Below are positions 1 through 64,000 of a stretch of DNA of 64,000 nt, one piece after another. The position numbers and the translations under genes were made by a program. The notes beneath the pieces were generated by a model. The model did not search any database, was not told the DNA's origin, and worked only from the letters and a program-made list of their open reading frames with translations. How positions within the stretch are numbered: position 1 is the first letter of the stretch; every line of letters begins with the position of its first letter. Origin of the DNA: Fidelibacterota bacterium (GTDB taxonomy: Bacteria > Fidelibacterota > UBA2242 > B5-G15); contig JACDNV010000002.1 of assembly GCA_017656425.1 (NCBI GenBank), positions 183,512 through 247,511 of the forward strand. Direction: 5' to 3'.

Positions 1-182
1 TGGCTTTAAAAAAATTTTTAATAAGCAATATACAATCGATCCCGCGTACAACATTGCGATATGCAATAGAAAAATTTCCAGAACAGGAAAGAAAGGATAT
101 TTTATCCATACCTTACAGGTGAAAGTAATAGTAATTAAGATGTTGAAAAATTAAATTTACTGGTTTTTTCGAGGACTTTCCC

Positions 183-743
183 ATGGATATATATAATTGG
201 ATCATTATACCTTTTCTAATTTTTATGGCACGTATATGTGACGTTTCAATTGGTACAATGAGGATTATTTTTATCGCCAGAGGCAAGCGTTTATTTCCCC
301 CTTTATTGGGATTTATAGAGGTGAGTATATGGCTTCTGGCAATCTCCCAAGTAATGCAGCATTTAAATAATATTGTCTGCTTCCTCGCATATGGAGCAGG
401 TTTTGCTACAGGAAATTTTGTAGGAATGATGATTGAAGAGAAACTGGCAGTTGGAATGCAGGCTATCAGTATGATTACCAATAAGACGGTTGATCTTGTT
501 GCTATGGCATTGAGGGATGAAGGATATGGAGTTACAGTTACAAGGGCTTACGGGGCAAAAGGTGAAGTTAATGTATTACTTGTAATAGTACCAAGGAGGG
601 AAGTACAAAAGGTTATTAATATTGCAAGAAGTATTGAGCCGAATGTTTTTATCTCCGTTCAAGATATTAGGGAGGTGAGAGCAGGATTTTTTCCACAAAG
701 AAGCAGACAAATGAGATGGCGAAAAGTGTTCAAAAAGAGGTAG
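183..743 (+). CDS. UPF0316 (DUF5698/DUF2179) family membrane protein
   Basis: N-terminal TM helices; C-terminal DUF2179-like segment (…DEGYGVTVTRAYGAKGE…VQDIREVRAGFF) typical of the UPF0316/YitT C-terminal fold. Confidence 0.5.
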   Translation: MDIYNWIIIPFLIFMARICDVSIGTMRIIFIARGKRLFPPLLGFIEVSIWLLAISQVMQHLNNIVCFLAYGAGFATGNFVGMMIEEKLAVGMQAISMITNKTVDLVAMALRDEGYGVTVTRAYGAKGEVNVLLVIVPRREVQKVINIARSIEPNVFISVQDIREVRAGFFPQRSRQMRWRKVFKKR

Positions 744-1283
744 GTGGTGGAAAAAAAAGATAAAATCAGGCAGGTAATTCTGGCGTTTGGCATCGGTTTG
801 ATATTGATAGGTATTGATTTATTGATAAAGTTTATAGCGAACAGCGGTCTTGAATATAATATTTTAAAGGATACATTTTTACCTTTTTTAAAACTATATT
901 TAACACATAATGAGGGTTATCATTATATATTTGGTCGGATACCAAACAATAGACTGTGGTCAATTGGAGGGCTGATTTTTATTACCATTATTCTTGGTTT
1001 TATGGTCAGAAGTCTTATTAAAGACAATCTATCGAAATGGGATAGGATGTTTTATTTAACTCTTATCACCCTTGTTGTGGGTGCTACTGGGAATGTATGG
1101 GAGATAATTTTCACAGGTAAAGCAACGGATTATTTTATTTTTAAACCTTTTCCATGGCCAAGCAATTTATGCGATCAGTATATTAATGCAATACAGTTTA
1201 TAATGCTACCTCTTTTCATAATCAGAACATTGGTACTGCAAAGGAGGAAACCTCCAAAATCTCCTATGAAAATAGAAAAATAA
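744..1283 (+). CDS. Lipoprotein signal peptidase II-like membrane protein (LspA-like, divergent)
   Basis: 4-TM protein; blocks resemble LspA motifs (GATGNVWE ~ GGALGNLIDR; ATDYFIF ~ VVDF; PSNLCD ~ FNVAD); immediately follows the preceding gene. Confidence 0.4.
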   Translation: MVEKKDKIRQVILAFGIGLILIGIDLLIKFIANSGLEYNILKDTFLPFLKLYLTHNEGYHYIFGRIPNNRLWSIGGLIFITIILGFMVRSLIKDNLSKWDRMFYLTLITLVVGATGNVWEIIFTGKATDYFIFKPFPWPSNLCDQYINAIQFIMLPLFIIRTLVLQRRKPPKSPMKIEK

Positions 1284-1323
1284 TTATTATGTTAACCAAG
1301 TTTTTAAAATAAGAGGTATTATC

Positions 1324-2331
1324 ATGAGAAGGTTTAGCGTTTACTTAATTTTTTTATTATTAGTTATTTTTTCCTGTTCAAAAAAAGAGGTATTCAGATT
1401 GAGAAAAGGTACTCCAGCATATCAATTAGCTGATGAGCTGGCTAAAAAATTACCACTTGTAGATCCTGAGAAAGATAATATAGTTGCGGAAACTAAGGAT
1501 TTTGCAGTATCTGCAGGAGAAGTAATCAACACGATATATCATACATATGGTAGAAATGCGTTTCAATTGATTCAATTTGATCAGGGAAGAATTCTGGATA
1601 TAATGAAGGTCTATGCTGAGGCAACGGTAGAAAAGAAGTTATTACTCAGGGAAGCCGGTAGAAAGGGGATTTCTGTTGATTCTACGGAAGTAGATAGTAT
1701 AATACAGATTCAATATAGCAGAGCGGGTGGAGAAGATGCTTTTTTAAATATTATTACAAATCAGGGATTTACTATTGATGAGGTTAAGTCTGATATCTCC
1801 GATAATTTAAAGATCAACAAACTGATTATGATGATAGTTGATACTATAAGTGTTTCAAATGAAGAATTGATTGAAGAATATGATAAAGATAGGACTGCTA
1901 CAGTAAGACACATTTTATTATCAACACAGGGTATGTCTGATTCTCAAAAGGTTGCTGTTTATAAAAAAATGGAAGAGATAAGAGAAAAGGCAGTCACGGG
2001 GGAGGATTTTGCTGAGCTTGCAAAGCAATATTCTGAGGATCCAGGGTCTAAGGACCGAGGAGGGCTTTATGAGAATTTTGAAAGGGGTAAAATGGTTAAG
2101 GAATTTGAAGACCAGGCCTTTAATACACCGATAGGCGAAATCAGTCCCATTTTTGAAACAAGATATGGATTTCATATTTTGAAGGTTATTAATAGAAAAA
2201 AAGAATCCAAACCTTTTGATCAGGTAAAAGATGAACTAGAGAGTCAAATTCGAAATAGGAAAGAAAATGATGTAATTTCTAGTTACATTGAAAAATTGAA
2301 GAAGGAAGCTGGATTTAAACTCCTCATTTAA
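1324..2331 (+). CDS. PpiC-type (parvulin) peptidyl-prolyl isomerase, SurA/PrsA-like lipoprotein
   Basis: Signal peptide with lipobox (IFSC); parvulin signature …RHILL…GG..ENF.RG.MV.EFE..AF..P.GEIS.IFET.YGFHILKV. Confidence 0.65.
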   Translation: MRRFSVYLIFLLLVIFSCSKKEVFRLRKGTPAYQLADELAKKLPLVDPEKDNIVAETKDFAVSAGEVINTIYHTYGRNAFQLIQFDQGRILDIMKVYAEATVEKKLLLREAGRKGISVDSTEVDSIIQIQYSRAGGEDAFLNIITNQGFTIDEVKSDISDNLKINKLIMMIVDTISVSNEELIEEYDKDRTATVRHILLSTQGMSDSQKVAVYKKMEEIREKAVTGEDFAELAKQYSEDPGSKDRGGLYENFERGKMVKEFEDQAFNTPIGEISPIFETRYGFHILKVINRKKESKPFDQVKDELESQIRNRKENDVISSYIEKLKKEAGFKLLI

Positions 2332-3248
2332 AATATATTGAATAGCTTTAAAATAATTGCCTTTTGAACATGCATTCTGTTTTCAGCCTCGTCATATACA
2401 ACAGAGTGTGGACCATCTATTACATCGTCCGTGATTTCTTCACCACGATGTGCAGGTAAGCAGTGCATAACTATTACATCTTTTTTAGCATTTTTGACTA
2501 AGCATTCATTAACCTGAAATCCTCTAAAATTTTTAATCTTTTCTTCTCTTAAGGATTCCTGCCCCATACTTACCCAGACATCGGTATAGATTACATCTGC
2601 CTCTTTGACTCCAGTTAATGGATCATGTTCTATGTTTATTGTACTTATTCCTGATTTTATTGCATTATTTAAAATATTGTCTTCTGGCAGGCAATTTTTG
2701 GGAGTTACTATTGTGAGATCAAGTGGGATACGGGAGGCTATATTCACCCAGGAATTTGCAACATTATTGCTGCCATCCCCAACGAATGCAATTTTCAAGT
2801 TCTGGTATGTACCTTTATGTTCAAAAATAGTAAAAAGATCTGACATAACTTGGCAGGGGTGAGTAAGGTCAGTAAGACCGTTTATCACTGGAACAGATGC
2901 GTATTTTGCCAGTTCTTCGATATGCCTGTGTTCAAATAACCGTGCCATAATAATATCATTATATCTTGAAATTACTTTTGCAATATCCTTGATAGCTTCT
3001 CTTTTACCGATACCGATATCGGTGGGTGCAAGATAAAGTGCGTGACCTCCCAGTTGATACATACCCGTTTCAAAGGATATCCTTGTTCTTGCAGAAGGTT
3101 TTGCAAAGATCATCGCCATCGTTTTATTTTTTAGAGGTTTGTATTCTTTACCTTCTTTTTGATATTTTTTTAGCATTTCTGCCATTTTAAATGTTTCTGT
3201 TATCTCATCGGAGCTAAAATCAGTTATCATGAGAAAATCTCTTTTCAT
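2328..3248 (-). CDS. argF: Ornithine carbamoyltransferase
   Basis: STRTR carbamoyl-phosphate motif, HCLP motif, ~306 aa ATCase/OTCase fold; sequence closest to the OTCase pattern. Confidence 0.8.
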   Translation of the reverse strand: MKRDFLMITDFSSDEITETFKMAEMLKKYQKEGKEYKPLKNKTMAMIFAKPSARTRISFETGMYQLGGHALYLAPTDIGIGKREAIKDIAKVISRYNDIIMARLFEHRHIEELAKYASVPVINGLTDLTHPCQVMSDLFTIFEHKGTYQNLKIAFVGDGSNNVANSWVNIASRIPLDLTIVTPKNCLPEDNILNNAIKSGISTINIEHDPLTGVKEADVIYTDVWVSMGQESLREEKIKNFRGFQVNECLVKNAKKDVIVMHCLPAHRGEEITDDVIDGPHSVVYDEAENRMHVQKAIILKLFNIF

Positions 3249-3263
3249 TCATGGCTCCTTACT

Positions 3264-4616
3264 TTATAATATGTATTTACTCAGGTCTCTATCTTTAACC
3301 AGATCAGCTAATTTTTCTTTGACGAACTTTCTTGTTATTTTAATTTTTTTAATTTCGGAATTGGGGACTTCAAATAATATATCCTCTAATAGCGTGGTTA
3401 AAATAGTATGCAGCCTTCTTGCTCCAATGTTTTCAAGTTTTTCGTTTACTTCACAGGCAAGCTCAGCAATTTCCTCTATGGCTCCATCATCGAATTCTAT
3501 CTGTACTCCTTCTGTTTCTAATAGTGCTTTATACTGTTTTATAAGTGCGTTTTTTGGGTTTTTTAAAATTTTAACAAATTCTTCTTTTCCAAGGTTGTCC
3601 ATTTCAACTCTTATAGGAAATCTTCCCTGTAGCTCCGGAATTAAATCAGAAGGTTTGCTCATATGAAAGGCTCCGGCTGCAATGAATAGTATATGATCGG
3701 TTTTTACGGGACCGTATTTAGTCTGCACTGTACATCCTTCAATTATAGGTAGTATGTCACGTTGTACTCCTTCTCGTGATACATCAGGTCCGCTTCTACC
3801 TTCTCCTCCTCGTGCTGCTATTTTATCTATCTCATCGATGAATACTATTCCAGAATTTTCAACTCTTCTTATAGCTTCTTTTATAACAGCATCCATGTCA
3901 ATTAATTTCTGGGCTTCTTCCTGTGCAAAGATTCTGCGCGCCTCTTCAACAGTGACTTTCTGAACCTTTTTTCTTTTTGGGAAGGCACTCTCAAGAAGTT
4001 CACTCAAGTTCAGTCCCATTTCTTCAATTCCTGCTGGTCCAAACACCTGCATAACAGGTACTGCCGTCTGCTGAGTTGTTATCTCAATAACTCTTTGCTC
4101 AAGCTCACCATTATTTAACATCTCTTTTAGTTTTTCTCTGGTTTTACGATATTGTACGTCTTCGTCTATCTGGAAATCGGTTGTAGCTGTTTTTCTGCGA
4201 GGTAGGAGAATATCAAGAATTCTTTCGTTTGCCATTCTTTCAGCCTGTTCTCGAACTTCTTCCATTCTCTCAGCTTTTACCATATTTACGGCTATATTGG
4301 TCAGGTCTCTTATTATCGATTCCACATCTCTTCCGACGTAGCCCACTTCTGTATATTTTGAAGCTTCCACTTTTATAAAAGGGGCATGAGCAAGGTTAGC
4401 AAGACGGCGTGCTATTTCTGTTTTCCCCACTCCTGTAGGACCAATTAGAATGATATTGTTTGGAAGTATGTCCTCTTTAATATCTCCTTCTACGCGTTGT
4501 CTTCTCCACCTGTTTCTTAAGGCAATAGCAACAGCCTTTTTTGCTTTATCCTGACCTATTATGTATTGGTCAAGCTCATTAACAATTTCTTGTGGTGTTA
4601 ACTCTTTTCTGTTCAT
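3264..4616 (-). CDS. hslU: ATP-dependent protease ATPase subunit HslU
   Basis: N-term [38 protein letters not shown]; Walker A GPTGVGKT; immediately upstream of hslV. Confidence 0.9.
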
Positions 4617-4618
4617 TT

Positions 4619-5170
4619 TTATAGTTCCAGTATTGTAAACTTATTGTTTGTAAATACACATATTTCACTGGCTATTTTTAAAGATTCTTCTACGATTTCC
4701 TTGGCACTTAAATCAGTATATTTCATTAAAGCTTTTGCTGCTGCTGAAGCATATGGACCTCCTGAACCTATTGCTATGATGTTATCATCAGGTTCTATCA
4801 CATCGCCGGTGCCTGAAATTATTAACATTTTCTCTTTATCCATTACAATTAATAAAGCCTCTAACCTTCTTAAGTATTTGTCTGTCCGCCACAGTTTGGC
4901 TAATTCAACGGCAGCTCTTTGAATATTTCCCTTGAATTCTTCAAGTTTACCCTCAAACTTTTCGAAAAGTGCAAAAGCATCGGCTGATGCACCAGCAAAA
5001 CCAACAATTACCCTACCCCCATAGATTTTTCTAACCTTGCTGGCATTACTTTTCATGACTGTATTTCCGAATGTGACCTGTCCATCACTTCCAATAGCGA
5101 CATTTTCGCCTTTTTTAACACCGACTATAGTTGTTGAATATATTTTCATTTTATTAACCTCAGTTTTCAT
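4619..5170 (-). CDS. hslV: ATP-dependent protease subunit HslV
   Basis: TTIVGVKKG…[10 protein letters not shown]-terminal Thr protease signature; 183 aa. Confidence 0.9.
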
Positions 5171-6132
5171 TTAATCGATTCTAATAAATTTAAGAGTTCA
5201 TTGTCTGTTGAAAGGATAATTGTAGTAGTTGTATCAAATATCGTTTTATAGGTTTCCAAGGTTCTAAGGAATTCATAAAAGGACCTTGTATCTTGATTCC
5301 TATCATAAGCGCTGGCATAGATTTTGACCGCTTCAGCATCAGCCTGACCTCTAATTTCCTGCGCTTTCCTGTATGCGCCGGATAAAATTTCCTTTGTTTT
5401 TTGAGCTTGCTTACCAAGGATACGCTGTTTTTCACCCTGTCCAATAGCTCTGTATTTTTCAGCTATTCTTTTCTGTTCTGAAATCATTCTTTCAAATACC
5501 TTTTCCTGTACTTTCGGATTATAGTCAATCCTTTTAAACTTTAAATCTACCACCTCTATACCAAAATTTAGTTCTTTGAGTTTCCTTGTAATGTTATACA
5601 GAATAATTCTGGCTATTTCTTCCCTCGCACCGGGGATTAAGGATTCTCTTTCTGAGGAAGAGTCTGACTGGGACAATATGTCCTGCTCAATTTCAGGTAT
5701 GGACATTGGTCTATTGGAATTCCTAACTATTTCCTGCAGAGCCCTATTGGCTATTTCATCTCTTATGGTACCATCAAGTATGTCATCAAGCCTTGATTGG
5801 GCAACAGCTTCATTCCTCACGCTTTTATAAAATGAAAGCGGATCTGTGATTTTCCATCGAGCAAATGTATCAATTTTTATAAATTTGTTGTCTTTCGTTG
5901 GTACTTCTTGAGGTTCACCATCCCATTCCAGTAATCGCTTATCGAATATAATTACCTTTTGTACGAACGGTATCTTGAAATGTATACCAGCTTTTTGAAC
6001 AGCTCCGCCAATAGGTTTCCCAAATTGAGTAATTATTGCCTGTTGAGTTTCATTTAAGATAAAAATTGATTGGGTGATTAAAACTATTAAAATCGCGAGT
6101 ATGATCAATGTCAATATTGCTTTTCCTTTCAT
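5167..6132 (-). CDS. hflC: SPFH/band-7 protease modulator HflC
   Basis: N-terminal TM + SPFH domain, paired and overlapping with a second SPFH gene (HflK); 4-nt overlap with hslV. Confidence 0.65.
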
Positions 6133-7115
6133 TTTCCAATCCCCTTATTCTGAAGATTTAAAAAGGGTAAAAAACTTCTAATATCTTTGTCTACAATATA
6201 GAGATTTTTTGTCTTACTGAAGATCTCTTCAATAGTTTCGAGATAAAGTCTCTTTTTTGTTACATCTTTTGCTCTGGAATATTCATTGTAAATTAAATTA
6301 AAGAGAGCGGCATCTCCTCTGGCTCTATTTATTCTATTTATTTTATAACCCTCTGCCTCCTGAATGATTCTGTCAGCCTCACCCTCGATCCTGTATATTT
6401 CTCTATTGTAAACCTGCATTGCCTCATTAATCATTCTTTCCTGCTCCTGCTTTGCTCTGTTAACTTCGTTGAATGAGTCCCTGACAGGGTCGGGAGGATG
6501 TACATCTTTTAACTGCACGAGCTGGACATCTACACCCACATCATAGAGATCAAATGTTTTTTGCATGTAATCTCTTACTAGATTGGCAATTTCTATCCTG
6601 TCTGATTGAAGAACTTCATGAAAGGATCTGTCTCCTACTACTAATCTCATTGCTGCTTCAGATACATCTCTTATACTTTCACTTACATTTCTGACTTTAA
6701 ATAGAAATTTATATGCGTCTTTAATCTTATATTGAACAACCCACTTTACATCGGCAATGTTCAAATCGCCAGTTAGCATCCAAGACTCTTCAGTAAATGT
6801 TTCTTCAGCATATCTTGTCTTTACGCCCGGTCTTAGTGTTCGAAATCCAAATTCTTCTTTATATTGGTAATCTACTTTCACTGTATATACTTTATCTATA
6901 CCCCATGGCAATTTCAGGTGTAGCCCGGGATAAGTTATCTTCTGAAATTTTCCAAATCTTAGAACTACTCCAACTTCGTTTGCATCAACCGTATAGAATG
7001 ACATTATAATTGTAACACCTGCAATTAAAATAATTAGTATTAAAATTGTTATATAAAAATACCCCGCAGGTATTTCATATTCTTCTTTGCCAACTTTTAC
7101 TTTCCTCCAAGACAT
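6129..7115 (-). CDS. hflK: SPFH/band-7 protease modulator HflK
   Basis: TM anchor + SPFH domain, translationally coupled to hflC. Confidence 0.65.
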   Translation of the reverse strand: MSWRKVKVGKEEYEIPAGYFYITILILIILIAGVTIIMSFYTVDANEVGVVLRFGKFQKITYPGLHLKLPWGIDKVYTVKVDYQYKEEFGFRTLRPGVKTRYAEETFTEESWMLTGDLNIADVKWVVQYKIKDAYKFLFKVRNVSESIRDVSEAAMRLVVGDRSFHEVLQSDRIEIANLVRDYMQKTFDLYDVGVDVQLVQLKDVHPPDPVRDSFNEVNRAKQEQERMINEAMQVYNREIYRIEGEADRIIQEAEGYKINRINRARGDAALFNLIYNEYSRAKDVTKKRLYLETIEEIFSKTKNLYIVDKDIRSFLPFLNLQNKGIGK

Positions 7116-7129
7116 ATTTTATCTCCTCC

Positions 7130-8545
7130 TTATAGGGTTTTTCTTAGCCTTGCCACGGGGATATTCATCTGTTCCCTGTATTTTGCAACTGTTCTTCTAG
7201 CCACTGGGAAACCTGCTTCTTTTAAAAGTTTAGATAACATCTCATCGCTATAAGGGTTATGTTTATCTTCATTGTCAATTAGTTCTTTCAGTTTTTCCTT
7301 AACCTGTTTTGTTGATATCTCTGTCCCGTTCTCAGAAACTATTCCTTCACTGAAGAAATATTTCAACTCGTAAACACCAGTGTCAAGCTGGACATATTTT
7401 CCGTTTGTAACTCTACTGATTGTGGAGATGTCCATACCCACATCTTCCGCAATATCTTTTAATACCATTGGTTTTAGTGGCTTTGTATTGTCTTCAAAAA
7501 AATCTCTCTGTCTGTTTATAATTGCTTTCATAACTTTTATCATTGTAACACGTCTTTGTTGTATAGCCTGTATAAACCACTTGGCTGATTCAATTTTTTT
7601 CTTTATATAATTTCTGGCTTCATGGTTCAATTTTTTCTTATCAAATAGCATTTGCATATAGCGAGAATTAATTCGTAATTCTGGAATATTTGTATCGTTA
7701 ACTTCAACTACAAAGTCTCCTCCCATTTTGTATACAATAAGATCAGGAACAATATAAGAATTTTCCCCCGTAGAAAATGATGCACCTGGTTTTGGATTTA
7801 ATTTTTGAATAACTTTTATAGCTTCTTCGAGAGTTTCTTTGTTCCAACTAAGGCTTTTTAAAATTTTATCAAAGCGTTTGTTAGCAAAATCATCGAAATG
7901 GTCTCTAATTATCGTAATAGCATTTTTGACTGCAGGTCTTTTTGGGGACTCTTCAAGTTGAGCTAACAGGCATTCCTGAAGATTTCGAGCTCCGAGACCG
8001 GGTGGATCAAGATGTTGAATTTTCCTTAATACATTTAATGCAAATTCTAGATTTACCCCCTTTGCATAAGCAATATTTTCAATAGGGATTGTGAGATATC
8101 CCTTATCATCAATATTCCATATAATTTCATTTGCTATTTCATACTCTTTATCATCTAGATGTAGTAGTTTTACTTGGTCGATTAAGTGGTCAATGAGGGT
8201 TCTTGGTGAGGGTTGAACTCGCTTGATTTCTTCTTTACTATTGTATACTACCTCACGAATTTTGTAGTCATCATTATCAGGGAGCATATCTTCAATATCG
8301 AAATCATCTATTTTTTCCTCTTCTCCCTCCTTTTTCTGTTTGAGAGTTTCATCTAAAATTTCTTCAGTTTGCTGAGTTTCTTGTTCTACTTCCTCAAGTA
8401 CCGGATTTTGTTCAAGCTCCTGGTTTACCCTTGCCTCCAGAGCAAGTATATTGAGTTGAAGGATTGTAGATTGTAAAATCTGCTGTGGTGCTAATCTTAA
8501 TTCCTGCGAAAGTTTTTGTACCTGGTGTTGATTAATTCCTGGCAT
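7130..8545 (-). CDS. rpoN: RNA polymerase sigma-54 factor
   Basis: C-terminal RpoN box (ARRTVAKYRE), Gln-rich N-terminus, ~470 aa; classic lptB-rpoN arrangement. Confidence 0.9.
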   Translation of the reverse strand: MPGINQHQVQKLSQELRLAPQQILQSTILQLNILALEARVNQELEQNPVLEEVEQETQQTEEILDETLKQKKEGEEEKIDDFDIEDMLPDNDDYKIREVVYNSKEEIKRVQPSPRTLIDHLIDQVKLLHLDDKEYEIANEIIWNIDDKGYLTIPIENIAYAKGVNLEFALNVLRKIQHLDPPGLGARNLQECLLAQLEESPKRPAVKNAITIIRDHFDDFANKRFDKILKSLSWNKETLEEAIKVIQKLNPKPGASFSTGENSYIVPDLIVYKMGGDFVVEVNDTNIPELRINSRYMQMLFDKKKLNHEARNYIKKKIESAKWFIQAIQQRRVTMIKVMKAIINRQRDFFEDNTKPLKPMVLKDIAEDVGMDISTISRVTNGKYVQLDTGVYELKYFFSEGIVSENGTEISTKQVKEKLKELIDNEDKHNPYSDEMLSKLLKEAGFPVARRTVAKYREQMNIPVARLRKTL

Positions 8546-8548
8546 ATC

Positions 8549-9280
8549 TTAATCCAATTTAAATCTATCCCCAAGGTATAATTTTTTAGCTTCTTCATCA
8601 TTGGCTAAATAGTCTGAGTTTCCGGATTTGAGTATTCTTCCTTCGAACATTAAGTATGCTCTATCTGTTATAGATAACGTTTCCCTTACATTGTGATCTG
8701 TAATCAATACTCCGATCCCCTTTTGTTTCAAGCCTTTCACAATTTCTTGGATATCCTGTACAGCGATTGGATCGACGCCAAGGAAAGGTTCATCGAGTAA
8801 TATAAAATCAGGATCAGTTGCAAGGGCTCGGGATATTTCAACCCTTCTCCTTTCTCCGCCGGATAGAGTGTTGGCTTTTTGTTTACGGAGATGAATAATT
8901 CCAAGTTCATTTAATAGCTTTTCCAGCTTTAGTTCCTGTTCTTTTTTTGTCAGATTCATCATTTGTAGAACAAGTAATATATTTTCTTCTACCGTTAATT
9001 TACGAAAAATAGATGGTTCCTGGGATAAATATCCGATTCCAAGGCGTGCCCTTTTATACATTGGGTAATTGGTAAGATCTACATCATCTAGATAAACTTT
9101 TCCATCGTTTGGTTTTATCATGCCTGTAAACATGTGGAAGGTAGTCGACTTACCGGCTCCATTGGGTCCTAACAGTCCCACAATCTCCCCCTTTTTGACA
9201 TTTATGGATACACCATTTACCACTTTTCTTTTGCTATAGATTTTGGCCAGATTTTCACCACGTAAAACTTTTTCATCCAT
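8549..9280 (-). CDS. lptB: LPS export ABC transporter ATP-binding protein LptB
   Basis: Walker A GPNGAGKST, LSGGERRR signature, Walker B ILLDEP; positioned directly upstream of rpoN. Confidence 0.85.
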   Translation of the reverse strand: MDEKVLRGENLAKIYSKRKVVNGVSINVKKGEIVGLLGPNGAGKSTTFHMFTGMIKPNDGKVYLDDVDLTNYPMYKRARLGIGYLSQEPSIFRKLTVEENILLVLQMMNLTKKEQELKLEKLLNELGIIHLRKQKANTLSGGERRRVEISRALATDPDFILLDEPFLGVDPIAVQDIQEIVKGLKQKGIGVLITDHNVRETLSITDRAYLMFEGRILKSGNSDYLANDEEAKKLYLGDRFKLD

Positions 9281-9826
9281 CTATTCGGCTTTAATTTCCT
9301 TCTCTATTGATCCTTTTGGTTCTTTGATAACCCATTCTGTCAAATCAGTATTGGATTCAAAGCCTTTTCCTCTTAGTGTATCGCTTTCGGTAACAAGTAT
9401 AATGTCATCATTTGAAATGATTTTTTCAATCTTATTATCCCATTTCAGATGGTTGGTAAATAAAGTTATCCCTGTATCAGAAATAACAACTACATTCCCA
9501 AAAGCGATCATGTCGTTTGTTTTTTCATTTATTTCCGCGCTATCAGACTCCAAGTAGGATGTATGATTCCCGTATTTGTCGAAAAAGTCGACAGCAACAC
9601 CCTGATTGAGTATAATTATTTTCCTGTCATCATATTTTATAAGGTGTCCAGCAGAAACGTCAGCTCTTTTTACATCATCTTTCATAATTGTGATTCGGGC
9701 GTTCCAACTTTCCTGCCCGACAAATTGGAGGCTGTCCACAAGATGCTTATCATTTCTATCTCTTATACATGATAAAAAAATAAATGTAATCAGTGTATAG
9801 GTTATAATTATTTTCCCATTTTTCAT
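9281..9826 (-). CDS. LptC/LptA (OstA-like) LPS transport protein
   Basis: N-terminal membrane anchor plus ~150 aa beta-rich domain, located between kdsD and lptB as in the kdsD-kdsC-lptC-lptA-lptB-rpoN paradigm. Confidence 0.5.
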   Translation of the reverse strand: MKNGKIIITYTLITFIFLSCIRDRNDKHLVDSLQFVGQESWNARITIMKDDVKRADVSAGHLIKYDDRKIIILNQGVAVDFFDKYGNHTSYLESDSAEINEKTNDMIAFGNVVVISDTGITLFTNHLKWDNKIEKIISNDDIILVTESDTLRGKGFESNTDLTEWVIKEPKGSIEKEIKAE

Positions 9827-10800
9827 ATACTTATGCCATATCTTAATATATCATGAATGTGGATAATTCCTATTGGGAGCCCTTTCTTTTCTTTCTCATA
9901 TACAAATAAGTTTGTAATTGCGTGTGTCTCCATAACCTGTAATGCTTCTAATGCAAGTGCAGATGAAGTTGTCCATTTAGGATTGGTTGTCATTATTTCT
10001 TTTGTTTTACAATTGAGAAAATCATTTGTCCTTTCCAGTCCACGCCTTAGATCACCGTCAGTTATAACACCAACAAGTTCATCATGTTCATCATATACAC
10101 CGACTATACCCAGACCTTTAAAAGTCATGACAAAGAGGGCTTCTTTCATTGTTTTTTCAGTTGATATTAGAGGTATTTCTTCTCCTGTGTGCATTAAGTC
10201 GGATACAGTTGTTAAAAGCCTCTTTCCTATTGAACCTCCCGGGTGAAGTTCTCCAAGCTCTTTTTTATTTAGCCCTCTTTTTACCATTAGAGCGATTGCA
10301 AGGGCATCCCCAAGTGCATTGGTAACAATGCTGCTAACTGTTGGAACTATTCCGTGGGGACAAGCTTCCTCTTTAACATAAGTACTAATAACTACATTGC
10401 ATTTTTTGGTAAGTATTGAATTTTCTTTCCCAATAAACCCAATTATTGGTACACCTATTTTTTTTACATACGGTATTAAGTCAAGAAGTTCCTCAGTTTC
10501 ACCACTGTTTGAAACAATAATCATTACGTCGTTTTTAGTTAAAACTCCAATATCACCATGACTTGCCTCACCAGCGTGCATAAATAGGCTCGGAGTTCCA
10601 GTACTCGATAGGGTTGCTGCTATTTTTCTTCCAATTATGCCGGATTTACCAAGACCTGATACCACTACTTTTCCACTGCTATTGCTTATTATCTCTACGG
10701 CTTTTGTAAAATTATCATCGATTCGTGGTATCGCATTCTTTATAGCTTCTGATTCTTTCTCTAACACTTCAATAGCTTTTTCTAAGTAATTGTTTTTCAT
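9823..10800 (-). CDS. kdsD: Arabinose-5-phosphate isomerase (SIS + tandem CBS)
   Basis: SIS domain (VSGLGKSG…SNSGET) followed by CBS pair; sits in the Kdo cluster. Confidence 0.85.
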   Translation of the reverse strand: MKNNYLEKAIEVLEKESEAIKNAIPRIDDNFTKAVEIISNSSGKVVVSGLGKSGIIGRKIAATLSSTGTPSLFMHAGEASHGDIGVLTKNDVMIIVSNSGETEELLDLIPYVKKIGVPIIGFIGKENSILTKKCNVVISTYVKEEACPHGIVPTVSSIVTNALGDALAIALMVKRGLNKKELGELHPGGSIGKRLLTTVSDLMHTGEEIPLISTEKTMKEALFVMTFKGLGIVGVYDEHDELVGVITDGDLRRGLERTNDFLNCKTKEIMTTNPKWTTSSALALEALQVMETHAITNLFVYEKEKKGLPIGIIHIHDILRYGISI

Positions 10801-10802
10801 TT

Positions 10803-11343
10803 TTATTCCCTGTATGGGGCGTGTGTAACTTTTTCAAAAGATTTTTCAAATAACCCCTTTGCATTGAGTAATAGCTCAATGACTTCCCTTAATGCTCCCT
10901 CACCACCATTTTTCCTAGTGATATAGACCGCTAATTTTTTTACCTCGTCATTGGCATTGTTTACGGCTATAGGTATACCTACTTTTCTTAAAACTGGTAT
11001 GTCTATTATATCATCGCCAATATATACTATTTCATCATCAGAAACCTTAAATTTTTCCTTAATTTTCTGGTATTCCTCTATTTTTGCATGACCACTCTGG
11101 TATAAGTTATCCAATAGACCTAATTCTTCTGCTCTTGCAACTGTTGCTTTGGAATATCTACCGGAAAGAAAAACAAGTGGAATTGAGGCTGCTTTCAGTA
11201 ATGCAATGCCAGCACCATCAAATACATTAAATTTTTTTAATTCTAGGTCATTGCTACCTATGTATAAGTAACCATCTGTCAGAACACCATCGACATCGGT
11301 AATAATTATTTTAACCTTTTTAAGCTTATCCATCAGTTCGTCT

Positions 11344-11360
<17 letters not shown>
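10803..11360 (-). CDS. kdsC: 3-deoxy-D-manno-octulosonate-8-phosphate phosphatase (HAD)
   Basis: HAD motif I ITDVDGVLTDG; ~185 aa; Kdo cluster context. Confidence 0.8.
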
Positions 11361-14538
<3,178 letters not shown>

Positions 14539-14546
14539 GTTTTTCT

Positions 14547-14846
14547 TTAGTTTTTCTTAATAACTCCGGGAACTTTAAAAAAGCTACCCTCTTTTTCTGG
14601 CGCATTTTGTAATACCTCTTTTATATCAAGCGATTTTTTTACCTTATCTTCGCGAAACACGTTTACAACATTTTGTACGTGGGATACCGGCTCAACGTTT
14701 GTAGTATCCAGTTCGTTTAATTGTTCCATGTAATCAAGAATTTTTGACAACTGTGTTGCATACAATTCGACTTCTTCTTCCGTTAGGGTAATTCTTGCTA
14801 GATCGGCTATTTTTTTTACCAATTCTTTATCTACTTTCTCAGACAT
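14547..14846 (-). CDS. gatC: Asp/Glu-tRNA(Asn/Gln) amidotransferase subunit C
   Basis: 99 aa, …VKKIADLARITLTEEEVE…LSKILDYMEQLNELDTTNVEP. Confidence 0.85.
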   Translation of the reverse strand: MSEKVDKELVKKIADLARITLTEEEVELYATQLSKILDYMEQLNELDTTNVEPVSHVQNVVNVFREDKVKKSLDIKEVLQNAPEKEGSFFKVPGVIKKN

Positions 14847-14924
14847 AATCTCCCCTGCTTTCAGTCAATTTTTGTGCCATTCAATTTAACTATTTTGCTT
14901 TTCTAAAACAAGAGAGCTTAATTA

Positions 14925-14940
14925 ATATATATATATATAT
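14925..14940. repeat. (AT)8 dinucleotide microsatellite in divergent gatC/metE promoter region
   Basis: Direct reading: atatatatatatatat. Confidence 0.9.
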
Positions 14941-15030
14941 AACTTCTATATCTGTTATTAGCAGATTTGGTGGTTTAATTAATTTTCATTATTTTACAAT
15001 GCCGGTCTGTTCACATGAAGGGGAAGGGAG

Positions 15031-17178
15031 ATGGATATAAAAGCCTATGCATATGGTTTACCAAGATTGGGAGAGAAAAGGGAGTATAAAAAATTAATAG
15101 AGGGATACTGGAAAGGGAAAATCGATGAGAAGTCTTTGCGGGAGGGAATTGAAAGTTTACAAAGATACATGATTGATAATTATAAAAAGTATGTGGATAT
15201 GTATCCCGTTGGTGAGATAACTTATTATGATAATATGCTCGATATGGCGATAATTGTTGGTTTGTATGATGTACAGAATTTACAGGATTATTATGACCTG
15301 TGTAGAGGGAAAAGAGCATTAAAGCTTACCAAATGGTTTGATACAAATTACCATTATCTCGCTCCTGATTTTTCAGGAAAAGATGTTAAAGAACTCGAAC
15401 TAAAATGGAATAAACCATCTTTTTATAAAAGTAAATTTCCAGATGGCATACCATACCTAATTGGGCCATATACTTTTTTAAAATTATCCAGAGGAGTAGA
15501 TAATAATTTTGAAGAACTTTTGAACAAAATTGGTGAAATCTATACAAAGATATGCTGTAATTTTGAAATTGTTCATATTGAAGAGCCTTCGTTTGTTACA
15601 GACATAAAAAAGTGCGAAATCAAAACCATAGAAGATTTATATAAAAAAATAGCAGAAAGTGGAGTGAAAATAAATCTTATAACATACTATGATAGTATAG
15701 ACTTTTTGAAGGATTTTTATGACTTACCTGTTAAATCGTTTGGAATTGATTTAATAAATGGTAAGGAAAATTTAATTACAATTGAAAAATACGGATTCCC
15801 TGATGATAAGATTTTGATAGCAGGAGTTGTCAATGGTAGAAATATATGGCGTACTGATTTAGAAAGAACATTGAGGTTAATTGAAGATATCTCAAAGCGG
15901 GTAAAAAATATATGGATTTCAAATGCTGGACCATTGTATCATTTACCGATTACGATAAAAAATGAAAATTTCCCAGAAAATATTAAAAAGTCATTGTCTT
16001 TTGCCAATGAGAGGCTTGAGGAATTAAAGGTTTTGAAGTTGTTGCTCAGTTCAGAGAAGGTAAATGAGGATATCATAAAAGATTATGAAAGAAAAAATTT
16101 GGAATATATTTATTTTGATGAAAGAAGCATGCCAAAGGTGGAAAAAAGAAAACATGTTCATTTAGATCTACCGCTTTTTCCAACAACCACCATAGGTAGT
16201 TTTCCTCAAACGAAAGAGGTTAGGGTAATAAGAAATAAATACAAAAATGGATTAATTACAGATATGGAATATAATAATTTTATAAAGCAAAAAATAGGAG
16301 AAGTAATAGAACTCCAGGAAAAGATTGGTCTTGATGTTCTTGTCCATGGGGAGTTCGAACGCAGTGATATGGTTGAGTATTTCGCAGAAAAACTGGATGG
16401 TTTCTTAACTACAAAAAATGGCTGGATAATATCATACGGGACAAGATGTTATAAACCTCCAATTAATTTTGGAAATATTAAACGAACAAAACCTCTTGCT
16501 TTGAACGAAATAGTCTATGCAAGAACCCTTACAGAGAAACCTGTAAAGGCTATTCTGACAGGACCTGTAACTATGATTGCCTGGAGTTATGTGAGAGATG
16601 ACGTGCGAATAGATGTTATAGCAAATCAAATTGCCCTGTGTATAAAGGAAGAAATTGAGGATTTGGTAAAGGAAGGGGTTAAGATAATACAAATAGACGA
16701 ACCTGCTTTTAGAGAAAAGGCACCTCTTAAGAAAAGAAAGTGGAGAAATTATTTTAGATGGGCGGTAAATGCTTTTAACATAGCATCATCTATTGACTCA
16801 GATATTCAGATTCATACTCATATGTGCTATTCCGATTTTGGAGAGATAATGGAATATATTCTGAAGATGAATTTTGATGTTATATCTGTAGAGGCAACTA
16901 GGAGTAGAGGAGAGATATTAGACAGCTTTGAAAAGGTGAATTTCGATAGAGAAATAGGGCTGGGAGTATGGGATGTACATTCTCCAAGAGTTCCGGAGAT
17001 TGATGAAATGTTTAGAGTTGTCGATAGAGCGTTAAAAGTTATCCCACCTGATAAGTTTTGGATAAATCCTGACTGCGGATTGAAAACAAGAGGTTGGGAT
17101 GAGGTAATAGCCTCATTAAATAATATGGTTAAAGTTGCAAATATATTAAGGGCCAGATTTCAAGATAGTAACAAATAG
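15031..17178 (+). CDS. metE: Cobalamin-independent methionine synthase
   Basis: N-terminal MetE pattern (GLPRLGEKREYKKLIEGYW), C-terminal Zn-site HTHMCYSDF, ~715 aa two-domain UroD-like architecture. Confidence 0.9.
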   Translation: MDIKAYAYGLPRLGEKREYKKLIEGYWKGKIDEKSLREGIESLQRYMIDNYKKYVDMYPVGEITYYDNMLDMAIIVGLYDVQNLQDYYDLCRGKRALKLTKWFDTNYHYLAPDFSGKDVKELELKWNKPSFYKSKFPDGIPYLIGPYTFLKLSRGVDNNFEELLNKIGEIYTKICCNFEIVHIEEPSFVTDIKKCEIKTIEDLYKKIAESGVKINLITYYDSIDFLKDFYDLPVKSFGIDLINGKENLITIEKYGFPDDKILIAGVVNGRNIWRTDLERTLRLIEDISKRVKNIWISNAGPLYHLPITIKNENFPENIKKSLSFANERLEELKVLKLLLSSEKVNEDIIKDYERKNLEYIYFDERSMPKVEKRKHVHLDLPLFPTTTIGSFPQTKEVRVIRNKYKNGLITDMEYNNFIKQKIGEVIELQEKIGLDVLVHGEFERSDMVEYFAEKLDGFLTTKNGWIISYGTRCYKPPINFGNIKRTKPLALNEIVYARTLTEKPVKAILTGPVTMIAWSYVRDDVRIDVIANQIALCIKEEIEDLVKEGVKIIQIDEPAFREKAPLKKRKWRNYFRWAVNAFNIASSIDSDIQIHTHMCYSDFGEIMEYILKMNFDVISVEATRSRGEILDSFEKVNFDREIGLGVWDVHSPRVPEIDEMFRVVDRALKVIPPDKFWINPDCGLKTRGWDEVIASLNNMVKVANILRARFQDSNK

Positions 17179-17266
17179 CTTATTTACTAATATGTTATAT
17201 TGAAAAATCAGTGTCCAACAGTTTCAATTTTAGCCCTTAATTACCTTGTGATTAGAATTAGTTCAA

Positions 17267-17922
17267 CTATAGTTTTTTATGGCAGAACCACCAGTCGTAG
17301 CAGGTATATTTTTCTTTTCTCTTCTGGGCAGATTCCACATCAGATGCCGGCGGTATGATTACCTCGTCTTTAACAAGTTCATTTTCAGGCCAGTTGGCAG
17401 GTATTGCTACTTTATTTGCGTCGGCAACCTGAAATCCTTTGATCATACGTAAGATTTCATCGATATTTCTTCCCAGTTCCTGTGGGTAGTAGAGTATCGC
17501 TCTTATTTTCCCTCGGGATCTACCACAAATACAACCCTGACAGTGTTAGTGCCTTTACCAGGATGAATCAATCCCAATTTTTTACTTATCTCACCGGTAT
17601 CATCGGCTATTACAGAGAATTGAGTTTCAACTTCCAGATTGTCTTTTATCCACTCAACCCATTTAATGTGAGAAAAAACCTGGTCAATGCTTAGCCCTAT
17701 AAGTTCACAGTTTAACTCCTTAAATTTTTCGTATCTTTCCTGGAAAGCGAAAAATTCTGTGGTGCAAACTGGCGTAAAATCTGCAGGATGACTGAAAAAT
17801 ACAAACCATTTTCCTCTAAAATGTTCAGGAAGATTAAAAGTTCCTAAGGTAGTTTTTACTTTCAATTCAGGGAATTTTTCTCCGATTAATGGAAACTTGT
17901 TTTCATTCATTTTGTTCTCCAT
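17267..17922 (-). pseudogene. 1-Cys (Prx6-type) peroxiredoxin, disrupted by a 1-nt deletion (homopolymer)
   Basis: ORF 17503..17922 has PVCTTE peroxidatic Cys motif and stops at …VVDPEGK*; my translation of the -1 frame downstream gives [26 protein letters not shown]…[11 protein letters not shown], the conserved Prx C-terminus; frames rejoin if one A is added to the AAAA run at 17506-17509. Confidence 0.7.
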
Positions 17923-18074
17923 ATCTTTCTATTGTTAAAATTCATAATTATTTAGATAGATACATATGTGAAATGGTTACAATAATGTAATTGTTATACT
18001 TATTAATTATATAATACATTATGTGGTATAAATATTTGTAGATGCAACTAAATAAAGTATTGATTTATTTTATA

Positions 18075-18090
18075 CTATTTTATAAAATAG
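18075..18090. promoter_or_regulatory. 16-bp perfect palindrome ctattttataaaatag upstream of nrdDG
   Basis: Direct reading; ~80 bp upstream of nrdD start; AT-rich so chance occurrence possible. Confidence 0.25.
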
Positions 18091-18167
18091 ATTGTTAGTT
18101 CTAAAAACATTTTATACGTTGTATTTTATTATTAATTATTTAATTTTAATTCTAAATTTTCCTCTGA

Positions 18168-20276
18168 ATGGGAGGCGTAATAATGTTTGATAAAATAAAA
18201 AAGCGAGATGGAAGGTTAGTTAAGTTTGATGCTGAAAGAATAACAAATGCTATAGCCAAGGCTGGTAAAGCGACAGGGGAGTTTGATCGCCAGACTGCTG
18301 AAAAGTTAGCCATTAGAGTATTAAATCTCGCTCAGCAAATTATAAAAGATGAAATTCCAACGGTCGAACAGATCCAGGATATTGTCGAGGATGTCTTACT
18401 AACTTCACCTTACAAAAAAACGGCAAAAGCTTACATAATATATCGAGAGCAGCACGCTCGGATAAGAGAAATTATAGCCAAAAGTGGGGTCGATCTGGTT
18501 GATCAATATCTGGAAAAAATAGACTGGCAGGTGAATGAAAACAGTAATATGAGTTTTTCTCTCCAAGGGCTCAATAACTATATTTCTTCTGAGATAAGTA
18601 AAACATATTGGCTTAATAAAATTTATCCGCAAGAGATAAGGAAAGCTCACATCGATGGTGATTTTCATATACATGATCTTGGAATACTTTCTGTATATTG
18701 TGTGGGTTGGGATCTATATGATTTGTTACTTGAAGGGTTTAGGGGTGCCCCTGGTAAGGTTGAAAGTAAACCCGCTAAACATTTTAGATCGGCTCTTGGA
18801 CAAATTGTAAACTTTTTCTATACACTTCAGGGTGAGGCTGCGGGAGCCCAGGCGTTTGCAAATTTTGATACATTACTTGCCCCCTTTATTCGATATGATA
18901 ACCTCAAATTCAGGGATGTAAAGCAGGCAATTCAGGAATTTGTATTTAATGTGAATGTGCCAACTCGCGTTGGTTTCCAGACCCCTTTTACCAATATTAC
19001 ACTCGATCTAACTGTTCCTTCAAATCTAAAAAACACCCCTGTTGTTATTGGTGGAGAGTTAAAGGATGAGACCTATTCAGAATTTCAGGAAGAAATGAAT
19101 TTATTTAATAAAGCTTTTTTTGAAGTTATGATGGAAGGAGATGCTAAGGGACGTGTCTTTACCTTTCCAATTCCAACATACAACATAACAAAAGACTTCG
19201 ATTGGAATAATGAGAATTTAAATGGATTATGGGAGATGACTGCTAAGTATGGCATACCCTATTTTGCTAATTTTATAAATTCAGATATGAATCCTGAGGA
19301 TGCCAGATCAATGTGCTGCAGACTACGCCTTGATACAAGAGTTTTGTATAAAAGGGGTGGTGGACTTTTTGGTGCTAATCCTCTAACAGGAAGTATTGGT
19401 GTGGTGACAATTAATATGCCAAGAATCGGGTATCTTGCGAAAAATGAAGAAGATTTCTTTAATAGACTTGAGAGATTAATGGAGCTTGCAAAAGAAAGTC
19501 TTGAGATCAAGAGAAAGGTACTGGAAAGGTTTACAGCACAAAATCTCTATCCATATGCGAAATATTATCTCAGGAATGTGAAGGAGAGATTTGGTGAATA
19601 CTGGAAAAACCATTTTTCTACAATAGGATTGGTTGGGATGAACGAAGCTCTGCTGAATTTTTTAAAACAGAATATAACAAGTAAAGAGGGAATAGAGCTA
19701 ACAATTAGAGTTCTTGACTTTATGAGGAAGAAGCTACTTGAATTTCAGGAGGAGACTGGCAACAACTACAATCTAGAAGCTACGCCTGCTGAGGGTGCTT
19801 CATATAGGTTAGCAAGAATAGATAAGGATAAATATCCTTTAATTATTTGTGCAAATGAGGAATACTATAAGCATGGAGCCGAGCCATTTTATACAAACTC
19901 TACATCACTACCAGTAAACTGTACCGATGACATATTTGAGGCACTTGAACTGCAAAATGAAATACAGACAAAGTATACAGGTGGAACGGTACTACATATT
20001 TATCTTGGTGAGAAAGTAGACAATCATGAGGCTATAAAATTACTTACTAAGAAGATATGTGAAAACTATAAATTGCCATATTTTACCTTTACCCCAACTT
20101 TCAGTGTGTGTGAAGAGCATGGATATATTGCAGGTGAGCATGAAAGGTGTCCAAGGTGTGGTAATGAATGTGAAGTTTACTCTCGAGTCGTGGGGTATTT
20201 AAGACCTACGAATCAATGGAATAAAGGAAAGAGAGAAGAGTTTAAACTCAGAAAATCTTTTAAAGTAAAACAGTGA
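18168..20276 (+). CDS. nrdD: Anaerobic ribonucleoside-triphosphate reductase (class III)
   Basis: N-terminal ATP-cone (MFDKIKKRDGRLVKFD), C-terminal Zn-ribbon CPRCG and glycyl-radical motif RVVGYLRP. Confidence 0.9.
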   Translation: MGGVIMFDKIKKRDGRLVKFDAERITNAIAKAGKATGEFDRQTAEKLAIRVLNLAQQIIKDEIPTVEQIQDIVEDVLLTSPYKKTAKAYIIYREQHARIREIIAKSGVDLVDQYLEKIDWQVNENSNMSFSLQGLNNYISSEISKTYWLNKIYPQEIRKAHIDGDFHIHDLGILSVYCVGWDLYDLLLEGFRGAPGKVESKPAKHFRSALGQIVNFFYTLQGEAAGAQAFANFDTLLAPFIRYDNLKFRDVKQAIQEFVFNVNVPTRVGFQTPFTNITLDLTVPSNLKNTPVVIGGELKDETYSEFQEEMNLFNKAFFEVMMEGDAKGRVFTFPIPTYNITKDFDWNNENLNGLWEMTAKYGIPYFANFINSDMNPEDARSMCCRLRLDTRVLYKRGGGLFGANPLTGSIGVVTINMPRIGYLAKNEEDFFNRLERLMELAKESLEIKRKVLERFTAQNLYPYAKYYLRNVKERFGEYWKNHFSTIGLVGMNEALLNFLKQNITSKEGIELTIRVLDFMRKKLLEFQEETGNNYNLEATPAEGASYRLARIDKDKYPLIICANEEYYKHGAEPFYTNSTSLPVNCTDDIFEALELQNEIQTKYTGGTVLHIYLGEKVDNHEAIKLLTKKICENYKLPYFTFTPTFSVCEEHGYIAGEHERCPRCGNECEVYSRVVGYLRPTNQWNKGKREEFKLRKSFKVKQ

Positions 20277-20962
20277 AAATTGGCGGTTTCCAGAAGTTTT
20301 CTCTTATTGACTATCCAGGTTTGGTAAGTGCGATTATATTTACCTACGGTTGTAATTTTAGATGTTCATATTGTCAGAATCCAGAACTAATTAATGAAAG
20401 TTTTCAAGATTTTATTAGTGAGGATGAAATTTTTGATTTTTTGAAGAAAAGGAAAAGTAAGATCGATGGGGTGGTCATTACCGGTGGAGAACCTCTAATA
20501 CAAAATGATCTGCCAAATTTTATATATAAAATAAAATTATTGGATTACAAAGTAAAAATTGATACAAATGGGAGTATACCCCATGTTATTAAGGATTTAA
20601 TTAGTAAACGTTTAATAGACTATATTGCAATGGATGTGAAGGCTCCATTTGATAAATACAATTTCGTCATAAATGTAAAAACAGATTACACGCAGATGAT
20701 AAAAGAAAGTATAAAGTTAATTATGAATTCTGGCTTGCCCTATGAATTTAGAACAACATATATAAAGCAATTTCTTTCATATGAAGATGTAATCAGAATT
20801 GCAAAAAGTATATCCGGAGCAGATTTGTTTGTAATACAAAAATTGCAAATAAGAAAGGTTTATATGCCTGATTTAATTGTTCCGTCAGTTTATGAAGAGG
20901 ATGAATTAAAGAATTTGAAAAATCAAGTTCTAAAATATGTTAAAAGGTGTTTAATTCGCTAA
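20273..20962 (+). CDS. nrdG: Anaerobic RNR activating protein (radical SAM)
   Basis: CNFRCSYCQN radical-SAM cluster motif; 4-nt overlap with nrdD. Confidence 0.85.
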   Translation: MKIGGFQKFSLIDYPGLVSAIIFTYGCNFRCSYCQNPELINESFQDFISEDEIFDFLKKRKSKIDGVVITGGEPLIQNDLPNFIYKIKLLDYKVKIDTNGSIPHVIKDLISKRLIDYIAMDVKAPFDKYNFVINVKTDYTQMIKESIKLIMNSGLPYEFRTTYIKQFLSYEDVIRIAKSISGADLFVIQKLQIRKVYMPDLIVPSVYEEDELKNLKNQVLKYVKRCLIR

Positions 20963-21102
20963 TTCAAATGGGATATAGGTTAAAATGTAGTTTTTTATTT
21001 TACTAATTTTCATTATTATAATTGAGTAATTTTATTGTTTCCTGTTATTATATCTTATAAAAAATTATTTCAATATTCTGTGCAAATTATTAATCTTTAG
21101 CG

Positions 21103-21993
21103 ATGAGGAAAATTAAGATAAAGTTTAGTGATGAGTCTATCAAGTTCTTACTGAAATCTCAACGGCAGGAGTTAACTCAACACTATATTTATAAACGATT
21201 TATTCCAAGGATAGATGATTTTTATAATCAACGTCTTTTAGAAATGATTGCTAATGATGAGTTGACTCATCATAATTATTTAAAAAGGCTTACAGCAAGG
21301 GATGTAAAACCGAATATTTTCAAAATCATCTGGTATATTTTTATGTCCTATGTTTTTGGTATTTCGTTTATTCTAAAACTGATGGAAAGAAAAGAAATGT
21401 ACGGGAGAATAAGATATAAAAAGTTCCGGTACAAAGTAGATGAGGTAGGCCGAATAATAAAAGATGAGTACTGGCACGAGATAAAGTTACTTGATATTCT
21501 TAACGAAGCAAAAATCAGATTCCTAAGTTCAATCTTAACTATATTAAATGATGCAATGGCGGGAATAACAGCTATTTTACTGGGATTAACCATGGTTTTG
21601 ATGGATAGTAGACTAATTGCAGCTGTTTTTCTTTCAATCGGGTTTGCGGTTGCTATATCAATGATTTCATCTGATATGTTGAAAAGAAAGAAAGAAAGAT
21701 TTGAGAAAAAGACTTCCTTAAAGATGATTTTATTAAAGGGTATTTTTTATATAATTACTATTGCATTTTTGATTATTCCATTTTTGATAATTAAAAATCC
21801 ACTTATTGCTCTAGCTGTTGCCGTTCTTCTTATCGTTTTTGTAATTGATGTTTTCAATTTCTATATCTCAGTTGTTGAAAATAAAAATTTTAAACGACAG
21901 TTTACAGAAACAATCTTGTTAAACTTGTCCGTAGGTACTATTAGTTTGGTGATCGGGTTTGTAATCAGAAGAATTTTTAGTATAAATGTTTAA
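21103..21993 (+). CDS. Ferritin-like (ExxH x2) domain fused to VIT1/CCC1-like 5-TM iron/manganese transporter domain
   Basis: N-terminal ExxH motifs (DELTHH, DEYWHE) flanking a hydrophobic helix; C-terminal VIT1-like motifs (ILNDAMAGITAIL ~ G.NDGlvS; AISMISSDML ~ aiSMalGEYvS) but very short TM2-TM3 loop. Confidence 0.45.
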   Translation: MRKIKIKFSDESIKFLLKSQRQELTQHYIYKRFIPRIDDFYNQRLLEMIANDELTHHNYLKRLTARDVKPNIFKIIWYIFMSYVFGISFILKLMERKEMYGRIRYKKFRYKVDEVGRIIKDEYWHEIKLLDILNEAKIRFLSSILTILNDAMAGITAILLGLTMVLMDSRLIAAVFLSIGFAVAISMISSDMLKRKKERFEKKTSLKMILLKGIFYIITIAFLIIPFLIIKNPLIALAVAVLLIVFVIDVFNFYISVVENKNFKRQFTETILLNLSVGTISLVIGFVIRRIFSINV

Positions 21994-22119
21994 TTTATTT
22001 CCTTTCCAACTCGATAAATATAAAATTGCCCGATAGTTGTAACCATAATATAACAATTAATATCAAAAAGTTGAGATTTTTGGTGTTCAAATAAATGTAA
22101 AAAAAACGGAGGTACGGAG

Positions 22120-22764
22120 ATGTTTTTAAGAGAAGATGATAAGGAATTCGTAAAGGGCAAACTTAGTCAAATGGATTCCAGGGTAAAAATAGTATATTTT
22201 ACACAGGAACTCGAATGCCAGTTTTGCAAGGAGACTAGACAACTTTTGGAGGAGATAGTTGAACTCTCGGATAAGCTTGACCTTGAAGTATTCAATTTCC
22301 AGATTGATAAGGATAAAGCTCAGAGGTATGGTATTGACAAAATTCCGGCAATCGCAATGGTAAAAGAGGATGGTATGGATTATGGCATTCGGTTTTATGG
22401 AATCCCAAGCGGTTATGAGTTCATGTCTCTGCTTGAAGATATTATTGATGTTTCAAATGGTGAGCATAGTTTCAATAAAGAACAGCTTGAAGAGATCACG
22501 TCAATTACAAAACCAGTTCATATTCAGGTGTTTGTCACACCGACCTGCCCCTACTGTCCATCTGCAGTAAGAATTGCCCACAGACTCGCTATAGCAAGTG
22601 ATGAAATTAAAGCAGATATGGTTGAGGTTACTGAATTTCCGTACTTGGCTACAAAGTATAATGTCAGAGGTGTGCCTAAATCAATTATAAATGAATCGGT
22701 ATCGATCGAAGGTGCAGTTCCTGAGAGTGTATTTATTTCAAAAGTAAAAGAAGCTGTTTCATGA
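22120..22764 (+). CDS. Protein-disulfide oxidoreductase-like (two thioredoxin-fold units, CQFC and CPYC)
   Basis: Two CXXC motifs ~110 aa apart, glutaredoxin-like/PfPDO architecture. Confidence 0.6.
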   Translation: MFLREDDKEFVKGKLSQMDSRVKIVYFTQELECQFCKETRQLLEEIVELSDKLDLEVFNFQIDKDKAQRYGIDKIPAIAMVKEDGMDYGIRFYGIPSGYEFMSLLEDIIDVSNGEHSFNKEQLEEITSITKPVHIQVFVTPTCPYCPSAVRIAHRLAIASDEIKADMVEVTEFPYLATKYNVRGVPKSIINESVSIEGAVPESVFISKVKEAVS

Positions 22765-22779
22765 TCTTATTTTTTGATG

Positions 22780-22812
22780 GGGGAGATAGAATATTCTCCC
22801 CTTTTTGTTTTT
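22780..22812 (+). terminator. Rho-independent terminator after the PDO-like gene
   Basis: Stem ggggaga/tctcccc (7 bp) with 8-nt loop followed by tttttgtttttt, 15 bp after the stop codon. Confidence 0.6.
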
Positions 22813-22835
22813 TCACATCCGTAGTAAGTTAGTGA

Positions 22836-23456
22836 ATGTTTCCCTTTTATTGCTTAATTTTTTATATGGTTGATATATCCAAGGAAAAACCACTTGTAGA
22901 AAAGGCGAAGGAAGGGAATAGGGCAGCTTTCGCAGAGCTCGTTAGACTTTATGGCGATAGAATTTATAGGCTAGCTTTAAGAATTACAGCTAATGAAAAG
23001 GATGCAGAAGATGTGTATCAGGATACTTTTTTGATGGCTTTTAAAAAAATTGACCAGTTCAAGAGAGATTCGTCCTTTTTCACATGGATTTATAGGATTG
23101 CGATTAATATGGCTTTTACGAAAATTAAACAGAGAAAGAAAAATTTTTATGAGGAGAGTCTGAATGAACCTGATTTTGATAGGATTGAGCTTAAGGAAAC
23201 CGATTCATGGCAGGAAGTGGATATTTCAAAGCTTGATAGCGATAAATTTAAAAGGAAGTTAAATGAAACTCTTGAGAAATTACCGGAATTTTATAGAACA
23301 GTTTTTATATTGCGAGATTTACACGGATTATCTACGGAGCAGACAGCCAATATCCTCGGTATTACACCTTCAAATACCAAGGTGAGATTAATGAGGGCAA
23401 GGAGAATGTTGAAAAATGAATTGGAAGATTTTCTTAAGAAAGAAGGTATTATATGA
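22836..23456 (+). CDS. ECF-family RNA polymerase sigma factor (sigma-70 regions 2 and 4)
   Basis: Region 2 (…YGDRIYRLALRITANEKDAEDVYQDTFLMAFKKI…) and region 4 HTH (…LSTEQTANILGITPSNTKVRLMRAR…); true start may be the Met at 22866. Confidence 0.8.
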   Translation: MFPFYCLIFYMVDISKEKPLVEKAKEGNRAAFAELVRLYGDRIYRLALRITANEKDAEDVYQDTFLMAFKKIDQFKRDSSFFTWIYRIAINMAFTKIKQRKKNFYEESLNEPDFDRIELKETDSWQEVDISKLDSDKFKRKLNETLEKLPEFYRTVFILRDLHGLSTEQTANILGITPSNTKVRLMRARRMLKNELEDFLKKEGII

Positions 23457-23716
23457 AAAAAGAAAATCGCAATTATATGTTCAAAGATATATGTAAGTAT
23501 CTTGGTGAAGATTTGGATTCTCTGCCCTGTAAATCTATAAAAAGGCATCTGGAAAAGTGTAAAAATTGTGAAATTTTTGTTGATAAGCTTAAGAAAATTG
23601 TAACTATTTATAAAAAGCTAGATGAGGAGATAAAGGTTCCTGAAAAAGCCAAAAGGGAGCTTTTTGCTAAAATAAATTTTAATCCAGAAGATTTTGAAAA
23701 GAATAATTTGTCCTAA
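23453..23716 (+). CDS. Cytoplasmic zinc-binding anti-sigma factor (ZAS, HX3CX2C), RsrA/ChrR-like
   Basis: 87 aa, no TM segment, C…C…HLEKCKNCE motif; 4-nt overlap with the ECF sigma gene. Confidence 0.6.
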   Translation: MKKENRNYMFKDICKYLGEDLDSLPCKSIKRHLEKCKNCEIFVDKLKKIVTIYKKLDEEIKVPEKAKRELFAKINFNPEDFEKNNLS

Positions 23717-23905
23717 TGACACAATTGAAAGTATCATCACGTTCTATCCTTAACTTATAGGAGTCTTTGAAAAATTAAAAATAGCATGTGTAGTTTGTAG
23801 TGAGCCAGTATTTATAGGGTATGCTAAAGAGAGATAGTATCTAAAATCGGATATATTTTCGAATAGATATTAGGTATTTTGAGTGATTCGATTAGGAGGT
23901 AAAAA

Positions 23906-24322
23906 ATGAAAGTTATAGTACAGCGAACAAGTGGCAATACTTTTATTGCAAAGGGGGAATCCAATCACTGGGTCGTAATGGATACAGATGAGAAATTTGG
24001 TGGTAATTCTGCCGGGAGTAAACCAGTAGAGCTATTACTAATGGCACTGGGTGGCTGCACAGGTATGGATATCGAAAGTCTTGTAAATAAAATGCGTACA
24101 CCGGTGGATGATTTCAGAATAGAAATCGAGGGAGAAAGAGTCGATGAACATCCCAAAGTTTTTACGAGAATTGAAATAGTTTATAAGTTTTGGGGTAAGA
24201 ATCTAAATGAGGATAACATTAAGAAAGCTGTTGAGCTTTCCCATACGAGATATTGTACAGTAAGTGCGATTCTAAAAAAGACTTGTGATATAAGTTATAG
24301 AATAGAGATAAATTCTGACTGA
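23906..24322 (+). CDS. OsmC/Ohr family peroxiredoxin-like protein
   Basis: 138 aa, OsmC fold pattern with two conserved Cys (LGGCTGMD … RYCTVS). Confidence 0.75.
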   Translation: MKVIVQRTSGNTFIAKGESNHWVVMDTDEKFGGNSAGSKPVELLLMALGGCTGMDIESLVNKMRTPVDDFRIEIEGERVDEHPKVFTRIEIVYKFWGKNLNEDNIKKAVELSHTRYCTVSAILKKTCDISYRIEINSD

Positions 24323-24323
24323 T

Positions 24324-25526
24324 CTATTTTTCTTTTTCCTTCTCCTTAAGTTCTGCAATTTGTTTCCGATATTCTTCAACTTTATCTATATCTTTTTTCC
24401 TTTTTTCGAGTACTTTTAAAACCTCAAGTGCCTGATCGTAGAGTTTTTGTTTTATCAATACTTCCACAAGGGTAAAGGTGGGTACCGGTATTTTTAATTC
24501 CAGGGATTCTCTTTCATCAGAGGTTACTTCCTCTATCTCTGCACCCGGATGTCTTTCTTGCACTTTTACTTCTTCCACTTTTTCTTCTTTGAACACCTTC
24601 TTTTCTTTTTCTTCTAACTCAACCTCCGTTTTTTCTTCGATTTCTGTGGGTTTTTCTGTTTTTCCCTGCGCTTCTTTAGTGATTACCTCTTCTGGTTTTT
24701 CTGATGGTTCTTTTACTGCAGATTTTTCCTCCTCCTTTAATTGAGATTCTATCATTCTTTCGGTATCCTCTTCCTCGTGACTTTCAGCGAGTTCTATATC
24801 TTTAAATTCTTCTATATCAAGCGGACCCAATGAACCATAGGGTGCTGATTTTAATTTCTCAATTATTGAGGTAAGTCTGTCCTTACTCTGCGATGGTTGT
24901 GGTTTTTCAGTGGATTCATGTTCTTCTATCTCTTTTTTTTCTTCTATTTTCTTATTTATTTCTTCGGTTTCCTTTGTGATATCCTCTACAGGACCGAGAT
25001 GTGCTTCCTCTTCTGGAATTACCTCTTTTTCAACAATGTCAAATGATGGTTCCCCTTCTATAGCTTCATCTTTTTCTTCTGTTTCAGTAGTTTTTAACTC
25101 ACCTTCCTCTTCGTGAGTCTTCTTTTCTTCAAAATAATCTTTTTTTTCAAAGGGATTTAGTAATTTTATCCTTTCAAGATAATGTTCAGAATCTTTTTCG
25201 CTTAAGTTGTCAATGCCGTATTCTATAATATCATAGAGGGCATGTAGAAAATCTGGATCATATTTTATTGTTAATTTCAATTCCTCAATAGCATTATCAA
25301 TATCGCCCTGTTTAAGTAAAACCTTTGATAAAACATAGTGACCATATGCATAATCTGGATGGTAATTTAATCCCTGATTCAAAATTTCCAGAGCCTGTTC
25401 TATATTATCTTGTTGTAACTCAAAATCTGCTATAATGGGAAAGGTTAAACTATCAGGATTTGATTCAAAGAATTTTATCAAATTTGCTTTTGTTTCTTCT
25501 TTCAATTTTTCCCCCATTTTTTTCAA
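24324..25526 (-). CDS. TPR-repeat protein with long Glu/Lys-rich low-complexity central region
   Basis: N-terminal TPR helices (…YAYGHYVLSKVLLKQGDIDNAIEELKLTIKYDPDF…), central EEK/EKE-rich ~200 aa, C-terminal helical segment. Confidence 0.5.
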   Translation of the reverse strand: MKKMGEKLKEETKANLIKFFESNPDSLTFPIIADFELQQDNIEQALEILNQGLNYHPDYAYGHYVLSKVLLKQGDIDNAIEELKLTIKYDPDFLHALYDIIEYGIDNLSEKDSEHYLERIKLLNPFEKKDYFEEKKTHEEEGELKTTETEEKDEAIEGEPSFDIVEKEVIPEEEAHLGPVEDITKETEEINKKIEEKKEIEEHESTEKPQPSQSKDRLTSIIEKLKSAPYGSLGPLDIEEFKDIELAESHEEEDTERMIESQLKEEEKSAVKEPSEKPEEVITKEAQGKTEKPTEIEEKTEVELEEKEKKVFKEEKVEEVKVQERHPGAEIEEVTSDERESLELKIPVPTFTLVEVLIKQKLYDQALEVLKVLEKRKKDIDKVEEYRKQIAELKEKEKEK

Positions 25527-25561
25527 TGAAGTTTAAAGAAAAATATTAAAAAGGGAAATAG

Positions 25562-26008
25562 CTATTTGATTTTGCTGTCAAGGATGAATGTCACTGGGCC
25601 ACAATTTACAAGATGAACATCCATCATAGCTCCAAATATACCATGTTCTACAGGGATATCATATTCAGATAATTTATCAATAAAATACTCATATAATTTT
25701 TTCGCCTTGTCTGGAGGAGCTGAATTTACAAAACTAGGTCTTCGACCTTTCTTCCAATCAGCACAAAGAGTGAATTGTGAGATTACCAAAATCTGACCAT
25801 TGATATCCTTTATAGAAAGATTCATTTTGCCTTTATCATCATTAAAAATTCTAAAATAGGCTATTTTGTTGGCAAGGAAATCAGCGTCTTCTTCTTTATC
25901 ATCGTGTAAGATTCCAAGGAGTATGACCAGTCCAAAATCTATTTTCGCTACTGTGTTTCCGTCAACTTCAACATAGGCATTTTTAGCTCTCTGGACAACA
26001 GAAATCAT
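25562..26008 (-). CDS. dtd: D-aminoacyl-tRNA deacylase
   Basis: 148 aa, MISVVQRA…VILLGI…SQFTL…GPVT motifs. Confidence 0.85.
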   Translation of the reverse strand: MISVVQRAKNAYVEVDGNTVAKIDFGLVILLGILHDDKEEDADFLANKIAYFRIFNDDKGKMNLSIKDINGQILVISQFTLCADWKKGRRPSFVNSAPPDKAKKLYEYFIDKLSEYDIPVEHGIFGAMMDVHLVNCGPVTFILDSKIK

Positions 26009-29000
26009 CCCTCAACCCATACATTGTTGTCACCATAAAGTTTTTTTAAATGTGTAAGTAGCTTCATACTGGGATCAACTTTTACTTTGTGGGATAAAAT
26101 TACTACTTCACCATTACCTGGTTCAGTTAAGTGTAGATATAGTTCGCACTCACCTTTATAATTGTTGAGAAAATTAAACAGGTTTTCGACAAATATCTGA
26201 TCAATTTCGCTTTTGTTTAGCCTGAGATGAAGACTACGAGTTTCCTCATCGATCAAATTATCAAGAGAGATAATCTTTTCTGCTATTATTTTAACGTTAC
26301 CTTCAGTCTGTACACTTACCCTTCCATAGATAAAGACGGGTAGTTCCTCGACAATATAGTTCATAAAATCACTATAGGTTCTGCTGAATGCCATTACATC
26401 TATGGATCCGTTTAAACTCTCGAGTGTAAAAATTGCGTATGGTTGTTTATTTTTATCATATTTTATTTTTAAGTTAGTTATCAGTCCTCCAAGCTTAATA
26501 AAAGGTTCGTTAAAATCTTCAAGATCCTCAGTAAAATCATAGTTGGAGAAATTTTCTATTTCTTCTGCGTATTTAGATAAGGGGTGGCCTGATAAATACA
26601 TACCAAGTAATTCCTTTTCATCCGATAGCATTTTCATATCATTCCATGGCTCAACTTCTGGCAACTGTGGTTCTGAAACAATCGCTGGTAGTCCATTTGA
26701 TGCTGTTCCAAATAGACTTACCTGATTATTATTTTTTTCAGCTTGAATTTTCTGTGCATATTGAATTGCTGTATCTATGGATTCGTACTTTTGCGCTCTT
26801 GTTCCCTCCAAAGAGTCACATGCACCAGATAAGACCAGACTTTCGATTGTTTTTCTATTTACAATTTTGAGGTCTACTGAAGATACAAAATGAAAGAAAC
26901 TCTTAAATTTGCCTTCTTTTTTTCTTGCTTTAACGATAGATGTTGCTGCCTTTTCTCCTACATTCTTTATAGCGTACAATCCGTATCTGATTGATTTACC
27001 ATCGGTAGAGAAAAACACTTCGCTTTTATTAACGTCTGGCGGTAGTATTTCCAGCCCCATATGTTTAGCTTCATTAGAGAGAATAGTGATTCTATCTGTC
27101 TTGTCAATTTCGCTTGAAATATTTGATGTCATAAAGTATGCAGGATAGTGAGCTTTCAGATATGCTATTTTATAGGCGAGTACGGCATATGCTGTACTAT
27201 GACTCTTGTTAAAACCGTACTCTGCAAATTTTTCTATTAATTTAAAAATTTCTATGGCTGTCTTTGTATCTATTCCGTTATTTATTGCCCCTTGAATAAA
27301 GTTATCCATCAAAGATTTCATTGTTTCTTTATCTTTTTTTGCCATTGCACGTCGCATGATGTCAGCTTTTGCCAGTGAGAATCCTGCTATTTTATTGGTA
27401 ATCTGCATTACCTGTTCCTGATATACAATAATGCCGTAGGTCTCTTTTAATATTGGCTCAAGGCTTGGATGCAGGTATTCGATTTTTGATTTACCATGTT
27501 TTCTTCTGATAAATTCGTCGATCATCTGCATAGGACCAGGTCTGTGAAGTGCGTTCATTGCGATCAGGTCTTCAATACAGGTTGGTTTCAGCTTCATTAA
27601 GTATTTTCTCATTGAGGCTGATTCAAACTGGAAAACTCCAATTGTATTTCCTTCACCAAATAATTGAAATGTCTTTTCGTCATTTTCTGGAATTTTATCC
27701 ATATCTAATTTTATTCCCTCTTTTTCCAGAAGCTTTAAGGTGCTATCAATTACAGTTAGATTTCTTAGACCGAGGAAGTCAACTTTTAGTAGCCCTATCT
27801 TATCTATATATTTCATCTCATATTGAGTAGTAATATCACCATTGGTTGATTTATATAGAGGGACATAATCGGTCAATTCTCCAGGGGCTATAACCACACC
27901 TGCAGCGTGTGTGGATGTATGTCTATTCATACCCTCGAGTGTTATAGATATTTCAAAGAGTTTCTTATGTAGCTCGTCAATCTCAGAAGCTCTTTTTAAT
28001 TCAGGTATATCTTCAATGGCATCTTTTAGCTTTACTCCTGGACTCGCAGGTATAAGCTTTGCAATGCGATCAACCTCAGCAAGGGGGATACCCAACACTC
28101 TTCCAACATCTCTTATTACAGCTCGAGCTTTTAGTTTTCCAAAAGTAATAATATGAGTTACATTTTTCTCACCGTATTTTTTCTTTATGTAGTCAATTAC
28201 CTCTCCCCGACGAACTTCACAAAAATCTATATCTATATCAGGCATTGAGACTCGTTCGGGATTCAGAAACCTTTCAAAAAGGAGATTAAATTTTAATGGA
28301 TCTATATCAGTAATACCAAGTGCATACGCTACAAGGCTACCAGCTGCAGAACCTCTCCCTGGACCAACAGGTATATTTTTACTTTTGGCAAATTGTACGA
28401 AATTTTGAACGATTAAAAAGTAGCCTGTAAATCCCATGTTTTTGATGGTATTAAGTTCAAAATCAGCTCTTTCCTTTATCTCGGAAGAGATTTCACCGTA
28501 TCTTTCACGTAACCCTTCGTAGACAAGTTTTTTGAGATATTCATCGGGATCGGTTATACCAGAATTTTCAGGTATTGTATACTCGGGTAGATAGACCTTC
28601 CCAATCTCAATTTCTAAATTGCATTCATCGGCAATTCTTAATGTATTTTCTAAAACCTCAAAATCGCCTGGAAAAAGCTTTTCCATTTCCTCGGGGGTTT
28701 TGACATAATATTCGTATGGTTCGTATTTTCTCCGGTTGGGATCACTTATTTCTTTCCCTGTTCCAATACAAAACAATGCATCATGGGCTTCCCAGTGTTC
28801 TTTTAGTGTATAGTGAGTATCGTTGGTTGCTACTCTCGGTATTCCGAGCTCTCTGGATAGTTTCTTGGATGCTTCATACCATACTTTTTCTTCCTGTAGA
28901 AAGTGGTTTTGCACTTCCAGATATAGTTGTCCATTGAAAATTTCCATGTATTCTCTGGCAACTCTTTTAGCATCATCATAGGAACCATTTATAGCATATT

Positions 29001-29436
29001 CCTGGATTTCTCCCTTTATGCAAGCTGTCAATGCGATTAAACCATCGCTGTATTTTTTCAAAATTTCCTTTGTTACGCAGGGCTTGTAATAAAATCCCTC
29101 AAGATAACCGTAAGTGGATATTTTTATTAGATTTTTATAGCCTGTTAAGTTTTCTGCAAGTAAAACAAGATGATTATAGTTGGGTCCTCTTGTAGCCCTG
29201 CTATTTTCATTTTTATTATCTTTTGAAACATATATTTCACAGCCGATGATTGGTTTTATGTTATTTGCCTTTGCAGTAGTATAGAGTTCAATTGCACTGA
29301 ATAGATTACCGTGTTCTGTAATAGTGACAGCAGGCATACCAAGCTCTTTAACCCTATTAACAAGTGATTCCACCGTTTGTGCTGCATCAAGAAGGCTGTA
29401 ATCGGTATGATTGTGAAGGTGAACGAACTCTGGCAT
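26005..29436 (-). CDS. dnaE: DNA polymerase III alpha subunit
   Basis: N-terminal PHP domain (FVHLHNHTDYSLLDA), pol III alpha core, C-terminal OB; 1143 aa. Confidence 0.95.
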   Translation of the reverse strand: MPEFVHLHNHTDYSLLDAAQTVESLVNRVKELGMPAVTITEHGNLFSAIELYTTAKANNIKPIIGCEIYVSKDNKNENSRATRGPNYNHLVLLAENLTGYKNLIKISTYGYLEGFYYKPCVTKEILKKYSDGLIALTACIKGEIQEYAINGSYDDAKRVAREYMEIFNGQLYLEVQNHFLQEEKVWYEASKKLSRELGIPRVATNDTHYTLKEHWEAHDALFCIGTGKEISDPNRRKYEPYEYYVKTPEEMEKLFPGDFEVLENTLRIADECNLEIEIGKVYLPEYTIPENSGITDPDEYLKKLVYEGLRERYGEISSEIKERADFELNTIKNMGFTGYFLIVQNFVQFAKSKNIPVGPGRGSAAGSLVAYALGITDIDPLKFNLLFERFLNPERVSMPDIDIDFCEVRRGEVIDYIKKKYGEKNVTHIITFGKLKARAVIRDVGRVLGIPLAEVDRIAKLIPASPGVKLKDAIEDIPELKRASEIDELHKKLFEISITLEGMNRHTSTHAAGVVIAPGELTDYVPLYKSTNGDITTQYEMKYIDKIGLLKVDFLGLRNLTVIDSTLKLLEKEGIKLDMDKIPENDEKTFQLFGEGNTIGVFQFESASMRKYLMKLKPTCIEDLIAMNALHRPGPMQMIDEFIRRKHGKSKIEYLHPSLEPILKETYGIIVYQEQVMQITNKIAGFSLAKADIMRRAMAKKDKETMKSLMDNFIQGAINNGIDTKTAIEIFKLIEKFAEYGFNKSHSTAYAVLAYKIAYLKAHYPAYFMTSNISSEIDKTDRITILSNEAKHMGLEILPPDVNKSEVFFSTDGKSIRYGLYAIKNVGEKAATSIVKARKKEGKFKSFFHFVSSVDLKIVNRKTIESLVLSGACDSLEGTRAQKYESIDTAIQYAQKIQAEKNNNQVSLFGTASNGLPAIVSEPQLPEVEPWNDMKMLSDEKELLGMYLSGHPLSKYAEEIENFSNYDFTEDLEDFNEPFIKLGGLITNLKIKYDKNKQPYAIFTLESLNGSIDVMAFSRTYSDFMNYIVEELPVFIYGRVSVQTEGNVKIIAEKIISLDNLIDEETRSLHLRLNKSEIDQIFVENLFNFLNNYKGECELYLHLTEPGNGEVVILSHKVKVDPSMKLLTHLKKLYGDNNVWVEG

Positions 29437-29439
29437 TTT

Positions 29440-30291
29440 TTAAAATTTCCCAACGTAGATAGCAATCAAACCAAAGAATATATCGTATTTTAATAATGTT
29501 TGAAGCTTTCTACAATTCTTTGATGAAAAATTTCTATTGATAGAAACAATTGTATAAATAACAGCTGGTAGAATGAAAAGTATTATAGTAACAATGTAAT
29601 AAATGCCGTAAATATTACTAAAGTAAGGGTAAAAGATTGTTATTGTCAGTAAAGTTAATACAATTGTTACTATTTTCGAAGACTTTTTCAACCCCAATAT
29701 AGCAGGCAGTGTTCTTGCCCCTACTTTTGTATCTCCCTCGACATCCTCCATGTCCTTGATTATTTCTCTAGCAATGGTAAAAAAGAACGTAAGAAAGAAT
29801 GGTATTATACCTTTATGATAGTCTCCGTAGACTTCGGTTGAAAAAATAAATGCGAGTCCAAGAATGAATGATACAACTATATTTCCAATTATTGGAAGTT
29901 TTTTAAATAGCAGACTATATCCAATCAGGGAAATAAGAGTTATGAGTATTATCATGAAAATTCGCCGATTCATTATTATAGTTGATAATGATGTGCTCGA
30001 TATAAATAAAATGCAGGATAAAGTCAGTGCCTCAGTTTTTTTGACTCTTCCCGATGGTATAGGTCTTGATGGACGATTTATCTTGTCAATTTTATAATCA
30101 CAATAATCGTTTAGGCTATTACCTGCTGCCATGAATAGCACAATAATCCCGGTAGCAATTAGGATTTTTTCTAGTGACGGAAGGCTGTCCATTATAAGGG
30201 CTGAGATTATTGCAGAAATACTTCCCTGGAGTAGGTTTAATGGTCTTGCCAGTTCTATATAAGAGGTGATTTTAGCCAATATTTTTTGCAA
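29440..30291 (-). CDS. UbiA-family aromatic prenyltransferase
   Basis: 9-TM protein with NDYCDYKIDKINRPSRPIPSG Asp-rich motif. Confidence 0.75.
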   Translation of the reverse strand: MQKILAKITSYIELARPLNLLQGSISAIISALIMDSLPSLEKILIATGIIVLFMAAGNSLNDYCDYKIDKINRPSRPIPSGRVKKTEALTLSCILFISSTSLSTIIMNRRIFMIILITLISLIGYSLLFKKLPIIGNIVVSFILGLAFIFSTEVYGDYHKGIIPFFLTFFFTIAREIIKDMEDVEGDTKVGARTLPAILGLKKSSKIVTIVLTLLTITIFYPYFSNIYGIYYIVTIILFILPAVIYTIVSINRNFSSKNCRKLQTLLKYDIFFGLIAIYVGKF

Positions 30292-31153
30292 TTATTCCCC
30301 TTGCTTCACCCGTATAATCAAAAATTGTTTCAATAACATTTAGGTTAGCCATCTCAAATATACTTTTTACATTTTTAAGTTGATAATCTCCACCAATTTC
30401 TACAACGATGTGGCCATTGTGTTTTAAAAATTTTTTATAAGAATTGGTGATTGCCTTATAGAAAATTAGCTCATCCTCCCCTGGATATAAAGCGATCTTT
30501 GGCTCCCATTGCTTAATCTCTTCTGGTAGATTTTCGTAATGATTATTTCCTATATAAGGTGGATTTGAGATGATGAGATCGAAAGTTTCATCAAGATCGC
30601 TATTTTTAAGAAAATTTTTCTCTATGAATCTTATTGAATCTTCAACTTTATTTAATTTTGCATTCTCTCTGGCAACTTTTAGAATATCAAGGGTGATATC
30701 GATTGCAGTAATCTGAGTGCCAGTACAATATTTTGCAATTGAAATCGCAATATTACCAGAACCAGTACCTATATCAAGCACTTTTGTTTTCCTATTTTTG
30801 AACTGTTTTAAAATTTCAATTGCCTTCTCCACAATAACCTCAGTATCGGAACGTGGAATTAATACCTTAGGTGTCACAATGAAGGGTAGTCCCATAAATT
30901 CTGTTTTCCCCAGTATATACTGGATGGGCTCTTTCTTCCCCCTTCGAGAGATGTAGTTTCTAATTTTTTCTACCTCATCTTTTGAGATTGGTCTATCAAA
31001 ATTTAGATAAAGATCAATCCTGGATAATCCAAGAACGTTCTGGAGGATCCATTCAGATTCAATGCGAGCTGATTGTACGCCTTTAGATTTTAAATAATTT
31101 TCGGATAATTTTAATATTTCTATTAAAGTGCGAACCCGTAAACTATCATCCAT
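30272..31153 (-). CDS. prmC: Release factor glutamine N5-methyltransferase
   Basis: SAM-MTase motif LDIGTGSGNIAI and NPPY; directly downstream of prfA. Confidence 0.8.
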   Translation of the reverse strand: MDDSLRVRTLIEILKLSENYLKSKGVQSARIESEWILQNVLGLSRIDLYLNFDRPISKDEVEKIRNYISRRGKKEPIQYILGKTEFMGLPFIVTPKVLIPRSDTEVIVEKAIEILKQFKNRKTKVLDIGTGSGNIAISIAKYCTGTQITAIDITLDILKVARENAKLNKVEDSIRFIEKNFLKNSDLDETFDLIISNPPYIGNNHYENLPEEIKQWEPKIALYPGEDELIFYKAITNSYKKFLKHNGHIVVEIGGDYQLKNVKSIFEMANLNVIETIFDYTGEARGIIAKNIG

Positions 31154-31201
31154 AGTTTCAATTTAATGAAATATGAGTTTTATTACTATTTGTAATTTTA
31201 T

Positions 31202-32269
31202 TTATTCTGTCTGTTGTAGTAATTCGTTATTATAAGCTATTCTCAATGCATCGATTAATTCATCAAGATCACCATCCATTATTTCATTTAATTTATATAA
31301 AGTAAGGTTTATCCTATGGTCGGTTACTCTGCCCTGAGGAAAATTATAAGTTCTGATTTTTGCACTTCTGTCTCCAGTGGAAATCATTGACCTTCTTTTT
31401 TCAGCCAGTTCTTTTTCCTGTTCTTCCTGTTTTAACTGCAAGAGTCTTGTCTTTAAAATCTTCATTGCTTTTTGTTTATTTCTGAATTGAGATTTTTCAT
31501 CCTGGCATGTTACGACAATACCTGTAGGAATATGGGTTATTCTAACTGCTGTTTCTACTTTATTGACATGCTGACCACCATGTCCACTTGCTCTATAGGT
31601 ATCGATTCTTAAATCATCCGGGTTTATATCTATATCAACGTCTTCTGCTTCTGGAAGGACTGCAACTGATGCTGCGGAAGTGTGTATTCTTCCACTTGTC
31701 TCGGTGATCGGGACTCTTTGAACTCGATGAACACCACTTTCGAATTTCATAGTTCCGTATATATCATCACCTGATAATAGAAATATGATTTCTTTATAAC
31801 CGCCTATACCTGTTTCATTGCTGGATAGAACTTCTATATTCCATCCTTTTTTTTCTGCAAACTTTGTGTACATTCTGTAAAGGTCTGCTGCGAATATTGC
31901 TGCTTCTTCACCTCCTGTGCCTGCTCTAATTTCCACAACAGCATTGCGGCTATCATTTGGATCTTTAGGAAGGAGTAGTATTTTTAGTTCTTCTTTTAAT
32001 TTTTCTTCTTTTTCTTCAAGTTTTGCAAGTTCTTCTTTTACCAGTGCTTTAAGTTCCGGGTCACCTTCTTGAAGAATTTCTCTATCTTCTTTGATTTGCT
32101 TTAATAGCTTGATATACTCTTTGCCCTTTTCGACAATTGGAAAAAGCCCTTTATGTTCCTTGGCAAGGGCTTTGAACTTTTCAGGATCGGAAGCAATTTC
32201 AGGATTTGATAATTGAGAGGAGATTTCATCATATCTTTTTATTATGCTGTTAATTTTTTCTTCAACCAT
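31202..32269 (-). CDS. prfA: Peptide chain release factor 1
   Basis: GGQHVNK motif and PIT (PxT) RF1 tripeptide; 355 aa. Confidence 0.95.
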
Positions 32270-32272
32270 ATT

Positions 32273-33220
32273 TTACTCGATTGCTTTTGCAGTAAATTTT
32301 TTGCCGCTGTACTTCTCGAAATTATCGCCGAAGCTACTTTTAAGCGCCGTTATTGCTACTTCTAACTGATCATTACTGGGTTTATGTGTCGTAATTCTCT
32401 GAAGTGCCAGCCCGGGGAAAGATAAAATTTTAATAAATATGTTATTTTGATTTCTTGATGTTATTTTAAGAAGTTCATATGAAATACCCAACACAGGTAA
32501 AAGTAGTATAAAATGATAAAATAACCTGTTATAAATCGTAATATTTCCCTTAATTAGAATAATAATGGTATCAATAATTGCAAAGGTTACTATGGAAAAT
32601 ATTAGCATTACAAAAATAAAGCTCGTGCCACATCTGGGGTGATGGGTCGAGTATTTTTTCGCATTTTCTACATTCAATTCCTCTCCATTCTCGAAAGCAA
32701 ATACTACCTGATGTTCAGCTCCGTGGTATTGAAATATTCTTTTTATATCCTTAAGAAAGTTTATAAATATTAGATAAGCTACAAAAAAACCAATTCGTAG
32801 AAGCCCCGAGCTCAGGTTAAAGAGAGCAGCCTTTTGTTCTATATTGAATAATTTGGTTGTAAGAAGTATAGGTAGGTAGAAAAAGAATACAAAGGCAACA
32901 ACGATTGCAATAGAAAAAGATAGAAAGCTGTAGATTTTTTCTTTCAAACTTTCTTTTTTTATATCGGATTTTTCTTCAAAAACTTTGGCTGAAAATTGTA
33001 ATGCTTCAAGTCCAATTTTTAGTGACTCATATAAAGAGATTATACCTCGAATTAAAGGTAGTGATAGGAATTTATATCTTTTTGTAAGGGATTTATAATC
33101 TTTTCTAATAGTTTCGATTTCGCCATTTGGATTTCTGACTGATACTGCGTATCCATCGGGTCCTCTCATCAAAACCCCTTCTATCACAGCCTGACCGCCA
33201 ACTAAAATAGGTTCGTTCAT
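32273..33220 (-). CDS. DUF1385-family membrane-associated protein (commonly upstream of prfA)
   Basis: N-terminal GGQAVIEGVLMRG signature and conserved gene order with prfA/prmC. Confidence 0.55.
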   Translation of the reverse strand: MNEPILVGGQAVIEGVLMRGPDGYAVSVRNPNGEIETIRKDYKSLTKRYKFLSLPLIRGIISLYESLKIGLEALQFSAKVFEEKSDIKKESLKEKIYSFLSFSIAIVVAFVFFFYLPILLTTKLFNIEQKAALFNLSSGLLRIGFFVAYLIFINFLKDIKRIFQYHGAEHQVVFAFENGEELNVENAKKYSTHHPRCGTSFIFVMLIFSIVTFAIIDTIIILIKGNITIYNRLFYHFILLLPVLGISYELLKITSRNQNNIFIKILSFPGLALQRITTHKPSNDQLEVAITALKSSFGDNFEKYSGKKFTAKAIE

Positions 33221-33276
33221 TTTAAATTATCCTGATAGTTTGGATTTTATTGGTTGAAATTTATGTCTATCGGGTG

Positions 33277-33498
33277 CTAACCCTTGTTACTGTTTTCCTT
33301 GTTTAAATTGTATTTACGTAGAAATTTTTCAATTCTTCCTGCGGAATCGACAAGTTTTTGTTTGCCCGTGAAAAATGGGTGACAATTAGAACATATTTCC
33401 ACTTTTATTTCAGACCTTATTGACCTTGTTATAAAGGTATTACCGCATGCACAGGTTACTTTACAAATTTTATATTCTGGATGTATTCCTTTCTTCAT
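33277..33498 (-). CDS. rpmE: 50S ribosomal protein L31 (Zn-ribbon type)
   Basis: [10 protein letters not shown]…CxC…[10 protein letters not shown]. Confidence 0.9.
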
Positions 33499-33899
33499 TT
33501 CCGTCCCTTCATTGTTTTAAAAGCTGTTGAATTTAATGAATTTATCTTGTTAAATGCAATATGGAAGAAGAAAGTGATTGAAAAATTCTCCTTAAAAATC
33601 ATAGGAAAATGTGATTATTCTAAATTTATAATGAGGACCAAAACAGGGAATTCTTCAAAAAAGTTATGTGTAAATTTGGTAAAATGATCTATATCTGAGA
33701 ATTATATAACTACATCTATATCAGAAGACATGGTTCCATAAAGCCTTAATCCCATATTTATCCACTCTTTATAAATTTTTATGTTATTATCAGATAAATT
33801 TTCTGGAATTTTTCCCGAACTTCCATGAAGGTTTACAAATAATGAAAATGAAATTAAGATTAAAAATATTTTAGTTTCATCATTTCCTCCCAATTTTAT

Positions 33900-34401
33900 T
33901 TTTCAATTATAATTTTTCACTTACTGTCACAACCCGAAATGAACACCTCATACCCACTATTTTCTAATAATTGAAAGCTTTTATTTTTTGATATGCTATG
34001 CCATACATGTCATAAATGATTGTACCAACTATTGAAAGCTCTGATATTTCAAAAGCTACTCACATCCAAGGAATGAAAGGATCAGGATAATTTTGATATA
34101 GTTTATATCCAAGTAGAGTGTTTTGCCCTTTTTTATCCCCAATTTCTATTATTGAAAAATTTATTGTATAATTACCCTCATTATCGGAATAAGTTGAAAA
34201 TGTATCTTTGTATTCATTTATAAAACTAACCTTTGCTCCTTGAATACCGATTTTAGAGTAACTATCAAGTACTTTACCTTTTACTATTACTGAAGTTTGT
34301 GGACGTGATTTGGCAATTAAAAGTATTGTAAAAGTGGCAATAGTTATTATTTTAAAGGAACGGCATACAAATAGATGTAATCTCCCCACTGAATTAATCA
34401 C
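33900..34401 (-). pseudogene. Decayed small secreted protein with CarboxypepD_reg-like domain and T9SS C-terminal sorting domain
   Basis: ORF 34060..34401 has signal peptide, beta-sandwich-like segment and LYQNYPDPF (T9SS CTD start) then TGA; my in-frame translation past the TGA gives VAFEISELSIVGTIIYDMYGIAYQKIKAFNY* (CTD-like KIYD.LG block), then a frameshift to …ENSGYEVFISGCDSK*. Confidence 0.5.
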
Positions 34402-34724
34402 GAAGCTTATTTCCTTAATAACACTTCATTGTAAATATTTATTTATTACATTAAAGATTTTAATATCAAAATAATTTTATGTCAACTCCTTTCTTAATTT
34501 TTACTAAATTCTTTTAACATCCTTTATGCCATTAATCTATTTAAGATATTATAGCGATTATGTTAATTTAGTTACATATACATTCTGTATAATTTTGTTA
34601 GTTTAAATTAAATTTTTATAGATATATTGAATAATCGGCCAGTAGAACTTACTCTTGTATTAAACGTCACTTAAGTGTAATTTTACTTTTGATAGATTAT
34701 GGTGTTTAAGGAATTTATTAAAAT

Positions 34725-35354
34725 ATGAGCAGTTTTTTAAAAAAGGTAAGAGTTCAGATACGCAATAAGATTCTTACCGGTGTTCTGGCGTTAATACCGA
34801 TTGCTGTCACAATTTATCTGATAAGACTTTTTGTAGAGTTTTTTGATAATATAGTAAGTCCAATTATTGATCCTTATATTGGTTTTCATATACCAGGTCT
34901 AGGGATAGTAGTGTTCTTCATTATTCTTTATATCCTCGGACTCTTCGTATCCAATCTATTAGGTAAGAAGCTATTATTACTTATTGAAAAATGGTTGAAT
35001 TACATACCTATTGCTGGAACGATTTACAGAACTGCAAAGCAGATTGTATATGCTTTTTCTGTTCAGGGAAAGGGTTTCGAAAAAGTAGTTTTTATAGAAT
35101 ACCCGAGGAGTGGAATTTGGACTATAGCTTTTGTTACTGGTGAATCAGTGGGAAAAGATGGCGCCGAATTTTATAACCTGTTTGTTCCGACAACACCTAA
35201 TCCAACTTCTGGATGGGCTCTTTTTATTCCAAAGGAAGATGTCATCCCATCGGAGATGACCATTGAGCAGGGTTTAAAAGCATTGATATCTGGAGGTGCC
35301 GTCGCTCCTCAAAAAATGAGTTTTATAAGGAAAAATAAAAAGGGAAATGAATAA
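34725..35354 (+). CDS. DUF502-family membrane protein
   Basis: Two N-terminal TM helices and DUF502-like core; 209 aa. Confidence 0.5.
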   Translation: MSSFLKKVRVQIRNKILTGVLALIPIAVTIYLIRLFVEFFDNIVSPIIDPYIGFHIPGLGIVVFFIILYILGLFVSNLLGKKLLLLIEKWLNYIPIAGTIYRTAKQIVYAFSVQGKGFEKVVFIEYPRSGIWTIAFVTGESVGKDGAEFYNLFVPTTPNPTSGWALFIPKEDVIPSEMTIEQGLKALISGGAVAPQKMSFIRKNKKGNE

Positions 35355-37149
35355 CACCACAAAGCTCGAATATCTCGATGGGAGAAGATTCTTAATCAGT
35401 GTACTGGCTGGTGCCAATGAGGTATTCAATAGAAAAGATTATCTTGATAAAATAAATTATTTTCCTGTGCCTGATGGCGATACTGGAACTAATATTTCAG
35501 GTACCTTTCAGGGGATTGTTGAGCGCATTGGGTCGTGGAATATAAAGAAAATAGGCGAATCAATCAGTGAGGTGGCAAATATTTCACTGGAGACTGCCAG
35601 AGGTAATAGCGGTGTAATATTTGCTCAATATTTTCATGCACTGGCTAAGGAATTAAAAAATGAATTCAAGGTATCCACAGAAAAATTTGGTCTGGCTGTT
35701 AAAAATGCTATAAATAATGTTTATAGTGCAATTTCCGATCCCCGTGAGGGGACAATCCTGACAGTTATGAGGGAGTGGGCAGACTTCGTGTGTGAACAAA
35801 GCTCAAGGATAAAAGATTTTCCAACATTACTTTCCAGATCGCTGGAAATTGCAAAAATATCTTTACAGTCAACGCGATATAAAATAGAAGTACTAAGGAA
35901 AAACAATGTTGTTGATTCAGGAGCATTGGGATTTGTTCTATTTATAGAAGGTATAGTCAAATTTTTAAAAAGCGGCAGGATAAGTGATCTAAGGAAAATG
36001 AAGAAAGGGAATTTAGAAGTTGATATTAAGAGCTATGAGAATATTGATATTAATAGTATGAATTATAGATGGTGTACAGAGTGTATTATCAGCGGAGAGA
36101 ACATTGATCATGAATTAATTAAGAATAAAATACGTGAATATGGTGACTCTGTTGTGGTTGCTGGTTCTGATGATAAAGTTCGTGTGCATATACATACCGA
36201 TAACCCGGCAGGTGTGATGTACGCTCTAAAGGATTTTGGAGAGATAGTTTACCAGAAAGCCGATGATATGTATATGCAATATAAGGTAGCCCATAATCCC
36301 CATCCGGATGTTGCGATTGTTACTGATTCTGCTTGTGACCTGCCACAGAAAGTTATAGATAAATATATGATAAATACTGTTTCATTAAAGATATCTTTTG
36401 GGAATACGACCTATATTGATAAAGTGACAATTACTCCAAATATATTCTATAAAATGGTGGATTCGGCGAAAGATTATCCCGTTACGTCTCAACCTGCACC
36501 CGGCGACTTTTTAAACCTATTCGGGTTTTTACTTTCCCATTATAAATCAATTATTGGTATTTTTTTACCTGATAAGTTGAGTGGTACTTATCAGAATGCA
36601 GTGAAAGCATCTCAACATTATTCTGATGGAAGAATAACAATAATAGATTCAGGATTTGCTACAGCTGCGCAGGGTCATTTAGTAAAAATTGCCTCAGAGC
36701 TGGCATATGCGTGGGAAAAACATAAAGAAATCATAAAAGAAGTTAAGAAATCAAAGTCTCGAACGAGATTAATCGTTTATGTTGATACGTTCAAATATTT
36801 GATGAGGAGTGGGCGGGTCGACCCGATTAGAGGAATTATGGCAAAAATATTAAATGTAAAACCTATCCTTTCGTTAAATGGTGATGGGAGTGTAAGTCAT
36901 ATTGATAAAGCTTTTCTAAGGAAGACAGGTTTAAATAAACTAATCAAGCATACTATAAAGCTGATAAAAGGCAAGACTATAAGGGAAATTACAGTAATTC
37001 ACGCTGATTGTATTAAGCTGGCAAGTTTTGTCAGGGATAGATTGATTTATCATTTAAAAGTTACGAATATAGAAATTTTACCTGCTACGCCAGCCCTTGG
37101 TGCCCATGCGGGAAGAGGAGCTGTCGGAGTAGCTATTACCTGGGTGTAG
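35347..37149 (+). CDS. DAK2-domain protein, YloV/FakA-like (putative fatty-acid kinase catalytic subunit)
   Basis: N-terminal Dak2/DhaL signature (…VPDGDTGTN…), C-terminal EDD-fold (Dak1_2/DegV-like) segment; ~600 aa; adjacent to plsY. Confidence 0.6.
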   Translation: MNNTTKLEYLDGRRFLISVLAGANEVFNRKDYLDKINYFPVPDGDTGTNISGTFQGIVERIGSWNIKKIGESISEVANISLETARGNSGVIFAQYFHALAKELKNEFKVSTEKFGLAVKNAINNVYSAISDPREGTILTVMREWADFVCEQSSRIKDFPTLLSRSLEIAKISLQSTRYKIEVLRKNNVVDSGALGFVLFIEGIVKFLKSGRISDLRKMKKGNLEVDIKSYENIDINSMNYRWCTECIISGENIDHELIKNKIREYGDSVVVAGSDDKVRVHIHTDNPAGVMYALKDFGEIVYQKADDMYMQYKVAHNPHPDVAIVTDSACDLPQKVIDKYMINTVSLKISFGNTTYIDKVTITPNIFYKMVDSAKDYPVTSQPAPGDFLNLFGFLLSHYKSIIGIFLPDKLSGTYQNAVKASQHYSDGRITIIDSGFATAAQGHLVKIASELAYAWEKHKEIIKEVKKSKSRTRLIVYVDTFKYLMRSGRVDPIRGIMAKILNVKPILSLNGDGSVSHIDKAFLRKTGLNKLIKHTIKLIKGKTIREITVIHADCIKLASFVRDRLIYHLKVTNIEILPATPALGAHAGRGAVGVAITWV

Positions 37150-37150
37150 T

Positions 37151-37831
37151 ATGATAGTGGTAATCTTAAATATTTTATTGGTTATGATAATTAGTTATAT
37201 ATGTGGTTCTTTCCCGACCAGCATTGTTGTAAGTAAACTGGCAAAGGGCATAGACATAAGAAATTATGGTTCAGGAAATGCTGGTGGAACAAATGTTTTT
37301 AGAGTGTTGGGATGGCAGTACGGAATTTTAGTATCTATAGTTGATATAGGGAAAGGAGTCATTGCAACTTTACTTGTCTCGCAAATTCGAATAGAACAAC
37401 TTTCTTTTGAATGTGATATGCTTTTCAAAATAGTTGCAGGATTATCGGCAGTTATTGGTCACAGCTTCACAGTCTTTGCTGGGTTTCGGGGTGGAAAAGG
37501 CGTAGCTACAGGTGCGGGGATGCTTATATCATTAACACCTGTGGTTTTTATCGCCTGTTTGATAATCTTTGCACTGGTTTTATTTTCTACAGGGATAGTA
37601 TCTGTAGCTTCAATCACAACTGCTATTTGCTTCCCTATAGCCTTAGTCCTATATTCAGTAATAAGGGGAGTGAGTATAGATCAGACACTCTTAATATTTA
37701 GTCTTGTAATTCCACTCTTTATCATCTTTACACACAGGCATAATATAATTCGAATATTCAGAGGACAAGAAAATAAATTTGAAAAAATAGCTATTATAAA
37801 AAATCTATTTAAGAAGCGAAAAATTACTTGA
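37151..37831 (+). CDS. plsY: Glycerol-3-phosphate acyltransferase (acyl-phosphate dependent)
   Basis: GSFPTS…GSGNAGGTN motifs, 5-6 TM, 226 aa. Confidence 0.85.
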   Translation: MIVVILNILLVMIISYICGSFPTSIVVSKLAKGIDIRNYGSGNAGGTNVFRVLGWQYGILVSIVDIGKGVIATLLVSQIRIEQLSFECDMLFKIVAGLSAVIGHSFTVFAGFRGGKGVATGAGMLISLTPVVFIACLIIFALVLFSTGIVSVASITTAICFPIALVLYSVIRGVSIDQTLLIFSLVIPLFIIFTHRHNIIRIFRGQENKFEKIAIIKNLFKKRKIT

Positions 37832-38351
37832 GATATTTTTTTACCTCTTTCATAAAGTCATCTTTGCTTCTTGCGCCTATCCATTGGTGTCTAACGATTC
37901 CATCCCTATCTATTAGAAAAGTAGTAGGAACTGCTCTGACGCCGCCATAACTGGTTGCAATAGTCATTATTTCTATATTTGAGCCTGTAACAAGGATATA
38001 ATTTATTTTATACGATTCAGCGAATTTTTTTACCTGCTCTGGAGTACCTGAAGACGGTATAGTTATTCCTATAATTATAAGTCCGTCTTTTTTATGTTTC
38101 TCCTGAATGTTAATCAAATCAGGTATTTCCATCCTGCAGGGACCACACCATGAAGCCCAGAAGTTCAACATAACAACCTTCCCTTTAAAATCAGATAGCT
38201 TTACTTTATTTCCATTTAAATCATTAAGTTCAAAATCGGGTGCCTTTTTACCTATAATTTCCTGGGAATATGTGATATTTATTAAAAACACCATTGATAG
38301 TATAGCGAGTGCTATTATTCTAATACCGGTTGTTGATTTCAATATTAACAT
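37824..38351 (-). CDS. TlpA/ResA-like thiol-disulfide oxidoreductase (periplasmic thioredoxin)
   Basis: Signal anchor + WASWCGPC motif. Confidence 0.8.
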   Translation of the reverse strand: MLILKSTTGIRIIALAILSMVFLINITYSQEIIGKKAPDFELNDLNGNKVKLSDFKGKVVMLNFWASWCGPCRMEIPDLINIQEKHKKDGLIIIGITIPSSGTPEQVKKFAESYKINYILVTGSNIEIMTIATSYGGVRAVPTTFLIDRDGIVRHQWIGARSKDDFMKEVKKYLK

Positions 38352-38352
38352 T

Positions 38353-40137
38353 TTAACCTCCCTGGTTTTTAATTAATGCCTTTTTCATTCTTTGTACGAA
38401 TTTCTTGGGATCTTCAAATCCAAAGAGCCTTAGTTCTTTTATCTCTTTTCCTTCTGGTGAGATAAATATTATAGTTGGGACACCTTTTATGTCATACTTC
38501 TTTTTCAACTCCTTTTTAATCGGGTCATCCCCAATGGTTAAGTCTACTTTTATCAATGTAAAGTTTTTTGCCAAATTAATAACCCTTTCGTCAGTGAAGG
38601 TTATACTTTCAAGTTCCTTACAGGGGATACACCAATCTGCATAAAAATCTATGATAACGGGTTTCTTCCACTGTATTGATTGTTCCAAAATGGTTTCGTT
38701 ATAATCAAACCATTCCAGTTTTTCTTTTTGCTCTACGGGTTTTATCATCCAACCGGAGATAAATATGAGAATGATAGCTATAATATTTTTTATGTAGTTG
38801 AAGGCTTTAGATTCAGGAGCAGTTTTATTAAAGAGAATTAAATAAATTCCAATTCCAAGTGCGTATAATGAGTAGATAAGTTTTGATAATGTGCTTCTTA
38901 GTAAGGGGGAAAGAAAGTATATTGCCATTGCTACTAATATGAATCCAAAAAACATTCTAATTCCAACCATCCATCTCCCAGACTTAGGTAAACTTGAAAT
39001 TTTGCTGGAAAAGAAAGCGAGTATCATAAATGGTATTCCAAGACCAAGAGAAAGTGTAAAAAACATTGCAAACCCGATAAAGGGATTCCCAGTAGTAGCT
39101 ACATAAGTCAACAGTCCGATTACAAAAGGACCGATACAGGGAGCAGCTACAAGTCCCATGGTCATTCCAATGAGTAAAGCTCCAAAATAACCCTCTCCAA
39201 TATTTGCTCCCAGCCTCAAAATAAAAGCAGGTTGCTGTATTTCATAAAGACCAAACATACTTAGGGCAAGAGTAATCATAACAAGTGCAATAAAAACAAG
39301 TACTACTGGATTTGCAAGAAAACTGCCCAGCATTCCTCCTGTAAGAGCAGCGACAGTACCGAGTGTTGAATTTACGAGAGTCATTCCCATGATATATAAA
39401 AATGCCATAAGAAGCTTCTTCCCTTTTTTGCTTGCTGCCTGACCGCCGAAATAGCCTATGGTTATGGGAATAAGAGGATAGACGCAGGGTGTCAGATTAA
39501 GTCCAAGACCTCCAATGAAAATGAGAATCAAGCTTATAAGTAATCCTTTTTCTTCAATGCTGTCCATGAATGAGGAATTTTTGTTGTTTTTCTGTACACT
39601 TTTTGAAATGATTTGATTATCAAAATTTATGAAATATTCTTTATTTATATTTTCAAATTGGGATTCGTTATTCAAAATTGGGAGTGTTATACCAAACTCT
39701 ACCTCTTCGGGTGGTTTGCATACCTGGTCATTACAACCCTGGTATTTCAAAGAGCCCTTTATCTTTAAGTTATTTTTTATGCTTCTATCTATTAATAGTA
39801 TTGCATATACTGTATCTAACCCCTCATAGACTTTTAAAGGATTATTATAAAAGGGTGGTTCGATTTTCTTTGGGTGTGGATAAATGATTTTTTCTACTTT
39901 GAAATTGACCTCGTTAAAGTGGATTGAAGTTGGTATTAATAGTTCATCATCTGGACTCACTGAGTTGATATGCCAGCCTTCTTTTATGTCAAGTACTAAA
40001 GCGAGCATTAACTTTTTTCCTGGGATGACACCATTAGCATTGGGATAGAGTTTAATTTTAACCAATTGCGCTGAGGCAGATGTATAGAGAAAAATTAAAA
40101 TTGCCATAAGCAGGATTGTTCTTATTGCCTTTTCCAT
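38353..40137 (-). CDS. dsbD: Thiol:disulfide interchange protein DsbD
   Basis: N-terminal periplasmic domain, CcdA-type TM core with two Cys (TPCVYPL…APCIGP), C-terminal thioredoxin WCIPC. Confidence 0.8.
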   Translation of the reverse strand: MEKAIRTILLMAILIFLYTSASAQLVKIKLYPNANGVIPGKKLMLALVLDIKEGWHINSVSPDDELLIPTSIHFNEVNFKVEKIIYPHPKKIEPPFYNNPLKVYEGLDTVYAILLIDRSIKNNLKIKGSLKYQGCNDQVCKPPEEVEFGITLPILNNESQFENINKEYFINFDNQIISKSVQKNNKNSSFMDSIEEKGLLISLILIFIGGLGLNLTPCVYPLIPITIGYFGGQAASKKGKKLLMAFLYIMGMTLVNSTLGTVAALTGGMLGSFLANPVVLVFIALVMITLALSMFGLYEIQQPAFILRLGANIGEGYFGALLIGMTMGLVAAPCIGPFVIGLLTYVATTGNPFIGFAMFFTLSLGLGIPFMILAFFSSKISSLPKSGRWMVGIRMFFGFILVAMAIYFLSPLLRSTLSKLIYSLYALGIGIYLILFNKTAPESKAFNYIKNIIAIILIFISGWMIKPVEQKEKLEWFDYNETILEQSIQWKKPVIIDFYADWCIPCKELESITFTDERVINLAKNFTLIKVDLTIGDDPIKKELKKKYDIKGVPTIIFISPEGKEIKELRLFGFEDPKKFVQRMKKALIKNQGG

Positions 40138-41027
40138 ATCCTTCTCCAGAGGCTTTTTCTCTTTTTTAGAACCTTTTTCAGCTCATCAATTTTTTCTTCT
40201 GCTTCCTTAATTCCAGCCTCTATAAATTCATAATATCTCATGAATTCACTCCAGTGAGCATCTTTCAAGTCAGGGTAAAATAGAAAATCAGCGTCTTTAA
40301 TGATTTCGCTGGATAGAATGTTTCCTCGGATTGTTTCTGCCCTTGTTATAATGTCTATTATATTTGGATTTTTTAAAGGATTTAGTTCCTTAACGTTAAC
40401 AGAGATTGCGATTACGAAATCAGCTCCCATCTTTCTAACAGCATGGACAGGCACTGGCTCTGTAACGCCACCATCTACTAGAACGCTTTCTTCTACTATC
40501 TCAGGGGGAACTATCCCGGGTATAGATGCACTGATTCTTACAGCCTTTCTTATATCGCCTTCTCTTATTACAACTGTTTTGCCACTTGAGATATCTGTTG
40601 CCACAGCTGCGAAAGGTATAGCTGTATCTTCAATGTTACCCTGATTTAAAAGTATTTTTAGCGCTTCTTCCAGTCGGTTTTTCTTTAATAGTCCGCTTCG
40701 TCTGGATGAGATTTCCATCGAAAATCTTTCCCACAATCCTTTATAAAGAAATTGAAGGAAGGATAATGTCTTTTCTGCTTTGACTTGTCTAGGTACAAAA
40801 TGCTTTATCCCAAGTGATTTGTAATCATTTGATTCAAGGTATATCTGAATTCTATTAATAACACTATGAGCACTGGGATTCTGAGAATACATCGCTCCTA
40901 TAATTGCTCCCATTGATGTTCCTGCTATAAAATCTATTGGTATTTTTTCTCTTTCCAGTACTTTAAGTACTCCTATGTGTGCTATACCTCTTGCACCACC
41001 TCCGCCAAGTGCTATTCCTATTTTCAT
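40122..41027 (-). CDS. Patatin-like phospholipase
   Basis: GGGARG oxyanion motif, GTSMG nucleophile elbow, DGG catalytic Asp. Confidence 0.8.
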   Translation of the reverse strand: MKIGIALGGGGARGIAHIGVLKVLEREKIPIDFIAGTSMGAIIGAMYSQNPSAHSVINRIQIYLESNDYKSLGIKHFVPRQVKAEKTLSFLQFLYKGLWERFSMEISSRRSGLLKKNRLEEALKILLNQGNIEDTAIPFAAVATDISSGKTVVIREGDIRKAVRISASIPGIVPPEIVEESVLVDGGVTEPVPVHAVRKMGADFVIAISVNVKELNPLKNPNIIDIITRAETIRGNILSSEIIKDADFLFYPDLKDAHWSEFMRYYEFIEAGIKEAEEKIDELKKVLKKRKSLWRRIWKRQ

Positions 41028-41041
41028 TTTGAGAAACCTCG

Positions 41042-41689
41042 CTACCTTTGATTTGTTTTGTTTTTAATGGTTACATAGACTTTTTTCATTATAACAGGTT
41101 TGATGGGTTTATTCATTTTATCGGTTTTTACCATTGCGATTCTATCTACCACATCCATGCCTGTTACTACCTTTCCGAAAATAGTGTAGCTACCATCAAG
41201 ATGTGGTAAATCTTTGAGGCATATATAAAACTGGCAGGCAGAGGATTCCATCCTCGGATTTATATTGTCAGGAAGTCTTGCTGCGCCTACCATTCCTCTC
41301 TTATGTTTAAGAATTATCTCAGCAGGTATTGTATACCCCAGACCACCTGTACCATCATTTGATGGGTTTTCATCTCTTGAAAGAATATCCCCACCTTGAA
41401 TGACAAAATTTGGGATGACTCTGTGAAATGTTGTTCCATTATAAAATCCTGCTTTTACCAGCTTTTTGAAGTTCATACAATGTAGTGGGGCCTGCTCTTC
41501 TAGCAGGTCAATCATTATTTTTCCATAGTCTGTATCAATGACTACTATATCTTCGGAAGTTACGGGCTCTACGGGAAGGTTTTTTACTTTGTTTATTATG
41601 CTATCAATTTGAGTGTTCGTGATAGGCTGAGGTAATACCAAAGCTGATAAAATTAATAGAATAGTAGGAAAAACCATAAAATTTTTCAT
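41042..41689 (-). CDS. Cyclophilin-type peptidyl-prolyl isomerase (secreted)
   Basis: Signal peptide; FHRVIPNFVIQGGD and cyclophilin core. Confidence 0.85.
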   Translation of the reverse strand: MKNFMVFPTILLILSALVLPQPITNTQIDSIINKVKNLPVEPVTSEDIVVIDTDYGKIMIDLLEEQAPLHCMNFKKLVKAGFYNGTTFHRVIPNFVIQGGDILSRDENPSNDGTGGLGYTIPAEIILKHKRGMVGAARLPDNINPRMESSACQFYICLKDLPHLDGSYTIFGKVVTGMDVVDRIAMVKTDKMNKPIKPVIMKKVYVTIKNKTNQR

Positions 41690-41701
41690 TTCTTCTCCAT
41701 T

Positions 41702-42466
41702 TTATATCTTTATTACATTTGATGGATAATTCTGTCGCGCTATTTCTATTTTTATTCTTTTATTATTTTCTTTTGAAAACATTTCGTTGATAATCATTGG
41801 ATCATTATTAGTTTCGCTTATATGCCCAATGACTATATATTTAGTATTAGTGTTTTGGCTGACTTTTCTGAAAAAATATAGAGCCTGATCATTGGATAAA
41901 TGTCCCAAACGGGATTTTATTCGCTGTATTACATTTAGTGGATATGGACCATTTAAAAGCATAAATAGATCATGATTACTTTCGAGAAGGAGTAAATTTA
42001 CATTATCAATATGTTGAAAAAGAGATTCAATAGGGCTACCTATGTCTGTTAAAATGCCAATGGATTTGCCACCAGATGATATTACTAGACCGATGGGATC
42101 AGCTGCGTCGTGAGGTATTTTGAATGTTTTTATTCCTAAATCAAAAATTTTGAAAGATTCGCCCGAGGTAAATGTTTTAATATGAACATTATTAAATTGA
42201 TTTTGTTTTATTACCCGGTAGGTTAATTCTGTCATATAGACAGGTATTTTATATCTCCTTGCAAAGGGAGCTACACCTGAAATATGGTCTGAATGTTCAT
42301 GGGTGAGAATTATAGCTTTGATATCTAAAGGGTTCAAATCCCTTTGATTCAATCTTCTTACTATTTCTTTAATACTGAAGCCCTGATCTATGAGTACGGC
42401 TGTGTTGTTGTATTTTATAAATGTTGAGTTTCCCTTACTACCACTACCCAGATTGCAGAAGATCAT
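41702..42466 (-). CDS. MBL-fold metallo-hydrolase (YycJ-like)
   Basis: HEHSDH metal-binding motif; 254 aa. Confidence 0.7.
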   Translation of the reverse strand: MIFCNLGSGSKGNSTFIKYNNTAVLIDQGFSIKEIVRRLNQRDLNPLDIKAIILTHEHSDHISGVAPFARRYKIPVYMTELTYRVIKQNQFNNVHIKTFTSGESFKIFDLGIKTFKIPHDAADPIGLVISSGGKSIGILTDIGSPIESLFQHIDNVNLLLLESNHDLFMLLNGPYPLNVIQRIKSRLGHLSNDQALYFFRKVSQNTNTKYIVIGHISETNNDPMIINEMFSKENNKRIKIEIARQNYPSNVIKI

Positions 42467-43038
42467 TTTTTACCAGTTCTACCTCTTATTTCGAGCGGTA
42501 TACCCTTTTTACACAGGGGACAATCATCTGGGTTATAAGTTGGAATATTTAATTTGACAAGCGGGAAATAGGGGAGGCTAAATTTAACGTTTCCCATGCT
42601 TCTATCTATAAATACCCCTATACCCACAATGACTCCGTCCTGTTTAACTACAAGGTCAATTAATTCATAAAGAGAGCTTCCTGTTGTTAAAATATCGTCA
42701 ACAATTAGTACTCTCTCCCTTGGATTGATTTTGAAACCTCTACGAAATGTTAATTTATCTGATACTCTCTCTGCAAAGATACTTCGACAAGCGAGAAACT
42801 TTGCTACAACGTGACTAATTATAATACCACCTGTGGCTGCTCCTACAACAACATGTGGTTTTTTACTTTCAAAGTAAGTAGCAATTGATCTACAAAGTTT
42901 TTCAGTAAGCTTAGGGTATTCCAGTATTCTGAATTTCTCTACATATGTGTCGCTGTGTAGACCACTTGTCAGTAGGAAATGTCCTTTGAGAATTGCCCCT
43001 GTGTCTAGGAGATAATTTTCAAGCGTTTCTTGTTTCAT
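42463..43038 (-). CDS. pyrE: Orotate phosphoribosyltransferase
   Basis: PRTase PRPP-binding motif VLIVDDILTTGSS; coupled to pyrF. Confidence 0.7.
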   Translation of the reverse strand: MKQETLENYLLDTGAILKGHFLLTSGLHSDTYVEKFRILEYPKLTEKLCRSIATYFESKKPHVVVGAATGGIIISHVVAKFLACRSIFAERVSDKLTFRRGFKINPRERVLIVDDILTTGSSLYELIDLVVKQDGVIVGIGVFIDRSMGNVKFSLPYFPLVKLNIPTYNPDDCPLCKKGIPLEIRGRTGKK

Positions 43039-43042
43039 GATT

Positions 43043-43831
43043 TTACTCTTTATTTAGTAATTTTCTAAATTCTATTGCTTTTGTCTTAACCTCATTAATC
43101 TTGTTTGAATCAGGATAAAGAATTGCACGTGAGATATTAATAAGTCCAATATCTGGTTTACATACCGATCTAGATGCTTCAATATCTCCTCCTTGAGCTC
43201 CGATCCCTGGGATTAGAAATGGCAGAGAAGGAAATTTATCTCTTAACTCAAGGAGTTTTTTAGGTTTTGTAGCACCAACAACAAGACCAAGATTACACTT
43301 CGTATTTAAATTATTTACAATTTCAGCAACGTGTACATATAGAGGTTTACCGTTTTCTTTGAAGTTTTGTATTTTACAAGCGGATTTATTTGTTGTGACG
43401 CAGAGTACAAAAGCTCCCTTCTTTTCACTCTCAATAAAAGGGATAATGGAGTCAGTGCCTAAGTATGGGGATACAGTGACAGCATCAAAAAAGAGGTTTT
43501 CCAGCAGTGCCTTTGCATAAAATCGGGCACTGTTTCCAATGTCGCCTCTTTTCCCATCGGCAATTAAAAAAATATCTTCTGGAATTAGGTTTCCTATTTT
43601 TTCTATGATTTTCCAGCCGCGGGAACCCCAGACTTCGAAAAAAGCCATATTGAATTTGTATGCGGCGGTTATGTCCTTGGTGAGATTTATGACCTCTGTA
43701 ACATAATCCATTATCCCAGTAACATTTTTACTAAAATCAGGAGGCAATTTTTCAGGATCGGGGTCAATTCCTATACAGAGATATGTTTTTTTGGTGTTGA
43801 TCGAATTCTTTAGCTTTTCTATAAACTTCAT
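43043..43831 (-). CDS. pyrF: Orotidine-5'-phosphate decarboxylase (type 2)
   Basis: …KFNMAFFE…ADGKRGDIGNS… motifs; 262 aa. Confidence 0.8.
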   Translation of the reverse strand: MKFIEKLKNSINTKKTYLCIGIDPDPEKLPPDFSKNVTGIMDYVTEVINLTKDITAAYKFNMAFFEVWGSRGWKIIEKIGNLIPEDIFLIADGKRGDIGNSARFYAKALLENLFFDAVTVSPYLGTDSIIPFIESEKKGAFVLCVTTNKSACKIQNFKENGKPLYVHVAEIVNNLNTKCNLGLVVGATKPKKLLELRDKFPSLPFLIPGIGAQGGDIEASRSVCKPDIGLINISRAILYPDSNKINEVKTKAIEFRKLLNKE

Positions 43832-44016
43832 AATACGCTGGAAAAATACTTACTTTTAAAAACCTAAGCAAATTGTTTTATCTTAATTTATTCAGGGATG
43901 AACTGCATTAGAGGAAATCCTGTTTTTATATCAAAAGGGTGGTAATTAATAATTGGATTAGTGAATTTTAAAAAATAAATTTTGGCGGAGTTTGAGAACC
44001 AATAAGGAGTAATAGG

Positions 44017-45084
44017 ATGAAGTTATTGAAAATTTCAAACATCATTTTAGTTGTTGTATTGTTTATAGGCAGTTTAATTTTTAATATCTCCTGTCAGAGT
44101 CCAGAAGTCACGTCCGCAAAGGTTTATCTCCAGCAGAATAACCCGGATGCAGCTGAAGAACAGCTTTTAATAGCTCTTGAAAGAGAGCCTGAAAACCCGG
44201 AGGTTACGTATCTTCTTGCTATTGGTGTTTATGCACAGAAAAAGGATTGGGAAAAAGCGAGGTATTACTTAGATGAGACGATAAAAAGAGATACCACATA
44301 TAGGGCAAAGGTTGATGATGCTAAGAAAAGAATATGGAATGAAATCCATAATGAAGGTGCAAATTATTTTAACGAAGCCCTAAATGCAATACTGGACATA
44401 GAAAAGGATTCATTATTAGAGGAAGCTGCGAATAGATTTGAAAAGGCATTGCTTTTTTCCGGTACAGAGGCACCTACATATAATGGATTGATAAAATGCT
44501 ATTATATGTTAGGAGATACAGATAATGTTATAAAGACTGGTCAGAAAGCTCTCGAAAATGGGATATTTGACAAGGATGTATTCTTCTATTATTCGCAGGC
44601 TTTATGGAGTAGAGGTCAGCAGGATATAGTTCTTGAACAGCTTGATAAAGCCTTGGAAGAGCATCCGGATATTCGCGAGTTATATGTGCTAAAGATTCAG
44701 TTTCTTGCTGATTTAAATAGAAACGAAGAGGCTTTGAAGTATGCCAAAATTCTCGCTGATAAGTATCCCGATGATTTGGATGTGAAGTTCATTCTAGCTC
44801 AATTGTATGCGAGAGCTGGTTATTTAGATGAGGCAAAGGTAGAATATCAGAAAATACTGGCGGAAAATCCGGAGGATCTTGAAGTCCTTCAGAGAATCGC
44901 AAAAGCCTATTTTGATTCTAAGGATTGGCCTATGGCTGAGATGTATGCAAGGAAAATAGTTGAATTAGAACCAAATGACCCATACGGTTATGAGGTTTTA
45001 TGGAAGTCGATATATAATCAGGGTAGACTTGAAGAAGCTCAAAAATATAGAGCTATAGAAAAGAGTTTACGAGGTCAACAATAA
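44017..45084 (+). CDS. TPR-repeat lipoprotein
   Basis: Signal peptide + lipobox (NISC), multiple TPR helices. Confidence 0.6.
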   Translation: MKLLKISNIILVVVLFIGSLIFNISCQSPEVTSAKVYLQQNNPDAAEEQLLIALEREPENPEVTYLLAIGVYAQKKDWEKARYYLDETIKRDTTYRAKVDDAKKRIWNEIHNEGANYFNEALNAILDIEKDSLLEEAANRFEKALLFSGTEAPTYNGLIKCYYMLGDTDNVIKTGQKALENGIFDKDVFFYYSQALWSRGQQDIVLEQLDKALEEHPDIRELYVLKIQFLADLNRNEEALKYAKILADKYPDDLDVKFILAQLYARAGYLDEAKVEYQKILAENPEDLEVLQRIAKAYFDSKDWPMAEMYARKIVELEPNDPYGYEVLWKSIYNQGRLEEAQKYRAIEKSLRGQQ

Positions 45085-45090
45085 TTTTTA

Positions 45091-45987
45091 TTATCTTAAC
45101 TTAGCACGTTTTTTGAGAAATTCAGTCAGTGCAATACCTACGTTTTGGTCAGTTCTTAATTGTGCAAAGTCTATTTTATTCTGACTTAATTCTTTTTTAT
45201 AAAAAGATATAATACCAAAAATAGTTTTTATATATGAATCTCTTATATACCATGGTTGGCTTATAATCGAATCACCTGTTTCTCTATCCACAAATTTTAT
45301 GTTATCTTTGTAACGAAAGTTTAGCTCCTGTGGATCTAATATTTGAAAAACTATTACCTCATGCTTTTTGTGTTTGAAATGTTTTAGCCCCTGTACTATT
45401 TCATAGGGATCATCCATTAAATCTGAAATAAGAATAATTAATCCTCTTTTTTTGATTTTTTCTGCCATTTCATGAATGATTGGGGCTACTTTTGTCTCCC
45501 CACCCAATTTAGCATTTTGTATTTCAACAAGAATATTATCCAGATGTCCAAATTTAGCCGATGGGGGTATATATCTATTAATTTTTGTATCAAAAAGTAT
45601 TAGCCCAACCGCATCCTGCTGTTTTAACATCAAATATGAGAGTGCGGAAGAAATGATACCTCCGTATTCAAATTTAGATATTTCATTGGATTTAAATTCC
45701 ATTGATCCACTTTTATCAAGTATTATATAGCATTTAAGATTTGTTTCTTCTTCGAATTGTTTGACGAAGAATCTATCGGTTTTTCCGTAAAGCTTCCAAT
45801 CTATGTGTTTTACCTCATCTCCTGCCATATAGGGTCGGTGCTCTGCAAACTCCACTGAAAATCCATGGTAGGGACTTTTATGGAGACCAATAATAAAACC
45901 CTCTACTGCAAGCCTTGTTCTCAGTTTTATATTATCGAGTTTTGCAAGTACTTGTGGATCAAGATATTTTAGTTTTTCATTATTCAT
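45091..45987 (-). CDS. DUF58-family protein (vWA-like, MoxR-associated)
   Basis: DUF58 pattern downstream of and overlapping a MoxR ATPase. Confidence 0.7.
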   Translation of the reverse strand: MNNEKLKYLDPQVLAKLDNIKLRTRLAVEGFIIGLHKSPYHGFSVEFAEHRPYMAGDEVKHIDWKLYGKTDRFFVKQFEEETNLKCYIILDKSGSMEFKSNEISKFEYGGIISSALSYLMLKQQDAVGLILFDTKINRYIPPSAKFGHLDNILVEIQNAKLGGETKVAPIIHEMAEKIKKRGLIILISDLMDDPYEIVQGLKHFKHKKHEVIVFQILDPQELNFRYKDNIKFVDRETGDSIISQPWYIRDSYIKTIFGIISFYKKELSQNKIDFAQLRTDQNVGIALTEFLKKRAKLR

Positions 45988-46979
45988 ATGGTTTTTATTA
46001 GCCTTTCTATTATATGATCAGTACTAATTCCTTCCGCTTCTGCATTAAAATTCTTGATAATTCTGTGTCTTAAGACTGGAAGTGAAATTTTAATAACATC
46101 ATCTATTTCTGGGGAGGGTCTACCATCGAGTAAAGCTACTGCCTTTGCTGCAAGAATAAGATATTGACTTGCTCTTGGGCCGGCTCCCCATTCAACCCAC
46201 TCATTTATGAAATCAGGGCAGCCATCTCTGCCTGGGCGAGAATTTGCTGACAATTTGACGGCAAAATCGATAACATTATCCGAAACAGGGACCTGCAGGA
46301 TCAGACCCTGAATTTCAATTATTTCATCCTTTGAAACGATTTTTTCTAAGGTTGATAGAGGAGCTGAAGTTGTTGTTTTTACAATTTCTTTTTCCTCTTT
46401 AAAAGAAGGATAGTCTACATTGAGACAGAACATAAACCTATCCAATTGAGCCTCTGGTAATGGATATGTTCCTTCCTGTTCAATCGGATTCTGAGTGGCA
46501 AGTACAAAAAATGGTTCCTCCAGGATGTATGTTTTACCAGCTGCCGTTACACGATGCTCCTGCATTGCTTCTAGGAGGGCAGATTGAGTCTTGGGTGGCG
46601 TCCTGTTTATTTCATCCGCAAGGATAATATTGGCGAAAATGGGTCCTTTATAGAATTTAAATGATCTTTTACCACTTGCTTTATCCTCTTCAATAATTTC
46701 AGTCCCTACGATATCACTGGGCATCAGATCGGGAGTAAATTGAATTCTTGAAAACTTTAGATCCAAGATTTCGGATATTGATTTTATTATCAATGTTTTG
46801 GCAAGTCCAGGGACACCTATTAGCAGGCAGTGTCCGCGGCAAAAGATTGCAATAAGTATTTTTTCAATAATTTCCCTCTGACCTACGATTCTTTTCCCTA
46901 TTTCATTAAATATTCTTGCTTTTATATTGATAATCTTATCTAAAATGCCAATATCGTTATTTAATTCTACTTTTTTCAT
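45984..46979 (-). CDS. MoxR-family AAA+ ATPase
   Basis: Walker A GVPGLAKT, Walker B ILADEINR, AAA_3 architecture, 331 aa. Confidence 0.85.
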   Translation of the reverse strand: MKKVELNNDIGILDKIINIKARIFNEIGKRIVGQREIIEKILIAIFCRGHCLLIGVPGLAKTLIIKSISEILDLKFSRIQFTPDLMPSDIVGTEIIEEDKASGKRSFKFYKGPIFANIILADEINRTPPKTQSALLEAMQEHRVTAAGKTYILEEPFFVLATQNPIEQEGTYPLPEAQLDRFMFCLNVDYPSFKEEKEIVKTTTSAPLSTLEKIVSKDEIIEIQGLILQVPVSDNVIDFAVKLSANSRPGRDGCPDFINEWVEWGAGPRASQYLILAAKAVALLDGRPSPEIDDVIKISLPVLRHRIIKNFNAEAEGISTDHIIERLIKTI

Positions 46980-46982
46980 AAA

Positions 46983-47804
46983 TTATTCCTTTCTGTTTGG
47001 TTTATCCAGTTGTTCTGGTTTTTGTAATCTATGTACGGCTCCAAGCACGAATTTACTTATCTGTGCTCCATCAACTATTCTGTGATCGAAAGTACCTCCA
47101 AAAGGTAAAATTGAACGTATTTTTATTTCTCCATTTATCACTACAGGCTTATCCTGTATTTTCCCTATCATTATCACAGCCGGAACTCTCCCCAATGGAA
47201 ATAGAGCTCCCAGACCTACCGTAAGTCCCAGACTACCGATATTTGAAAGTATCAAACTACCAAAGGGGTCACTGGGTATATTAAGAAATGGAAATTTTAA
47301 ACCCAGATCATACACCCAGAACTTGATCAGTTTAACGAACCACGTTCTGAAAGGCCATGGAATTTTTGATAGAAACTTTTTAGCATCAAACCCCTCTAAT
47401 TCTTCTCCTTTTAATCGTATTTTTTCAACCTCTTCATTTAATTTATCACAGATTTCGCTTACTGAGAGCTCATTAGCCTTCTTTATAATAACAGCAGTCA
47501 TTTCTGTTCCCTCGTCTATTGACACCGATATACAAATATTAACATTTTTTCTGAACTTGAATTTCCCCCTTGTTATGTAGCAGTTTATTTCAGGTACATC
47601 CTCATGCAGAGTCCTTGCCAGGGCCGCTATCACAAAGTGTGTGATAGTGAGTTTTTTACCCTTTCCCTTGGCTTTTTCAATATAGTTTAAAACATCTGTG
47701 ACATCGACTTCAAAAGTACCATATATTTTGCTATCGGATGGTGCTTTGTATGCTGATATTGCAAGTAGTCTCCATGGACTTATATAGTTTTGTTTTTCAT
47801 TCAT
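46983..47804 (-). CDS. Stand-alone 2-oxoacid dehydrogenase E2-type acyltransferase catalytic domain protein (no lipoyl or E1/E3-binding domain)
   Basis: C-terminal catalytic motif TFDHRIVDGAQ (DHRxxDG) and CAT-like fold length; 273 aa; 4-nt gap to moxR. Confidence 0.6.
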   Translation of the reverse strand: MNEKQNYISPWRLLAISAYKAPSDSKIYGTFEVDVTDVLNYIEKAKGKGKKLTITHFVIAALARTLHEDVPEINCYITRGKFKFRKNVNICISVSIDEGTEMTAVIIKKANELSVSEICDKLNEEVEKIRLKGEELEGFDAKKFLSKIPWPFRTWFVKLIKFWVYDLGLKFPFLNIPSDPFGSLILSNIGSLGLTVGLGALFPLGRVPAVIMIGKIQDKPVVINGEIKIRSILPFGGTFDHRIVDGAQISKFVLGAVHRLQKPEQLDKPNRKE

Positions 47805-48100
47805 AAAGTTACCTCGTCACAATTAACAGTGTAATTTAAGATTACATTGTTATAATCTCCATTAAAAACAGGTAATTTTAGTTTGATTTGGAATTTTATC
47901 GATGATGGGGGATATTTTTACTACCGTAGTATCTATAATATTGTTGAAACTTAAAAAAATGTATATCATAAATTATTTAGTGTATGATTAAAGAATTTTA
48001 GTAAATTATATTAAAATTGTTAGTGGAGATTATTTGTGAGTTCAGAATGTATTTTAAGAGCAGTTAAAGAGGCAGGCTGTTCTAATATAACTATTTCTGA

Positions 48101-49636
48101 GTGGTGGGTATGAACATTCTACTCCTTTCTATGCCCAATGTGATAATAGCCTTTAATAAGGCGTGTCGGTTTCCTTCTCTTGGATTATCCTCAATTGCAG
48201 GTAATCTAGAAGGTAAGCATAGGGTTTTAATTGTGGATTTAGTCATGTTGAACAAGGGTGATATAAAAGCCTTCTTATATAGAATGTGTAAAGATTTCCA
48301 ACCGGATATTGTTGGTTTAAGCTGTTTTAGTTTTCAGTATAGAACTGCATTAGAAATTGCAAAATTAATCAAGCGCACGAATAATAAAGTAATAACGGTC
48401 TTTGGCGGATACCACCCTACGCTAGCATATAAAATGATACCTGAAGAAGAATTTCAATATATCGATTTTATTGTAAGGAATGAGGGGGAAAAAACGTTTA
48501 ATAAACTGGTAAATCTTTTAAAAAGAGATGAGGTTTATGATATCCCTGGAATATCTTATAAATATGAAGGTAAAATTATCCATAAACCTCCAGTTAAAGT
48601 TCTTGATACTGAAGAAATAAATTTACCCAATAGGGATGTAAGATTTTTTAAAAATTATAAAGCATGGGGGCTAAAAGCCGATGTCGCTGAAACCTCACGA
48701 GGGTGTACTTTTAACTGTGATATATGTTCAATTACTGGGATGTACGGTAGAACCTTTAGGAAGTTTTCTGTCAAAAGAATTATTGAAGATTTAAAACAGA
48801 TGAAGAAAATGGGGAACAGAGTAATATTTTTTGTTGATGATAATATAACACTTGATTTGAATCATCTTGAACAGGTTTGTGATGCTATCATATATGAAAG
48901 ATTAAATGATATTCATTATATAACGCAGGCAAGTGTATATGGAATAGCTTCAAGTGCGAAGATCGTTAGAAAAATGGCAAGAGCTGGTTTTAAAACGATC
49001 TTTCTTGGTATTGAAAATGTATCCCGGAAAAATCTTAATTTTATAAACAAGAATACTCTTGTAACAGAGGAATTGACCGTCCAGGCTGTAAGGTACCTAA
49101 AAGAGAATAAGATCATAGTTTTAGGTTCGGTAATTGTGGGTAATCCTGATGACACTGAGGAGGATATATGGGAAAACTTTAGATTTCTTAAAAGACTTAA
49201 TGTTGATGCACCTCTTATTTTTACTCCTACACCTCATATTGGAACAGCTTTGAGAGGAAAACTCATACATCAGGGTTATATAACAAATCCAAATGACTTA
49301 ACATGGTATAATGGAGTTAAGGCGAATATAAGAACAAAGTTTTTAACAACAGAAAAGATTAATAAATTAGTACTGAAAATGTACCGATATTACCCTGGAT
49401 TTAAATATTTTTTTACGAATAATATTTTAAGAAACTATCCAGGATATTATATCAGAAGATTTTTTATCGAACTATATGAGATAATTAGTGATTATATAAA
49501 AGTTATATTTGGAAAGTTAAGCGTAGATTTATTAAAAAGAGCATTTCAAAAAGATTATGAAAGAAGAAAAAGGTGGTTACTGGATGATTTTCAAAAAAAA
49601 TGCGACTGCTGCAATTGCGTTTATTACAGGGGTTAA
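48101..49636 (+). CDS. B12-binding-domain radical SAM (class B) enzyme, function unknown
   Basis: N-terminal Rossmann-like B12-binding region, CTFNCDIC (CxxxCxxC) radical SAM motif, C-terminal CDCCNC tail. Confidence 0.8.
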   Translation: MVGMNILLLSMPNVIIAFNKACRFPSLGLSSIAGNLEGKHRVLIVDLVMLNKGDIKAFLYRMCKDFQPDIVGLSCFSFQYRTALEIAKLIKRTNNKVITVFGGYHPTLAYKMIPEEEFQYIDFIVRNEGEKTFNKLVNLLKRDEVYDIPGISYKYEGKIIHKPPVKVLDTEEINLPNRDVRFFKNYKAWGLKADVAETSRGCTFNCDICSITGMYGRTFRKFSVKRIIEDLKQMKKMGNRVIFFVDDNITLDLNHLEQVCDAIIYERLNDIHYITQASVYGIASSAKIVRKMARAGFKTIFLGIENVSRKNLNFINKNTLVTEELTVQAVRYLKENKIIVLGSVIVGNPDDTEEDIWENFRFLKRLNVDAPLIFTPTPHIGTALRGKLIHQGYITNPNDLTWYNGVKANIRTKFLTTEKINKLVLKMYRYYPGFKYFFTNNILRNYPGYYIRRFFIELYEIISDYIKVIFGKLSVDLLKRAFQKDYERRKRWLLDDFQKKCDCCNCVYYRG

Positions 49637-49638
49637 TA

Positions 49639-50553
49639 ATGGATAATGAAAAAATTGTTGGGAATAATTTTAAAGCAGGTTTCGTTTCTATTATAGGGAA
49701 ACCAAATGTTGGCAAATCTACGCTTATTAACAGATATATTGGTGAAAAAGTTTCGATTGTATCTTCCAAACCACAGACAACAAGAGATAGGATTCTTGTT
49801 ATTCTTACCGAAGAAAACTATCAGATTATTTTTATTGATACACCAGGTATTCACAATCCAAAGCATAAACTTGGTGAACGTATGGTAAAGGAGGCGGAAA
49901 GGGGGATGGAGAATTCCGATGTAGTGGTAGTCCTGCTTGATGCTACAACAGGGATTGCCGAAGAAGATAATATGATATTGAAAGCTGTATCCAGATTGAA
50001 CACTAAGAAAATTCTAACGATTAATAAGATTGATACAGTAAATAAAAAGGATGAATTATTGTCTATTGTTGATAGATCAAAGGCAATATGTGAATTTGAT
50101 GAATATATCCCAATAAGTGCTCTTACAGGGGAAAATACTGATGTATTATTGGAATGTATTGTCAATATGCTGCCTGAGTCCCCTCCTTATTATCCAGTTG
50201 ATCAACTAACGGATAAAACGGAAAGGTTTCATGTGGCGGAAATAATAAGGGAAAAAATACTATTGAATACTCGCGATGAGATTCCCCATTCTATCGCCGT
50301 GGTAATAGAGGATTTTAACGATGAAGAAAGTCCCGATAGAGTGAACATAAGAGCAGTTATATACGTTGAAAGAGAAAGTCAAAAAAAGATAATCATAGGA
50401 AAGCAAGGTTCAATGCTGAAGAAAATCGGTACAGAGGCGAGATTGGATATAGAAAAGTTCCTTGGGAGACATGTTTACCTTGAACTATGGGTAAAGGTAT
50501 ATGAAAAATGGAGAAAGAATGATTATGCATTGAGACTGTTTGGCTATAAATAA
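49639..50553 (+). CDS. era: GTPase Era
   Basis: G1 GKPNVGKST, G3 DTPG, G4 NKID, C-terminal KH domain; start chosen at internal Met (MDNEKIV). Confidence 0.9.
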   Translation: MDNEKIVGNNFKAGFVSIIGKPNVGKSTLINRYIGEKVSIVSSKPQTTRDRILVILTEENYQIIFIDTPGIHNPKHKLGERMVKEAERGMENSDVVVVLLDATTGIAEEDNMILKAVSRLNTKKILTINKIDTVNKKDELLSIVDRSKAICEFDEYIPISALTGENTDVLLECIVNMLPESPPYYPVDQLTDKTERFHVAEIIREKILLNTRDEIPHSIAVVIEDFNDEESPDRVNIRAVIYVERESQKKIIIGKQGSMLKKIGTEARLDIEKFLGRHVYLELWVKVYEKWRKNDYALRLFGYK

Positions 50554-50647
50554 ATAATAGTTTTTAGATTAAGCAAAATTATAAATTGTTTAAAATATTT
50601 ATTGCATTAGTAGAATTAGAATTTTAAAATAAAGCATATTTGATACT

Positions 50648-53134
50648 ATGTTAATAAAAAGAATCCTTTTTATAATAGTTTTTTTGCAAAGTATTGTATT
50701 TGCTCAGAGTAATGCAAGCATTTATGGCTTTGTGCGTGAGAAAGCTACAGGCGAACCGTTATCTTATGTTAATGTTTTTTTGAAGGGGACTGACTTTGGA
50801 GCTCCTACCAATAGTGAAGGCTACTATTCGATTTCATTTGTTCCTGCTGGTGAATATGAAATTGTTGTCTCTATGATTGGTTATGAAACTATCACAAAAA
50901 AGGCGAAAGTTGAAGCAGGGAAGGATTATAGATATGATTTTTTTATGAATATATCGCCTGTAGCTGGGGAGAAAATTACAGTAGTTGCTGAGAGAGAAAA
51001 GTTTAAGGAATCTCTAACAGTAAGTGGTTTTACATTCTCCATGAAGAGTATAAATAGTATCCCAGGGTTTATGGAATCGGATGTATTAAGAGCTATACAG
51101 CATCTCCCAGGAGTGCAATCAATTACTGATTATACGGCGGCGTTGTATGTTAGAGGTGGTACTCCAGATCAAAATCTTGTTATGATAGATGGGATCCCTA
51201 TCTATAATCCATTTCACCTGGGCGCGATTTTTTCAACTTTTAATACCGATGCAATAAAGGAAGCCGAATTTATTGCAGGTGGATTTCCTGTGGAGTATGG
51301 TGATAGGATTGGTTCAGTTATTAATATTGTTCAAAGGGATGGAAATGCTAACCAGATAAAAGGAAATGCCAATGTTTCACTAATTTCAAGTAAGATACTT
51401 TTGGAAGGACCTCTAAAAATTTCTAAAAATATAACAGGTACGTGGATGATAGGAGGCAGGAGAACATATTTTGATAAAATGTTTGATGGGGTAAATTTCA
51501 TAGTTGAAAAAATATCAGGGGAAGAAAATAGTTTAAAATTTCCATATTATTTTTATGATTTTAATAACAAGATAAATTTAAATATAGGAAATAACTACAG
51601 AATCACTTTGATATCGTTTTACGGAGATGATGTGTTTTACTATAAGCATAGAGATGAATATAGCTACGAATACCCGGAATTTAATGAGTATTCGTATCAT
51701 AAAGAGAGTGGTGAATTTACAGTAAAATGGGGTAATCGGGCAAATGGAATCATATGGCGGTGGTTACTGAGCCCAAGATTAGTTGTTAAGAATTATTTGT
51801 ACAACACAAGGTTTAGATTTTTCGTTGATGTATGGGGTAGGGAAAGTGAATATTATATAGCTGAACGAGATACAAATAGATCAAAAGTAAATTATGGTTT
51901 TAATACTTATGATTACATATCTGAAAACTCCTATAATATATCATTTTCCTATAAGTTATCTCCAAAGCATTTGGTATTATCTGGATGTGATATTAAATGG
52001 TATGACTATAATCTTGGAATGGAGATCTATGGTAAGGAATGGGAAGATACTTTATTATATTCAAATATTTATATGAAACCGTTAGATATGAAATATCATC
52101 CATTTGAGTATCATTTTTACATACAGGACAAATGGGAGATAAATCCTTTATTATTCTGCCAATTTGGGTTGAGGAGTTCGAAAAACACAAACCAAACAAA
52201 ATTTTATAATGATCCACGTTTTAATATCAAATACATGATAACAGAAAACTTATCAACAAAGTTTTCATGGGGGATTTATCACCAGTATTTAACAACGGCT
52301 AATCCGCCTGATGAAACCCTTAGACTTCTTGATGTGTGGTTACCTGTGGCTCGTGGTCATTTACCTATTAAAGCAATTCATAATATACTTGGGTTTGAAT
52401 ATCTACTGCCTAATAATTCATATTTCAGAATTGAAGGCTACTATAAAGATTATAAGAATCTACTTGAATTAAAAGCAGAAAAAATAACTGTAGAAGAAGA
52501 GGATGAAGGTATTGTTTTTAAACATGTTAATGAGTTTAGAAATGCAAAGGCTTATTCTTATGGTCTGGAAATATTGTACAAGAAAACGTCTGGCAAAATC
52601 CAAGGCTGGATTGGTTACAGCTATGCAGTTGTAAAGAAAAAATTGGAAGATGGGAATAAATGGTTTTTCCCTAAGTATGATAGGAGACACTCATTAAATA
52701 TTGTGGGATTTATTAAACTGAAAAATAATTTAAAATTAGGTACAACTCTGACATATTGCAGTGGTAATCCATATACTCCGATAGTTGGTAAGATTAAGGA
52801 ATTTTATATATTAATGGGAGGTGGTTATTACAGATATTTTGATTTATATGTCAATAATTTGTGGTTATTGGGAGAAAAAAATAGCGCAAGGTATCCTTAT
52901 TATTTTAGACTGGATATCGGGATAATGAAAAGGAAGGAAAAAAGTTGGGGTTCTTATGAATGGTATTTCCATATTATAAATGTTACAATGAGGTTAAATG
53001 TGATGACTTATATATATGAAGAACCTTATTATGAAGATGAAGTTATATATGAGGGGAAAAAACCTACTGTTGTAAAGTATCCAATACCAATGTTTCCGAT
53101 TATGCCTACATTTGGAGTGAAATTTGAATTCTAA
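50648..53134 (+). CDS. TonB-dependent outer-membrane receptor with N-terminal CarboxypepD_reg-like domain
   Basis: Signal peptide, carboxypeptidase-regulatory-like beta-sandwich, TonB-box-like EKITVVAE, plug, long beta-barrel ending in …FGVKFEF. Confidence 0.7.
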   Translation: MLIKRILFIIVFLQSIVFAQSNASIYGFVREKATGEPLSYVNVFLKGTDFGAPTNSEGYYSISFVPAGEYEIVVSMIGYETITKKAKVEAGKDYRYDFFMNISPVAGEKITVVAEREKFKESLTVSGFTFSMKSINSIPGFMESDVLRAIQHLPGVQSITDYTAALYVRGGTPDQNLVMIDGIPIYNPFHLGAIFSTFNTDAIKEAEFIAGGFPVEYGDRIGSVINIVQRDGNANQIKGNANVSLISSKILLEGPLKISKNITGTWMIGGRRTYFDKMFDGVNFIVEKISGEENSLKFPYYFYDFNNKINLNIGNNYRITLISFYGDDVFYYKHRDEYSYEYPEFNEYSYHKESGEFTVKWGNRANGIIWRWLLSPRLVVKNYLYNTRFRFFVDVWGRESEYYIAERDTNRSKVNYGFNTYDYISENSYNISFSYKLSPKHLVLSGCDIKWYDYNLGMEIYGKEWEDTLLYSNIYMKPLDMKYHPFEYHFYIQDKWEINPLLFCQFGLRSSKNTNQTKFYNDPRFNIKYMITENLSTKFSWGIYHQYLTTANPPDETLRLLDVWLPVARGHLPIKAIHNILGFEYLLPNNSYFRIEGYYKDYKNLLELKAEKITVEEEDEGIVFKHVNEFRNAKAYSYGLEILYKKTSGKIQGWIGYSYAVVKKKLEDGNKWFFPKYDRRHSLNIVGFIKLKNNLKLGTTLTYCSGNPYTPIVGKIKEFYILMGGGYYRYFDLYVNNLWLLGEKNSARYPYYFRLDIGIMKRKEKSWGSYEWYFHIINVTMRLNVMTYIYEEPYYEDEVIYEGKKPTVVKYPIPMFPIMPTFGVKFEF

Positions 53135-54080
53135 GAATATATTAGTTAGTAAAATATTATGTTTGTTTATTTCAATTACATTACTTATGATAAGTGATTG
53201 TTTTAATTATAAACCTGAAGAGGTTACAGCAGATTATGAACCTGAGCTCTTAATCGCAGGCTTTATACGTGTTGATACAATGCCGAGTTTTGTTGTTGTA
53301 AATCGCACATTAAGATTAGATGAGACTGAATCCGTTGTTGTAGATACGGATACAGTATACTGGAATGGATATCGCTATACTGTTTATAAGAAGAAAAGCA
53401 CATGGGATGTTGATAGCGCAGAAGTTATTGTATATGACGGAGATAAAAATTATAGATTTAATCCTTTATGTATAGATGAATTGAGGTATGATAAAGAGGA
53501 TTCTCTTATCTATGAGAAATTAGGAGATTTAAAAGGTTTTTATAGTGTTGATGTAGTCTATGTTGATACTACTTTTAACTTTAAACCTGAAGGAAATAAG
53601 ACATATTACTTAGAAGTAAAGACTAAAGACGGTAAGATAGCTACAGGACAGACGACAACTCCTTCTGAGATATATGTAGATGAAAGCCTTATCCCTGATA
53701 CTCTTTACTATGGTGATGTCGTAAAACTAAAATTCAGAGTAAAAAATGCTAGTTATGTAGAGATTGATGCAGGTTTTTATTATTACGCTACTTACAGACC
53801 TTTTAATTCAGATACGACTATTAATATTTTATTAAAAGATCCCGGATATGATATATATAGTTATTCTTCAACTGATACAATTTATTTTGATATATCGATT
53901 TTTGCTTATGACGAGAATTATTATAAATATTTTATTGAAAGGCCAATAAATGACCTTTTTGTCAGTTTGTTTTTAGGCGAAGGACAACCGGGGTATTCAG
54001 CGGGAGTAGAGGGCAGTTACGGCTTTTTTGCAAGTTACTCTTGTAAATTTGTACTAAGAACCCTTATTAAATCTTATTAA
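53124..54080 (+). CDS. DUF4249-like lipoprotein partner of the TonB-dependent receptor
   Basis: Signal peptide + lipobox (ISDC); 11-nt overlap with the receptor gene; family assignment from remembered genomic association, not from a strong motif. Confidence 0.4.
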   Translation: MNSKNILVSKILCLFISITLLMISDCFNYKPEEVTADYEPELLIAGFIRVDTMPSFVVVNRTLRLDETESVVVDTDTVYWNGYRYTVYKKKSTWDVDSAEVIVYDGDKNYRFNPLCIDELRYDKEDSLIYEKLGDLKGFYSVDVVYVDTTFNFKPEGNKTYYLEVKTKDGKIATGQTTTPSEIYVDESLIPDTLYYGDVVKLKFRVKNASYVEIDAGFYYYATYRPFNSDTTINILLKDPGYDIYSYSSTDTIYFDISIFAYDENYYKYFIERPINDLFVSLFLGEGQPGYSAGVEGSYGFFASYSCKFVLRTLIKSY

Positions 54081-54096
54081 ATGTAAAGAATACCAG

Positions 54097-55476
54097 TTAT
54101 GAACAGATCTCTAAGTTTTTTCTGCATTTATGCATGATTATTGTTGCTATAGTCAGGCTAAGAAGACCAGCTGTTGCATTGCCTAATACAATGCCCCACC
54201 ATACCCCTGGAGAACCCAATTTGATTACTATACTGAGTATATACGCCAATGGTACATTCAAAAGGATCGTTCTTGTTAATGTTATAATTAAAGCAAGAAA
54301 ACCTCTTCTTATTCCCTGAAACATTGCTGAGGTTAGCATCCCAAGTGGTATAAAAGGGTAAAAGGCACACATTACCTTTAGAAAATGAATCAGGTCTTCT
54401 GAAATTCTCCTTGTTTCCGGAGCATAGGTAAAAATAAAGGATACTGGTTTTGCAAAGGTAAAAAGTAAAATTCCAGCTATCACTTCTATAATGAGGCCAG
54501 TTCGTATAGCGTAAAAATATGCAGTTTTTAATTTTTTATACTCTTTTGCTCCATAGGCAGCACCTGTAACAGCTGTTACTCCCATTGCCATTCCGATCAT
54601 TGGTAGTGTGCCTATCATTACGATACGCCAGCCAGAGGTGAATACGGCAACTCCGTCTGTCCCCCCTGCCTTAATAGCGATTAGATTGATAAAGAACATT
54701 GAAAAAGCATTCCCCATTTGAATCATTGACGATGGTATACCAACAGAGAATATTTCCCTTAAAATTTCCTTTGTAAATTTAAATTCATTGAAATGTATTG
54801 ACACAAAAGTTTTTTTCTGAAAGAAAAGCCAATATATGAATAGTGCGGAAACCAGAGCCATCGATAAAATTGATGCTAATGCTGCCCCAACTACACCAAG
54901 TTTTAAAACATAAATGAACATCGGGTCAAGGATTATATTCAATATTGAGCCGGAAACCATTGCCCACATTGCCTTTTTAGTGTCACCTTCCCCTCTTAAA
55001 ATTGCATTTGAAATATTTGAGAAGAAGAGAAATATAGTACCAGCTAGTATGACTCTACCATACTGTGTTGTAAGAAAAGATATGTTTTTAGCACCAAGAT
55101 TTCTTATAATCGTCTCAAGAAAAGGCAGTAGTGGAATGCTTATTATTAGACTTGCAATAAAGGAAAGAACAATTGATTGTATTGCTATTTTGTCTGCAGA
55201 GGCTTTGTCTTTTGCACCTATTTTTCTTGAAATGGCGGAGCTTGCCCCCACGCCTATGCCACCAGCTAGCGACATTAAAATGAAATAAATAGGAAAGAAG
55301 AACCCTATTGCGGCGAGGGAATCAGGTCCCAATCCGGATACCCAGATTGCATCGGCAACATTATATGCAGTCTGTGCTATCATACCTATTGTCATAGGTA
55401 TGGATAGTTTTATTATCGCTTTTTTGGGATTCCCAAGGAGTGTTTTTACTCCAATGGTGATTTTTTCACCTTCCAT
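54097..55476 (-). CDS. MATE-family multidrug/Na+ efflux transporter
   Basis: 12-TM, 459 aa, MATE-like internal duplication. Confidence 0.8.
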   Translation of the reverse strand: MEGEKITIGVKTLLGNPKKAIIKLSIPMTIGMIAQTAYNVADAIWVSGLGPDSLAAIGFFFPIYFILMSLAGGIGVGASSAISRKIGAKDKASADKIAIQSIVLSFIASLIISIPLLPFLETIIRNLGAKNISFLTTQYGRVILAGTIFLFFSNISNAILRGEGDTKKAMWAMVSGSILNIILDPMFIYVLKLGVVGAALASILSMALVSALFIYWLFFQKKTFVSIHFNEFKFTKEILREIFSVGIPSSMIQMGNAFSMFFINLIAIKAGGTDGVAVFTSGWRIVMIGTLPMIGMAMGVTAVTGAAYGAKEYKKLKTAYFYAIRTGLIIEVIAGILLFTFAKPVSFIFTYAPETRRISEDLIHFLKVMCAFYPFIPLGMLTSAMFQGIRRGFLALIITLTRTILLNVPLAYILSIVIKLGSPGVWWGIVLGNATAGLLSLTIATIIMHKCRKNLEICS

Positions 55477-55533
55477 CTTTCTATTATTGAATAGGGTAAT
55501 AATTAAAAAATCGGGTAATTTATGGAAAAATTT

Positions 55534-55977
55534 TTATTTTTTATATGGTAATCCAGATTTAACCCAAGCCTCAAAACCGCCTTCTATATTATATATTCTA
55601 TTAAAACCTAATTCACTCATTATCTCGCATGAAAGTGCACTTCTTCCCCCTGATTTGCAGTATAAGATATAAATTTTATTTTTATCAAGTCCAGATACAT
55701 CCTTTTTAAAATTGTCACTATAGTAATTAATATTTATAGCACTATCAATGTATCCTTCAGAGTATTCTCTCTTTGTTCTTACATCAAGAACGATTATTGA
55801 GTGTGAAAGTTTTGGATTTGTGAGCATTTGATAGGCACTGTCTGGTGAAATATTAAAGTATTTTTGCTCTGATTCAACCTCCTTCTTTTTTTCGATATTT
55901 TTTTCGCAATTAATTAATATTAGAGATGTAGTAACAATTAAAGAAATGAAAGTCAAAATAAATTTTGAATTTCTCAT
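55534..55977 (-). CDS. Rhodanese-domain sulfurtransferase lipoprotein
   Basis: Signal peptide + lipobox (LINC); active-site loop YCKSGGRS. Confidence 0.8.
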   Translation of the reverse strand: MRNSKFILTFISLIVTTSLILINCEKNIEKKKEVESEQKYFNISPDSAYQMLTNPKLSHSIIVLDVRTKREYSEGYIDSAININYYSDNFKKDVSGLDKNKIYILYCKSGGRSALSCEIMSELGFNRIYNIEGGFEAWVKSGLPYKK

Positions 55978-56025
55978 TTTCTCCCCCTATTTCTTGATGG
56001 ATTTTCCGTTTAAATTTTTAATAGT

Positions 56026-56496
56026 CTACTTTCGAGATGCTTTTGCTTCTGATAGACGGATGAAATGTTTTCTTTCTTCATTGATTATATCATTGATTAA
56101 TTTTTTATCAACTTCGGAGATAAGCTCAATTATCTCTTTGTAATAAAGAATTGATTTTAATTCAACCTCTATTGCATAATTCAGTGCCCTATCAAGAGTA
56201 TCAACTTTTTCTATTTCTGATTCGACTGATTCAGGGAAGATAACTTCTTTTAGGTATTCGTCTATGTAATTGAAGAACTCACCGGGATAAGATTCAGATA
56301 TTTTTATATTTCCAAGTCTTGCTTCCATATTCTCAAAAACTTTTTTATGTTCTAGTTCCTGATTTGCAAGATCAACAAATAAACTTTTGATATTGGTATC
56401 GTCAAATTTTTCCGAGACTTTGCGGTAAAAATATTCACCATTTTCTTCGATTTTGATTGCAAATTCGAATACTTCTTTTGCTGTTAAAAGTCCCAT
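56026..56496 (-). CDS. Ferritin-like diiron protein (rubrerythrin family, no rubredoxin domain)
   Basis: Four-helix-bundle length with E…ExxH x2 (ELEH, EERKH). Confidence 0.55.
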   Translation of the reverse strand: MGLLTAKEVFEFAIKIEENGEYFYRKVSEKFDDTNIKSLFVDLANQELEHKKVFENMEARLGNIKISESYPGEFFNYIDEYLKEVIFPESVESEIEKVDTLDRALNYAIEVELKSILYYKEIIELISEVDKKLINDIINEERKHFIRLSEAKASRK

Positions 56497-56517
56497 TATC
56501 TCCCCCTATTTTAAATC

Positions 56518-57690
56518 TTACAATGTATTTAGCTTTTCAATAATTTTGTTTGCAAGTTCCTCAATTTTTGTAAAATCTTCTTTTTTAGGATACCCTTTTA
56601 TTAAAAATGGATCAATTATTTCTGCTTTAAGATTACTCATCATAGAGGTAGCTACTTCAAGTGCTTTGCCGCCCCATCCGTAGGAACCGATAATGGATAT
56701 ATACTTTGTCTTTGGTCTAAGAGCGTTGATCAGGTATAGTGCATAAGCTGCAGGTGGATGTAAACCTGTTAGTACAGTCGGTGTTGCAAGTATAATAGCT
56801 GCGGCATCTACAAGTTTTATTGCAAGTTGACCGATATCAGCTACTGTAAGATTTATGGGAGTTACTGTTACCCCTTTATTTAATAGATAATCTACAAGAT
56901 ATTCTACAATTGCTTTTGTACTACCATGCATAGATACATATGGTATCAGTATCTCTTTTTTTACATTGTCAGAGATCCAGTCTTTATATGCATTTATTAT
57001 AAAATCTGGATTATTATAAATAGGGCCGTGACTTGGTGCGATAATATCAAATTTGAATTTTTCGATTTTTCTAAGATTGTTTTTAATAATGCTTCTAAAA
57101 GGCATCATGATCTCTGCATAGTATCTTTTTGCTGGTTCATGTATAGTTTCTTCATCAGTATAAAGATCTGAGGTGGCAAGGTGGGAGCCGAAGAAATCGC
57201 AGGTAAACAGGACCTTATCTTCCTTTAGATAGGTAACCATTGTTTCTGGCCAATGGACCCATGGAGTTAATATGAATTGCAAAGTTTTATTTCCAAGGTT
57301 TAGTTCATCCTTGTCGTCTATTACAATGAATCTGTTATCCGGAATTAAAAGAAGGTCTTTTAAAAATACAACGTTTTTGGCATTCGTAACTACTTTAGCA
57401 TCAGGGAATTTTTCAAGTATATGGGGAATTAGTCCAGAATGATCCTGTTCTGCGTGGTTCGAAATTATATAATCAATTTTGTCGGCACCTGTTCGTGAAA
57501 GCTGTGAGAAAAAATTTTTCTCCATAGATGGGTCGGCTGTATCTATAAGGGCTATCTTGTCACTTCCTTTAATAAGGTAAGCATTGTACGAGGTGCCATC
57601 GGGTAGTGGGATAAGCTCATCAAATAGTCTTCTATCCCAGTGCCTTACCCCAATATAGAATATATCATCTTTTATCTTCTGGATTGTCAT
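56518..57690 (-). CDS. Flavodiiron protein (A-type flavoprotein; O2/NO reductase)
   Basis: MBL-like diiron domain motif HAEQDHSG + C-terminal flavodoxin domain (PYVSMHGSTK). Confidence 0.85.
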   Translation of the reverse strand: MTIQKIKDDIFYIGVRHWDRRLFDELIPLPDGTSYNAYLIKGSDKIALIDTADPSMEKNFFSQLSRTGADKIDYIISNHAEQDHSGLIPHILEKFPDAKVVTNAKNVVFLKDLLLIPDNRFIVIDDKDELNLGNKTLQFILTPWVHWPETMVTYLKEDKVLFTCDFFGSHLATSDLYTDEETIHEPAKRYYAEIMMPFRSIIKNNLRKIEKFKFDIIAPSHGPIYNNPDFIINAYKDWISDNVKKEILIPYVSMHGSTKAIVEYLVDYLLNKGVTVTPINLTVADIGQLAIKLVDAAAIILATPTVLTGLHPPAAYALYLINALRPKTKYISIIGSYGWGGKALEVATSMMSNLKAEIIDPFLIKGYPKKEDFTKIEELANKIIEKLNTL

Positions 57691-57723
57691 GTATGTTTCC
57701 TCCTTGGAATTAGTCCTGAACGA

Positions 57724-57888
57724 TTAATCTTCTACAGGTTCAAATTCCTCTTTTCCTGCGCCACATACGGGGCATACCCAATCATCAGGTAATTCTTCGA
57801 AAGGCGTCCCGGGATCGATATCACCATCCGAATCGCCTACTTCTGGATCATATACGTAACCGCATACTTTACATTCATACTTTTTCAT
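57724..57888 (-). CDS. Rubredoxin (54 aa; not in the ORF track)
   Basis: My translation: [54 protein letters not shown] — CxxCG…CPxCG with aromatic core. Confidence 0.85.
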
Positions 57889-57900
57889 TATTTTACCCTT

Positions 57901-59091
57901 CTAATCGTCCAGTAGTCTTTTTTCACCTTTTAAGTTTTTTATCTTAGTTACATCCTGAGTCACCTCAATTACTCCAAGATACCGTCCGTTTTTATCCCTG
58001 ACAGGGAAATATCTAATATAAATCAATCTATCATTCATATTAATCCAAAAGTCAGCAGATTCTCTTCTATTATTTTTAAAGTCCTCAATAATCTTATTCA
58101 CAATGTGGATACTCTTCTGAGGATGACATTGCTGTACTTTTCGTCCTATTACTGCTTTAGTCCTTGCAAAAATTCTTTCTTTTGATTGGTTGAAATACCT
58201 TACTTCATCATTTGCGTCAACAAATGTTATATCAATAGGTAGGGAGTTCAATATTGCTTCTATCTCTTCTTTTTTAAATTTACCAGTGTCAAGTTGAATC
58301 CACCCCTCATCCCCGCTTGATTTGGCAACAACTGCTTCTTCAATATCTATTTTAAATTCACCAGGTTCCGGTGTGAAACAGCAGTAGCCTATCTTATCAA
58401 AATCTTTTCTTATAGTGACCCATTCATTATCTGTTATTACTCGAAGAGCAGTTGGAAAGAGGATGTTGTTTTCTTTATAAAAGTGGCTTGATAGTAGTTC
58501 GTGTAGTTGTTTCGTGAGATTTTTTAATTCTTCAGTAGCTATGTACTCTTTTTTATCTGCAATAGAATAAATTTGTTTTTTTAAAGCTCTAATATTATCG
58601 TGTTCCATCCACATTATAGCTGGAGGTTGTGTTATACCATGCTTCTCTAAAAATGGGAAGAGAGCATTTTCCTCTCGAATGTAGTGCTTTTCCGATTCCT
58701 TTAAATGTTCGATTATATGGTCAAATTTTTCCGGGGCAATGTTTCCTGAGTTAATCATTTCTTTTAATTTTTCAGAGAAATCAATAAGACGATCGTGTTC
58801 ATTATACAGAATTTGTATGGGGTGGCTATTATCGAGATTTTTAGGCTTTGATTTTTCTAATGACTCTTTCATTAACGCTATATGGGCATCGCATAATTTA
58901 TGAACCTCATCAACTGGCATGCCGTCTCTAATAAGTTCCTCCTCAATCTTTGCCAATTGATCGGGATTTATATCGCCAATGTATTTTGAGAATTCCTTTT
59001 TTGCTTCTTCTAGTGGATATCCCTGATGTAGTTTTTTTATTAACTCTTTAATCTTTTCTTTTTTACCCTCGATGCCGAAGATATCACTCAT
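57901..59091 (-). CDS. Hemerythrin-like metal-binding + PAS domain protein (DUF438-like architecture)
   Basis: Two H…E…H / HxxxE…LFP blocks (ESEKHYIREENALFP; LSSHFYKENNILFP), C-terminal PAS-like region. Confidence 0.45.
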   Translation of the reverse strand: MSDIFGIEGKKEKIKELIKKLHQGYPLEEAKKEFSKYIGDINPDQLAKIEEELIRDGMPVDEVHKLCDAHIALMKESLEKSKPKNLDNSHPIQILYNEHDRLIDFSEKLKEMINSGNIAPEKFDHIIEHLKESEKHYIREENALFPFLEKHGITQPPAIMWMEHDNIRALKKQIYSIADKKEYIATEELKNLTKQLHELLSSHFYKENNILFPTALRVITDNEWVTIRKDFDKIGYCCFTPEPGEFKIDIEEAVVAKSSGDEGWIQLDTGKFKKEEIEAILNSLPIDITFVDANDEVRYFNQSKERIFARTKAVIGRKVQQCHPQKSIHIVNKIIEDFKNNRRESADFWINMNDRLIYIRYFPVRDKNGRYLGVIEVTQDVTKIKNLKGEKRLLDD

Positions 59092-59130
59092 AGATTTTTC
59101 TCCTTACGTTGCTTGATGTTTTTATTTTAA

Positions 59131-59355
59131 CTAAAAGACCTGTTCGACCCTTTTTACTTCTGGCACCTCTTCCTTTAGTCTGTTTTCGATGCCCATTCTT
59201 AAAGTGTAGGTGCTCATGGGACAGCCTCCACAGGCACCGGTTAAACGGAGTTTTACTATACCGTCTTCAGTTACTTCAACAAGTTCCACATCCCCTCCAT
59301 CTGCCTGGAGATATGGCCTTAGGGACTCAATTACTTTTTCTATTTTTTCTTTCAT
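59131..59355 (-). CDS. NifU-like (Nfu) Fe-S cluster scaffold domain protein
   Basis: 74 aa, …[11 protein letters not shown]…[15 protein letters not shown]… CxxC motif. Confidence 0.8.
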
Positions 59356-59376
59356 GATTTTTGCTCCTGTTTAATT

Positions 59377-59883
59377 TTAAAATTTTTTAAAGATTTCTTT
59401 TTTTGCTTTGCATATTGGACATTCATCAGGTGGTATTCCCACATGTGTATAACCGCAGACAGGGCAGATATAAATATCTTCTATTTCGATATCCTGCTCT
59501 TTTTCAACAACTGTTTTTGAATCTCGGTACATTTTCTCGTGAATTTTCTCAGCCTCTAGTGCATAGTGAAAAGATTGGACAGCTAGATTTTCATTTTGAA
59601 GCTGAGCAGAATTTTTAAAAACCGGGTACATTTCGGTTACTTCATAATGTTCACCCTCTATGCAGGATTGTATATTAGCTGGTAAATCATCAGTGAAGAT
59701 TCCTAGGATTCTTGCATGATTTGTTGCATGAACCTGCTCTGCATAGGCAATAGCTTTAAACATTCTTGCGAGATTTTTATATCCCTTTTTCTCGGCTATT
59801 TCGCTATAAATAATATATTTCATATGAGCCATGGACTCCCCGGCAAAGGCGTCCTTTAGAAATTGTTCTGTCATTTTTTTCAT
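59377..59883 (-). CDS. rbr: Rubrerythrin
   Basis: Ferritin-like diiron domain (AFAGES…EQVH…E..H) + C-terminal rubredoxin-like CPVCGYTH…CPICK; start set at MKKMTEQ Met adjacent to fur stop rather than the longer track ORF. Confidence 0.85.
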   Translation of the reverse strand: MKKMTEQFLKDAFAGESMAHMKYIIYSEIAEKKGYKNLARMFKAIAYAEQVHATNHARILGIFTDDLPANIQSCIEGEHYEVTEMYPVFKNSAQLQNENLAVQSFHYALEAEKIHEKMYRDSKTVVEKEQDIEIEDIYICPVCGYTHVGIPPDECPICKAKKEIFKKF

Positions 59884-59884
59884 T

Positions 59885-60316
59885 TTATTCACTTTCTTCA
59901 CTTTTCTGGCAGTCTTTGCATATGCCTTTGAAATATCCATGTATTTCCTGTATTAGATGACCTCTGACTTTTGCATATTTTCCCTCAGCAAGCGGGCATC
60001 TTACGTTAATGTCAAAAATTCTTCCACACTTTTTACATAAAAAATGGTGATGATTTTTGCGTTTTATTTCATATCGAGCTTCGCTACCTGTGATTAGAAT
60101 TTCATCTGCTATCCCCGCTTCGACAAATCCGGCAAGGGTGTTGTATACAGTAGTTCTACTTGCTGTCGGGATATCTTTTCTTATTTCTTTAAAAATGTTA
60201 TCGACAGTCGGATGATCCTCATTTTCAGATAGTATCTGGTATATTCTCACTCGCGGGTAAGTTGGCTTAATTCCCTTTTCACTTAATATTTTCTTAACTT
60301 CATCAATTGTAATCAT
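59885..60316 (-). CDS. Fur-family metalloregulator (PerR-like by context)
   Basis: Winged helix + HHHFLCKKCGRIFDI…C..C metal sites; heads a peroxide-stress operon. Confidence 0.8.
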   Translation of the reverse strand: MITIDEVKKILSEKGIKPTYPRVRIYQILSENEDHPTVDNIFKEIRKDIPTASRTTVYNTLAGFVEAGIADEILITGSEARYEIKRKNHHHFLCKKCGRIFDINVRCPLAEGKYAKVRGHLIQEIHGYFKGICKDCQKSEESE

Positions 60317-60328
60317 TACAAAAGTATA

Positions 60329-60348
60329 TTAATTACAAATATAATTAA
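60329..60348. promoter_or_regulatory. Inverted repeat TTAATTA-N6-TAATTAA immediately upstream of the fur-like gene
   Basis: Direct reading; 13 bp upstream of the ATG; candidate autoregulatory Fur/PerR operator. Confidence 0.25.
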
Positions 60349-60360
60349 TGTCAAGAAATT

Positions 60361-61026
60361 TTATTTAAATATGTCTCCTGTCTCATTATACCAGAATATA
60401 AAATCAATATAATAAATTGGTATACCCAGGTTTTTTGAAAAATTATAAATCCTTTTTTCAATATATAAATAATGACGTCGGCTCATGCTATAATCAATAC
60501 TATCTATTATACCGTATTTTTTTAAATTTTTCAATATATGTCTGTCAAGTATTGCAAGTTTTCTGCCTATCCAAATATTTCTTAGAAAATGACTTGCCTC
60601 TTTATAACCAAACCCTTTAATGTTTTTTACAAGTATCTCTCTTATTCTCTTTACATCATTATCTGTTTTTATTATTTCTAAAATCTTATCTATTTTCCCA
60701 TTATCTAAGTCTAATCTCAGTTGAGATAGGTAGCTGAGTTTGTTATTTGGAAATCTTACACCATACAGACAATTTTTTAAAGTGCTTTTGTTCAAGTTTA
60801 TAAATGCGTTGGTTTCTTTTATCTTTTTTACCGTTTCCCAGCAGACCCTTGCTTTCGATTGAGGGGTCAAAATGCAAAATATTAGTTCAAATAAAATTTC
60901 ATATTTATCAAATCTATCCCAGATATTTTTAAATTCCAGCAGACGGTTATCTATTTGTAGTTTTAGCTTTTTGTATAATTTTTGAAGAGTATCGAATTCA
61001 CCCACATTATACTCAAAGTTTAACAT
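60361..61026 (-). CDS. ogg: Archaeal-type 8-oxoguanine DNA glycosylase/AP lyase (Ogg2-like, HhH-GPD)
   Basis: HhH-GPD motif GFGYKEASHFLRN…LDRHI; ~220 aa. Confidence 0.65.
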   Translation of the reverse strand: MLNFEYNVGEFDTLQKLYKKLKLQIDNRLLEFKNIWDRFDKYEILFELIFCILTPQSKARVCWETVKKIKETNAFINLNKSTLKNCLYGVRFPNNKLSYLSQLRLDLDNGKIDKILEIIKTDNDVKRIREILVKNIKGFGYKEASHFLRNIWIGRKLAILDRHILKNLKKYGIIDSIDYSMSRRHYLYIEKRIYNFSKNLGIPIYYIDFIFWYNETGDIFK

Positions 61027-61369
61027 TAATATTATGAATAAATCACTGATTTATAAACTTAAAACTGAGCAATCTAAAAATTTATTACTCATTAATCCGA
61101 GGATATGATTTAGTTTAAATATTCTCTCAGTATATAATCCCGTGAAGTAAATAGGGGGCTTAAAAATCAAAATGGATATTTCATGTCCTCAAGCTTGACA
61201 TATGTTTAAATTAGAAATGTTGTAAATGTTGTGTTACTGTAAACCTATACTGGTTTGGATCAGTTTTGAAAATCTGATGCAATATAATATTATGTACTTT
61301 TTATTTTAATTTTTATATTAGCCTATAAAATGAAATCTATGAGTGCTAATATGGAGGAGATGAATAAAA

Positions 61370-61693
61370 ATGAATAGTCGTATAACAATTGGTATAATAT
61401 TAATAGCGATTGGAATTGTTTTTCTAATTGGAAATTTTGATATTTTTGATTTTGAGAATATATGGCCAGTTGTGATGACTATCCCGGGTTTTGTTTTATT
61501 ATATCTTACATTTATGAAAAAAGAAAAAGGTTTTGCTGTACCGGGAACAATACTAACAGTTCTGGGAATATATTTTCTTTACGAATCCTACAATAACTGG
61601 AATACTATTGATGAGCTGTGGCCTATCTTTATAATAACACCTGGTCTTGGATTTATAGTTATGCATTTTGTGGAAAAGATGAAGAAGGATTAA
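61370..61693 (+). CDS. Small 4-TM membrane protein with internal tandem repeat (LiaF/LiaI-like TM domain)
   Basis: Two ~45-aa repeats G.IL…GI.FL…WP…PG; 107 aa. Confidence 0.4.
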   Translation: MNSRITIGIILIAIGIVFLIGNFDIFDFENIWPVVMTIPGFVLLYLTFMKKEKGFAVPGTILTVLGIYFLYESYNNWNTIDELWPIFIITPGLGFIVMHFVEKMKKD

Positions 61694-63033
61694 ACTTCTA
61701 TGCCAAGCTCATCGATTTTTCTATATAGCGATGAAAGTCCGATTCCTAAAATTTTTGATGCTTTCACTTTATCATTTCCTGTTCTTCTCATGATAGCAAG
61801 TATATGTTGTCTTTCAAATTGTCTTACAGCGGATTTAAGCTCATCAGGATAGCCTTCATGTACCTGACTTGCTGTATGTGGTGGTAAATCTTTCAGTGTA
61901 ATATAGTCACCTTCACATAAAAGAACTGCGCGTTCTATCATATTTTCCAATTCTCTTACCTCACCTTTGTAATTATAGTTCATCAGAACTTTCATTGTTT
62001 CGTTATCAACTCCACGTACTTTTCTTTTTAATTCATGGTTGTATTTTCTGATGAAGTGTTCAATTAGAAGAGGTATGTCCTCTCTTCTTTCGTTCAGTGA
62101 AGGAAGATGTATTTCTATAATATTTAATCTATAGTAGAGGTCTTCCCTGAAATTTCCTTCTTCAATTTCTTTCTTGAGATCCTTGTTGGTTGCAGATAAA
62201 ACTCTTACATCTACTTTTAATGTTGTATTACTTCCTAGAGGTTTTATTTCCTTTGATTCAATAGCTCTTAGAAGCTTTACCTGTATATGAATGGGTATTT
62301 CTCCAACCTCATCAAGAAAAAGAGTTCCGCCATTAGCAGCACGAAAAACCCCGTCTTTATCCATAGTAGCACCGGTGAAGCTACCTTTTTTGAATCCAAA
62401 CAGCTCGCTTTCAAAGAGATTTTCTGGTATAGCGCCACAATTAATCGGAATAAAAGGTGCATTCGCTCTCGGACTTGCTTGGTGAATAGCTCTGGCAACC
62501 AGTTCTTTCCCGGTTCCACTTTTTCCTGTTATCAATATGTTTGAGTTTGAATTTGCTACTTTTTTTATAAGTTGAAATACATTTTGAATTGCGGGACTTT
62601 TTCCAATTATTATGTTTTCATTGAATTTAGAATGAATTTCCTTTCTTAGATATTGTACTTCAAGATTAAGTTGCTGATATTGCTTTATCCTTTTTACTCT
62701 CATAATGACTTCATCGAAGTCCACCGGTTTAATGAGATAATCGACAGCACCGCGTCTTAGAGCTTCTATTGCAGTTTCTACAGTTGCGTAGGCAGTGATT
62801 ATTATTGTCAGAGTTTTGGGGCTTATTCTATTGGTTGTTTCTAAAACTTCCATTCCATTTTTCTTTGGCATTTTAATATCCACGATCAATATATCGAAAT
62901 TTTCTTTTTCGATAAGTTTTATTGCCTCTTCTCCATCTGCTGCTGTATTACATTCAAATCCTTCTTCAGAGAGTACAGTATACAATGAGTTCCTTAGCTC
63001 TCTTTCATCATCAGCTATAAGTATTCTTGTCAT
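61690..63033 (-). CDS. Sigma-54-dependent response regulator (NtrC family; REC-AAA+-HTH)
   Basis: REC domain (ILIADDE…D…K), AAA+ with GAFTGA-type loop (KKGSFTGA), C-terminal Fis-type HTH. Confidence 0.9.
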
Positions 63034-64000
63034 TTAATTACCTCACTTTTATCTATTGGGATATTTATAGTAAACTTTGTGCCTTCACCAGGAGTGCTTT
63101 CTACCTTTATATTTCCACCTATACTAGAAATTATACCGTGACTCACAGAGAGACCCAATCCAGTGCCGTAGCCGACATCCTTTGTTGTAAAGAACGGTTC
63201 AAATATTCTATCAATTATATCAGGATTTATACCTTCACCATCATCAATAATTTCTATTGAGACATAGCTGTCATTTGCATAAGTGTTTACATGGATATTT
63301 CCACTTTCTTTGTCTTTACACGCATCAATAGAATTTAGAAGCATATTCATAACAACCTGGTGTATCTGATCAGGGACAAGATAAATCAGAGGAACATCCG
63401 GGTTTAGATTTATATGAAAATTTATTTTTTCACATCTAACGTCATATTTTAAAAGACCGACGGCAGAGCTTATTATTTCATTAATCTGAACTTTTGTTTT
63501 TTCTCCAGTTGTTGGTCTTGAAAAATCAACGAGCTCTTTTACTATTCTGTTTATTCTATTTATGTTTTCTCTAATCTTCTTTAGGCTTTCCTGTATGAAG
63601 TTATCAGTGGTTTTTCTTTGTATAAGCTGAACAAGTGACTGAATTGATGATAAAGGATTGCTAACCTCATGTGCAACCCCAGCGGCAAGATGGCCAAGAG
63701 TTGCAAGTTTTTCTGACTGCATTAGTTTGCCTTCAACAGCAGATATTTCCAGTAAGTCCCTTATTATTATAATTCTTTCTGAGATTTTTTTCATACTCTT
63801 ATTAAGAAATATATCAGTTAGTTCCATTCTTCTCATTTTTCCGTTTTTCAATTGCATATCTGTTTCACATATTTTTATGCCAGATGGATTTATGGTACAA
63901 ATTTCTGCGATTACACTACTTGCTTTCCCAGGAAAAAGTATTGAAATATCTTTATTGATAATTTCACTCTTTTTCCATCCGAATATTTCTTCAGCCTTTT
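63030..64000 (-). CDS. Sensor histidine kinase (PAS-HisKA-HATPase_c), N-terminus beyond window edge
   Basis: H-box (AAGVAHEVSNPL), N/G1/G2 boxes (…DDGEGI…GTGLGL…); reading frame stays open past the annotated Met to position 64000 with PAS-like sequence. Confidence 0.75.
   Translation of the reverse strand, partial: KAEEIFGWKKSEIINKDISILFPGKASSVIAEICTINPSGIKICETDMQLKNGKMRRMELTDIFLNKSMKKISERIIIIRDLLEISAVEGKLMQSEKLATLGHLAAGVAHEVSNPLSSIQSLVQLIQRKTTDNFIQESLKKIRENINRINRIVKELVDFSRPTTGEKTKVQINEIISSAVGLLKYDVRCEKINFHINLNPDVPLIYLVPDQIHQVVMNMLLNSIDACKDKESGNIHVNTYANDSYVSIEIIDDGEGINPDIIDRIFEPFFTTKDVGYGTGLGLSVSHGIISSIGGNIKVESTPGEGTKFTINIPIDKSEVIK

Follow-up and report, generated by a model that had tools for sequence, protein, structure and literature searches.

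A peroxiredoxin gene of a Marinimicrobia lineage, split by a single-base loss in an A-run, is very probably a young pseudogene fixed in its population

A peroxiredoxin gene that breaks off at a short run of A's, with the rest of its coding sequence continuing undamaged in the -1 frame directly downstream, raises a set of simple questions: has the organism lost the enzyme through a recent inactivating mutation; has a base that the genome still possesses been dropped during sequencing or assembly; or does a slippage-prone site switch the expression of the gene? These were the three explanations left standing by the original prediction, which was made from the letters of the DNA alone, for a locus within a 64,000-nt stretch of contig JACDNV010000002.1 (assembly GCA_017656425.1), referred to as the window throughout. 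The answer that is argued for here is that the locus is very probably a genuine, evolutionarily young and population-fixed pseudogene of an archaeal-type Prx6-subfamily peroxiredoxin in Marinimicrobia/Neomarinimicrobiota.

The anatomy of the break, as first described, needed hardly any correction. The N-terminal 139 aa with the PVCTTE motif, the TAA and the run of four A's preceding it are placed exactly where they had been reported, provided that the coordinates are read on the minus strand (Table 1), on which the end of the N-terminal ORF reads GAT CCC GAG GGA AAA TAA. The claim of an intact C-terminal half directly downstream holds as well, as the -1 frame can be read from 17506 through the PANWP motif and the CYDWWFC-type C-terminus to its stop, and gives a match to the 1-cysPrx_C domain. 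Adding one A does restore a continuous protein, although its length is 218 aa (214 aa if the second ATG is used) and not the approximately 217 aa predicted, and a tblastn search of the window with this repaired protein returns two 100% identical segments meeting at the A-run. The second ATG is probably the true start, since it has a GGAG 6 nt upstream and is the one chosen by independent gene callers (135 aa); the resulting repaired length of 214 aa agrees with the commonest homologue lengths, 213-214 aa. The gene has a GC content of 38%, the window one of 34% and nrdD one of 37%, a composition in which no foreign origin is clearly recognizable.

Table 1. Features of the split peroxiredoxin gene and of its surroundings (positions are counted from the first nucleotide of the window)
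Feature	Position	Strand	Remark
Peroxiredoxin N-terminal fragment	17506..17922	-	139 codons from ATG 17922, 135 from ATG 17910; AhpC-TSA/thioredoxin-fold core with the peroxidatic Cys in PVCTTE
First ATG	17922-17920	-	From translation
Second ATG	17910-17908	-	GGAG 6 nt upstream
W39 nonsense site in haplotype L086	17806	-	G>A, TGG -> TGA
Peroxidatic Cys53 codon (PVCTTE)	17764..17766	-	From translation; invariant in all 31 aligned sequences
Frameshift site G GGA AAA	17506..17512	-	Four-A run at 17509-17506
Premature TAA	17503..17505	-	Directly 3' of the A-run; created by the frameshift
C-terminal 79 codons and stop, -1 frame	17267..17506	-	Undamaged; stop at 17269-17267
Only ATG ORF in the -1 frame	17267-17446	-	59 aa, Met161 onward
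Cys208 codon	17302-17300	-	In CYDWWFC, -1 frame
Cys214 codon	17284-17282	-	In CYDWWFC, -1 frame
metE	15031-17178	+	On one side of the peroxiredoxin gene
nrdD-nrdG	18168-20962	+	On the other side of the peroxiredoxin gene
Two-domain thioredoxin/glutaredoxin-like protein, 214 aa	22120-22764	+	Thioredoxin_3/Glutaredoxin matches
OsmC-like protein	23906-24322	+	A few kb from the dead peroxiredoxin gene
Rubrerythrin	59377-59940	-	Pfam Rubrerythrin and rubredoxin-like domain
Fur/PerR-family regulator	59885-60316	-	Oxidative-stress cluster
Ogg-type 8-oxoguanine DNA glycosylase	60361-61026	-	Oxidative-stress cluster

The identity of the protein, once computationally repaired, is hardly in dispute: that sequence, and only that sequence, scores 364.5 bits against the NCBIfam peroxiredoxin family PRK13189 (cutoff 211), which, together with intact homologues reading straight through the break, bears out the description of a Prx6-type enzyme split by the loss of a single base in an A/T run. 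Pfam AhpC-TSA is matched by the repaired protein (E 5e-32) and by the N-terminal fragment alone (E 1.2e-30), and 1-cysPrx_C (PF10417) by the repaired protein (E 6.7e-9) and by the -1-frame piece alone (E 1e-9). The solved archaeal-type structures 3w6g, 6itz and 2cv4 are matched end to end with E-values of 1e-78 to 1e-85, the peroxiredoxin of P. horikoshii (3w6g) over residues 12-218 (E 1.5e-85). What the locus does not have is the single uninterrupted ORF for a product of approximately 213 aa that characterizes members of PRK13189, its frame being broken at the A-run and closed by the TAA next to it, so the locus is, as far as its sequence tells, a pseudogene of this family and not a functional member.

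The label “1-Cys peroxiredoxin”, under which the gene was first described, deserves some care. Four cysteines are present in the repaired protein (C53, C72, C208 and C214), and three of them (C53, C208 and C214) do not vary across an alignment of 31 sequences, nor do P46 and T50, which with C53 make up the PxxxTxxC motif of the PVCTTE region. The C-terminal CxDWWFC cysteine pair, which aligns with the CYDWWFC of the P. horikoshii enzyme PhPrx, is what makes the label questionable: ApTPx of A. pernix depends for its activity on each of Cys50, Cys207 and Cys213, and it is the thioredoxin system that reduces the disulfide formed between Cys50 and Cys213 (PMC7465337); Cys207 and Cys213 are the equivalents of C208 and C214 here. 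The name is thus right as that of a domain family, whereas as a mechanism it is probably wrong, and the protein is best placed in the Prx6 subfamily by sequence. With the archaeal-type Prx6 enzymes (ApTPx, 2cv4; PhPrx, 3w6g; TkPrx of T. kodakarensis, 6itz) the repaired protein has in common the PVCTTE cysteine, the 1-cysPrx_C arm and the CxDWWFC pair; unlike them, it belongs to a bacterial (Marinimicrobia) host, and its gene is broken by a -1 shift after codon 139, with a truncated product to be expected. Mammalian PRDX6 and true 1-Cys peroxiredoxins (1prx, 5b6m) are alike in fold and C-terminal domain but more distant (E ~3e-31, residues 12-199), and they do not have the resolving cysteine, in contrast to the CxDWWFC pair of the protein described here. 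The nearest intact relatives are 79% identical and include a protein from Kosmotoga (Thermotogota) as well as unnamed metagenome proteins.

How much of the enzyme is left can be read off the structure that AlphaFold2 predicts for the repaired protein (mean pLDDT 80.4), in which strands 130-134 and 139-145 form a hairpin, followed by a helix (150-170) and then by the C-terminal arm. Translation halts where strand 139-145 begins, and the truncated product is devoid of this core strand, of the helix and of the arm bearing C208 and C214; to judge by the model, enzyme activity would be lost. It might be objected that both pieces are called as genes, each with its own Pfam domain, and that the N-terminal product (135 or 139 aa) and the 59-aa product of the -1-frame ORF could assemble into a functional two-piece enzyme. 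However, the -1 frame has no start codon before Met161 (17446), which leaves residues 140-160 (i.e., strand 139-145 and the first half of helix 150-170) untranslatable; being encoded by neither piece, they take away the ground from such an enzyme. No split homologue is found among the best 120 protein matches or the 80 genome loci listed, and the N-terminal piece of one of the haplotypes discussed below (L086) ends as early as residue 38, so the chance that the two pieces work together is vanishingly small.

The reality of the break could be judged from the consensus sequences of three haplotypes: that of the window, that of contig Ga0366835_1001065 from JGI sample 3300033150 (L083; 99.66% identical to the window, with 16 mismatches and a 6-nt indel) and that of contig Ga0366836_1007609 from JGI sample 3300033156 (L086; 99.59% identical, with 17 mismatches). 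Both JGI contigs read GAGGGAAAATAAGAG at the junction, that is, with the same four A's as the window and as a Logan re-assembly of SRR13776093, in which a 41.8-kb contig shows 100% identity with the window across 10,148 nt, the A-run included. The reads behind the Logan contig are probably those from which the metagenome-assembled genome was built, so it is the two JGI samples, whose consecutive IDs suggest one common project, that confirm the four A's in a truly independent way. The four-A run is therefore the consensus state in all three haplotypes from three samples, with no length polymorphism. Eleven differences from the window are common to L083 and L086, and, since all three haplotypes carry the frameshift in spite of this, it has to be older than the haplotype split. 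The 6-nt indel of L083 is an observation in its own right: it concerns a TATATA at 14936-14941 of the window, in the gatC-metE intergenic region, and represents a length polymorphism of a dinucleotide repeat in a population that is nonetheless without polymorphism at the A-run of the peroxiredoxin gene.

An error of sequencing or assembly, with a genome that truly has five A's and an intact gene, was by no means a frivolous suggestion, as homopolymers are the classic sites of indel errors, the source is a metagenome-assembled genome and both halves of the gene are otherwise perfect. It would, however, have to be made identically in the contig of a different assembler (Logan) and in two JGI contigs that represent distinct haplotypes and were built from different reads. 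The background of such errors in the window also speaks against it: its 57 long open frames (58.4 kb) hold 1,436 A/T runs of at least 4 nt, 600 of at least 5 nt and 63 of at least 7 nt, all of them in frame, and there is no other frame break at an A/T run in any of these 57 frames, which leaves no credible room for a problem in homopolymer calling. An intact version should, furthermore, have turned up as a match of approximately 100% in a collection of 5.8 billion protein clusters, in which nothing exceeds 79% identity. An error at this site is thus highly improbable, and this part of the original prediction can be considered as effectively refuted; the break is real and not an artefact.

Homologues that naturally end at the break would have told another story altogether, and none were found: the best 120 protein matches are all 209-227 aa long and uninterrupted, and the 80 genome loci listed, which come from many phyla, all match across query residues ~1-218. 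The junction pattern could be matched in 57 of these 80 loci, and every one of the 57 reads DPxGxIRAxLYYP straight through; some intact homologues encode G-K-I/V-R at the junction. The best full-length relative among the 5.8 billion protein clusters is the one at 79% identity already mentioned, and no intact allele above that value is present there. The 80 matches to the repaired protein include neither the window's own genome nor any syntenic locus. A metagenome scan with NrdD brought up sister lineages whose NrdD is 85% and ~77% identical, none of which has a peroxiredoxin beside nrdD, with metE being nearby at only one sister-lineage locus. In the closest sister lineage (JGI contigs Ga0190360_1002556 and Ga0164318_10004053, NrdD 85% identical), a conserved 79-aa membrane protein is encoded upstream of nrdD instead of the peroxiredoxin and metE, and the second of these contigs additionally has a LacI-type regulator further upstream. 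As these genes are unrelated to those found here, the metE-prx-nrdD arrangement would seem to be specific to the lineage of the window. The comparison of orthologous loci that had been recommended was, accordingly, informative at the level of haplotypes, two of which have the same four A's, but not at that of sister lineages. With no syntenic intact orthologue found in sister species, the ancestral state is to be derived from the reading frame and from the homologues, and these point to GAG GGA AAA ATA AGA, i.e., a run of five A's.

The same comparisons bear on the idea of an expression switch, according to which slipped-strand mispairing would toggle the gene between five A's (on) and four A's (off). 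The lesion is indeed a 1-nt change of homopolymer length and, in principle, reversible, and in contingency genes of the homopolymer type, too, it is the number of identical bases in a run within the ORF that decides the state of the gene. Tracts known to act in this way are, however, typically at least 7 nt long, whereas the run here has 4 nt (ancestrally 5, as just argued), shows a constant length across the three haplotypes and is nothing special among the 1,436 runs of at least 4 nt in the genes of the window. All three haplotypes are off, no on allele exists among the 5.8 billion clusters, and one haplotype (L086) has acquired a second knockout that looks irreversible. Such a switch, which was the third of the explanations proposed at the outset, is hardly believable for a run like this one.

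This second knockout also tells something about the age and the fate of the gene. In L086 alone, W39 has become a stop (Table 1), a change seen in one metagenome contig, and F57, within the PVCTTEF motif, has been replaced by L (17754, T>C); neither W39 nor F57 varies in the alignment of 31 homologues. The new stop is a TGA, which terminates 11 of 45 long ORFs in the window and is for this reason a genuine stop in this host. A nonsense mutation located upstream of the catalytic cysteine and arisen after the frameshift is just what is expected for a gene that is no longer selected. Such signs of relaxed selection, i.e., further disabling mutations, are seen in one haplotype out of three; the copies of the window and L083 have no other flaw in either half, and, as a divergence of ~0.3-0.4% would bring only ~2 neutral changes to 656 bp, purifying selection on these two copies is still statistically compatible with the data. 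The window copy deviates at 6 of the columns that are at least 90% conserved, compared with 0-12 (mean 3.3) for intact homologues, and this lack of an excess of deviations is what suggests that the pseudogene is young. The first of the three explanations, a recent inactivating mutation, is the one that has gained the most from the comparison: the four A's recur in three haplotypes and samples, and a nonsense and an active-site missense change have been added in one of them.

There is one further possibility on which the original prediction was silent, namely that the site is formally a -1 slippage heptamer of the X_XXY_YYZ kind followed by a stop. At G_GGA_AAA_UAA, the tRNA-Gly and tRNA-Lys on GGA AAA could move back by one base, re-pair with GGG AAA and continue with AUA AGA, so that ribosomal -1 frameshifting, whether programmed or adventitious, would keep the gene partly or conditionally functional. 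The site does obey the rule, with the 0-frame stop immediately after it; the slipped product (...EGKIRAIL...) would be the repaired protein; two of the three haplotypes have both halves free of damage; and the translational correction of indels by frameshifting is recognised in the literature (PMC5009743). Yet the loss of one A from GGG-AAAAA generates such a heptamer automatically, so that its presence is not independent evidence, and in-frame X_XXY_YYZ heptamers are plentiful in the ORFs of the window anyway (n=244, or 4.2 per kb). No stimulatory structure, such as a stable hairpin or pseudoknot some 5-8 nt away, is present downstream, where the minimum free energies of 49 nt (-8.1 kcal/mol, z -1.7) and of 94 nt (-16.9 kcal/mol, z -1.0) are both no better than those of shuffles, and the 30 nt upstream contain no Shine-Dalgarno-like element. 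In having neither kind of stimulator, the site differs from the programmed bacterial sites of dnaX and IS911/IS3 (A_AAA_AAG in both cases), which it resembles in having an X_XXY_YYZ motif and a nearby 0-frame stop, slippage being able to fuse the two frames into one functional protein. The motif here, moreover, ends in AAA and not in AAG, the most efficient ending in E. coli, where heptamers without a stimulator yield only 2-10 times the background of ~0.05% (PMC4066793). The break is absent from the homologues examined (at most 79% identity) and limited to haplotypes that are at least 99.6% identical, and the stop at codon 39 of L086, upstream of the slippage site, is again a sign of relaxed selection. 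Programmed use of the heptamer finds no support in any of this, and frameshifting at a level that matters appears unlikely; were it true, the locus would make a modest example of the translational rescue of an indel. A more specific version, in which trace slippage provides a small but useful amount of full-length enzyme and the down-tuned gene is kept by selection in most haplotypes, is very unlikely, and nothing indicates selection for such slippage.

The preferred reading, that of a young and population-fixed pseudogene, can then be laid out as a short sequence of events. One A would have been lost from the putative five-A run, turning GAG GGA AAA ATA AGA into GAG GGA AAA TAA; homopolymers favour replication-slippage deletions of this kind. 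Translation would since stop after residue 139, and with the strand, the long helix and the C-terminal arm with its two regenerating cysteines, the enzyme would have gone. The deletion presumably spread through the population before the present haplotypes diverged, and one of them would later have gained the nonsense mutation and the active-site substitution. The loss was presumably tolerated because other peroxide defences, including rubrerythrin and the OsmC-like protein, remained available.

That the organism has other peroxide defences, as had been asserted, holds at least for the window, which encodes a rubrerythrin, a Fur/PerR-type regulator and an OsmC-like protein, and the presence of such oxidative defences is what makes the loss of the peroxiredoxin plausible; no paralogous peroxiredoxin is found by tblastn within the window. 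The rubrerythrin, the Fur/PerR regulator and the Ogg glycosylase form a compact oxidative-stress cluster on the minus strand (59377-61026). A suspected split gene within it (59377-60316) was rejected, as there are two separate genes, one for a Fur-family regulator and one for rubrerythrin, the overlap of whose ORFs stems from a mechanically assigned ORF start that is too early. The two-domain thioredoxin/glutaredoxin-like product of 22120-22764 may resemble the protein-disulfide-oxidoreductase and glutaredoxin-like reductants that serve this clade of peroxiredoxins, and, if it was the partner of the lost enzyme, the partner has outlived the peroxiredoxin.

The locus is ordinary biology, and its main value lies in annotation: it ought to be recorded as a peroxiredoxin pseudogene and not as two small genes, and it should not be counted in the antioxidant capacity of the lineage when metabolic reconstructions are made. 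This is not a merely theoretical concern, as the public gene calls (Logan SRR13776093_635; Ga0366835_1001065 and Ga0366836_1007609) list the N-terminal piece, of 135 aa (or, in one sample, 34 aa), and the C-terminal piece, of 59 aa, as proteins in their own right; both of the called pieces carry a Pfam match, and split deposits of this sort would inflate peroxiredoxin counts in automated surveys. It is, in addition, a small and clean example of how a real homopolymer frameshift can be told from an assembly artefact without the reads, on the basis of a break shared across haplotypes, a secondary knockout in one of them and a very low background of homopolymer errors. The starts chosen by the public callers are, incidentally, later than those of the longest ORFs for the peroxiredoxin (135 vs. 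139 aa) as well as for NrdD (697 vs. 702 aa).

A few minor observations on the window complete the picture. The products of the neighbouring genes correspond, by exact matches, to the NCBI proteins MBO8130293 to MBO8130330. An Rfam scan of the window gave no match, and scans around the peroxiredoxin gene gave 9 sigma-70 promoter sites, compared with 5.5 +/- 1.9 in shuffles, and no terminators. On the minus strand at 33960-34401, an ORF of 113 aa, which matches CarboxypepD_reg below threshold, has ...LYQNYPDPFIPWM as its last residues before a TGA, beyond which the same frame continues VAFEISELSIVGTIIYDMYG..., resembling a T9SS C-terminal sorting tail; a T9SS sorting domain broken by a stop (34060-34401), however, received no NCBIfam support when the read-through sequence was searched, and its product is not on record. 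The apparent 840-nt gap between long ORFs (33220-34060, also on the minus strand) holds a ribosomal protein L31 gene, as seen by eye in the six-frame translation.

Follow-up and report, generated by a model that had tools for sequence, protein, structure and literature searches.

The 1226-bp island at positions 33499-34724 of the window (the whole stretch of DNA analysed, 64,000 nucleotides) is the wreck of two adjacent genes, namely a gene for a small secreted protein with a T9SS sorting domain (gene 1) and the first third of a gene for a second secreted protein (gene 2). It sits at a synteny breakpoint and originated by ordinary genome decay. With a probability of roughly 80%, we regard it as the functionless remains of a cassette of Marinimicrobia cell-surface genes, lying where a rearrangement or deletion has left a scar between two operons.

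Genomic setting of the island

Coding sequence makes up about 92% of the window, and after masking of long open reading frames (ORFs) the island is its largest non-coding gap, followed by one of 492 bp. Its GC content is 25.9% compared to 34.0% for the whole window, and drops to 20.4% in the spacer at 34402-34724. The gene-poor, AT-rich island described in the initial annotation is thereby borne out; its low GC content would be compatible with relaxed selection. The rpmE-DUF1385-prfA-prmC operon on the minus strand and the DUF502-fakA-like-plsY operon on the plus strand form its flanks. Scans for tRNAs, Rfam families, tandem repeats and terminators gave no relevant feature.

Using the DUF502 protein as query, 11 related loci with 54-62% identity were found in metagenomes. 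All of them keep DUF502-fakA-plsY, the island and rpmE are replaced by other, tightly packed genes, and neither rpmE nor the island was present upstream of DUF502 in any of the 11. With the FakA-like protein as query, no orthologous locus was matched in reference genomes. The FCB lineage, which had been deduced from the sorting-domain signature, agrees with the NCBI label Candidatus Marinimicrobia/Neomarinimicrobiota. T9SS machinery genes were absent from the annotated parts of the 64-kb window, and a literature search on T9SS in Marinimicrobia gave nothing useful.

Gene 1 and its protein family

The 5′ two-thirds of gene 1 are represented by a 113-aa ORF (34060-34401, minus strand) with a GTG start codon, an AAGGA Shine-Dalgarno-like motif about 10 nt ahead of it, and the C-terminal sequence LYQNYPDPFIPWM followed by TGA. 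In NCBI it is listed as MBO8130313.1, "carboxypeptidase regulatory-like domain-containing protein". Its product starts with a signal peptide and a half CarboxypepD_reg-like beta domain; a linker follows, and then a T9SS type-A sorting domain of which the ORF includes the first motif, QNYPDPF. The Pfam family PF13620 scored 24.5 bits, below its cutoff of 32.3, with residues 40-81 covering profile positions 2-43 of 82; this half-coverage is common to the ORF and every relative scanned.

A HMMER search against 1.84 billion representative proteins yielded 174 relatives, most of which align from query residue ~20 to about residue 135-141 of the read-through and thus cross the stop at codon 114. In a word-indexed protein search of 5.8 billion clusters with the read-through translation as query, the ORF itself was the sole match. 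A family profile was built from 15 relatives, with P0006, P0009, P0063 and P0096 as its core, and the read-through aligned to positions 9-123 of its 175 positions. The intact relatives P0003, P0006, P0007, P0009 and P0010 reached 36-42 bits on TIGR04183 (cutoff 23) and also matched PF18962. In the AlphaFold model of P0006 (pLDDT 84), a signal helix is followed by a four-stranded N-domain, a linker and a seven-stranded sandwich, the latter resembling PorZ, PorU and FlgD Ig-like domains, in PorZ and PorU the sorting-domain regions. The ancestral gene 1 would have encoded about 175 residues, with a signal peptide and a four-stranded half CarboxypepD_reg-like domain joined by a floppy linker to a T9SS type-A sorting domain of seven strands.

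The initial annotation had proposed a decayed T9SS sorting-domain gene. This core claim stands: relatives align through the TGA and intact ones pass the TIGR04183 and PF18962 profiles. The remnant itself does not pass them: the ORF, the read-through and a frameshift-corrected translation all gave no match to TIGR04183 (NCBIfam) or PF18962 at E ≤ 10. It is homology at the family level, and not the curated profile, that supports the sorting-domain assignment.

Among the 149 closest relatives, 73 carry the signal peptide, the half CarboxypepD_reg-like domain and the sorting-domain-like sandwich at their N-terminus. In most of these 73, a junction with the conserved sequence KKMLLLDG(G) and a linker rich in Ser and Gly lead into diverse payloads, namely Fib_succ_major, FGE-sulfatase, LRR, PQQ propeller, and Big_5 with DPPIV_N/PD40. 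Since the sandwich is N-terminal in these proteins, it has no C-terminal export-signal role in that position. The ancestral gene 1 might therefore have been, rather than ordinary T9SS cargo, a hitherto undescribed module of the FCB group in its stand-alone form, which otherwise serves at the N-terminus for surface anchoring or sorting, with the 113-aa ORF as a retained fragment of it; we consider this rather unlikely.

Stop codons and decay of the sorting domain

The premature TGA at codon 114 (34060-34062, minus strand) aligns with a CGA (Arg) codon in the closest relative, the metagenomic locus L003, and, in the P0006 model, with the point where the sorting domain begins its first long beta-strand. 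Past it, the reading frame continues at 34059-33964 (minus strand) with VAFEISELSIVGTIIYDMYGIAYQKIKAFNY up to a second stop, TAG, at 33966-33964, confirming the earlier statement that the sorting domain extends in frame beyond the TGA before meeting another stop. On the family profile the 113-aa ORF scored 74.2 bits and the read-through 93.9 bits, a gain of about 20 bits, and the 31 residues after the TGA reached 9.8 bits by themselves (E 4e-5 for one sequence). The sorting-domain part, QNYPDPFIPWM*VAFEISELSIVGTIIYDMYG (asterisks denote stops), scored 39.9 bits, and the window contains the motif with which the domain starts together with its first strands (QNYPNPFNP.T.I.F.L....V.L.IYD.LG). The conserved motif itself has decayed, with QNYPDPFIPWM* in the window versus QNYPNPFNPGMR in L003 (20.8 versus 32.8 bits).

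An intact gene would be expected if the TGA and the downstream lesions were sequencing or assembly errors, or if the TGA were recoded as selenocysteine or another sense codon. AT-rich, strain-variable regions are indeed prone to errors, and the island contains the break points of several assemblies (33776 and 34371 in Logan contigs, 34252 in L021, ~33917 in L023). Nevertheless, the identical TGA occurs in the window and in L001, L021 and L023, i.e. in four independent assemblies representing four alleles, which excludes an assembly error at this codon. Recoding is ruled out by stop-codon usage: TGA terminates 13 of the 61 long ORFs of the window and is thus an ordinary stop here, and no conserved gene of the window needs it as a sense codon. 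Moreover, even the read-through meets the TAG 32 codons on, the last third of the sorting domain is absent, and the downstream lesions recur in L003. An intact gene 1 is therefore hardly conceivable.

At family-profile positions ~130-170 nothing aligns in the window, apart from a possible KIIIEK* terminus. Gene 1 has thus lost the final third of its sorting domain, the part known to contain the export signal. This signal resides within the domain's last 22 residues, and truncation of the last residues blocks export (PMC4804311). If translated, the 113-aa ORF would, on established T9SS biology, give a Sec-exported fragment without a T9SS signal that could be neither secreted nor anchored by this system.

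In another reading frame, a frameshifted tail (33896-33969, minus strand) reads LLENSGYEVFISGCDSK*KIIIEK*. Its counterpart in L003 is LLKNKWFEVLISGCDGK*KIIIEK*. The tail probably begins with sequence from mid-domain, has lost ~20-25 codons internally, and ends with what was once the C-terminus of the sorting domain (compare the KKMxLLK* consensus) and its original TAA. The frameshifted continuation SGYEVFISGCDS, which had been read as sorting-domain sequence, is plausible and is conserved in L003, but it scored -1.5 bits on the family profile, so that this piece by itself has no statistical support and stays unproven.

Gene 1 has accumulated four lesions: the nonsense change CGA to TGA at codon 114, specific to the lineage of the window; the second stop; a presumed frameshift; and, seen as an absence, the loss of ~20-25 codons in the final third of its sorting domain. 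The frameshift and the internal loss are common to L003, L004 and L006, from which we infer that both are older than the split from these relatives.

The direct repeat attgaaagct that had been noticed within the remnant was confirmed. Its two 10-nt copies, ATTGAAAGCT (AGCTTTCAAT on the coding strand), lie at 34031-34040 and 33970-33979, 61 nt apart. They bound a 61-nt indel, as the segment is absent from L003, L004 and L006, and L003 has a single copy.

Is the 113-aa ORF a live gene?

As an alternative, the 113-aa ORF might be a live shortened gene encoding a Sec-exported mini-protein (signal peptide plus four-stranded half-domain) that has lost its T9SS tail and perhaps exists in two copies, so that only the sequence after the TGA would be debris. 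Its reading frame is open in four of four alleles and it retains the signal peptide, the Shine-Dalgarno motif and, at 34457-34485 (minus strand), a sigma-70-like promoter site (TTGACA-17 nt-TAAAAT) matching the consensus at 11 of 12 positions. The N-domain is nearer to the family consensus in the window than in L003 (34.5 versus 28.3 bits), and in the P0006 model it folds independently (pLDDT ~95). The same MAG contig has a record of a near-identical second protein, MBO8130208.1 (99% identity, same C-terminus), apparently a second copy; none was found within the window. The promoter of the ORF might in this case also read through into the rpmE-prfA operon; no terminator-like sites were found across 33200-34900 and no sigma-70-like sites in the scan of the 139 nt ahead of rpmE.

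The promoter scan, however, gave fewer sites than shuffled sequences (9 versus 11.7 expected), and the 34457-34485 site is a match to the consensus only and no evidence of function. No relatives ending at residue 113 were found outside this population among the 5.8 billion clusters and 1.84 billion representatives searched, and the conserved QNYPNPF motif is decaying within the ORF itself.

Substitution patterns bear on both sides. Compared with the 99%-identical strain L001, the 113-aa ORF differs by 1.2% (98.8% identity) while the downstream debris differs by ~6%, as would suit a conserved ORF. The differences within the ORF (R7K, R14C and G92E) are nevertheless all replacements, i.e. 0 synonymous to 3 replacement versus 43 to 47 in neighbouring genes, although this is a small sample. 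Differences between gene 1 and L003 are uniform over the three codon positions (11/12/11; omega 0.65); since the L003 copy is itself dead, an omega of 0.65 is obtainable from decay on the L003 branch alone and does not demonstrate neutrality of the window copy. The ~6% patch was likewise rejected as proof of neutrality: strain divergence is patchy elsewhere too, with comparable patches within coding genes (25000-25500 and 29500-30000), and the ~6% patch may instead have arisen as a recombination tract. Taken together, we judge a live short gene to be improbable and treat the ORF as part of the wreck.

Gene 2 and the spacers

The gene 2 remnant (33638-33883, minus strand) derives from a 176-codon gene for a secreted all-beta protein, conserved but hypothetical (P0151/P0152), of which it retains about the first 82 codons, with a GGAGG Shine-Dalgarno motif at 33887-33891. 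It was overlooked in the first reading. Four frame-breaking indels were located in it, a 1-nt deletion at ~33873, a 4-nt deletion at ~33702, a 1-nt insertion at ~33678 and a 1-nt deletion at ~33648. Homology stops past 33638, and codons ~83-176 are gone. By blastn, the remnant is 80.8% identical to positions 1125-1468 of L003 and 81% identical to L005, which is itself identical to a Neomarinimicrobiota MAG; gene 2 is intact (176/178 aa) in L003, L006 and L005. Inside the remnant, a 63-aa ORF with a TTG start (33702-33893, minus strand; NCBI hypothetical protein H0Z29_02215) is a mechanical ORF and matched neither Pfam nor NCBIfam families. An AlphaFold model of gene 2 was unusable (mean pLDDT 37) and no fold is claimed.

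Towards rpmE, a stretch of 139 nt (33499-33637, minus strand) is without homology to the cassette relatives. It is presumed to be the rpmE 5′ region and contains an AGGGA Shine-Dalgarno motif; compared with L001 it shows a 7-nt indel and 3 SNPs. The downstream part of gene 2 was thus deleted up to 139 nt before rpmE, as the end of its homology shows, with 33499-33637 as the right-hand deletion edge. On the other side, the divergent intergenic region at 34402-34724 (20% GC), located between the relic ORF on the minus strand and the DUF502 gene on the plus strand, is presumed to be the promoter region of both.

The two stretches 34402-34724 and 33499-33701 had originally been taken as spacers that might encode a small RNA or a structured leader of rpmE (L31). 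For this genome the spacers are unusually long, and of the 323 positions of 34402-34724 only 3 are different in L001. Against a structured RNA, Rfam families, those of ribosomal-protein leaders included, gave no match at gathering thresholds in the whole window nor, within 33200-34900, at E ≤ 1. Folding energies were unremarkable, with MFE z-scores of -0.30 and +0.06 for 34402-34724 and +1.55 for 33499-33637, and terminator-like hairpins were not found. The 11 metagenomic loci contained no diverged orthologous spacer for covariation analysis. In addition, 33499-33701 is not a pure 200-bp spacer, as gene 2 homology reaches down to ~33638 and 33638-33701 is gene 2 debris. A small RNA or rpmE leader in these stretches is therefore very unlikely, and debris of two genes remains the preferred reading of the island.

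Significance

The direct value of these results is modest. MBO8130313.1 and H0Z29_02215 are listed as proteins in GenBank and are fragments of longer genes, for which a pseudogene flag would be better. The island further shows gene loss in a Marinimicrobia lineage for which dates can be given: the lesions common to the window and its relatives predate ~15-19% DNA divergence, whereas the nonsense mutation belongs to one lineage. In a relative, a 61-nt deletion is framed by the 10-nt direct repeat. It also marks a synteny breakpoint adjoining an operon for a ribosomal protein and a release factor. A more interesting by-product is the large family with a T9SS-type sorting-domain fold at the N-terminus of diverse surface proteins, which may merit its own study.

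Comparison with related loci and known systems

The closest counterparts of the island on the DNA level are P0002, L003, L004 and L006 (ENA metagenomes) and L005 (the same as L024; Candidatus Neomarinimicrobiota MAG B5_G15), with 81-85% identity over window positions 34252-33638. These loci share with the window the junction ...ISGCD(S/G)K*KIIIEK*-SD-ATGATG and the missing sorting-domain tail. They differ from it in that gene 2 and a gene 3 are intact and that gene 1 keeps the CGA and lacks its 5′ end and the 61-nt segment. In L005, an FG-GAP gene stands where gene 1 would be. The flanking genes in these four loci are unrelated to rpmE or DUF502.

On the protein level, P0006 (182 aa), P0009 (171 aa), P0063 and P0096 have the same domain order as gene 1, i.e. 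signal peptide, half CarboxypepD_reg-like domain, linker and sorting domain, and P0006 and P0009 are 35-37% identical to the window. These metagenomic proteins of uncharacterised function are intact and end with ...KKMxLxK, whereas gene 1 is broken. With regard to CarboxypepD_reg (PF13620), gene 1 matches the first ~43 profile positions, half of the profile, and the P0006 model has four strands in place of a full sandwich. Compared with T9SS type-A sorting proteins such as P. gingivalis RgpB, the gene 1 remnant fails both profiles, contains the TGA and TAG stops, is without the last export-signal strands, and has only a half-domain of ~50 residues as "cargo". What it shares with them is the QNYP(N/D)PF signature, after which come alternating-hydrophobic strands (…VAFEI…IYDMYG…).

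Genomic context of the island

Long open reading frames (ORFs) cover ~92% of the window, and 33499-34724 is the biggest gap with 1226 bp, followed by one of 492 bp. The GC content is 25.9% in this island, 34.0% in the window and 20.4% in the spacer 34402-34724. The island is a gene relic of an ordinary kind: what remains of a two-gene surface-protein cassette of Marinimicrobia, probably at a deletion or rearrangement scar. It is bordered by rpmE (33277-33498, - strand), the first gene of an rpmE-DUF1385-prfA-prmC operon, and by a DUF502 gene (34725-35354, + strand), the first of DUF502-fakA-like-plsY. The order DUF502-fakA-plsY is kept in 11 metagenomic loci (DUF502 proteins 54-62% identical). 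As the genes upstream of DUF502 in these loci are different, tightly packed and never rpmE (0 of 11), the island represents a synteny breakpoint.

The proposal of small RNAs or an rpmE leader in the spacers was without support: Rfam gave no match above its gathering thresholds anywhere in the window and none at E ≤ 1 in 33200-34900, folding z-scores of the spacers were -0.30, +0.06 and +1.55, and part of the left spacer (33499-33701) is debris of the second gene described below. No tRNAs were found.

The sorting-domain gene

The 113-aa ORF (34060-34401, - strand; MBO8130313.1) ends with ...LYQNYPDPFIPWM and a TGA, after which the same frame reads VAFEISELSIVGTIIYDMYGIAYQKIKAFNY up to a TAG; another frame downstream reads LLENSGYEVFISGCDSK-stop-KIIIEK-stop. 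The decamer ATTGAAAGCT was found twice within the remnant (33970-33979 and 34031-34040). All these elements are present as initially described.

The only curated-profile match of the ORF is a sub-threshold half CarboxypepD_reg domain (PF13620; 24.5 bits, cutoff 32.3; residues 40-81, profile positions 2-43 of 82). No curated profile detected a T9SS sorting domain in the ORF, in the 145-aa read-through translation continued past the TGA at codon 114, or in frameshift-corrected translations; by the profile comparison which the initial annotation had itself suggested, this counts against its claim of such a domain. The relatives, in turn, uphold it. A filter-free HMMER search with the read-through against 1.84 billion representatives (E ≤ 1e-3) retrieved 174 proteins, the majority aligning from residue ~20 to ~135-141 and thereby spanning the stop at 114. 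Small relatives of complete length include P0006 (182 aa) and P0009 (171 aa), with the termini KKILLIQ or QKMMLIK; these two and P0003, P0007 and P0010 reach 36-42 bits with TIGR04183 (cutoff 23), and all five match PF18962. With a family profile built in this analysis from 15 relatives, the ORF scored 74.2 bits, the read-through 93.9 bits, the 31 residues following the TGA, scored separately, 9.8 bits (E 4e-5), and the frameshifted piece LLENSGYEVFISGCDSK -1.5 bits. Because of these scores, we regard the homology of the in-frame continuation as real, while the frameshifted continuation is only plausible as part of the gene.

In the AlphaFold model of P0006 (mean pLDDT 84), a signal helix (3-23) is followed by a 4-stranded N-domain (29-77), a floppy linker and a 7-stranded sandwich (95-180), for which Foldseek returned PorZ, PorU and FlgD Ig-like domains. 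The TGA of the window coincides with the beginning of the sandwich's first long strand; no sequence matching the last third of the sandwich was found anywhere in the window. In P. gingivalis RgpB, the export signal resides in the C-terminal 22 residues of the sorting domain, and export is blocked once the final few of them are removed (PMC4804311). Since the tail with this signal is missing, we infer that any product of the gene would be unable to use the T9SS. T9SS machinery genes were not found in the annotated parts of the window.

Among the closest relatives (within P0003-P0140), 73 of 149 carry the sorting-domain fold at a position other than the C-terminus, in the N-terminal order signal peptide, half CarboxypepD_reg-like domain, sorting-domain fold. 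Most of these 73 continue with a junction of conserved sequence, 'KKMLLLDG(G)' (31 of the 73 have the strict DGG form), and a Ser/Gly-rich linker, followed by payloads such as Fib_succ_major, FGE-sulfatase, LRR, PQQ propeller, or Big_5 with DPPIV_N/PD40. A literature search found no description of such an N-terminal module.

Origin and age of the lesions

The TGA and the downstream lesions occur in the window (NCBI MAG) and in three further, independently assembled contigs of its population, L001 (JGI 3300033150), L021 (JGI 3300033156) and L023 (JGI 3300033148), i.e. in four alleles, all ending PDPFIPWM-stop. TGA is also the stop of 13 of the 61 long ORFs in the window. Because the alleles agree and TGA is an ordinary stop here, assembly error and recoding are both ruled out for practical purposes.

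The best non-self match, P0002 (81 aa, 66% identical), lies on the short ENA contigs L003, L004 and L006. Window 34252-34031 aligns gap-free to L003 913-1134 (84.7% DNA identity), and 33979-33638 to L003 1125-1468 (80.8%). In this alignment the TGA corresponds to CGA (Arg), which, together with the relatives aligning across the stop, confirms the main interpretation of a decayed T9SS sorting-domain gene. L003 has one decamer copy and lacks exactly the 61 nt between the two copies of the window. As these 61 nt code for sorting-domain-like sequence, the simplest reading would be that the L003 lineage lost them in a deletion mediated by the repeat. The junction ...ISGCD(S/G)K-stop-KIIIEK-stop followed by GGAGG and ATGATG is common to both lineages, as are the absence of the SGVYFY... 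strands of the domain and an identical frame offset; therefore, the gene was probably broken before the two lineages split.

That the truncated ORF is nevertheless a live gene appears unlikely to us. An 11/12 promoter-like site (34485-34457) and a Shine-Dalgarno motif precede it as sequence matches, no terminator-like site was found in the region, and its N-domain is nearer to the family consensus than that of L003. The differences from L003, however, fall evenly on the three codon positions (11/12/11; omega 0.65), a conserved motif is eroding, and protein searches found no relative ending at this stop position outside the population. Between strains the ORF is 98.8% identical, compared to ~6% divergence in the debris, yet all three differences are amino-acid replacements, and the contrast of 1.2% versus 6% may reflect a recombination tract, since strain divergence is patchy elsewhere too. 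A further protein record, MBO8130208.1 (99% identical), lies ~105 accession numbers before the window copy, whereas neighbouring genes have single accessions. It is recorded outside the window on the same MAG contig (308,169 bp), with 113 aa, an ATG start, Cys14 and the same ...PWM end, and stems either from a genuine ~650-bp duplication of the relic or from an error of assembly.

A second decayed gene

Directly downstream of the sorting-domain relic, L003 and L006 carry an intact 176-aa gene (P0151) and then a third gene. L005 harbors a copy with 74% identity (P0152), ahead of which an FG-GAP gene takes the place of the relic. A GTDB genome contig of Candidatus Neomarinimicrobiota MAG B5_G15 matches L005 with 100% identity, which places these relatives in the phylum of the window. 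Aligned to the intact relatives, the first ~82 codons remain at 33883-33638, with a 1-nt deletion (~33873), a 4-nt deletion (~33702), a 1-nt insertion (~33678) and a 1-nt deletion (~33648), and homology ends 139 nt ahead of rpmE. A 63-aa ORF (33702-33893), the NCBI hypothetical protein H0Z29_02215, lies within this remnant. Neither Pfam nor NCBIfam gave a match for the second gene, and the AlphaFold model of its product (pLDDT 37) was unusable.

The module of second and third gene is conserved in Neomarinimicrobiota (L003 1224-2428, L006 1105-3280, L005 5817-7051, and L024). It comprises a 176-178-aa secreted all-beta protein and a protein with a weak Ig-like match, both without family assignment; the gene ahead varies between sorting-domain relic and FG-GAP protein.

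Strain variation and further observations

Four independent metagenome assemblies of this population break within the island, at 33776 (L022), 33917 (L023), 34252 (L021) and 34371 (L002), as would be expected from a repeat of ~650 bp or from microdiversity among strains. Two haplotypes differ at ~27 positions between 33588 and 34127. Differences of the window from L001 (a strain with 99% identity) cluster in ~500-bp patches within coding genes (21 in 25000-25500, 25 in 29500-30000; 12 synonymous and 17 replacement differences in a UbiA-family gene), which suggests recombination tracts between strains. In L001 (6644-8503, corresponding to window 32208-32387; JGI Ga0366835_1001065), a ~159-bp deletion fuses the DUF1385 gene and prfA (release factor 1) into a 619-aa ORF; both are separate and intact in the window, L021 and L022, and the fusion may result from misassembly or from a deletion that affects an essential gene in this strain only.

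A peroxiredoxin (17267-17446 and 17503-17922, - strand) is apparently split into two ORFs, an AhpC-TSA part and a 59-aa 1-cysPrx_C part, the latter read in another frame and located within a 324-bp 'gap'; a Logan contig gives the identical two gene calls, and this is probably another frameshifted gene.

A TonB-dependent receptor (50648-53134, + strand) with an N-terminal CarboxypepD_reg and then a Plug domain, an order which we take to recall SusC-type receptors, fits an FCB-group origin of the window. For the island itself, the initial annotation has to be amended by the second relic, by the failure of curated sorting-domain profiles on the remnant and by the negative searches for RNA elements; the relic is a decayed member of an already known kind of gene.

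Follow-up and report, generated by a model that had tools for sequence, protein, structure and literature searches.

The string of three minus-strand genes described here, from a 64-kb stretch of Marinimicrobia DNA hereafter referred to as the window, seems to be the product of a recent operon fusion and not a novel chaperone–enzyme system. It encodes, in order, a stand-alone acyltransferase homolog with the fold of a 2-oxoacid dehydrogenase E2 catalytic domain (E2cat), a MoxR-type AAA+ ATPase, and a DUF58 protein. The reading favored here, with reasonable though not strong confidence, is that two units, each inherited on its own elsewhere, have been brought side by side in this lineage and are probably co-transcribed. 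A recent fusion is indicated by the narrow distribution of the arrangement: outside the window it occurs only in two close relatives, and the 168 more distant loci surveyed all lack it.

E2cat (46983 to 47804, minus strand) specifies a lipoyl-less protein of 273 residues and matches the Pfam profile PF00198 (2-oxoacid_dh) at 1.4e-30, with the match split over two stretches. The MoxR-type (MRP-like) ATPase, 331 residues in length, is encoded at 45984 to 46979 (minus strand). It matches AAA_3 at 3.8e-64 and AAA_lid_2 at about 4e-15 (4.2e-15), and it displays a Walker A motif, GVPGLAKT, at residue 55 and a Walker B motif, ADEINR, at residue 121. The succession of an AAA_3 region with both Walker motifs and an AAA lid, together with the adjoining DUF58 (VWA/MIDAS) gene, places it in the MoxR class. 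The DUF58 protein (298 residues; 45091 to 45987, minus strand) likewise belongs to its named family on the basis of PF01882 (2.1e-44), a VWA-like core (VWA_2 at 1.9e-8), and a MIDAS DxSxS motif, which is DKSGS at residue 91. None of the three proteins contains a signal peptide or transmembrane segment. As read from the sequence, E2cat and moxR are separated by 3 nt (TAA-ttt-ATG), and moxR and the DUF58 gene share a 4-nt ATGA overlap. The three domain assignments, the positions of the reading frames, and the tight packing given in the first-pass annotation are all borne out by these profile matches and junctions. Converging on the DUF58 gene, with 6 nt between the two stop codons, is a plus-strand gene for a 355-residue lipoprotein that matches TPR families (44017 to 45084). 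On the other side of the string, an AT-rich intergenic region of 296 nt (47805 to 48100, from the ORF map) lies between E2cat and a divergent gene for a B12-binding radical SAM protein.

The distribution of the arrangement was surveyed in the 80 best-matching loci from genomes (of more than 525) and the 80 best-matching loci from metagenomes (of more than 583). Apart from the window itself, the only ones of these best-match loci in which E2cat adjoins moxR are L081 and L084, two metagenomic relatives whose E2cat proteins are 74% identical to that of the window and 84% identical to each other. No MoxR or DUF58 gene was detected near E2cat in any of the 88 other E2cat loci surveyed (39–61% identity; 75 with at least 1 kb of downstream sequence), even when a varied set of MoxR and DUF58 sequences served as queries at E ≤ 1e-2. 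In the reverse direction, E2cat was not found beside MoxR in any of the 80 closest MoxR loci (54–69% identity), 69 of which extend at least 900 nt upstream. Linkage recurring in independent lineages, as expected of a dedicated MoxR–client pair, was thus seen in neither set of best-match loci, a sample that independent recurrence in distant lineages could have escaped. A 332-residue protein encoded downstream of an E2cat homolog of 60% identity (L082 and L083) has the length of a MoxR but is not one. An adjacency confined to two relatives does not bear out the earlier proposal of a module in which a chaperone assists the acyltransferase. The result comes close to what the first-pass annotation had named as evidence against it, namely an adjacency unique to this genome, as recurrence is limited to these two.

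The organization within the three genomes does not speak entirely for a fortuitous juxtaposition. In both L081 and L084, E2cat and moxR overlap by 8 nt rather than being separated by the 3-nt gap of the window, and the genes upstream of E2cat differ, the radical SAM gene of the window being replaced in L081 by genes for Amidase_3, Por_Secre_tail, and AmiA-like proteins. The tight packing has therefore outlived a change of upstream neighbor, and a selected operon would look the same. Such a history would suit a true chaperone–client module, in which a MoxR hexamer, acting through the VWA/MIDAS domain of the DUF58 protein, would assemble, activate, or remodel an oligomeric E2cat, perhaps with the TPR lipoprotein as a partner. 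E2-fold proteins are obligate oligomers, and as such they are plausible AAA+ clients. We nevertheless regard this module as unlikely. All three genomes with the arrangement share the close packing, but they are similar enough (74–84% identity) for the synteny to have been simply inherited, and recurrence outside this one narrow clade is nil in the loci surveyed. Moreover, both partners are conserved, evidently functional, and non-adjacent in many genomes, and export is predicted for the TPR lipoprotein, in contrast to the three products of the string, which lack a signal peptide or transmembrane segment. Client-linked MoxR/VWA systems include RavA–ViaA with LdcI, CbbQ–CbbO with Rubisco, and NorQ–NorD with NO reductase. 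As in those systems, an AAA+ MoxR protein and a VWA/MIDAS adaptor are encoded beside a candidate client enzyme. Unlike the E2cat linkage, however, theirs extends across many lineages.

An observation favorable to a chaperone–client relationship comes from Francisella. According to the accounts of Dieppedale 2013 given in PMC5368251 and PMC11834572, a Bat-type MoxR binds the pyruvate and oxoglutarate dehydrogenases (PDH and OGDH) of that organism and is needed for their full activity. On this precedent it is not unreasonable to link MoxR with an E2-fold protein, and this counts against the juxtaposition reading. The resemblance, as far as those accounts go, lies in a Bat-type MoxR tied to enzymes with an E2-fold core. 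The difference is that the Francisella enzymes are complete, lipoylated complexes encoded elsewhere with no gene adjacency, whereas in the window the link is one of gene adjacency.

The second unit of the juxtaposition, the MoxR–DUF58 pair, recurs without E2cat. Pairing of the two genes was observed in at least 40 of the 80 loci of MoxR relatives, and the order moxR, DUF58 gene, convergent TPR gene is found without E2cat in L085, L086, L105, and L107. The genes upstream of these E2cat-free pairs vary, being mgsA in some cases and divergent rlmN and PNP genes in others. The conserved unit in Marinimicrobia is thus MoxR–DUF58 plus the convergent TPR lipoprotein. The latter is predicted to be exported, with Cys26 as the last residue of FNISC in FNISC-QSPEVTSAK. 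Orthologs in the same convergent position show 74% identity in L081, 57% in L085, and 53% in L086. Those in L105 and L107 are only 25–26% identical but share an N-terminal CxSxE.T.AK motif. In all, the TPR gene adjoins the DUF58 gene, on the opposite strand, in six lineages, and in L085 and L086 it closes a separate co-directional string of kinase, mtnA, and TPR genes. The suggestion that the TPR lipoprotein is a partner of the module holds in part, its position after MoxR–DUF58 being kept in L081, L085, L086, L105, and L107. A further extension, in which E2cat under the control of MoxR–DUF58 and the conserved TPR lipoprotein would constitute a new chaperone-dependent, envelope-lipid-modifying module in this Marinimicrobia clade, is considered very unlikely.

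In Bacteroides fragilis, Riemerella anatipestifer, and Francisella tularensis, the Bat/MoxR operons consist of moxR, DUF58, vWA, and TPR genes (PMC11834572). The window resembles them in having an MRP-type MoxR followed, with translational overlap, by a DUF58/VWA-MIDAS gene and in the positional association of a TPR gene. It differs in that downstream BatA_N/VWA membrane proteins are missing, the TPR gene is convergent rather than co-directional, and moxR is not the first gene but is preceded by E2cat. Indeed, a search of the window with a BatA_N+VWA protein from L104 revealed no BatA homolog. Genes for BatA_N+VWA proteins do follow the DUF58 gene in approximately 11 of the 80 loci of MoxR relatives, in keeping with the initial remark that such partners commonly come next. 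The possibility of a defense system was set aside, as PADLOC returned nothing for E2cat, the DUF58 protein, or the TPR protein, and only a marginal match of MoxR to DolB at 3e-5.

With respect to the first unit, the AF2 model of E2cat (pLDDT 88) retrieves E2 catalytic domains as its top PDB matches in Foldseek (E≈1e-18), including 3mae, 1b5s, 1c4t, and 9njt, with target-normalized TM scores of 0.7–0.86. The active site elements of these core domains, DHRxxDG and Ser/Thr-Asn-Ile-Gly, are present in E2cat as DHRIVDG at 240 and SNIG at 187, and the predicted catalytic residues are Ser 187, His 241, and Asp 245. In an alignment of 30 family members, Asp 240, His 241, Arg 242, Asp 245, and Gly 246 are invariant, and Ser/Thr 187 and Asn 188 are conserved. 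Sequence identity to the E2 core domains is only 17–26%, and relative to the PDB sequences E2cat contains a conserved, family-specific insertion of approximately 45 residues (about residues 136–181, with PWPFR at 149) in place of the short segment that precedes the active site serine strand. The insertion is rich in aromatic residues (26% versus 9.5% overall) and displays an invariant proline and a near-invariant WP.R motif across the family. The C-terminus is a variable, polar tail.

No lipoyl (PF00364) or E3_binding (PF02817) domain was matched in E2cat by Pfam, in agreement with the first description of this frame. Upstream of its start the frame is closed by a stop codon, with no other start in between, such that no hidden N-terminal lipoyl domain is possible, and close homologs are likewise approximately 270 residues in length. 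Each of the 79 clusters of close homologs carries PF00198 as its only domain, with the exception of one that also has SpoU_methylase; nearly all are about 260–300 residues, and neither a lipoyl nor an E3-binding domain occurs in any of the 79. Among the homology matches, PF02817 is present in canonical E2s and absent from members of the E2cat family. Measured against an E2 component, then, E2cat possesses the CAT-fold domain and the active site His, Asp, and Ser, but not the lipoyl domain, PF02817, or linkage to E1 and E3 genes.

In its usual contexts, the stand-alone E2cat gene sits away from MoxR–DUF58. In the nearest outgroups its upstream neighbor is a divergent AmiA-like gene, which in L081 is still present approximately 2.6 kb, or two genes, upstream. 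There are about 24 Woeseiaceae-type (gammaproteobacterial) loci with ispB upstream, and in most of them E2cat begins −1 to 17 nt after it; in four loci it begins 6–11 nt after a TMEM164-family gene. The recurrent neighbors that were domain-scanned or read (clusters present in at least four of the 80 best-matching genome loci, from more than 525) are ispB, rplU, AmiA-like, TMEM164, M50, and transporter genes. A linkage of E2cat to the divergent B12-radical-SAM gene, to Era, or to pyrE/pyrF was also considered and dismissed, as these co-occurred with it in none of the best 80 loci.

Could E2cat be a genuine 2-oxoacid dehydrogenase component, that is, a lipoyl-less core or auxiliary E2 supplied with lipoyl domains in trans, with MoxR serving the complex? 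A precedent exists: in the actinobacterial OdhA, the E2o domain borrows the lipoyl domains of E2p. OdhA/KGD (PDB 2xt6 and 8p5r), which the E2cat family profile matches weakly at 1e-6 among PDB sequences, thus resembles E2cat in having an E2 catalytic domain that works without its own lipoyl domain. The intact PF00198 fold, with its DHRxxDG motif and serine, and the Francisella link as reported in the accounts cited above point in the same direction. In OdhA/KGD, however, the domain is part of one protein with E1o and works within a dehydrogenase complex, whereas E2cat is stand-alone with unrelated neighbors. In the approximately 40 kb of the window covered by domain scans or by reading of the translations, no E1, E3, or lipoyl-protein gene was recognized, and the recurrent neighbors inspected in these ways in the best 80 genome loci (L001–L080) included none either. 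Matches of E2cat to canonical E2s are no better than 4e-13 and stay under 30% identity. The aromatic insertion before the active site serine strand, the eukaryotic fusions to START, PH, and ACBP rather than to lipoyl domains, and the polar tail, which would be at odds with the hydrophobic end of core-forming E2s, all argue against such a role, and we consider it highly improbable.

The family itself is large, with 425 representatives (50%-identity clusters) at E ≤ 1e-30, almost all of which are single-domain proteins of about 270 residues. In the literature searched, no published function was found for this family, no paper describing comparable stand-alone, lipoyl-less E2 catalytic domains or their START/PH fusions, and none combining PF00198 with MoxR. 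Judged by its sequence, E2cat represents a large, uncharacterized CAT-fold subfamily that has kept the Ser/His/Asp machinery for acyl transfer from CoA thioesters. The rare fusions observed in protists (START+E2cat, PH+START+E2cat, and ACBP+PH+START+E2cat) suggest an acyl-CoA-dependent, lipid-directed acyltransferase rather than a subunit of a dehydrogenase complex. The predicted enzyme would be soluble or membrane-peripheral and its acceptor hydrophobic or lipid-like, an assignment drawn from domain fusions and gene neighbors.

The junctions of 3 and −4 nt leave no promoter space between the three genes, which are probably co-transcribed, with 47805 to 48100 as their presumed promoter region. 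Internal promoters or terminators were rejected, given so little room and promoter- and terminator-like matches no more numerous than in shuffles. Sigma-70-like matches lie on the minus strand at 47902–47875, 48023–47995, and 48057–48029, in a total count not above that of shuffled sequences. An imperfect inverted repeat noted at the outset as a possible operator does exist at 47824 to 47852, 20–48 nt upstream of the E2cat start, with 12-nt arms (11 of 12 positions complementary) and a 5-nt spacer. That it binds a repressor of the string is, in our view, extremely doubtful. Although it occupies the only promoter-capable region of the string, repeats of this quality are no commoner than chance, with 2 in the window and 2.4 ± 2.2 after block shuffling that preserves composition, and five further imperfect inverted repeats occur in the 451-nt AT-rich region. 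It has no conserved counterpart ahead of the orthologous genes in L081 and L084, and no regulator gene adjoins. No Rfam family of regulatory or structured RNA reached its gathering score anywhere in the window.

The juxtaposition of two units can be envisaged as follows. The first would be a stand-alone E2cat acyltransferase that transfers an acyl group from acyl-CoA to a lipid-like acceptor. The second would be a MoxR AAA+ ATPase and the DUF58 protein as its VWA/MIDAS adaptor, kept together with the convergent TPR lipoprotein in Marinimicrobia and, by analogy with other MoxR/VWA pairs, presumably an ATP-driven machine for the remodeling or maturation of a client. A rearrangement in one genus-level clade would have set the MoxR–DUF58(–TPR) block directly behind E2cat, and the tightly packed genes would now use the common promoter region. 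There is probably no functional dependency between E2cat and MoxR.

As a new MoxR–client system the string carries little weight, given that the comparison indicates an adjacency both recent and narrow. Its two parts are of more consequence. The Marinimicrobia hold a minimal MoxR–DUF58 pair with the convergent TPR lipoprotein as its sole conserved neighbor, which makes it a reduced relative of the Bat operon, itself little understood. The genes of approximately 270 codons labeled "2-oxo acid dehydrogenase subunit E2" constitute a large family of their own, with lipid-related fusions and neighbors, and metabolic reconstructions of Marinimicrobia, Woeseiaceae, or Saprospiraceae MAGs should not take them as a sign of PDH or OGDH complexes.

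The three minus-strand genes of the string lie exactly where the first-pass annotation had placed them, and Pfam assigned to each the domain that it had proposed. The first (46983..47804) encodes a 273-residue acyltransferase homologue, hereafter E2cat, in which the 2-oxoacid_dh catalytic domain (PF00198, 1.4e-30) was matched in two separate stretches; in NCBIfam its E2 matches were all sub-threshold. Pfam revealed neither a lipoyl nor an E3-binding domain, and since the frame opens directly after a stop codon, none is hidden upstream. The DHRIVDG motif at position 240 and SNIG at 187 are intact. The second gene (45984..46979) encodes a 331-residue MoxR AAA+ ATPase (AAA_3, 3.8e-64, plus AAA_lid_2) with intact Walker A and Walker B motifs, and the third (45091..45987) a 298-residue DUF58 protein (DUF58, 2.1e-44, plus VWA_2) with an intact MIDAS motif, DKSGS; both display every family feature that could be tested. 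As read from the sequence, a 3-nt gap (TAA-ttt-ATG) separates E2cat from MoxR, and MoxR and DUF58 overlap by 4 nt (ATGA). The convergent gene for a TPR lipoprotein (44017..45084, plus strand) ends 6 nt from the DUF58 stop codon. By an exact protein match, the sequence belongs to a Candidatus Marinimicrobia MAG. The surroundings, of which ∼40 kb was annotated or read, are ordinary chromosomal housekeeping genes (hslUV, hflKC, rpoN, kds genes, pyrG, metE, nrdDG, pyrEF, and era). No defence-system or Rfam family match was obtained for the string.

The inverted repeat reported upstream of E2cat is present at 47824-47852, with 11 of 12 positions complementary across a 5-nt spacer. Its reading as an operator was not upheld: two repeats of such quality occur in the window versus 2.4±2.2 in block shuffles, and it is not conserved upstream of orthologous operons. 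Five other imperfect inverted repeats lie within the same 451 nt, and sequences resembling promoters or terminators were no more numerous there than in shuffles. The only other inverted repeat of 12 nt with at most one mismatch in the window (18063-18092) is located in very low-complexity sequence just upstream of nrdD. Long AT-rich gaps precede metE (14539-15030; gene start at 15031) and nrdD (17179-18167; gene start at 18168); no Rfam match reached the gathering score in either, and no cobalamin or SAM riboswitch was recognized. Divergent from E2cat is a gene for a B12-binding radical SAM protein (48101-49636, plus strand), the 3' end of which shares 37 nt with the era ORF if the latter is taken from its first start codon. 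Among NCBIfam families the protein most resembles BchE (1.4e-48) and the hopanoid/lipid methylases HpnR and TIGR04072, with every score falling far short of the cut-offs, and its gene was linked to E2cat at no other locus among the best 80.

Scanning one genome per species with an E2cat profile yielded more than 525 loci, the best 80 of which, with flanks of up to 8 kb, derive from Marinimicrobia/Fidelibacterota, Woeseiaceae, Saprospiraceae, and others. These 80 were searched by tblastn, first with the three window proteins (MoxR, DUF58, and TPR) and afterwards with a more diverse query set of five MoxRs and three DUF58s (E <= 1e-2); none of the three genes was placed beside an E2cat homologue (0/80). 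Eight metagenomic homologues were additionally inspected one by one. The closest, P0002 and P0003 (on contigs L081 and L084), are 74% identical to the window protein and 84% to each other; both loci display the E2cat–MoxR–DUF58 order, the first two genes overlapping by 8 nt, and L081 also carries the convergent TPR gene (74% identity). The link is absent in the next-closest homologues, at 58-61% identity (L001, P0004, P0006, P0009, P0014, and P0017). The recurrent MoxR linkage sought in such a neighborhood survey was confined to the window, L081, and L084, with 0 of 88 E2cat loci outside this clade showing it, 75 of them with 1 kb or more sequenced downstream. The scans from the E2cat and MoxR sides each cover the best 80 loci, beyond which rare independent recurrences could lie.

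In the nearest Marinimicrobia outgroups, the slot held by MoxR in the window clade is occupied by a conserved protein of 465-471 residues with no Pfam match on record, encoded on the same strand ∼90-190 nt 3' of E2cat (L165 6005-7402, L167 5425-6840, L169 1176-2576). In P0004, a relative of 60% identity, the E2cat frame was called as one 428-residue product with a SpoU_methylase domain (L082 6001-7287, L083 5690-6976); found on two contigs from different samples, this putative product is either a true fusion or a run-through.

None of the best 80 MoxR relatives in metagenome contigs (54-69% identical; 69 with at least 900 nt upstream) has an E2cat gene beside it. In the closest of these loci (L085, L086, L105, and L107), MoxR is followed by DUF58 and a convergent TPR lipoprotein gene, the product of which retains an N-terminal lipobox and a CQSPEVTSAK-type motif at identities down to 25%. 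What lies upstream differs among them, being either mgsA or a divergent rlmN together with a purine nucleoside phosphorylase gene. The presence of this arrangement without E2cat and behind varied upstream genes indicates that what is conserved in Marinimicrobia is the MoxR–DUF58 pair together with the convergent TPR gene, a unit that E2cat appears to have joined in one narrow clade. In other lineages among the 80, a BatA_N+VWA protein follows DUF58, the classical Bat-type layout, as had been anticipated for MoxR–DUF58 pairs; the string, by contrast, is missing the BatA and BatB genes required of a Bat operon. In L085 (3109-6236), L086 (3608-6720), and L105 (7886-9942), the convergent TPR gene is the last in a run of same-strand genes that includes one for a PfkB-family kinase, and in the first two loci an mtnA-like isomerase, recognized by translation only, lies between kinase and TPR gene; the window TPR gene, unlike these, stands alone and divergent from pyrF.

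The TPR lipoprotein had been suggested as a candidate partner. Its position is conserved with MoxR–DUF58, of which it is, on gene order, the better-supported positional partner. It is predicted to be exported, however, whereas E2cat, MoxR, and DUF58 have no signal or TM segment, and therefore direct contact would need a membrane link, none of which is seen here.

An AmiA-like gene, the usual divergent neighbor of E2cat in the nearest outgroups, is retained upstream of E2cat in L081, at a distance of ∼2.6 kb (two genes), which suggests either relocation of the MoxR block to the E2cat locus or loss of the DNA in between. Our preferred explanation, held with somewhat better than even confidence, is that E2cat and MoxR–DUF58(–TPR) would be two independent units, fused by a recent rearrangement into one probable transcription unit. 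The hallmark of MoxR–client systems is a client linkage that recurs across lineages. With no such recurrence here, the originally proposed module, in which MoxR–DUF58 serves the acyltransferase as a chaperone does its client, is considered unlikely, even though E2cat and MoxR are packed very tightly, the block is kept despite a changed upstream flank, and a Bat-type MoxR of Francisella is reported, in passages of two papers citing that work (PMC5368251, PMC11834572), to bind PDH and OGDH, both of which need it for full activity.

The AlphaFold2 model of E2cat, based on 30 family members, has a pLDDT of 88 and a pTM of 0.87, and the top PDB matches, without exception, are catalytic cores of E2 (3mae, 9njt, 1c4t, 1b5s; E≈1e-18, 17-26% identity). 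As can be seen from the profile-to-PDB alignment, a ∼45-residue insertion (profile positions ∼136 to ∼181) takes the place of about six residues in canonical E2s. It is modeled as two helices, and aromatic residues make up 26% of it versus 9.5% of the whole protein. Within it P149 is invariant, and W150, P151, and R153 are nearly so. The catalytic Ser/Thr, His, and Asp are conserved. An exhaustive profile search (E <= 1e-30) defined a family of 425 representatives (50%-identity clusters), nearly all of them single-domain proteins of 260-300 residues. The rare long members (among P0161, P0184, P0234, and P0262) are eukaryotic fusions, namely PH+START+E2cat in Chromosphaera perkinsii, START+E2cat in Aphanomyces stellatus (KAF0697839.1), and ACBP+PH+START+E2cat in the EukProt transcriptome GECG01. 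These keep DHRxxD and the invariant proline of the insertion, and their accessory domains hint at a lipid-directed acyltransferase.

In most of the ∼24 Woeseiaceae-type loci with ispB (polyprenyl synthase) upstream, E2cat starts -1 to 17 nt after it, and rplU adjoins the pair; these gammaproteobacterial loci fall within L031-L079 (e.g. L042 6982-8909) of the best 80 of more than 525. In four Marinimicrobia loci (L022, L023, L024, and L032), E2cat lies 6-11 nt after the gene for a TMEM164-family (PF14808) membrane protein, with a Peptidase_M50 gene 3' in the three that have downstream sequence. Members of the TMEM164 superfamily are lipid acyl/acetyl transferases (PMC12345273). Both linkages are more widely conserved than that to MoxR among the E2cat loci examined, and no E1, E3, or lipoyl-protein genes were recognized among the recurrent neighbors domain-scanned or read.

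E2cat shares its fold and active site with the E2 component of 2-oxoacid dehydrogenase complexes but has neither the lipoyl domain, the E3-binding domain, nor the E1/E3 gene context of the latter, and thus should not be filed as one. A role in trans as a lipoyl-less subunit of a dehydrogenase is very improbable in light of its neighbors, the insertion, and the lipid-domain fusions, and E2cat is probably not a subunit of such a complex. Literature searches returned nothing on this stand-alone family, nor on any connection between PF00198 and MoxR. On the basis of the fold, the active site, the aromatic insertion, the START/PH/ACBP fusions, the ispB and TMEM164 neighbors, and the missing E1, E3, and lipoyl genes, we infer that E2cat may transfer acyl groups from acyl-CoA to a hydrophobic, lipid-like acceptor. 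That the string as a whole forms a chaperone-dependent lipid-acylation module is quite doubtful; it is a set of known kinds of protein in a lineage-specific gene order.

Follow-up and report, generated by a model that had tools for sequence, protein, structure and literature searches.

A conserved fur(perR)-rbr-nfu-DUF438/hemerythrin/PAS_10-rubredoxin-FDP cluster as a probable oxygen/peroxide defence operon of an anaerobic bacterium

The analyzed 64-kb stretch of DNA (the window) carries a conserved unit, fur(perR)-rbr-nfu-DUF438/hemerythrin/PAS_10-rubredoxin-FDP, which is likely to represent a PerR-type, autoregulated oxidative-stress operon (Rbr/Rd/FDP) of an anaerobic bacterium. This is a real yet largely ordinary oxygen/peroxide defence operon, the iron-binding DUF438-hemerythrin-PAS protein, still little understood, being its one interesting member in what is an uncultured host. 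The original prediction of a Fur/PerR-led oxidative-stress transcription unit thus appears plausible, with gene identities confirmed and the core order recurring in relatives, but the proposed "one integrated sense-detoxify-repair island" has to be reduced to a smaller unit, since ogg and rhodanese fall outside the part conserved in relatives.

All nine predicted genes occupy the claimed places on the minus strand, as borne out by ORF coordinates, and the small gaps proposed between them (1-50 nt) measure 1-48 nt. Domains were called by Pfam gathering scores with every assignment above threshold, including the hemerythrin, PAS_10 and NifU domains, for which an HMM check had been suggested. In coding order the cluster opens with ogg (60361-61026; Ogg2-type 8-oxoguanine glycosylase/lyase; NF002305 at 197 bits, above the cutoff of 183; Pfam Ogg-HhH), which had been placed after rhodanese but actually lies upstream of fur. 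After 44 nt follows fur (59885-60316; Fur-family regulator, PerR-like, 143 aa; PF01475, 87 bits) and, after 1 nt, rbr (59377-59883; rubrerythrin, 168 aa), whose true start is MKKMTEQ within a longer ORF (59377-59940) and whose product joins a di-iron Rubrerythrin domain (PF02915) to a C-terminal rubredoxin-like RUBY_RBDX domain (PF21349). Next come nfu (59131-59355, 21-nt gap; Nfu-type Fe-S carrier, 74 aa, CGGC motif; full-length PF01106, 108 bits), the gene for the 396-aa DUF438/hemerythrin/PAS_10 protein with its three Pfam domains (57901-59091, 39-nt gap), rubredoxin (57724-57888, 12-nt gap; 54 aa; PF00301; NF045768 at 108 bits, above the cutoff of 90) and FDP (56518-57690, 33-nt gap; class A flavodiiron protein, 390 aa; Pfam ODP/Lactamase_B). 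The 3' part comprises a ferritin-like di-iron protein (56026-56496, 21-nt gap; 156 aa, TM1526 type; partial PF02915), a single-domain rhodanese (55534-55977, 48-nt gap; 147 aa, CKSGGR loop; PF00581) and, as a tenth co-directional gene starting 57 nt past rhodanese, a MATE efflux transporter (54097-55476; PF01554, TIGR00797). Strong Shine-Dalgarno sequences stand before five genes (nfu, DUF438, fdp, ferritin-like and rhodanese). The minus strand shows no terminator-like site between 53900 and 61800, the 57-nt rhodanese-MATE gap included.

The order fur-rbr-nfu-DUF438-rd-FDP is kept in two related contigs (L001 and L003) at 69-91% protein identity, Nfu being 91% identical in both, and a third contig (L083), which stops after rubredoxin, keeps it up to that point with a 90% identical DUF438 protein; the nearest contigs bear the label Candidatus Neomarinimicrobiota. 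Because the core order recurs in relatives, the grouping is coherent beyond chance, and the hemerythrin/PAS and Fe-S scaffold genes indeed lie inside the unit as claimed, in the same order in all three contigs. Neighbourhood conservation therefore upholds the core, but not the membership of ogg and rhodanese: neither these nor the MATE gene occur in any of the three contigs (within the limit of the truncated L083), and upstream of fur L083 instead has a LysM gene in divergent orientation, L001 a metallophosphatase.

The ogg-fur gap contains a promoter-like site on the minus strand, TTGACA-17 nt-TAATAT (60326-60354), identified purely by its consensus match (10/12) in an AT-rich stretch where such matches are not above shuffled sequences (28 vs. 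36.8); L001 and L003 both keep TTGACA and have the -10 hexamer at the same position. From its position, fur mRNA is predicted to be leaderless or nearly so. A perfect 7-1-7 palindrome, TTGTAATGATTACAA (60307-60321), covers the fur start codon; it has one exact copy in the window, is identical at the matching position in L001, L003 and L083, and has a counterpart, TTATAATAATTATAA, 41 nt upstream of fur in a similar cluster from another phylum (L052). We regard TTGTAATGATTACAA as a candidate Fur-family (PerR-type) operator for autoregulation; promoter, operator and the 3' end of the operon are all predictions.

These features bear on the proposal of an integrated nine- or ten-gene sense-detoxify-repair island with ogg and rhodanese (as a supplier of Fe-S sulfur) as functional, co-regulated members, which we consider unlikely. 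Its appeal lies in the shared direction of all genes, gaps of at most 57 nt with no terminator-like site found, and fitting themes (8-oxoG repair, sulfur transfer), TusA and cysteine desulfurase recurring near DUF438 elsewhere; one metagenome contig (L103) even carries ogg near rbr and DUF438 on the same strand. Yet the promoter-like site and the conserved palindrome intervene between ogg and fur, no ogg occupies that position in L001, L003 or L083, and in a survey of the 5-kb surroundings of DUF438 homologues (81 species-level genomes plus a separate metagenome set of 76, 157 loci altogether) an ogg homologue was seen at just 2 loci; rhodanese and MATE homologues adjoined DUF438 at 0/157. Thus, ogg is probably an upstream neighbour on a separate transcript outside the operon. 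The N-terminus of the rhodanese, in turn, is hydrophobic and closes with ...LILINC, where Asn at -1 makes the lipobox non-canonical, so that of the "lipoprotein rhodanese" originally named the rhodanese stands (PF00581) and the lipoprotein is possible; an exported or membrane-anchored protein is the safer reading of this N-terminus. Such an export signal makes a cytoplasmic role in Fe-S repair unlikely and, together with the absence from the surveyed loci, argues against a part for rhodanese in repair. At ~100 nt upstream of rhodanese there is also a strong promoter-like site (TTGATA-16-TATAAT with extended TG); read-through may join rhodanese and the MATE exporter to the operon. We conclude that ogg and rhodanese are incidental neighbours. 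The ferritin-like gene, whose product matches PDB 1vjx (E 4e-14) and lacks a rubredoxin domain, is missing in L001 and L003, but homologues occur near DUF438 in 13/81 genome loci, including one directly after FDP in L066; this TM1526-type gene is a recurrent accessory member extending the operon in this genome.

The survey also places the DUF438/hemerythrin/PAS protein in a broader context. Genes for O2/ROS detoxification were found within 5 kb of DUF438 in 44/81 genomes and 31/76 metagenome loci, and Fe-S assembly genes in 25/81 and 14/76, respectively; the 1 kb next to DUF438 holds detoxifying genes at ~11 times the density seen 6-8 kb away. In many phyla, the detoxifying neighbours (FDP, Rbr, Hrb, desulfoferrodoxin, peroxiredoxin) and the sulfur/Fe-S neighbours (cysteine desulfurase, IscU, TusA, SufC-like) nearly always share the strand of DUF438. 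The placement of its gene next to genes for O2 detoxification and Fe-S assembly is, therefore, widespread in anaerobic bacteria and archaea, and the pairing that had looked new is not, all the more as PG_0686 of Porphyromonas gingivalis has already been linked by experiment to tolerance of peroxide (PMC10101095). Expression of PG_0686 is induced by H2O2, the mutant is sensitive to H2O2 with rbr among its two most down-regulated genes, and a GGDEF-less diguanylate cyclase activity has been claimed for it (PMC10101095). Compared by domain layout and position (colinear) rather than by sequence alignment, PG_0686 has hemerythrin and PAS_10 at 96-215 and 297-402 vs. 90-215 and 278-382 in the window protein, and both share a Cys near residue 68; unlike the latter, PG_0686 carries an additional DUF1858 at its C-terminus and lies outside any Rbr/FDP operon. 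A structural match, Pyrococcus furiosus PF0695 (PDB 3cax, E 2e-60), is without the DUF438 domain, its alignment beginning at PF0695 residue 5 and query residue 86. Among 25 DUF438 homologues, H90, H136, E140, H164, H203 and E207, as well as C67, H70, C322, H323 and H329, are invariant. A signalling or regulatory role, as reported for PG_0686, appears slightly favoured for this protein, a YtfE/RIC-like helper of Fe-S rebuilding being nearly as probable.

The latter possibility is central to another alternative, a mainly nitrosative-stress operon with FDP as NO reductase and the hemerythrin-like protein as a YtfE/RIC-type repairer acting with Nfu. FDP finds its top matches in proteins named as NO reductases (FprA 1ycf, NorV models), and the window protein shares with RIC/YtfE a four-helix hemerythrin-like di-iron domain with H...HxxxE...H...HxxxE ligands (H164, H203 and E207 aligning to YtfE H160, H204 and E208) and a genomic or regulatory tie to stress-induced Fe-S damage (PMC9268430); Fe-S assembly genes are near DUF438 at 25/81 loci. 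Nevertheless, the regulator is PerR-like rather than of NsrR or NorR type, rubrerythrin is a peroxidase, and superoxide reductase and peroxiredoxin share this neighbourhood in other genomes. The DUF438 protein itself departs from RIC/YtfE by lacking ScdA_N and DfCCgG, by its N-terminal DUF438 with an invariant C-x-x-H, and by the added PAS_10, and it scores 25-30 bits against RIC equivalog cutoffs of 205-254. Altogether, this alternative is improbable. FDP aligns full-length to Moorella thermoacetica FprA (1ycf, E 3e-63), so that the flavodoxin half is present, with the di-iron ligands (H-x-E-x-D-H, H, D, H) conserved; it is predicted to be an O2 and/or NO reductase, its substrate preference being unreadable from sequence. 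Rubredoxin, too, is complete and keeps its ligands intact.

The regulator is sure only as a Fur-family member, its best matches suggesting a PerR-like protein: clostridial PerR in NCBIfam (94 bits, below the cutoff of 180) and Bacillus subtilis PerR in PDB (2fe3, E 1e-18), in alignment with which equivalents of His37, His91, His93, Asp104 and four Cys are kept and Asp85 is replaced by Glu. The palindrome differs by one symmetric position from each of two B. subtilis boxes, Per and Zur, so that PerR cannot be told from the DNA alone. A true Fur or Zur heading an iron/metal-homeostasis operon responsive to metal availability rather than oxidants, with Rbr and the ferritin-like protein handling iron and Nfu serving Fe-S supply, would agree with the unreached PerR equivalog cutoffs and with a palindrome core (GTAATnATTAC) resembling the B. 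subtilis Zur box, but is very improbable given that PerR proteins rank top in PDB and NCBIfam and Zur weakest (E 1.6e-4), that the PerR-type Asp104 equivalent is kept, and that the cluster holds the classic O2/peroxide set (Rd, FDP, Rbr) and no metal-uptake genes.

In the preferred PerR-type operon, under anoxia, a metal-loaded dimer of the PerR-like regulator would sit on TTGTAATGATTACAA and, as this overlaps both the predicted transcription start and the leaderless fur start codon, block the operon; H2O2 or O2 would oxidize the metal-site histidines and release the regulator from DNA. Rubredoxin, the predicted electron donor for FDP and Rbr, would receive electrons from an NAD(P)H:rubredoxin oxidoreductase whose gene lies elsewhere; the window ORFs scanned include no rubredoxin reductase, which counts against the scheme. 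From rubredoxin, electrons would pass to FDP, for the reduction of O2 to water or of NO to N2O, and to rubrerythrin, a predicted peroxidase, for that of H2O2 to water; this whole step, rubredoxin reduction included, is established biochemistry for homologues. Nfu would re-supply damaged enzymes with Fe-S clusters, and the di-iron site and conserved PAS Cys-His site of the DUF438/hemerythrin/PAS_10 protein may register O2, H2O2 or NO.

Rubredoxin directly 5' of a class A FDP, with rubrerythrin in the cluster, recalls Desulfovibrio gigas rd-roo and the rbr-fprA-hrb cluster of Moorella thermoacetica reportedly described by Das et al. in 2001, and the FDP di-iron ligands are conserved as in rubredoxin:oxygen oxidoreductases (structures 1e5d, 1ycf); unlike here, those clusters are not known to include an in-operon Fur/PerR gene, Nfu or DUF438 protein. 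The small rubredoxin gives way, at many of the remaining DUF438 loci, to Hrb, the high-molecular-weight rubredoxin of Moorella type. A PerR regulon of Clostridium acetobutylicum has reportedly been described by Hillmann et al. (2008/2009). In Clostridioides difficile, rbr-perR-rbo(sor)-CD630_08280 is a PerR-controlled oxidative-stress operon (bioRxiv 10.1101/2024.09.17.613384). As in the clostridial operons, a Fur-family PerR repressor would be encoded within its own target operon beside rubrerythrin, with rubredoxin-type carriers feeding di-iron peroxide/O2-reducing enzymes in a strict anaerobe; the differences are that the regulator comes first here, FDP replaces superoxide reductase, the Nfu carrier and the DUF438/hemerythrin/PAS_10 protein are added, and the host is Neomarinimicrobiota-like, not a Firmicute. 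The window also contains nrdDG (anaerobic ribonucleotide reductase), consistent with an O2-sensitive host.

All nine minus-strand genes of the original prediction were recovered in their places by ORF listing, and all the domain assignments made there pass the Pfam gathering score in HMM searches. The order was mistaken in one respect: ogg, which had been placed last, actually comes first on the coding strand (60361-61026). It is followed, in transcription order, by fur (59885-60316), the rubrerythrin gene rbr (59377-59883; real start MKKMTEQ, 1 nt past the fur stop codon), nfu (59131-59355), the gene for a DUF438/hemerythrin/PAS_10 protein of 396 aa, hereafter the DUF438 protein (57901-59091), rubredoxin (57724-57888), a flavodiiron protein (FDP; 56518-57690), a ferritin-like gene (56026-56496) and a rhodanese (55534-55977), with intergenic gaps, on the minus-strand reading from ogg to rhodanese, of 44, 1, 21, 39, 12, 33, 21 and 48 nt. 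A tenth co-directional gene, for a MATE exporter (54097-55476, minus strand), lies 57 nt past the rhodanese, and a pattern scan found no terminator-like site in the gap between these two genes. As far as pattern scans go, the set shows the co-direction, the short gaps and the lack of an internal terminator that characterise a single operon.

The nearest relatives are contigs labelled Candidatus Neomarinimicrobiota (69-91% identity per protein), and a metagenome scan revealed no relative of the window closer than 69% identity. Both the order fur-rbr-nfu-DUF438-rubredoxin-FDP and its spacing are identical in two of these contigs (L001 and L003), and a third (L083, with a DUF438 protein 90% identical) keeps the order up to rubredoxin, where the contig ends. 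The gene upstream of fur is a metallophosphatase in L001 and a divergent LysM gene in L083, not ogg, and downstream of FDP the relatives carry a Memo-like gene instead of the ferritin-like, rhodanese and MATE genes. Since the order is kept in the relatives only from fur to FDP, the conserved core consists of six genes; neighbourhood conservation, suggested earlier as a check, thus holds for this core and fails in close relatives for ogg and for the ferritin-like, rhodanese and MATE genes. The broader idea of an integrated sense-detoxify-repair island that would include ogg and rhodanese is left unsupported, as an ogg homologue occurs near DUF438 in only 2/157 loci and rhodanese and MATE homologues in none (0/157).

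The ogg product itself is an Ogg2-type glycosylase equivalog (NF002305, 197.1 bits vs. a cutoff of 183; PF22175, 176 bits). The rhodanese has a CKSGGR loop and is probably exported because of its hydrophobic N-terminus, which ends in LILINC, a non-canonical lipobox. The top promoter-like match of the region (56084-56111, minus strand; TTGATA-16-TATAAT with an extended TG, 11/12) falls within the 3'-terminal part of the ferritin-like gene, ~100 nt upstream of rhodanese, and transcription of the rhodanese and MATE genes may start internally from it.

Defence by PerR, rubrerythrin (Rbr), rubredoxin (Rd) and FDP is textbook knowledge for anaerobes, and therefore the window operon itself adds little; quite likely, it is a PerR-type autoregulated Rbr/Rd/FDP unit that also includes Nfu and the DUF438 protein. 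In clostridia, PerR-linked rubrerythrin operons are established (bioRxiv 10.1101/2024.09.17.613384). The rubrerythrin of the window combines a di-iron domain with a C-terminal rubredoxin-like domain (PF02915, 76 bits; PF21349, 39 bits), displays two ExxH and two CxxC motifs, and scores below NCBIfam equivalog cutoffs. The FDP is of class A, with residues 6-386 aligning end to end with residues 6-395 of Moorella FprA (1ycf, E 3e-63) and with the di-iron ligands H-x-E-x-D-H...H...D...H all kept; its assignment as the flavorubredoxin NorV was rejected (244 bits vs. a cutoff of 635, with no fused C-terminal rubredoxin domain). The rubredoxin scores above its equivalog cutoff (NF045768, 108.3 bits vs. 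90), and Nfu matches PF01106 over the whole model (108 bits), its CGGC motif representing the cluster-binding CxxC. Judging from homologues, rubredoxin would hand electrons to FDP and Rbr, and a rubredoxin reductase for this operon must be encoded elsewhere.

In other phyla, the small rubredoxin beside DUF438 and FDP is replaced by a flavin-reductase-rubredoxin fusion of ~229 aa (high-molecular-weight rubredoxin, Hrb, of the Moorella type; loci L010, L013, L019, L021, L023, L025, L027, L033, L043, L045, L046, L049, L059, L066 and L071), which would supply the NADH-to-FDP link absent from the window operon. The ferritin-like protein belongs to the TM1526 type known from Thermotoga (1vjx, E 4e-14) and gave no record in an exact-sequence look-up; its gene recurs in other phyla, for instance immediately past FDP in L066, as well as in L013 and L027.

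The regulator has a Fur-family fold (PF01475, 87 bits vs. a Pfam cutoff of 23), and its closest solved structure is that of B. subtilis PerR (2fe3, E 1e-18). Relative to 2fe3, the PerR metal site is retained, with equivalents of His37, His91, His93 and Asp104 kept and Asp85 replaced by Glu (which we take to be the five PerR ligands in B. subtilis numbering), and all four Cys of the structural zinc site are present. The best NCBIfam model is that of clostridial PerR (NF052545, 94 bits vs. a cutoff of 180), and the match to NF047406 reaches 76.5 bits vs. 200; as both are below the equivalog cutoffs, we label the protein as PerR-like, not as a proven PerR. The 44-nt ogg-fur gap contains a promoter-like TTGACA-17-TAATAT by consensus match, and a scan showed that promoter-like matches are not enriched in the AT-rich DNA here. 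Just downstream of this site, and centred on the fur ATG, is a perfect 7-1-7 palindrome, TTGTAATGATTACAA, which occurs once in 64 kb and is identical and at the same position in L001, L003 and L083, where the surrounding upstream DNA is otherwise diverged and the upstream genes are different. We read this palindrome as a putative operator for Fur-family autoregulation, placed on an mRNA with no or almost no leader. It is equally near to what we assume to be the Per and the Zur consensus sequences. About 41 nt ahead of its fur homologue (6206-6658), an analogous Aerophobetes fur-rbr...DUF438 cluster (L052) carries TTATAATAATTATAA, presumably the Per-box consensus of B. subtilis. When 3 mismatches are allowed, the palindrome is found 20 times in the window vs. 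14.9 expected, which is not an enrichment, and therefore no additional regulon members are claimed. The fur promoter-like site also contains, between its -35 and -10 hexamers, a second inverted repeat, ATTAATTA-N6-TAATTAAT (60328-60349), which is absent from L001 and L003 and was not retained as a candidate operator.

The value of this analysis lies in the uncharacterised DUF438/hemerythrin/PAS_10 family rather than in the window locus. The three domains of the window protein stand in the family order (Pfam PF04282, 73.9 bits; PF01814, 67.7 bits; PF13596, 114.9 bits), and in a single search over 5,400 homologues shared this Pfam set. The protein matches the structure of the uncharacterised Pyrococcus furiosus PF0695 (3cax) at E 2e-60, and its match to E. 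coli YtfE is weak. Across 25 homologues, H90, H136, E140, H164, H203 and E207 are invariant; so are C67 and H70, where the DUF438 domain ends, and C322, H323 and H329 in the PAS_10 domain. The di-iron ligands of YtfE are H84, H129, E133, H160, H204 and E208 (PMC9268430); H164, H203 and E207 of the DUF438 protein align directly to H160, H204 and E208, and the di-iron ligand set of RIC/YtfE is present. The DUF438 protein has this site in common with RIC but lacks ScdA_N, the defining feature of RIC: its residues 1-87 gave no match to this DfCCgG-motif domain even at E up to 5, and the YtfE model scored 29.5 bits (cutoff 254). Searches of Pfam and NCBIfam found neither a GGDEF domain nor a DNA-binding or kinase output domain.

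Lacking DNA-binding, kinase and GGDEF domains as well as ScdA_N, yet having the RIC di-iron site, the protein may be either a signalling protein similar to Porphyromonas gingivalis PG_0686 or a RIC-like helper of Fe-S rebuilding. The AlphaFold model is of moderate quality (pLDDT 70; PAS core <50), and a Foldseek search with it favoured neither role: the matches retrieved were 3cax and 2qkp, followed by PAS domains that are generic or bind haem, and did not include YtfE. PG_0686 is composed of hemerythrin (96-215) and PAS10 (297-402) domains plus DUF1858 (PMC10101095), and its likeness to the window protein, as judged from these published coordinates and two short motifs, is colinear (LDVAEGKLTLEQINL and RDAD with LDTGKFKKEEIEAIL and RDKN, respectively), DUF1858 being the addition of PG_0686. 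PG_0686 is reported to be strongly induced by peroxide, and its mutant to be H2O2-sensitive, rubrerythrin being one of the two genes most strongly down-regulated there; the protein is further reported to contain iron and to exhibit O2-dependent spectral changes, and a claimed non-canonical diguanylate cyclase activity is unconfirmed (PMC10101095). A literature search for DUF438, PF0695 and COG2461 found no functional study, the PF0695 matches being unrelated strings.

The analysis covered 81 species-level genome loci encoding a DUF438 homologue >50% identical; among the groups represented are WOR-3, Aminicenantes, Chloroflexota, KSB1, Aerophobetes, Bathyarchaeia and Thermoplasmata. Unbiased clustering of genes within 4 kb of DUF438, counted by loci, yielded FDP (31), rubrerythrin (20), Hrb-type flavin-reductase-rubredoxin (16), ferritin-like (15), cysteine desulfurase (13), TusA (12), SufC-like ATPase (11), P-type ATPase (11), IscU (10), desulfoferrodoxin (10) and peroxiredoxin (8) families. 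Within 5 kb, at least one detoxifying gene is present in 44/81 loci, an Fe-S assembly gene in 25/81, and both in 20/81, nearly all of these neighbours sharing the strand of DUF438. When the count is limited to loci with 3 kb or more on both flanks, the fractions for detoxifying and for Fe-S assembly genes are 26/42 and 18/42, and in a separate metagenome set they are 31/76 and 14/76. The density of detoxifying genes is 4.5 per 10 kb in the 1 kb closest to DUF438 vs. 0.4 per 10 kb at 6-8 kb. The combination of hemerythrin/PAS and Fe-S genes within a defence unit, regarded as new in the original prediction, is real; it also belongs to a widespread pattern, which appears not to have been previously described as such.

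The DUF438 protein of the window bacterium is 51-56% identical to those of Bathyarchaeia, Thermoplasmata, Heimdallarchaeota and Hydrothermarchaeales (L014, L026, L029, L035-L038, L048, L061, L067, L072, L076, L077 and others), an unusually high cross-domain identity that points to strong constraint, lateral transfer or both. In several Bathyarchaeia, an FDP gene is directly upstream of the DUF438 gene.

A wider reading, which we put forward tentatively and with some doubt, is that the DUF438 protein might be an unrecognised core partner of rubredoxin (or Hrb)-flavodiiron O2 reduction and of Fe-S assembly genes in anaerobic Bacteria and Archaea, acting as a di-iron, possibly PAS-bound haem/metal, O2/peroxide-gated switch or iron donor that couples O2 removal to Fe-S rebuilding; the window operon would then be a compact PerR-wired example of an undescribed pan-anaerobe module. 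The very large size of the family, its cross-domain identity above 50% and its neighbourhoods (O2-detoxifying genes immediately beside it in about half of the loci, Fe-S genes nearby in about a quarter) offer a concrete hypothesis, open to testing, on the function of this widespread protein, and they set the only genetic study of a family member, that of PG_0686, in context. Should the protein turn out to be the O2 sensor of strict anaerobes or their factor for Fe-S repair, it would close a gap, namely, how oxygen removal is coupled to repair in organisms without OxyR- or SoxR-type systems.

The remainder of the window is ordinary chromosome, and Rfam and tRNA scans of it gave no matches. Other redox-defence genes include DsbD (594 aa) adjoining an AhpC/TSA-Redoxin family protein with a leader (37824-40137, minus strand) and an OsmC-like peroxiredoxin (23906-24322, plus strand), and the fur-box palindrome is absent at all of them. 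The gene for a TonB-dependent-receptor-like protein (CarboxypepD_reg and Plug, 828 aa) shares an 11-nt overlap with an ORF of 318 aa (together 50648-54080, plus strand) that has a TTG start, a lipoprotein-like N-terminus and no Pfam match, and that may be an uncharacterised receptor partner. Divergent from ogg across a 343-nt intergenic region is a small LiaF/LiaI-like membrane protein gene, beyond which, on the other strand, lie an NtrC-type sigma-54 response regulator and a histidine kinase (61370-63857); rpoN is found at 7130-8545. Finally, an anaerobic ribonucleotide reductase (18168-20962, plus strand), consisting of NrdD (702 aa; PF13597, 690 bits) followed by the radical-SAM activase NrdG, fits an anaerobic or O2-sensitive host.
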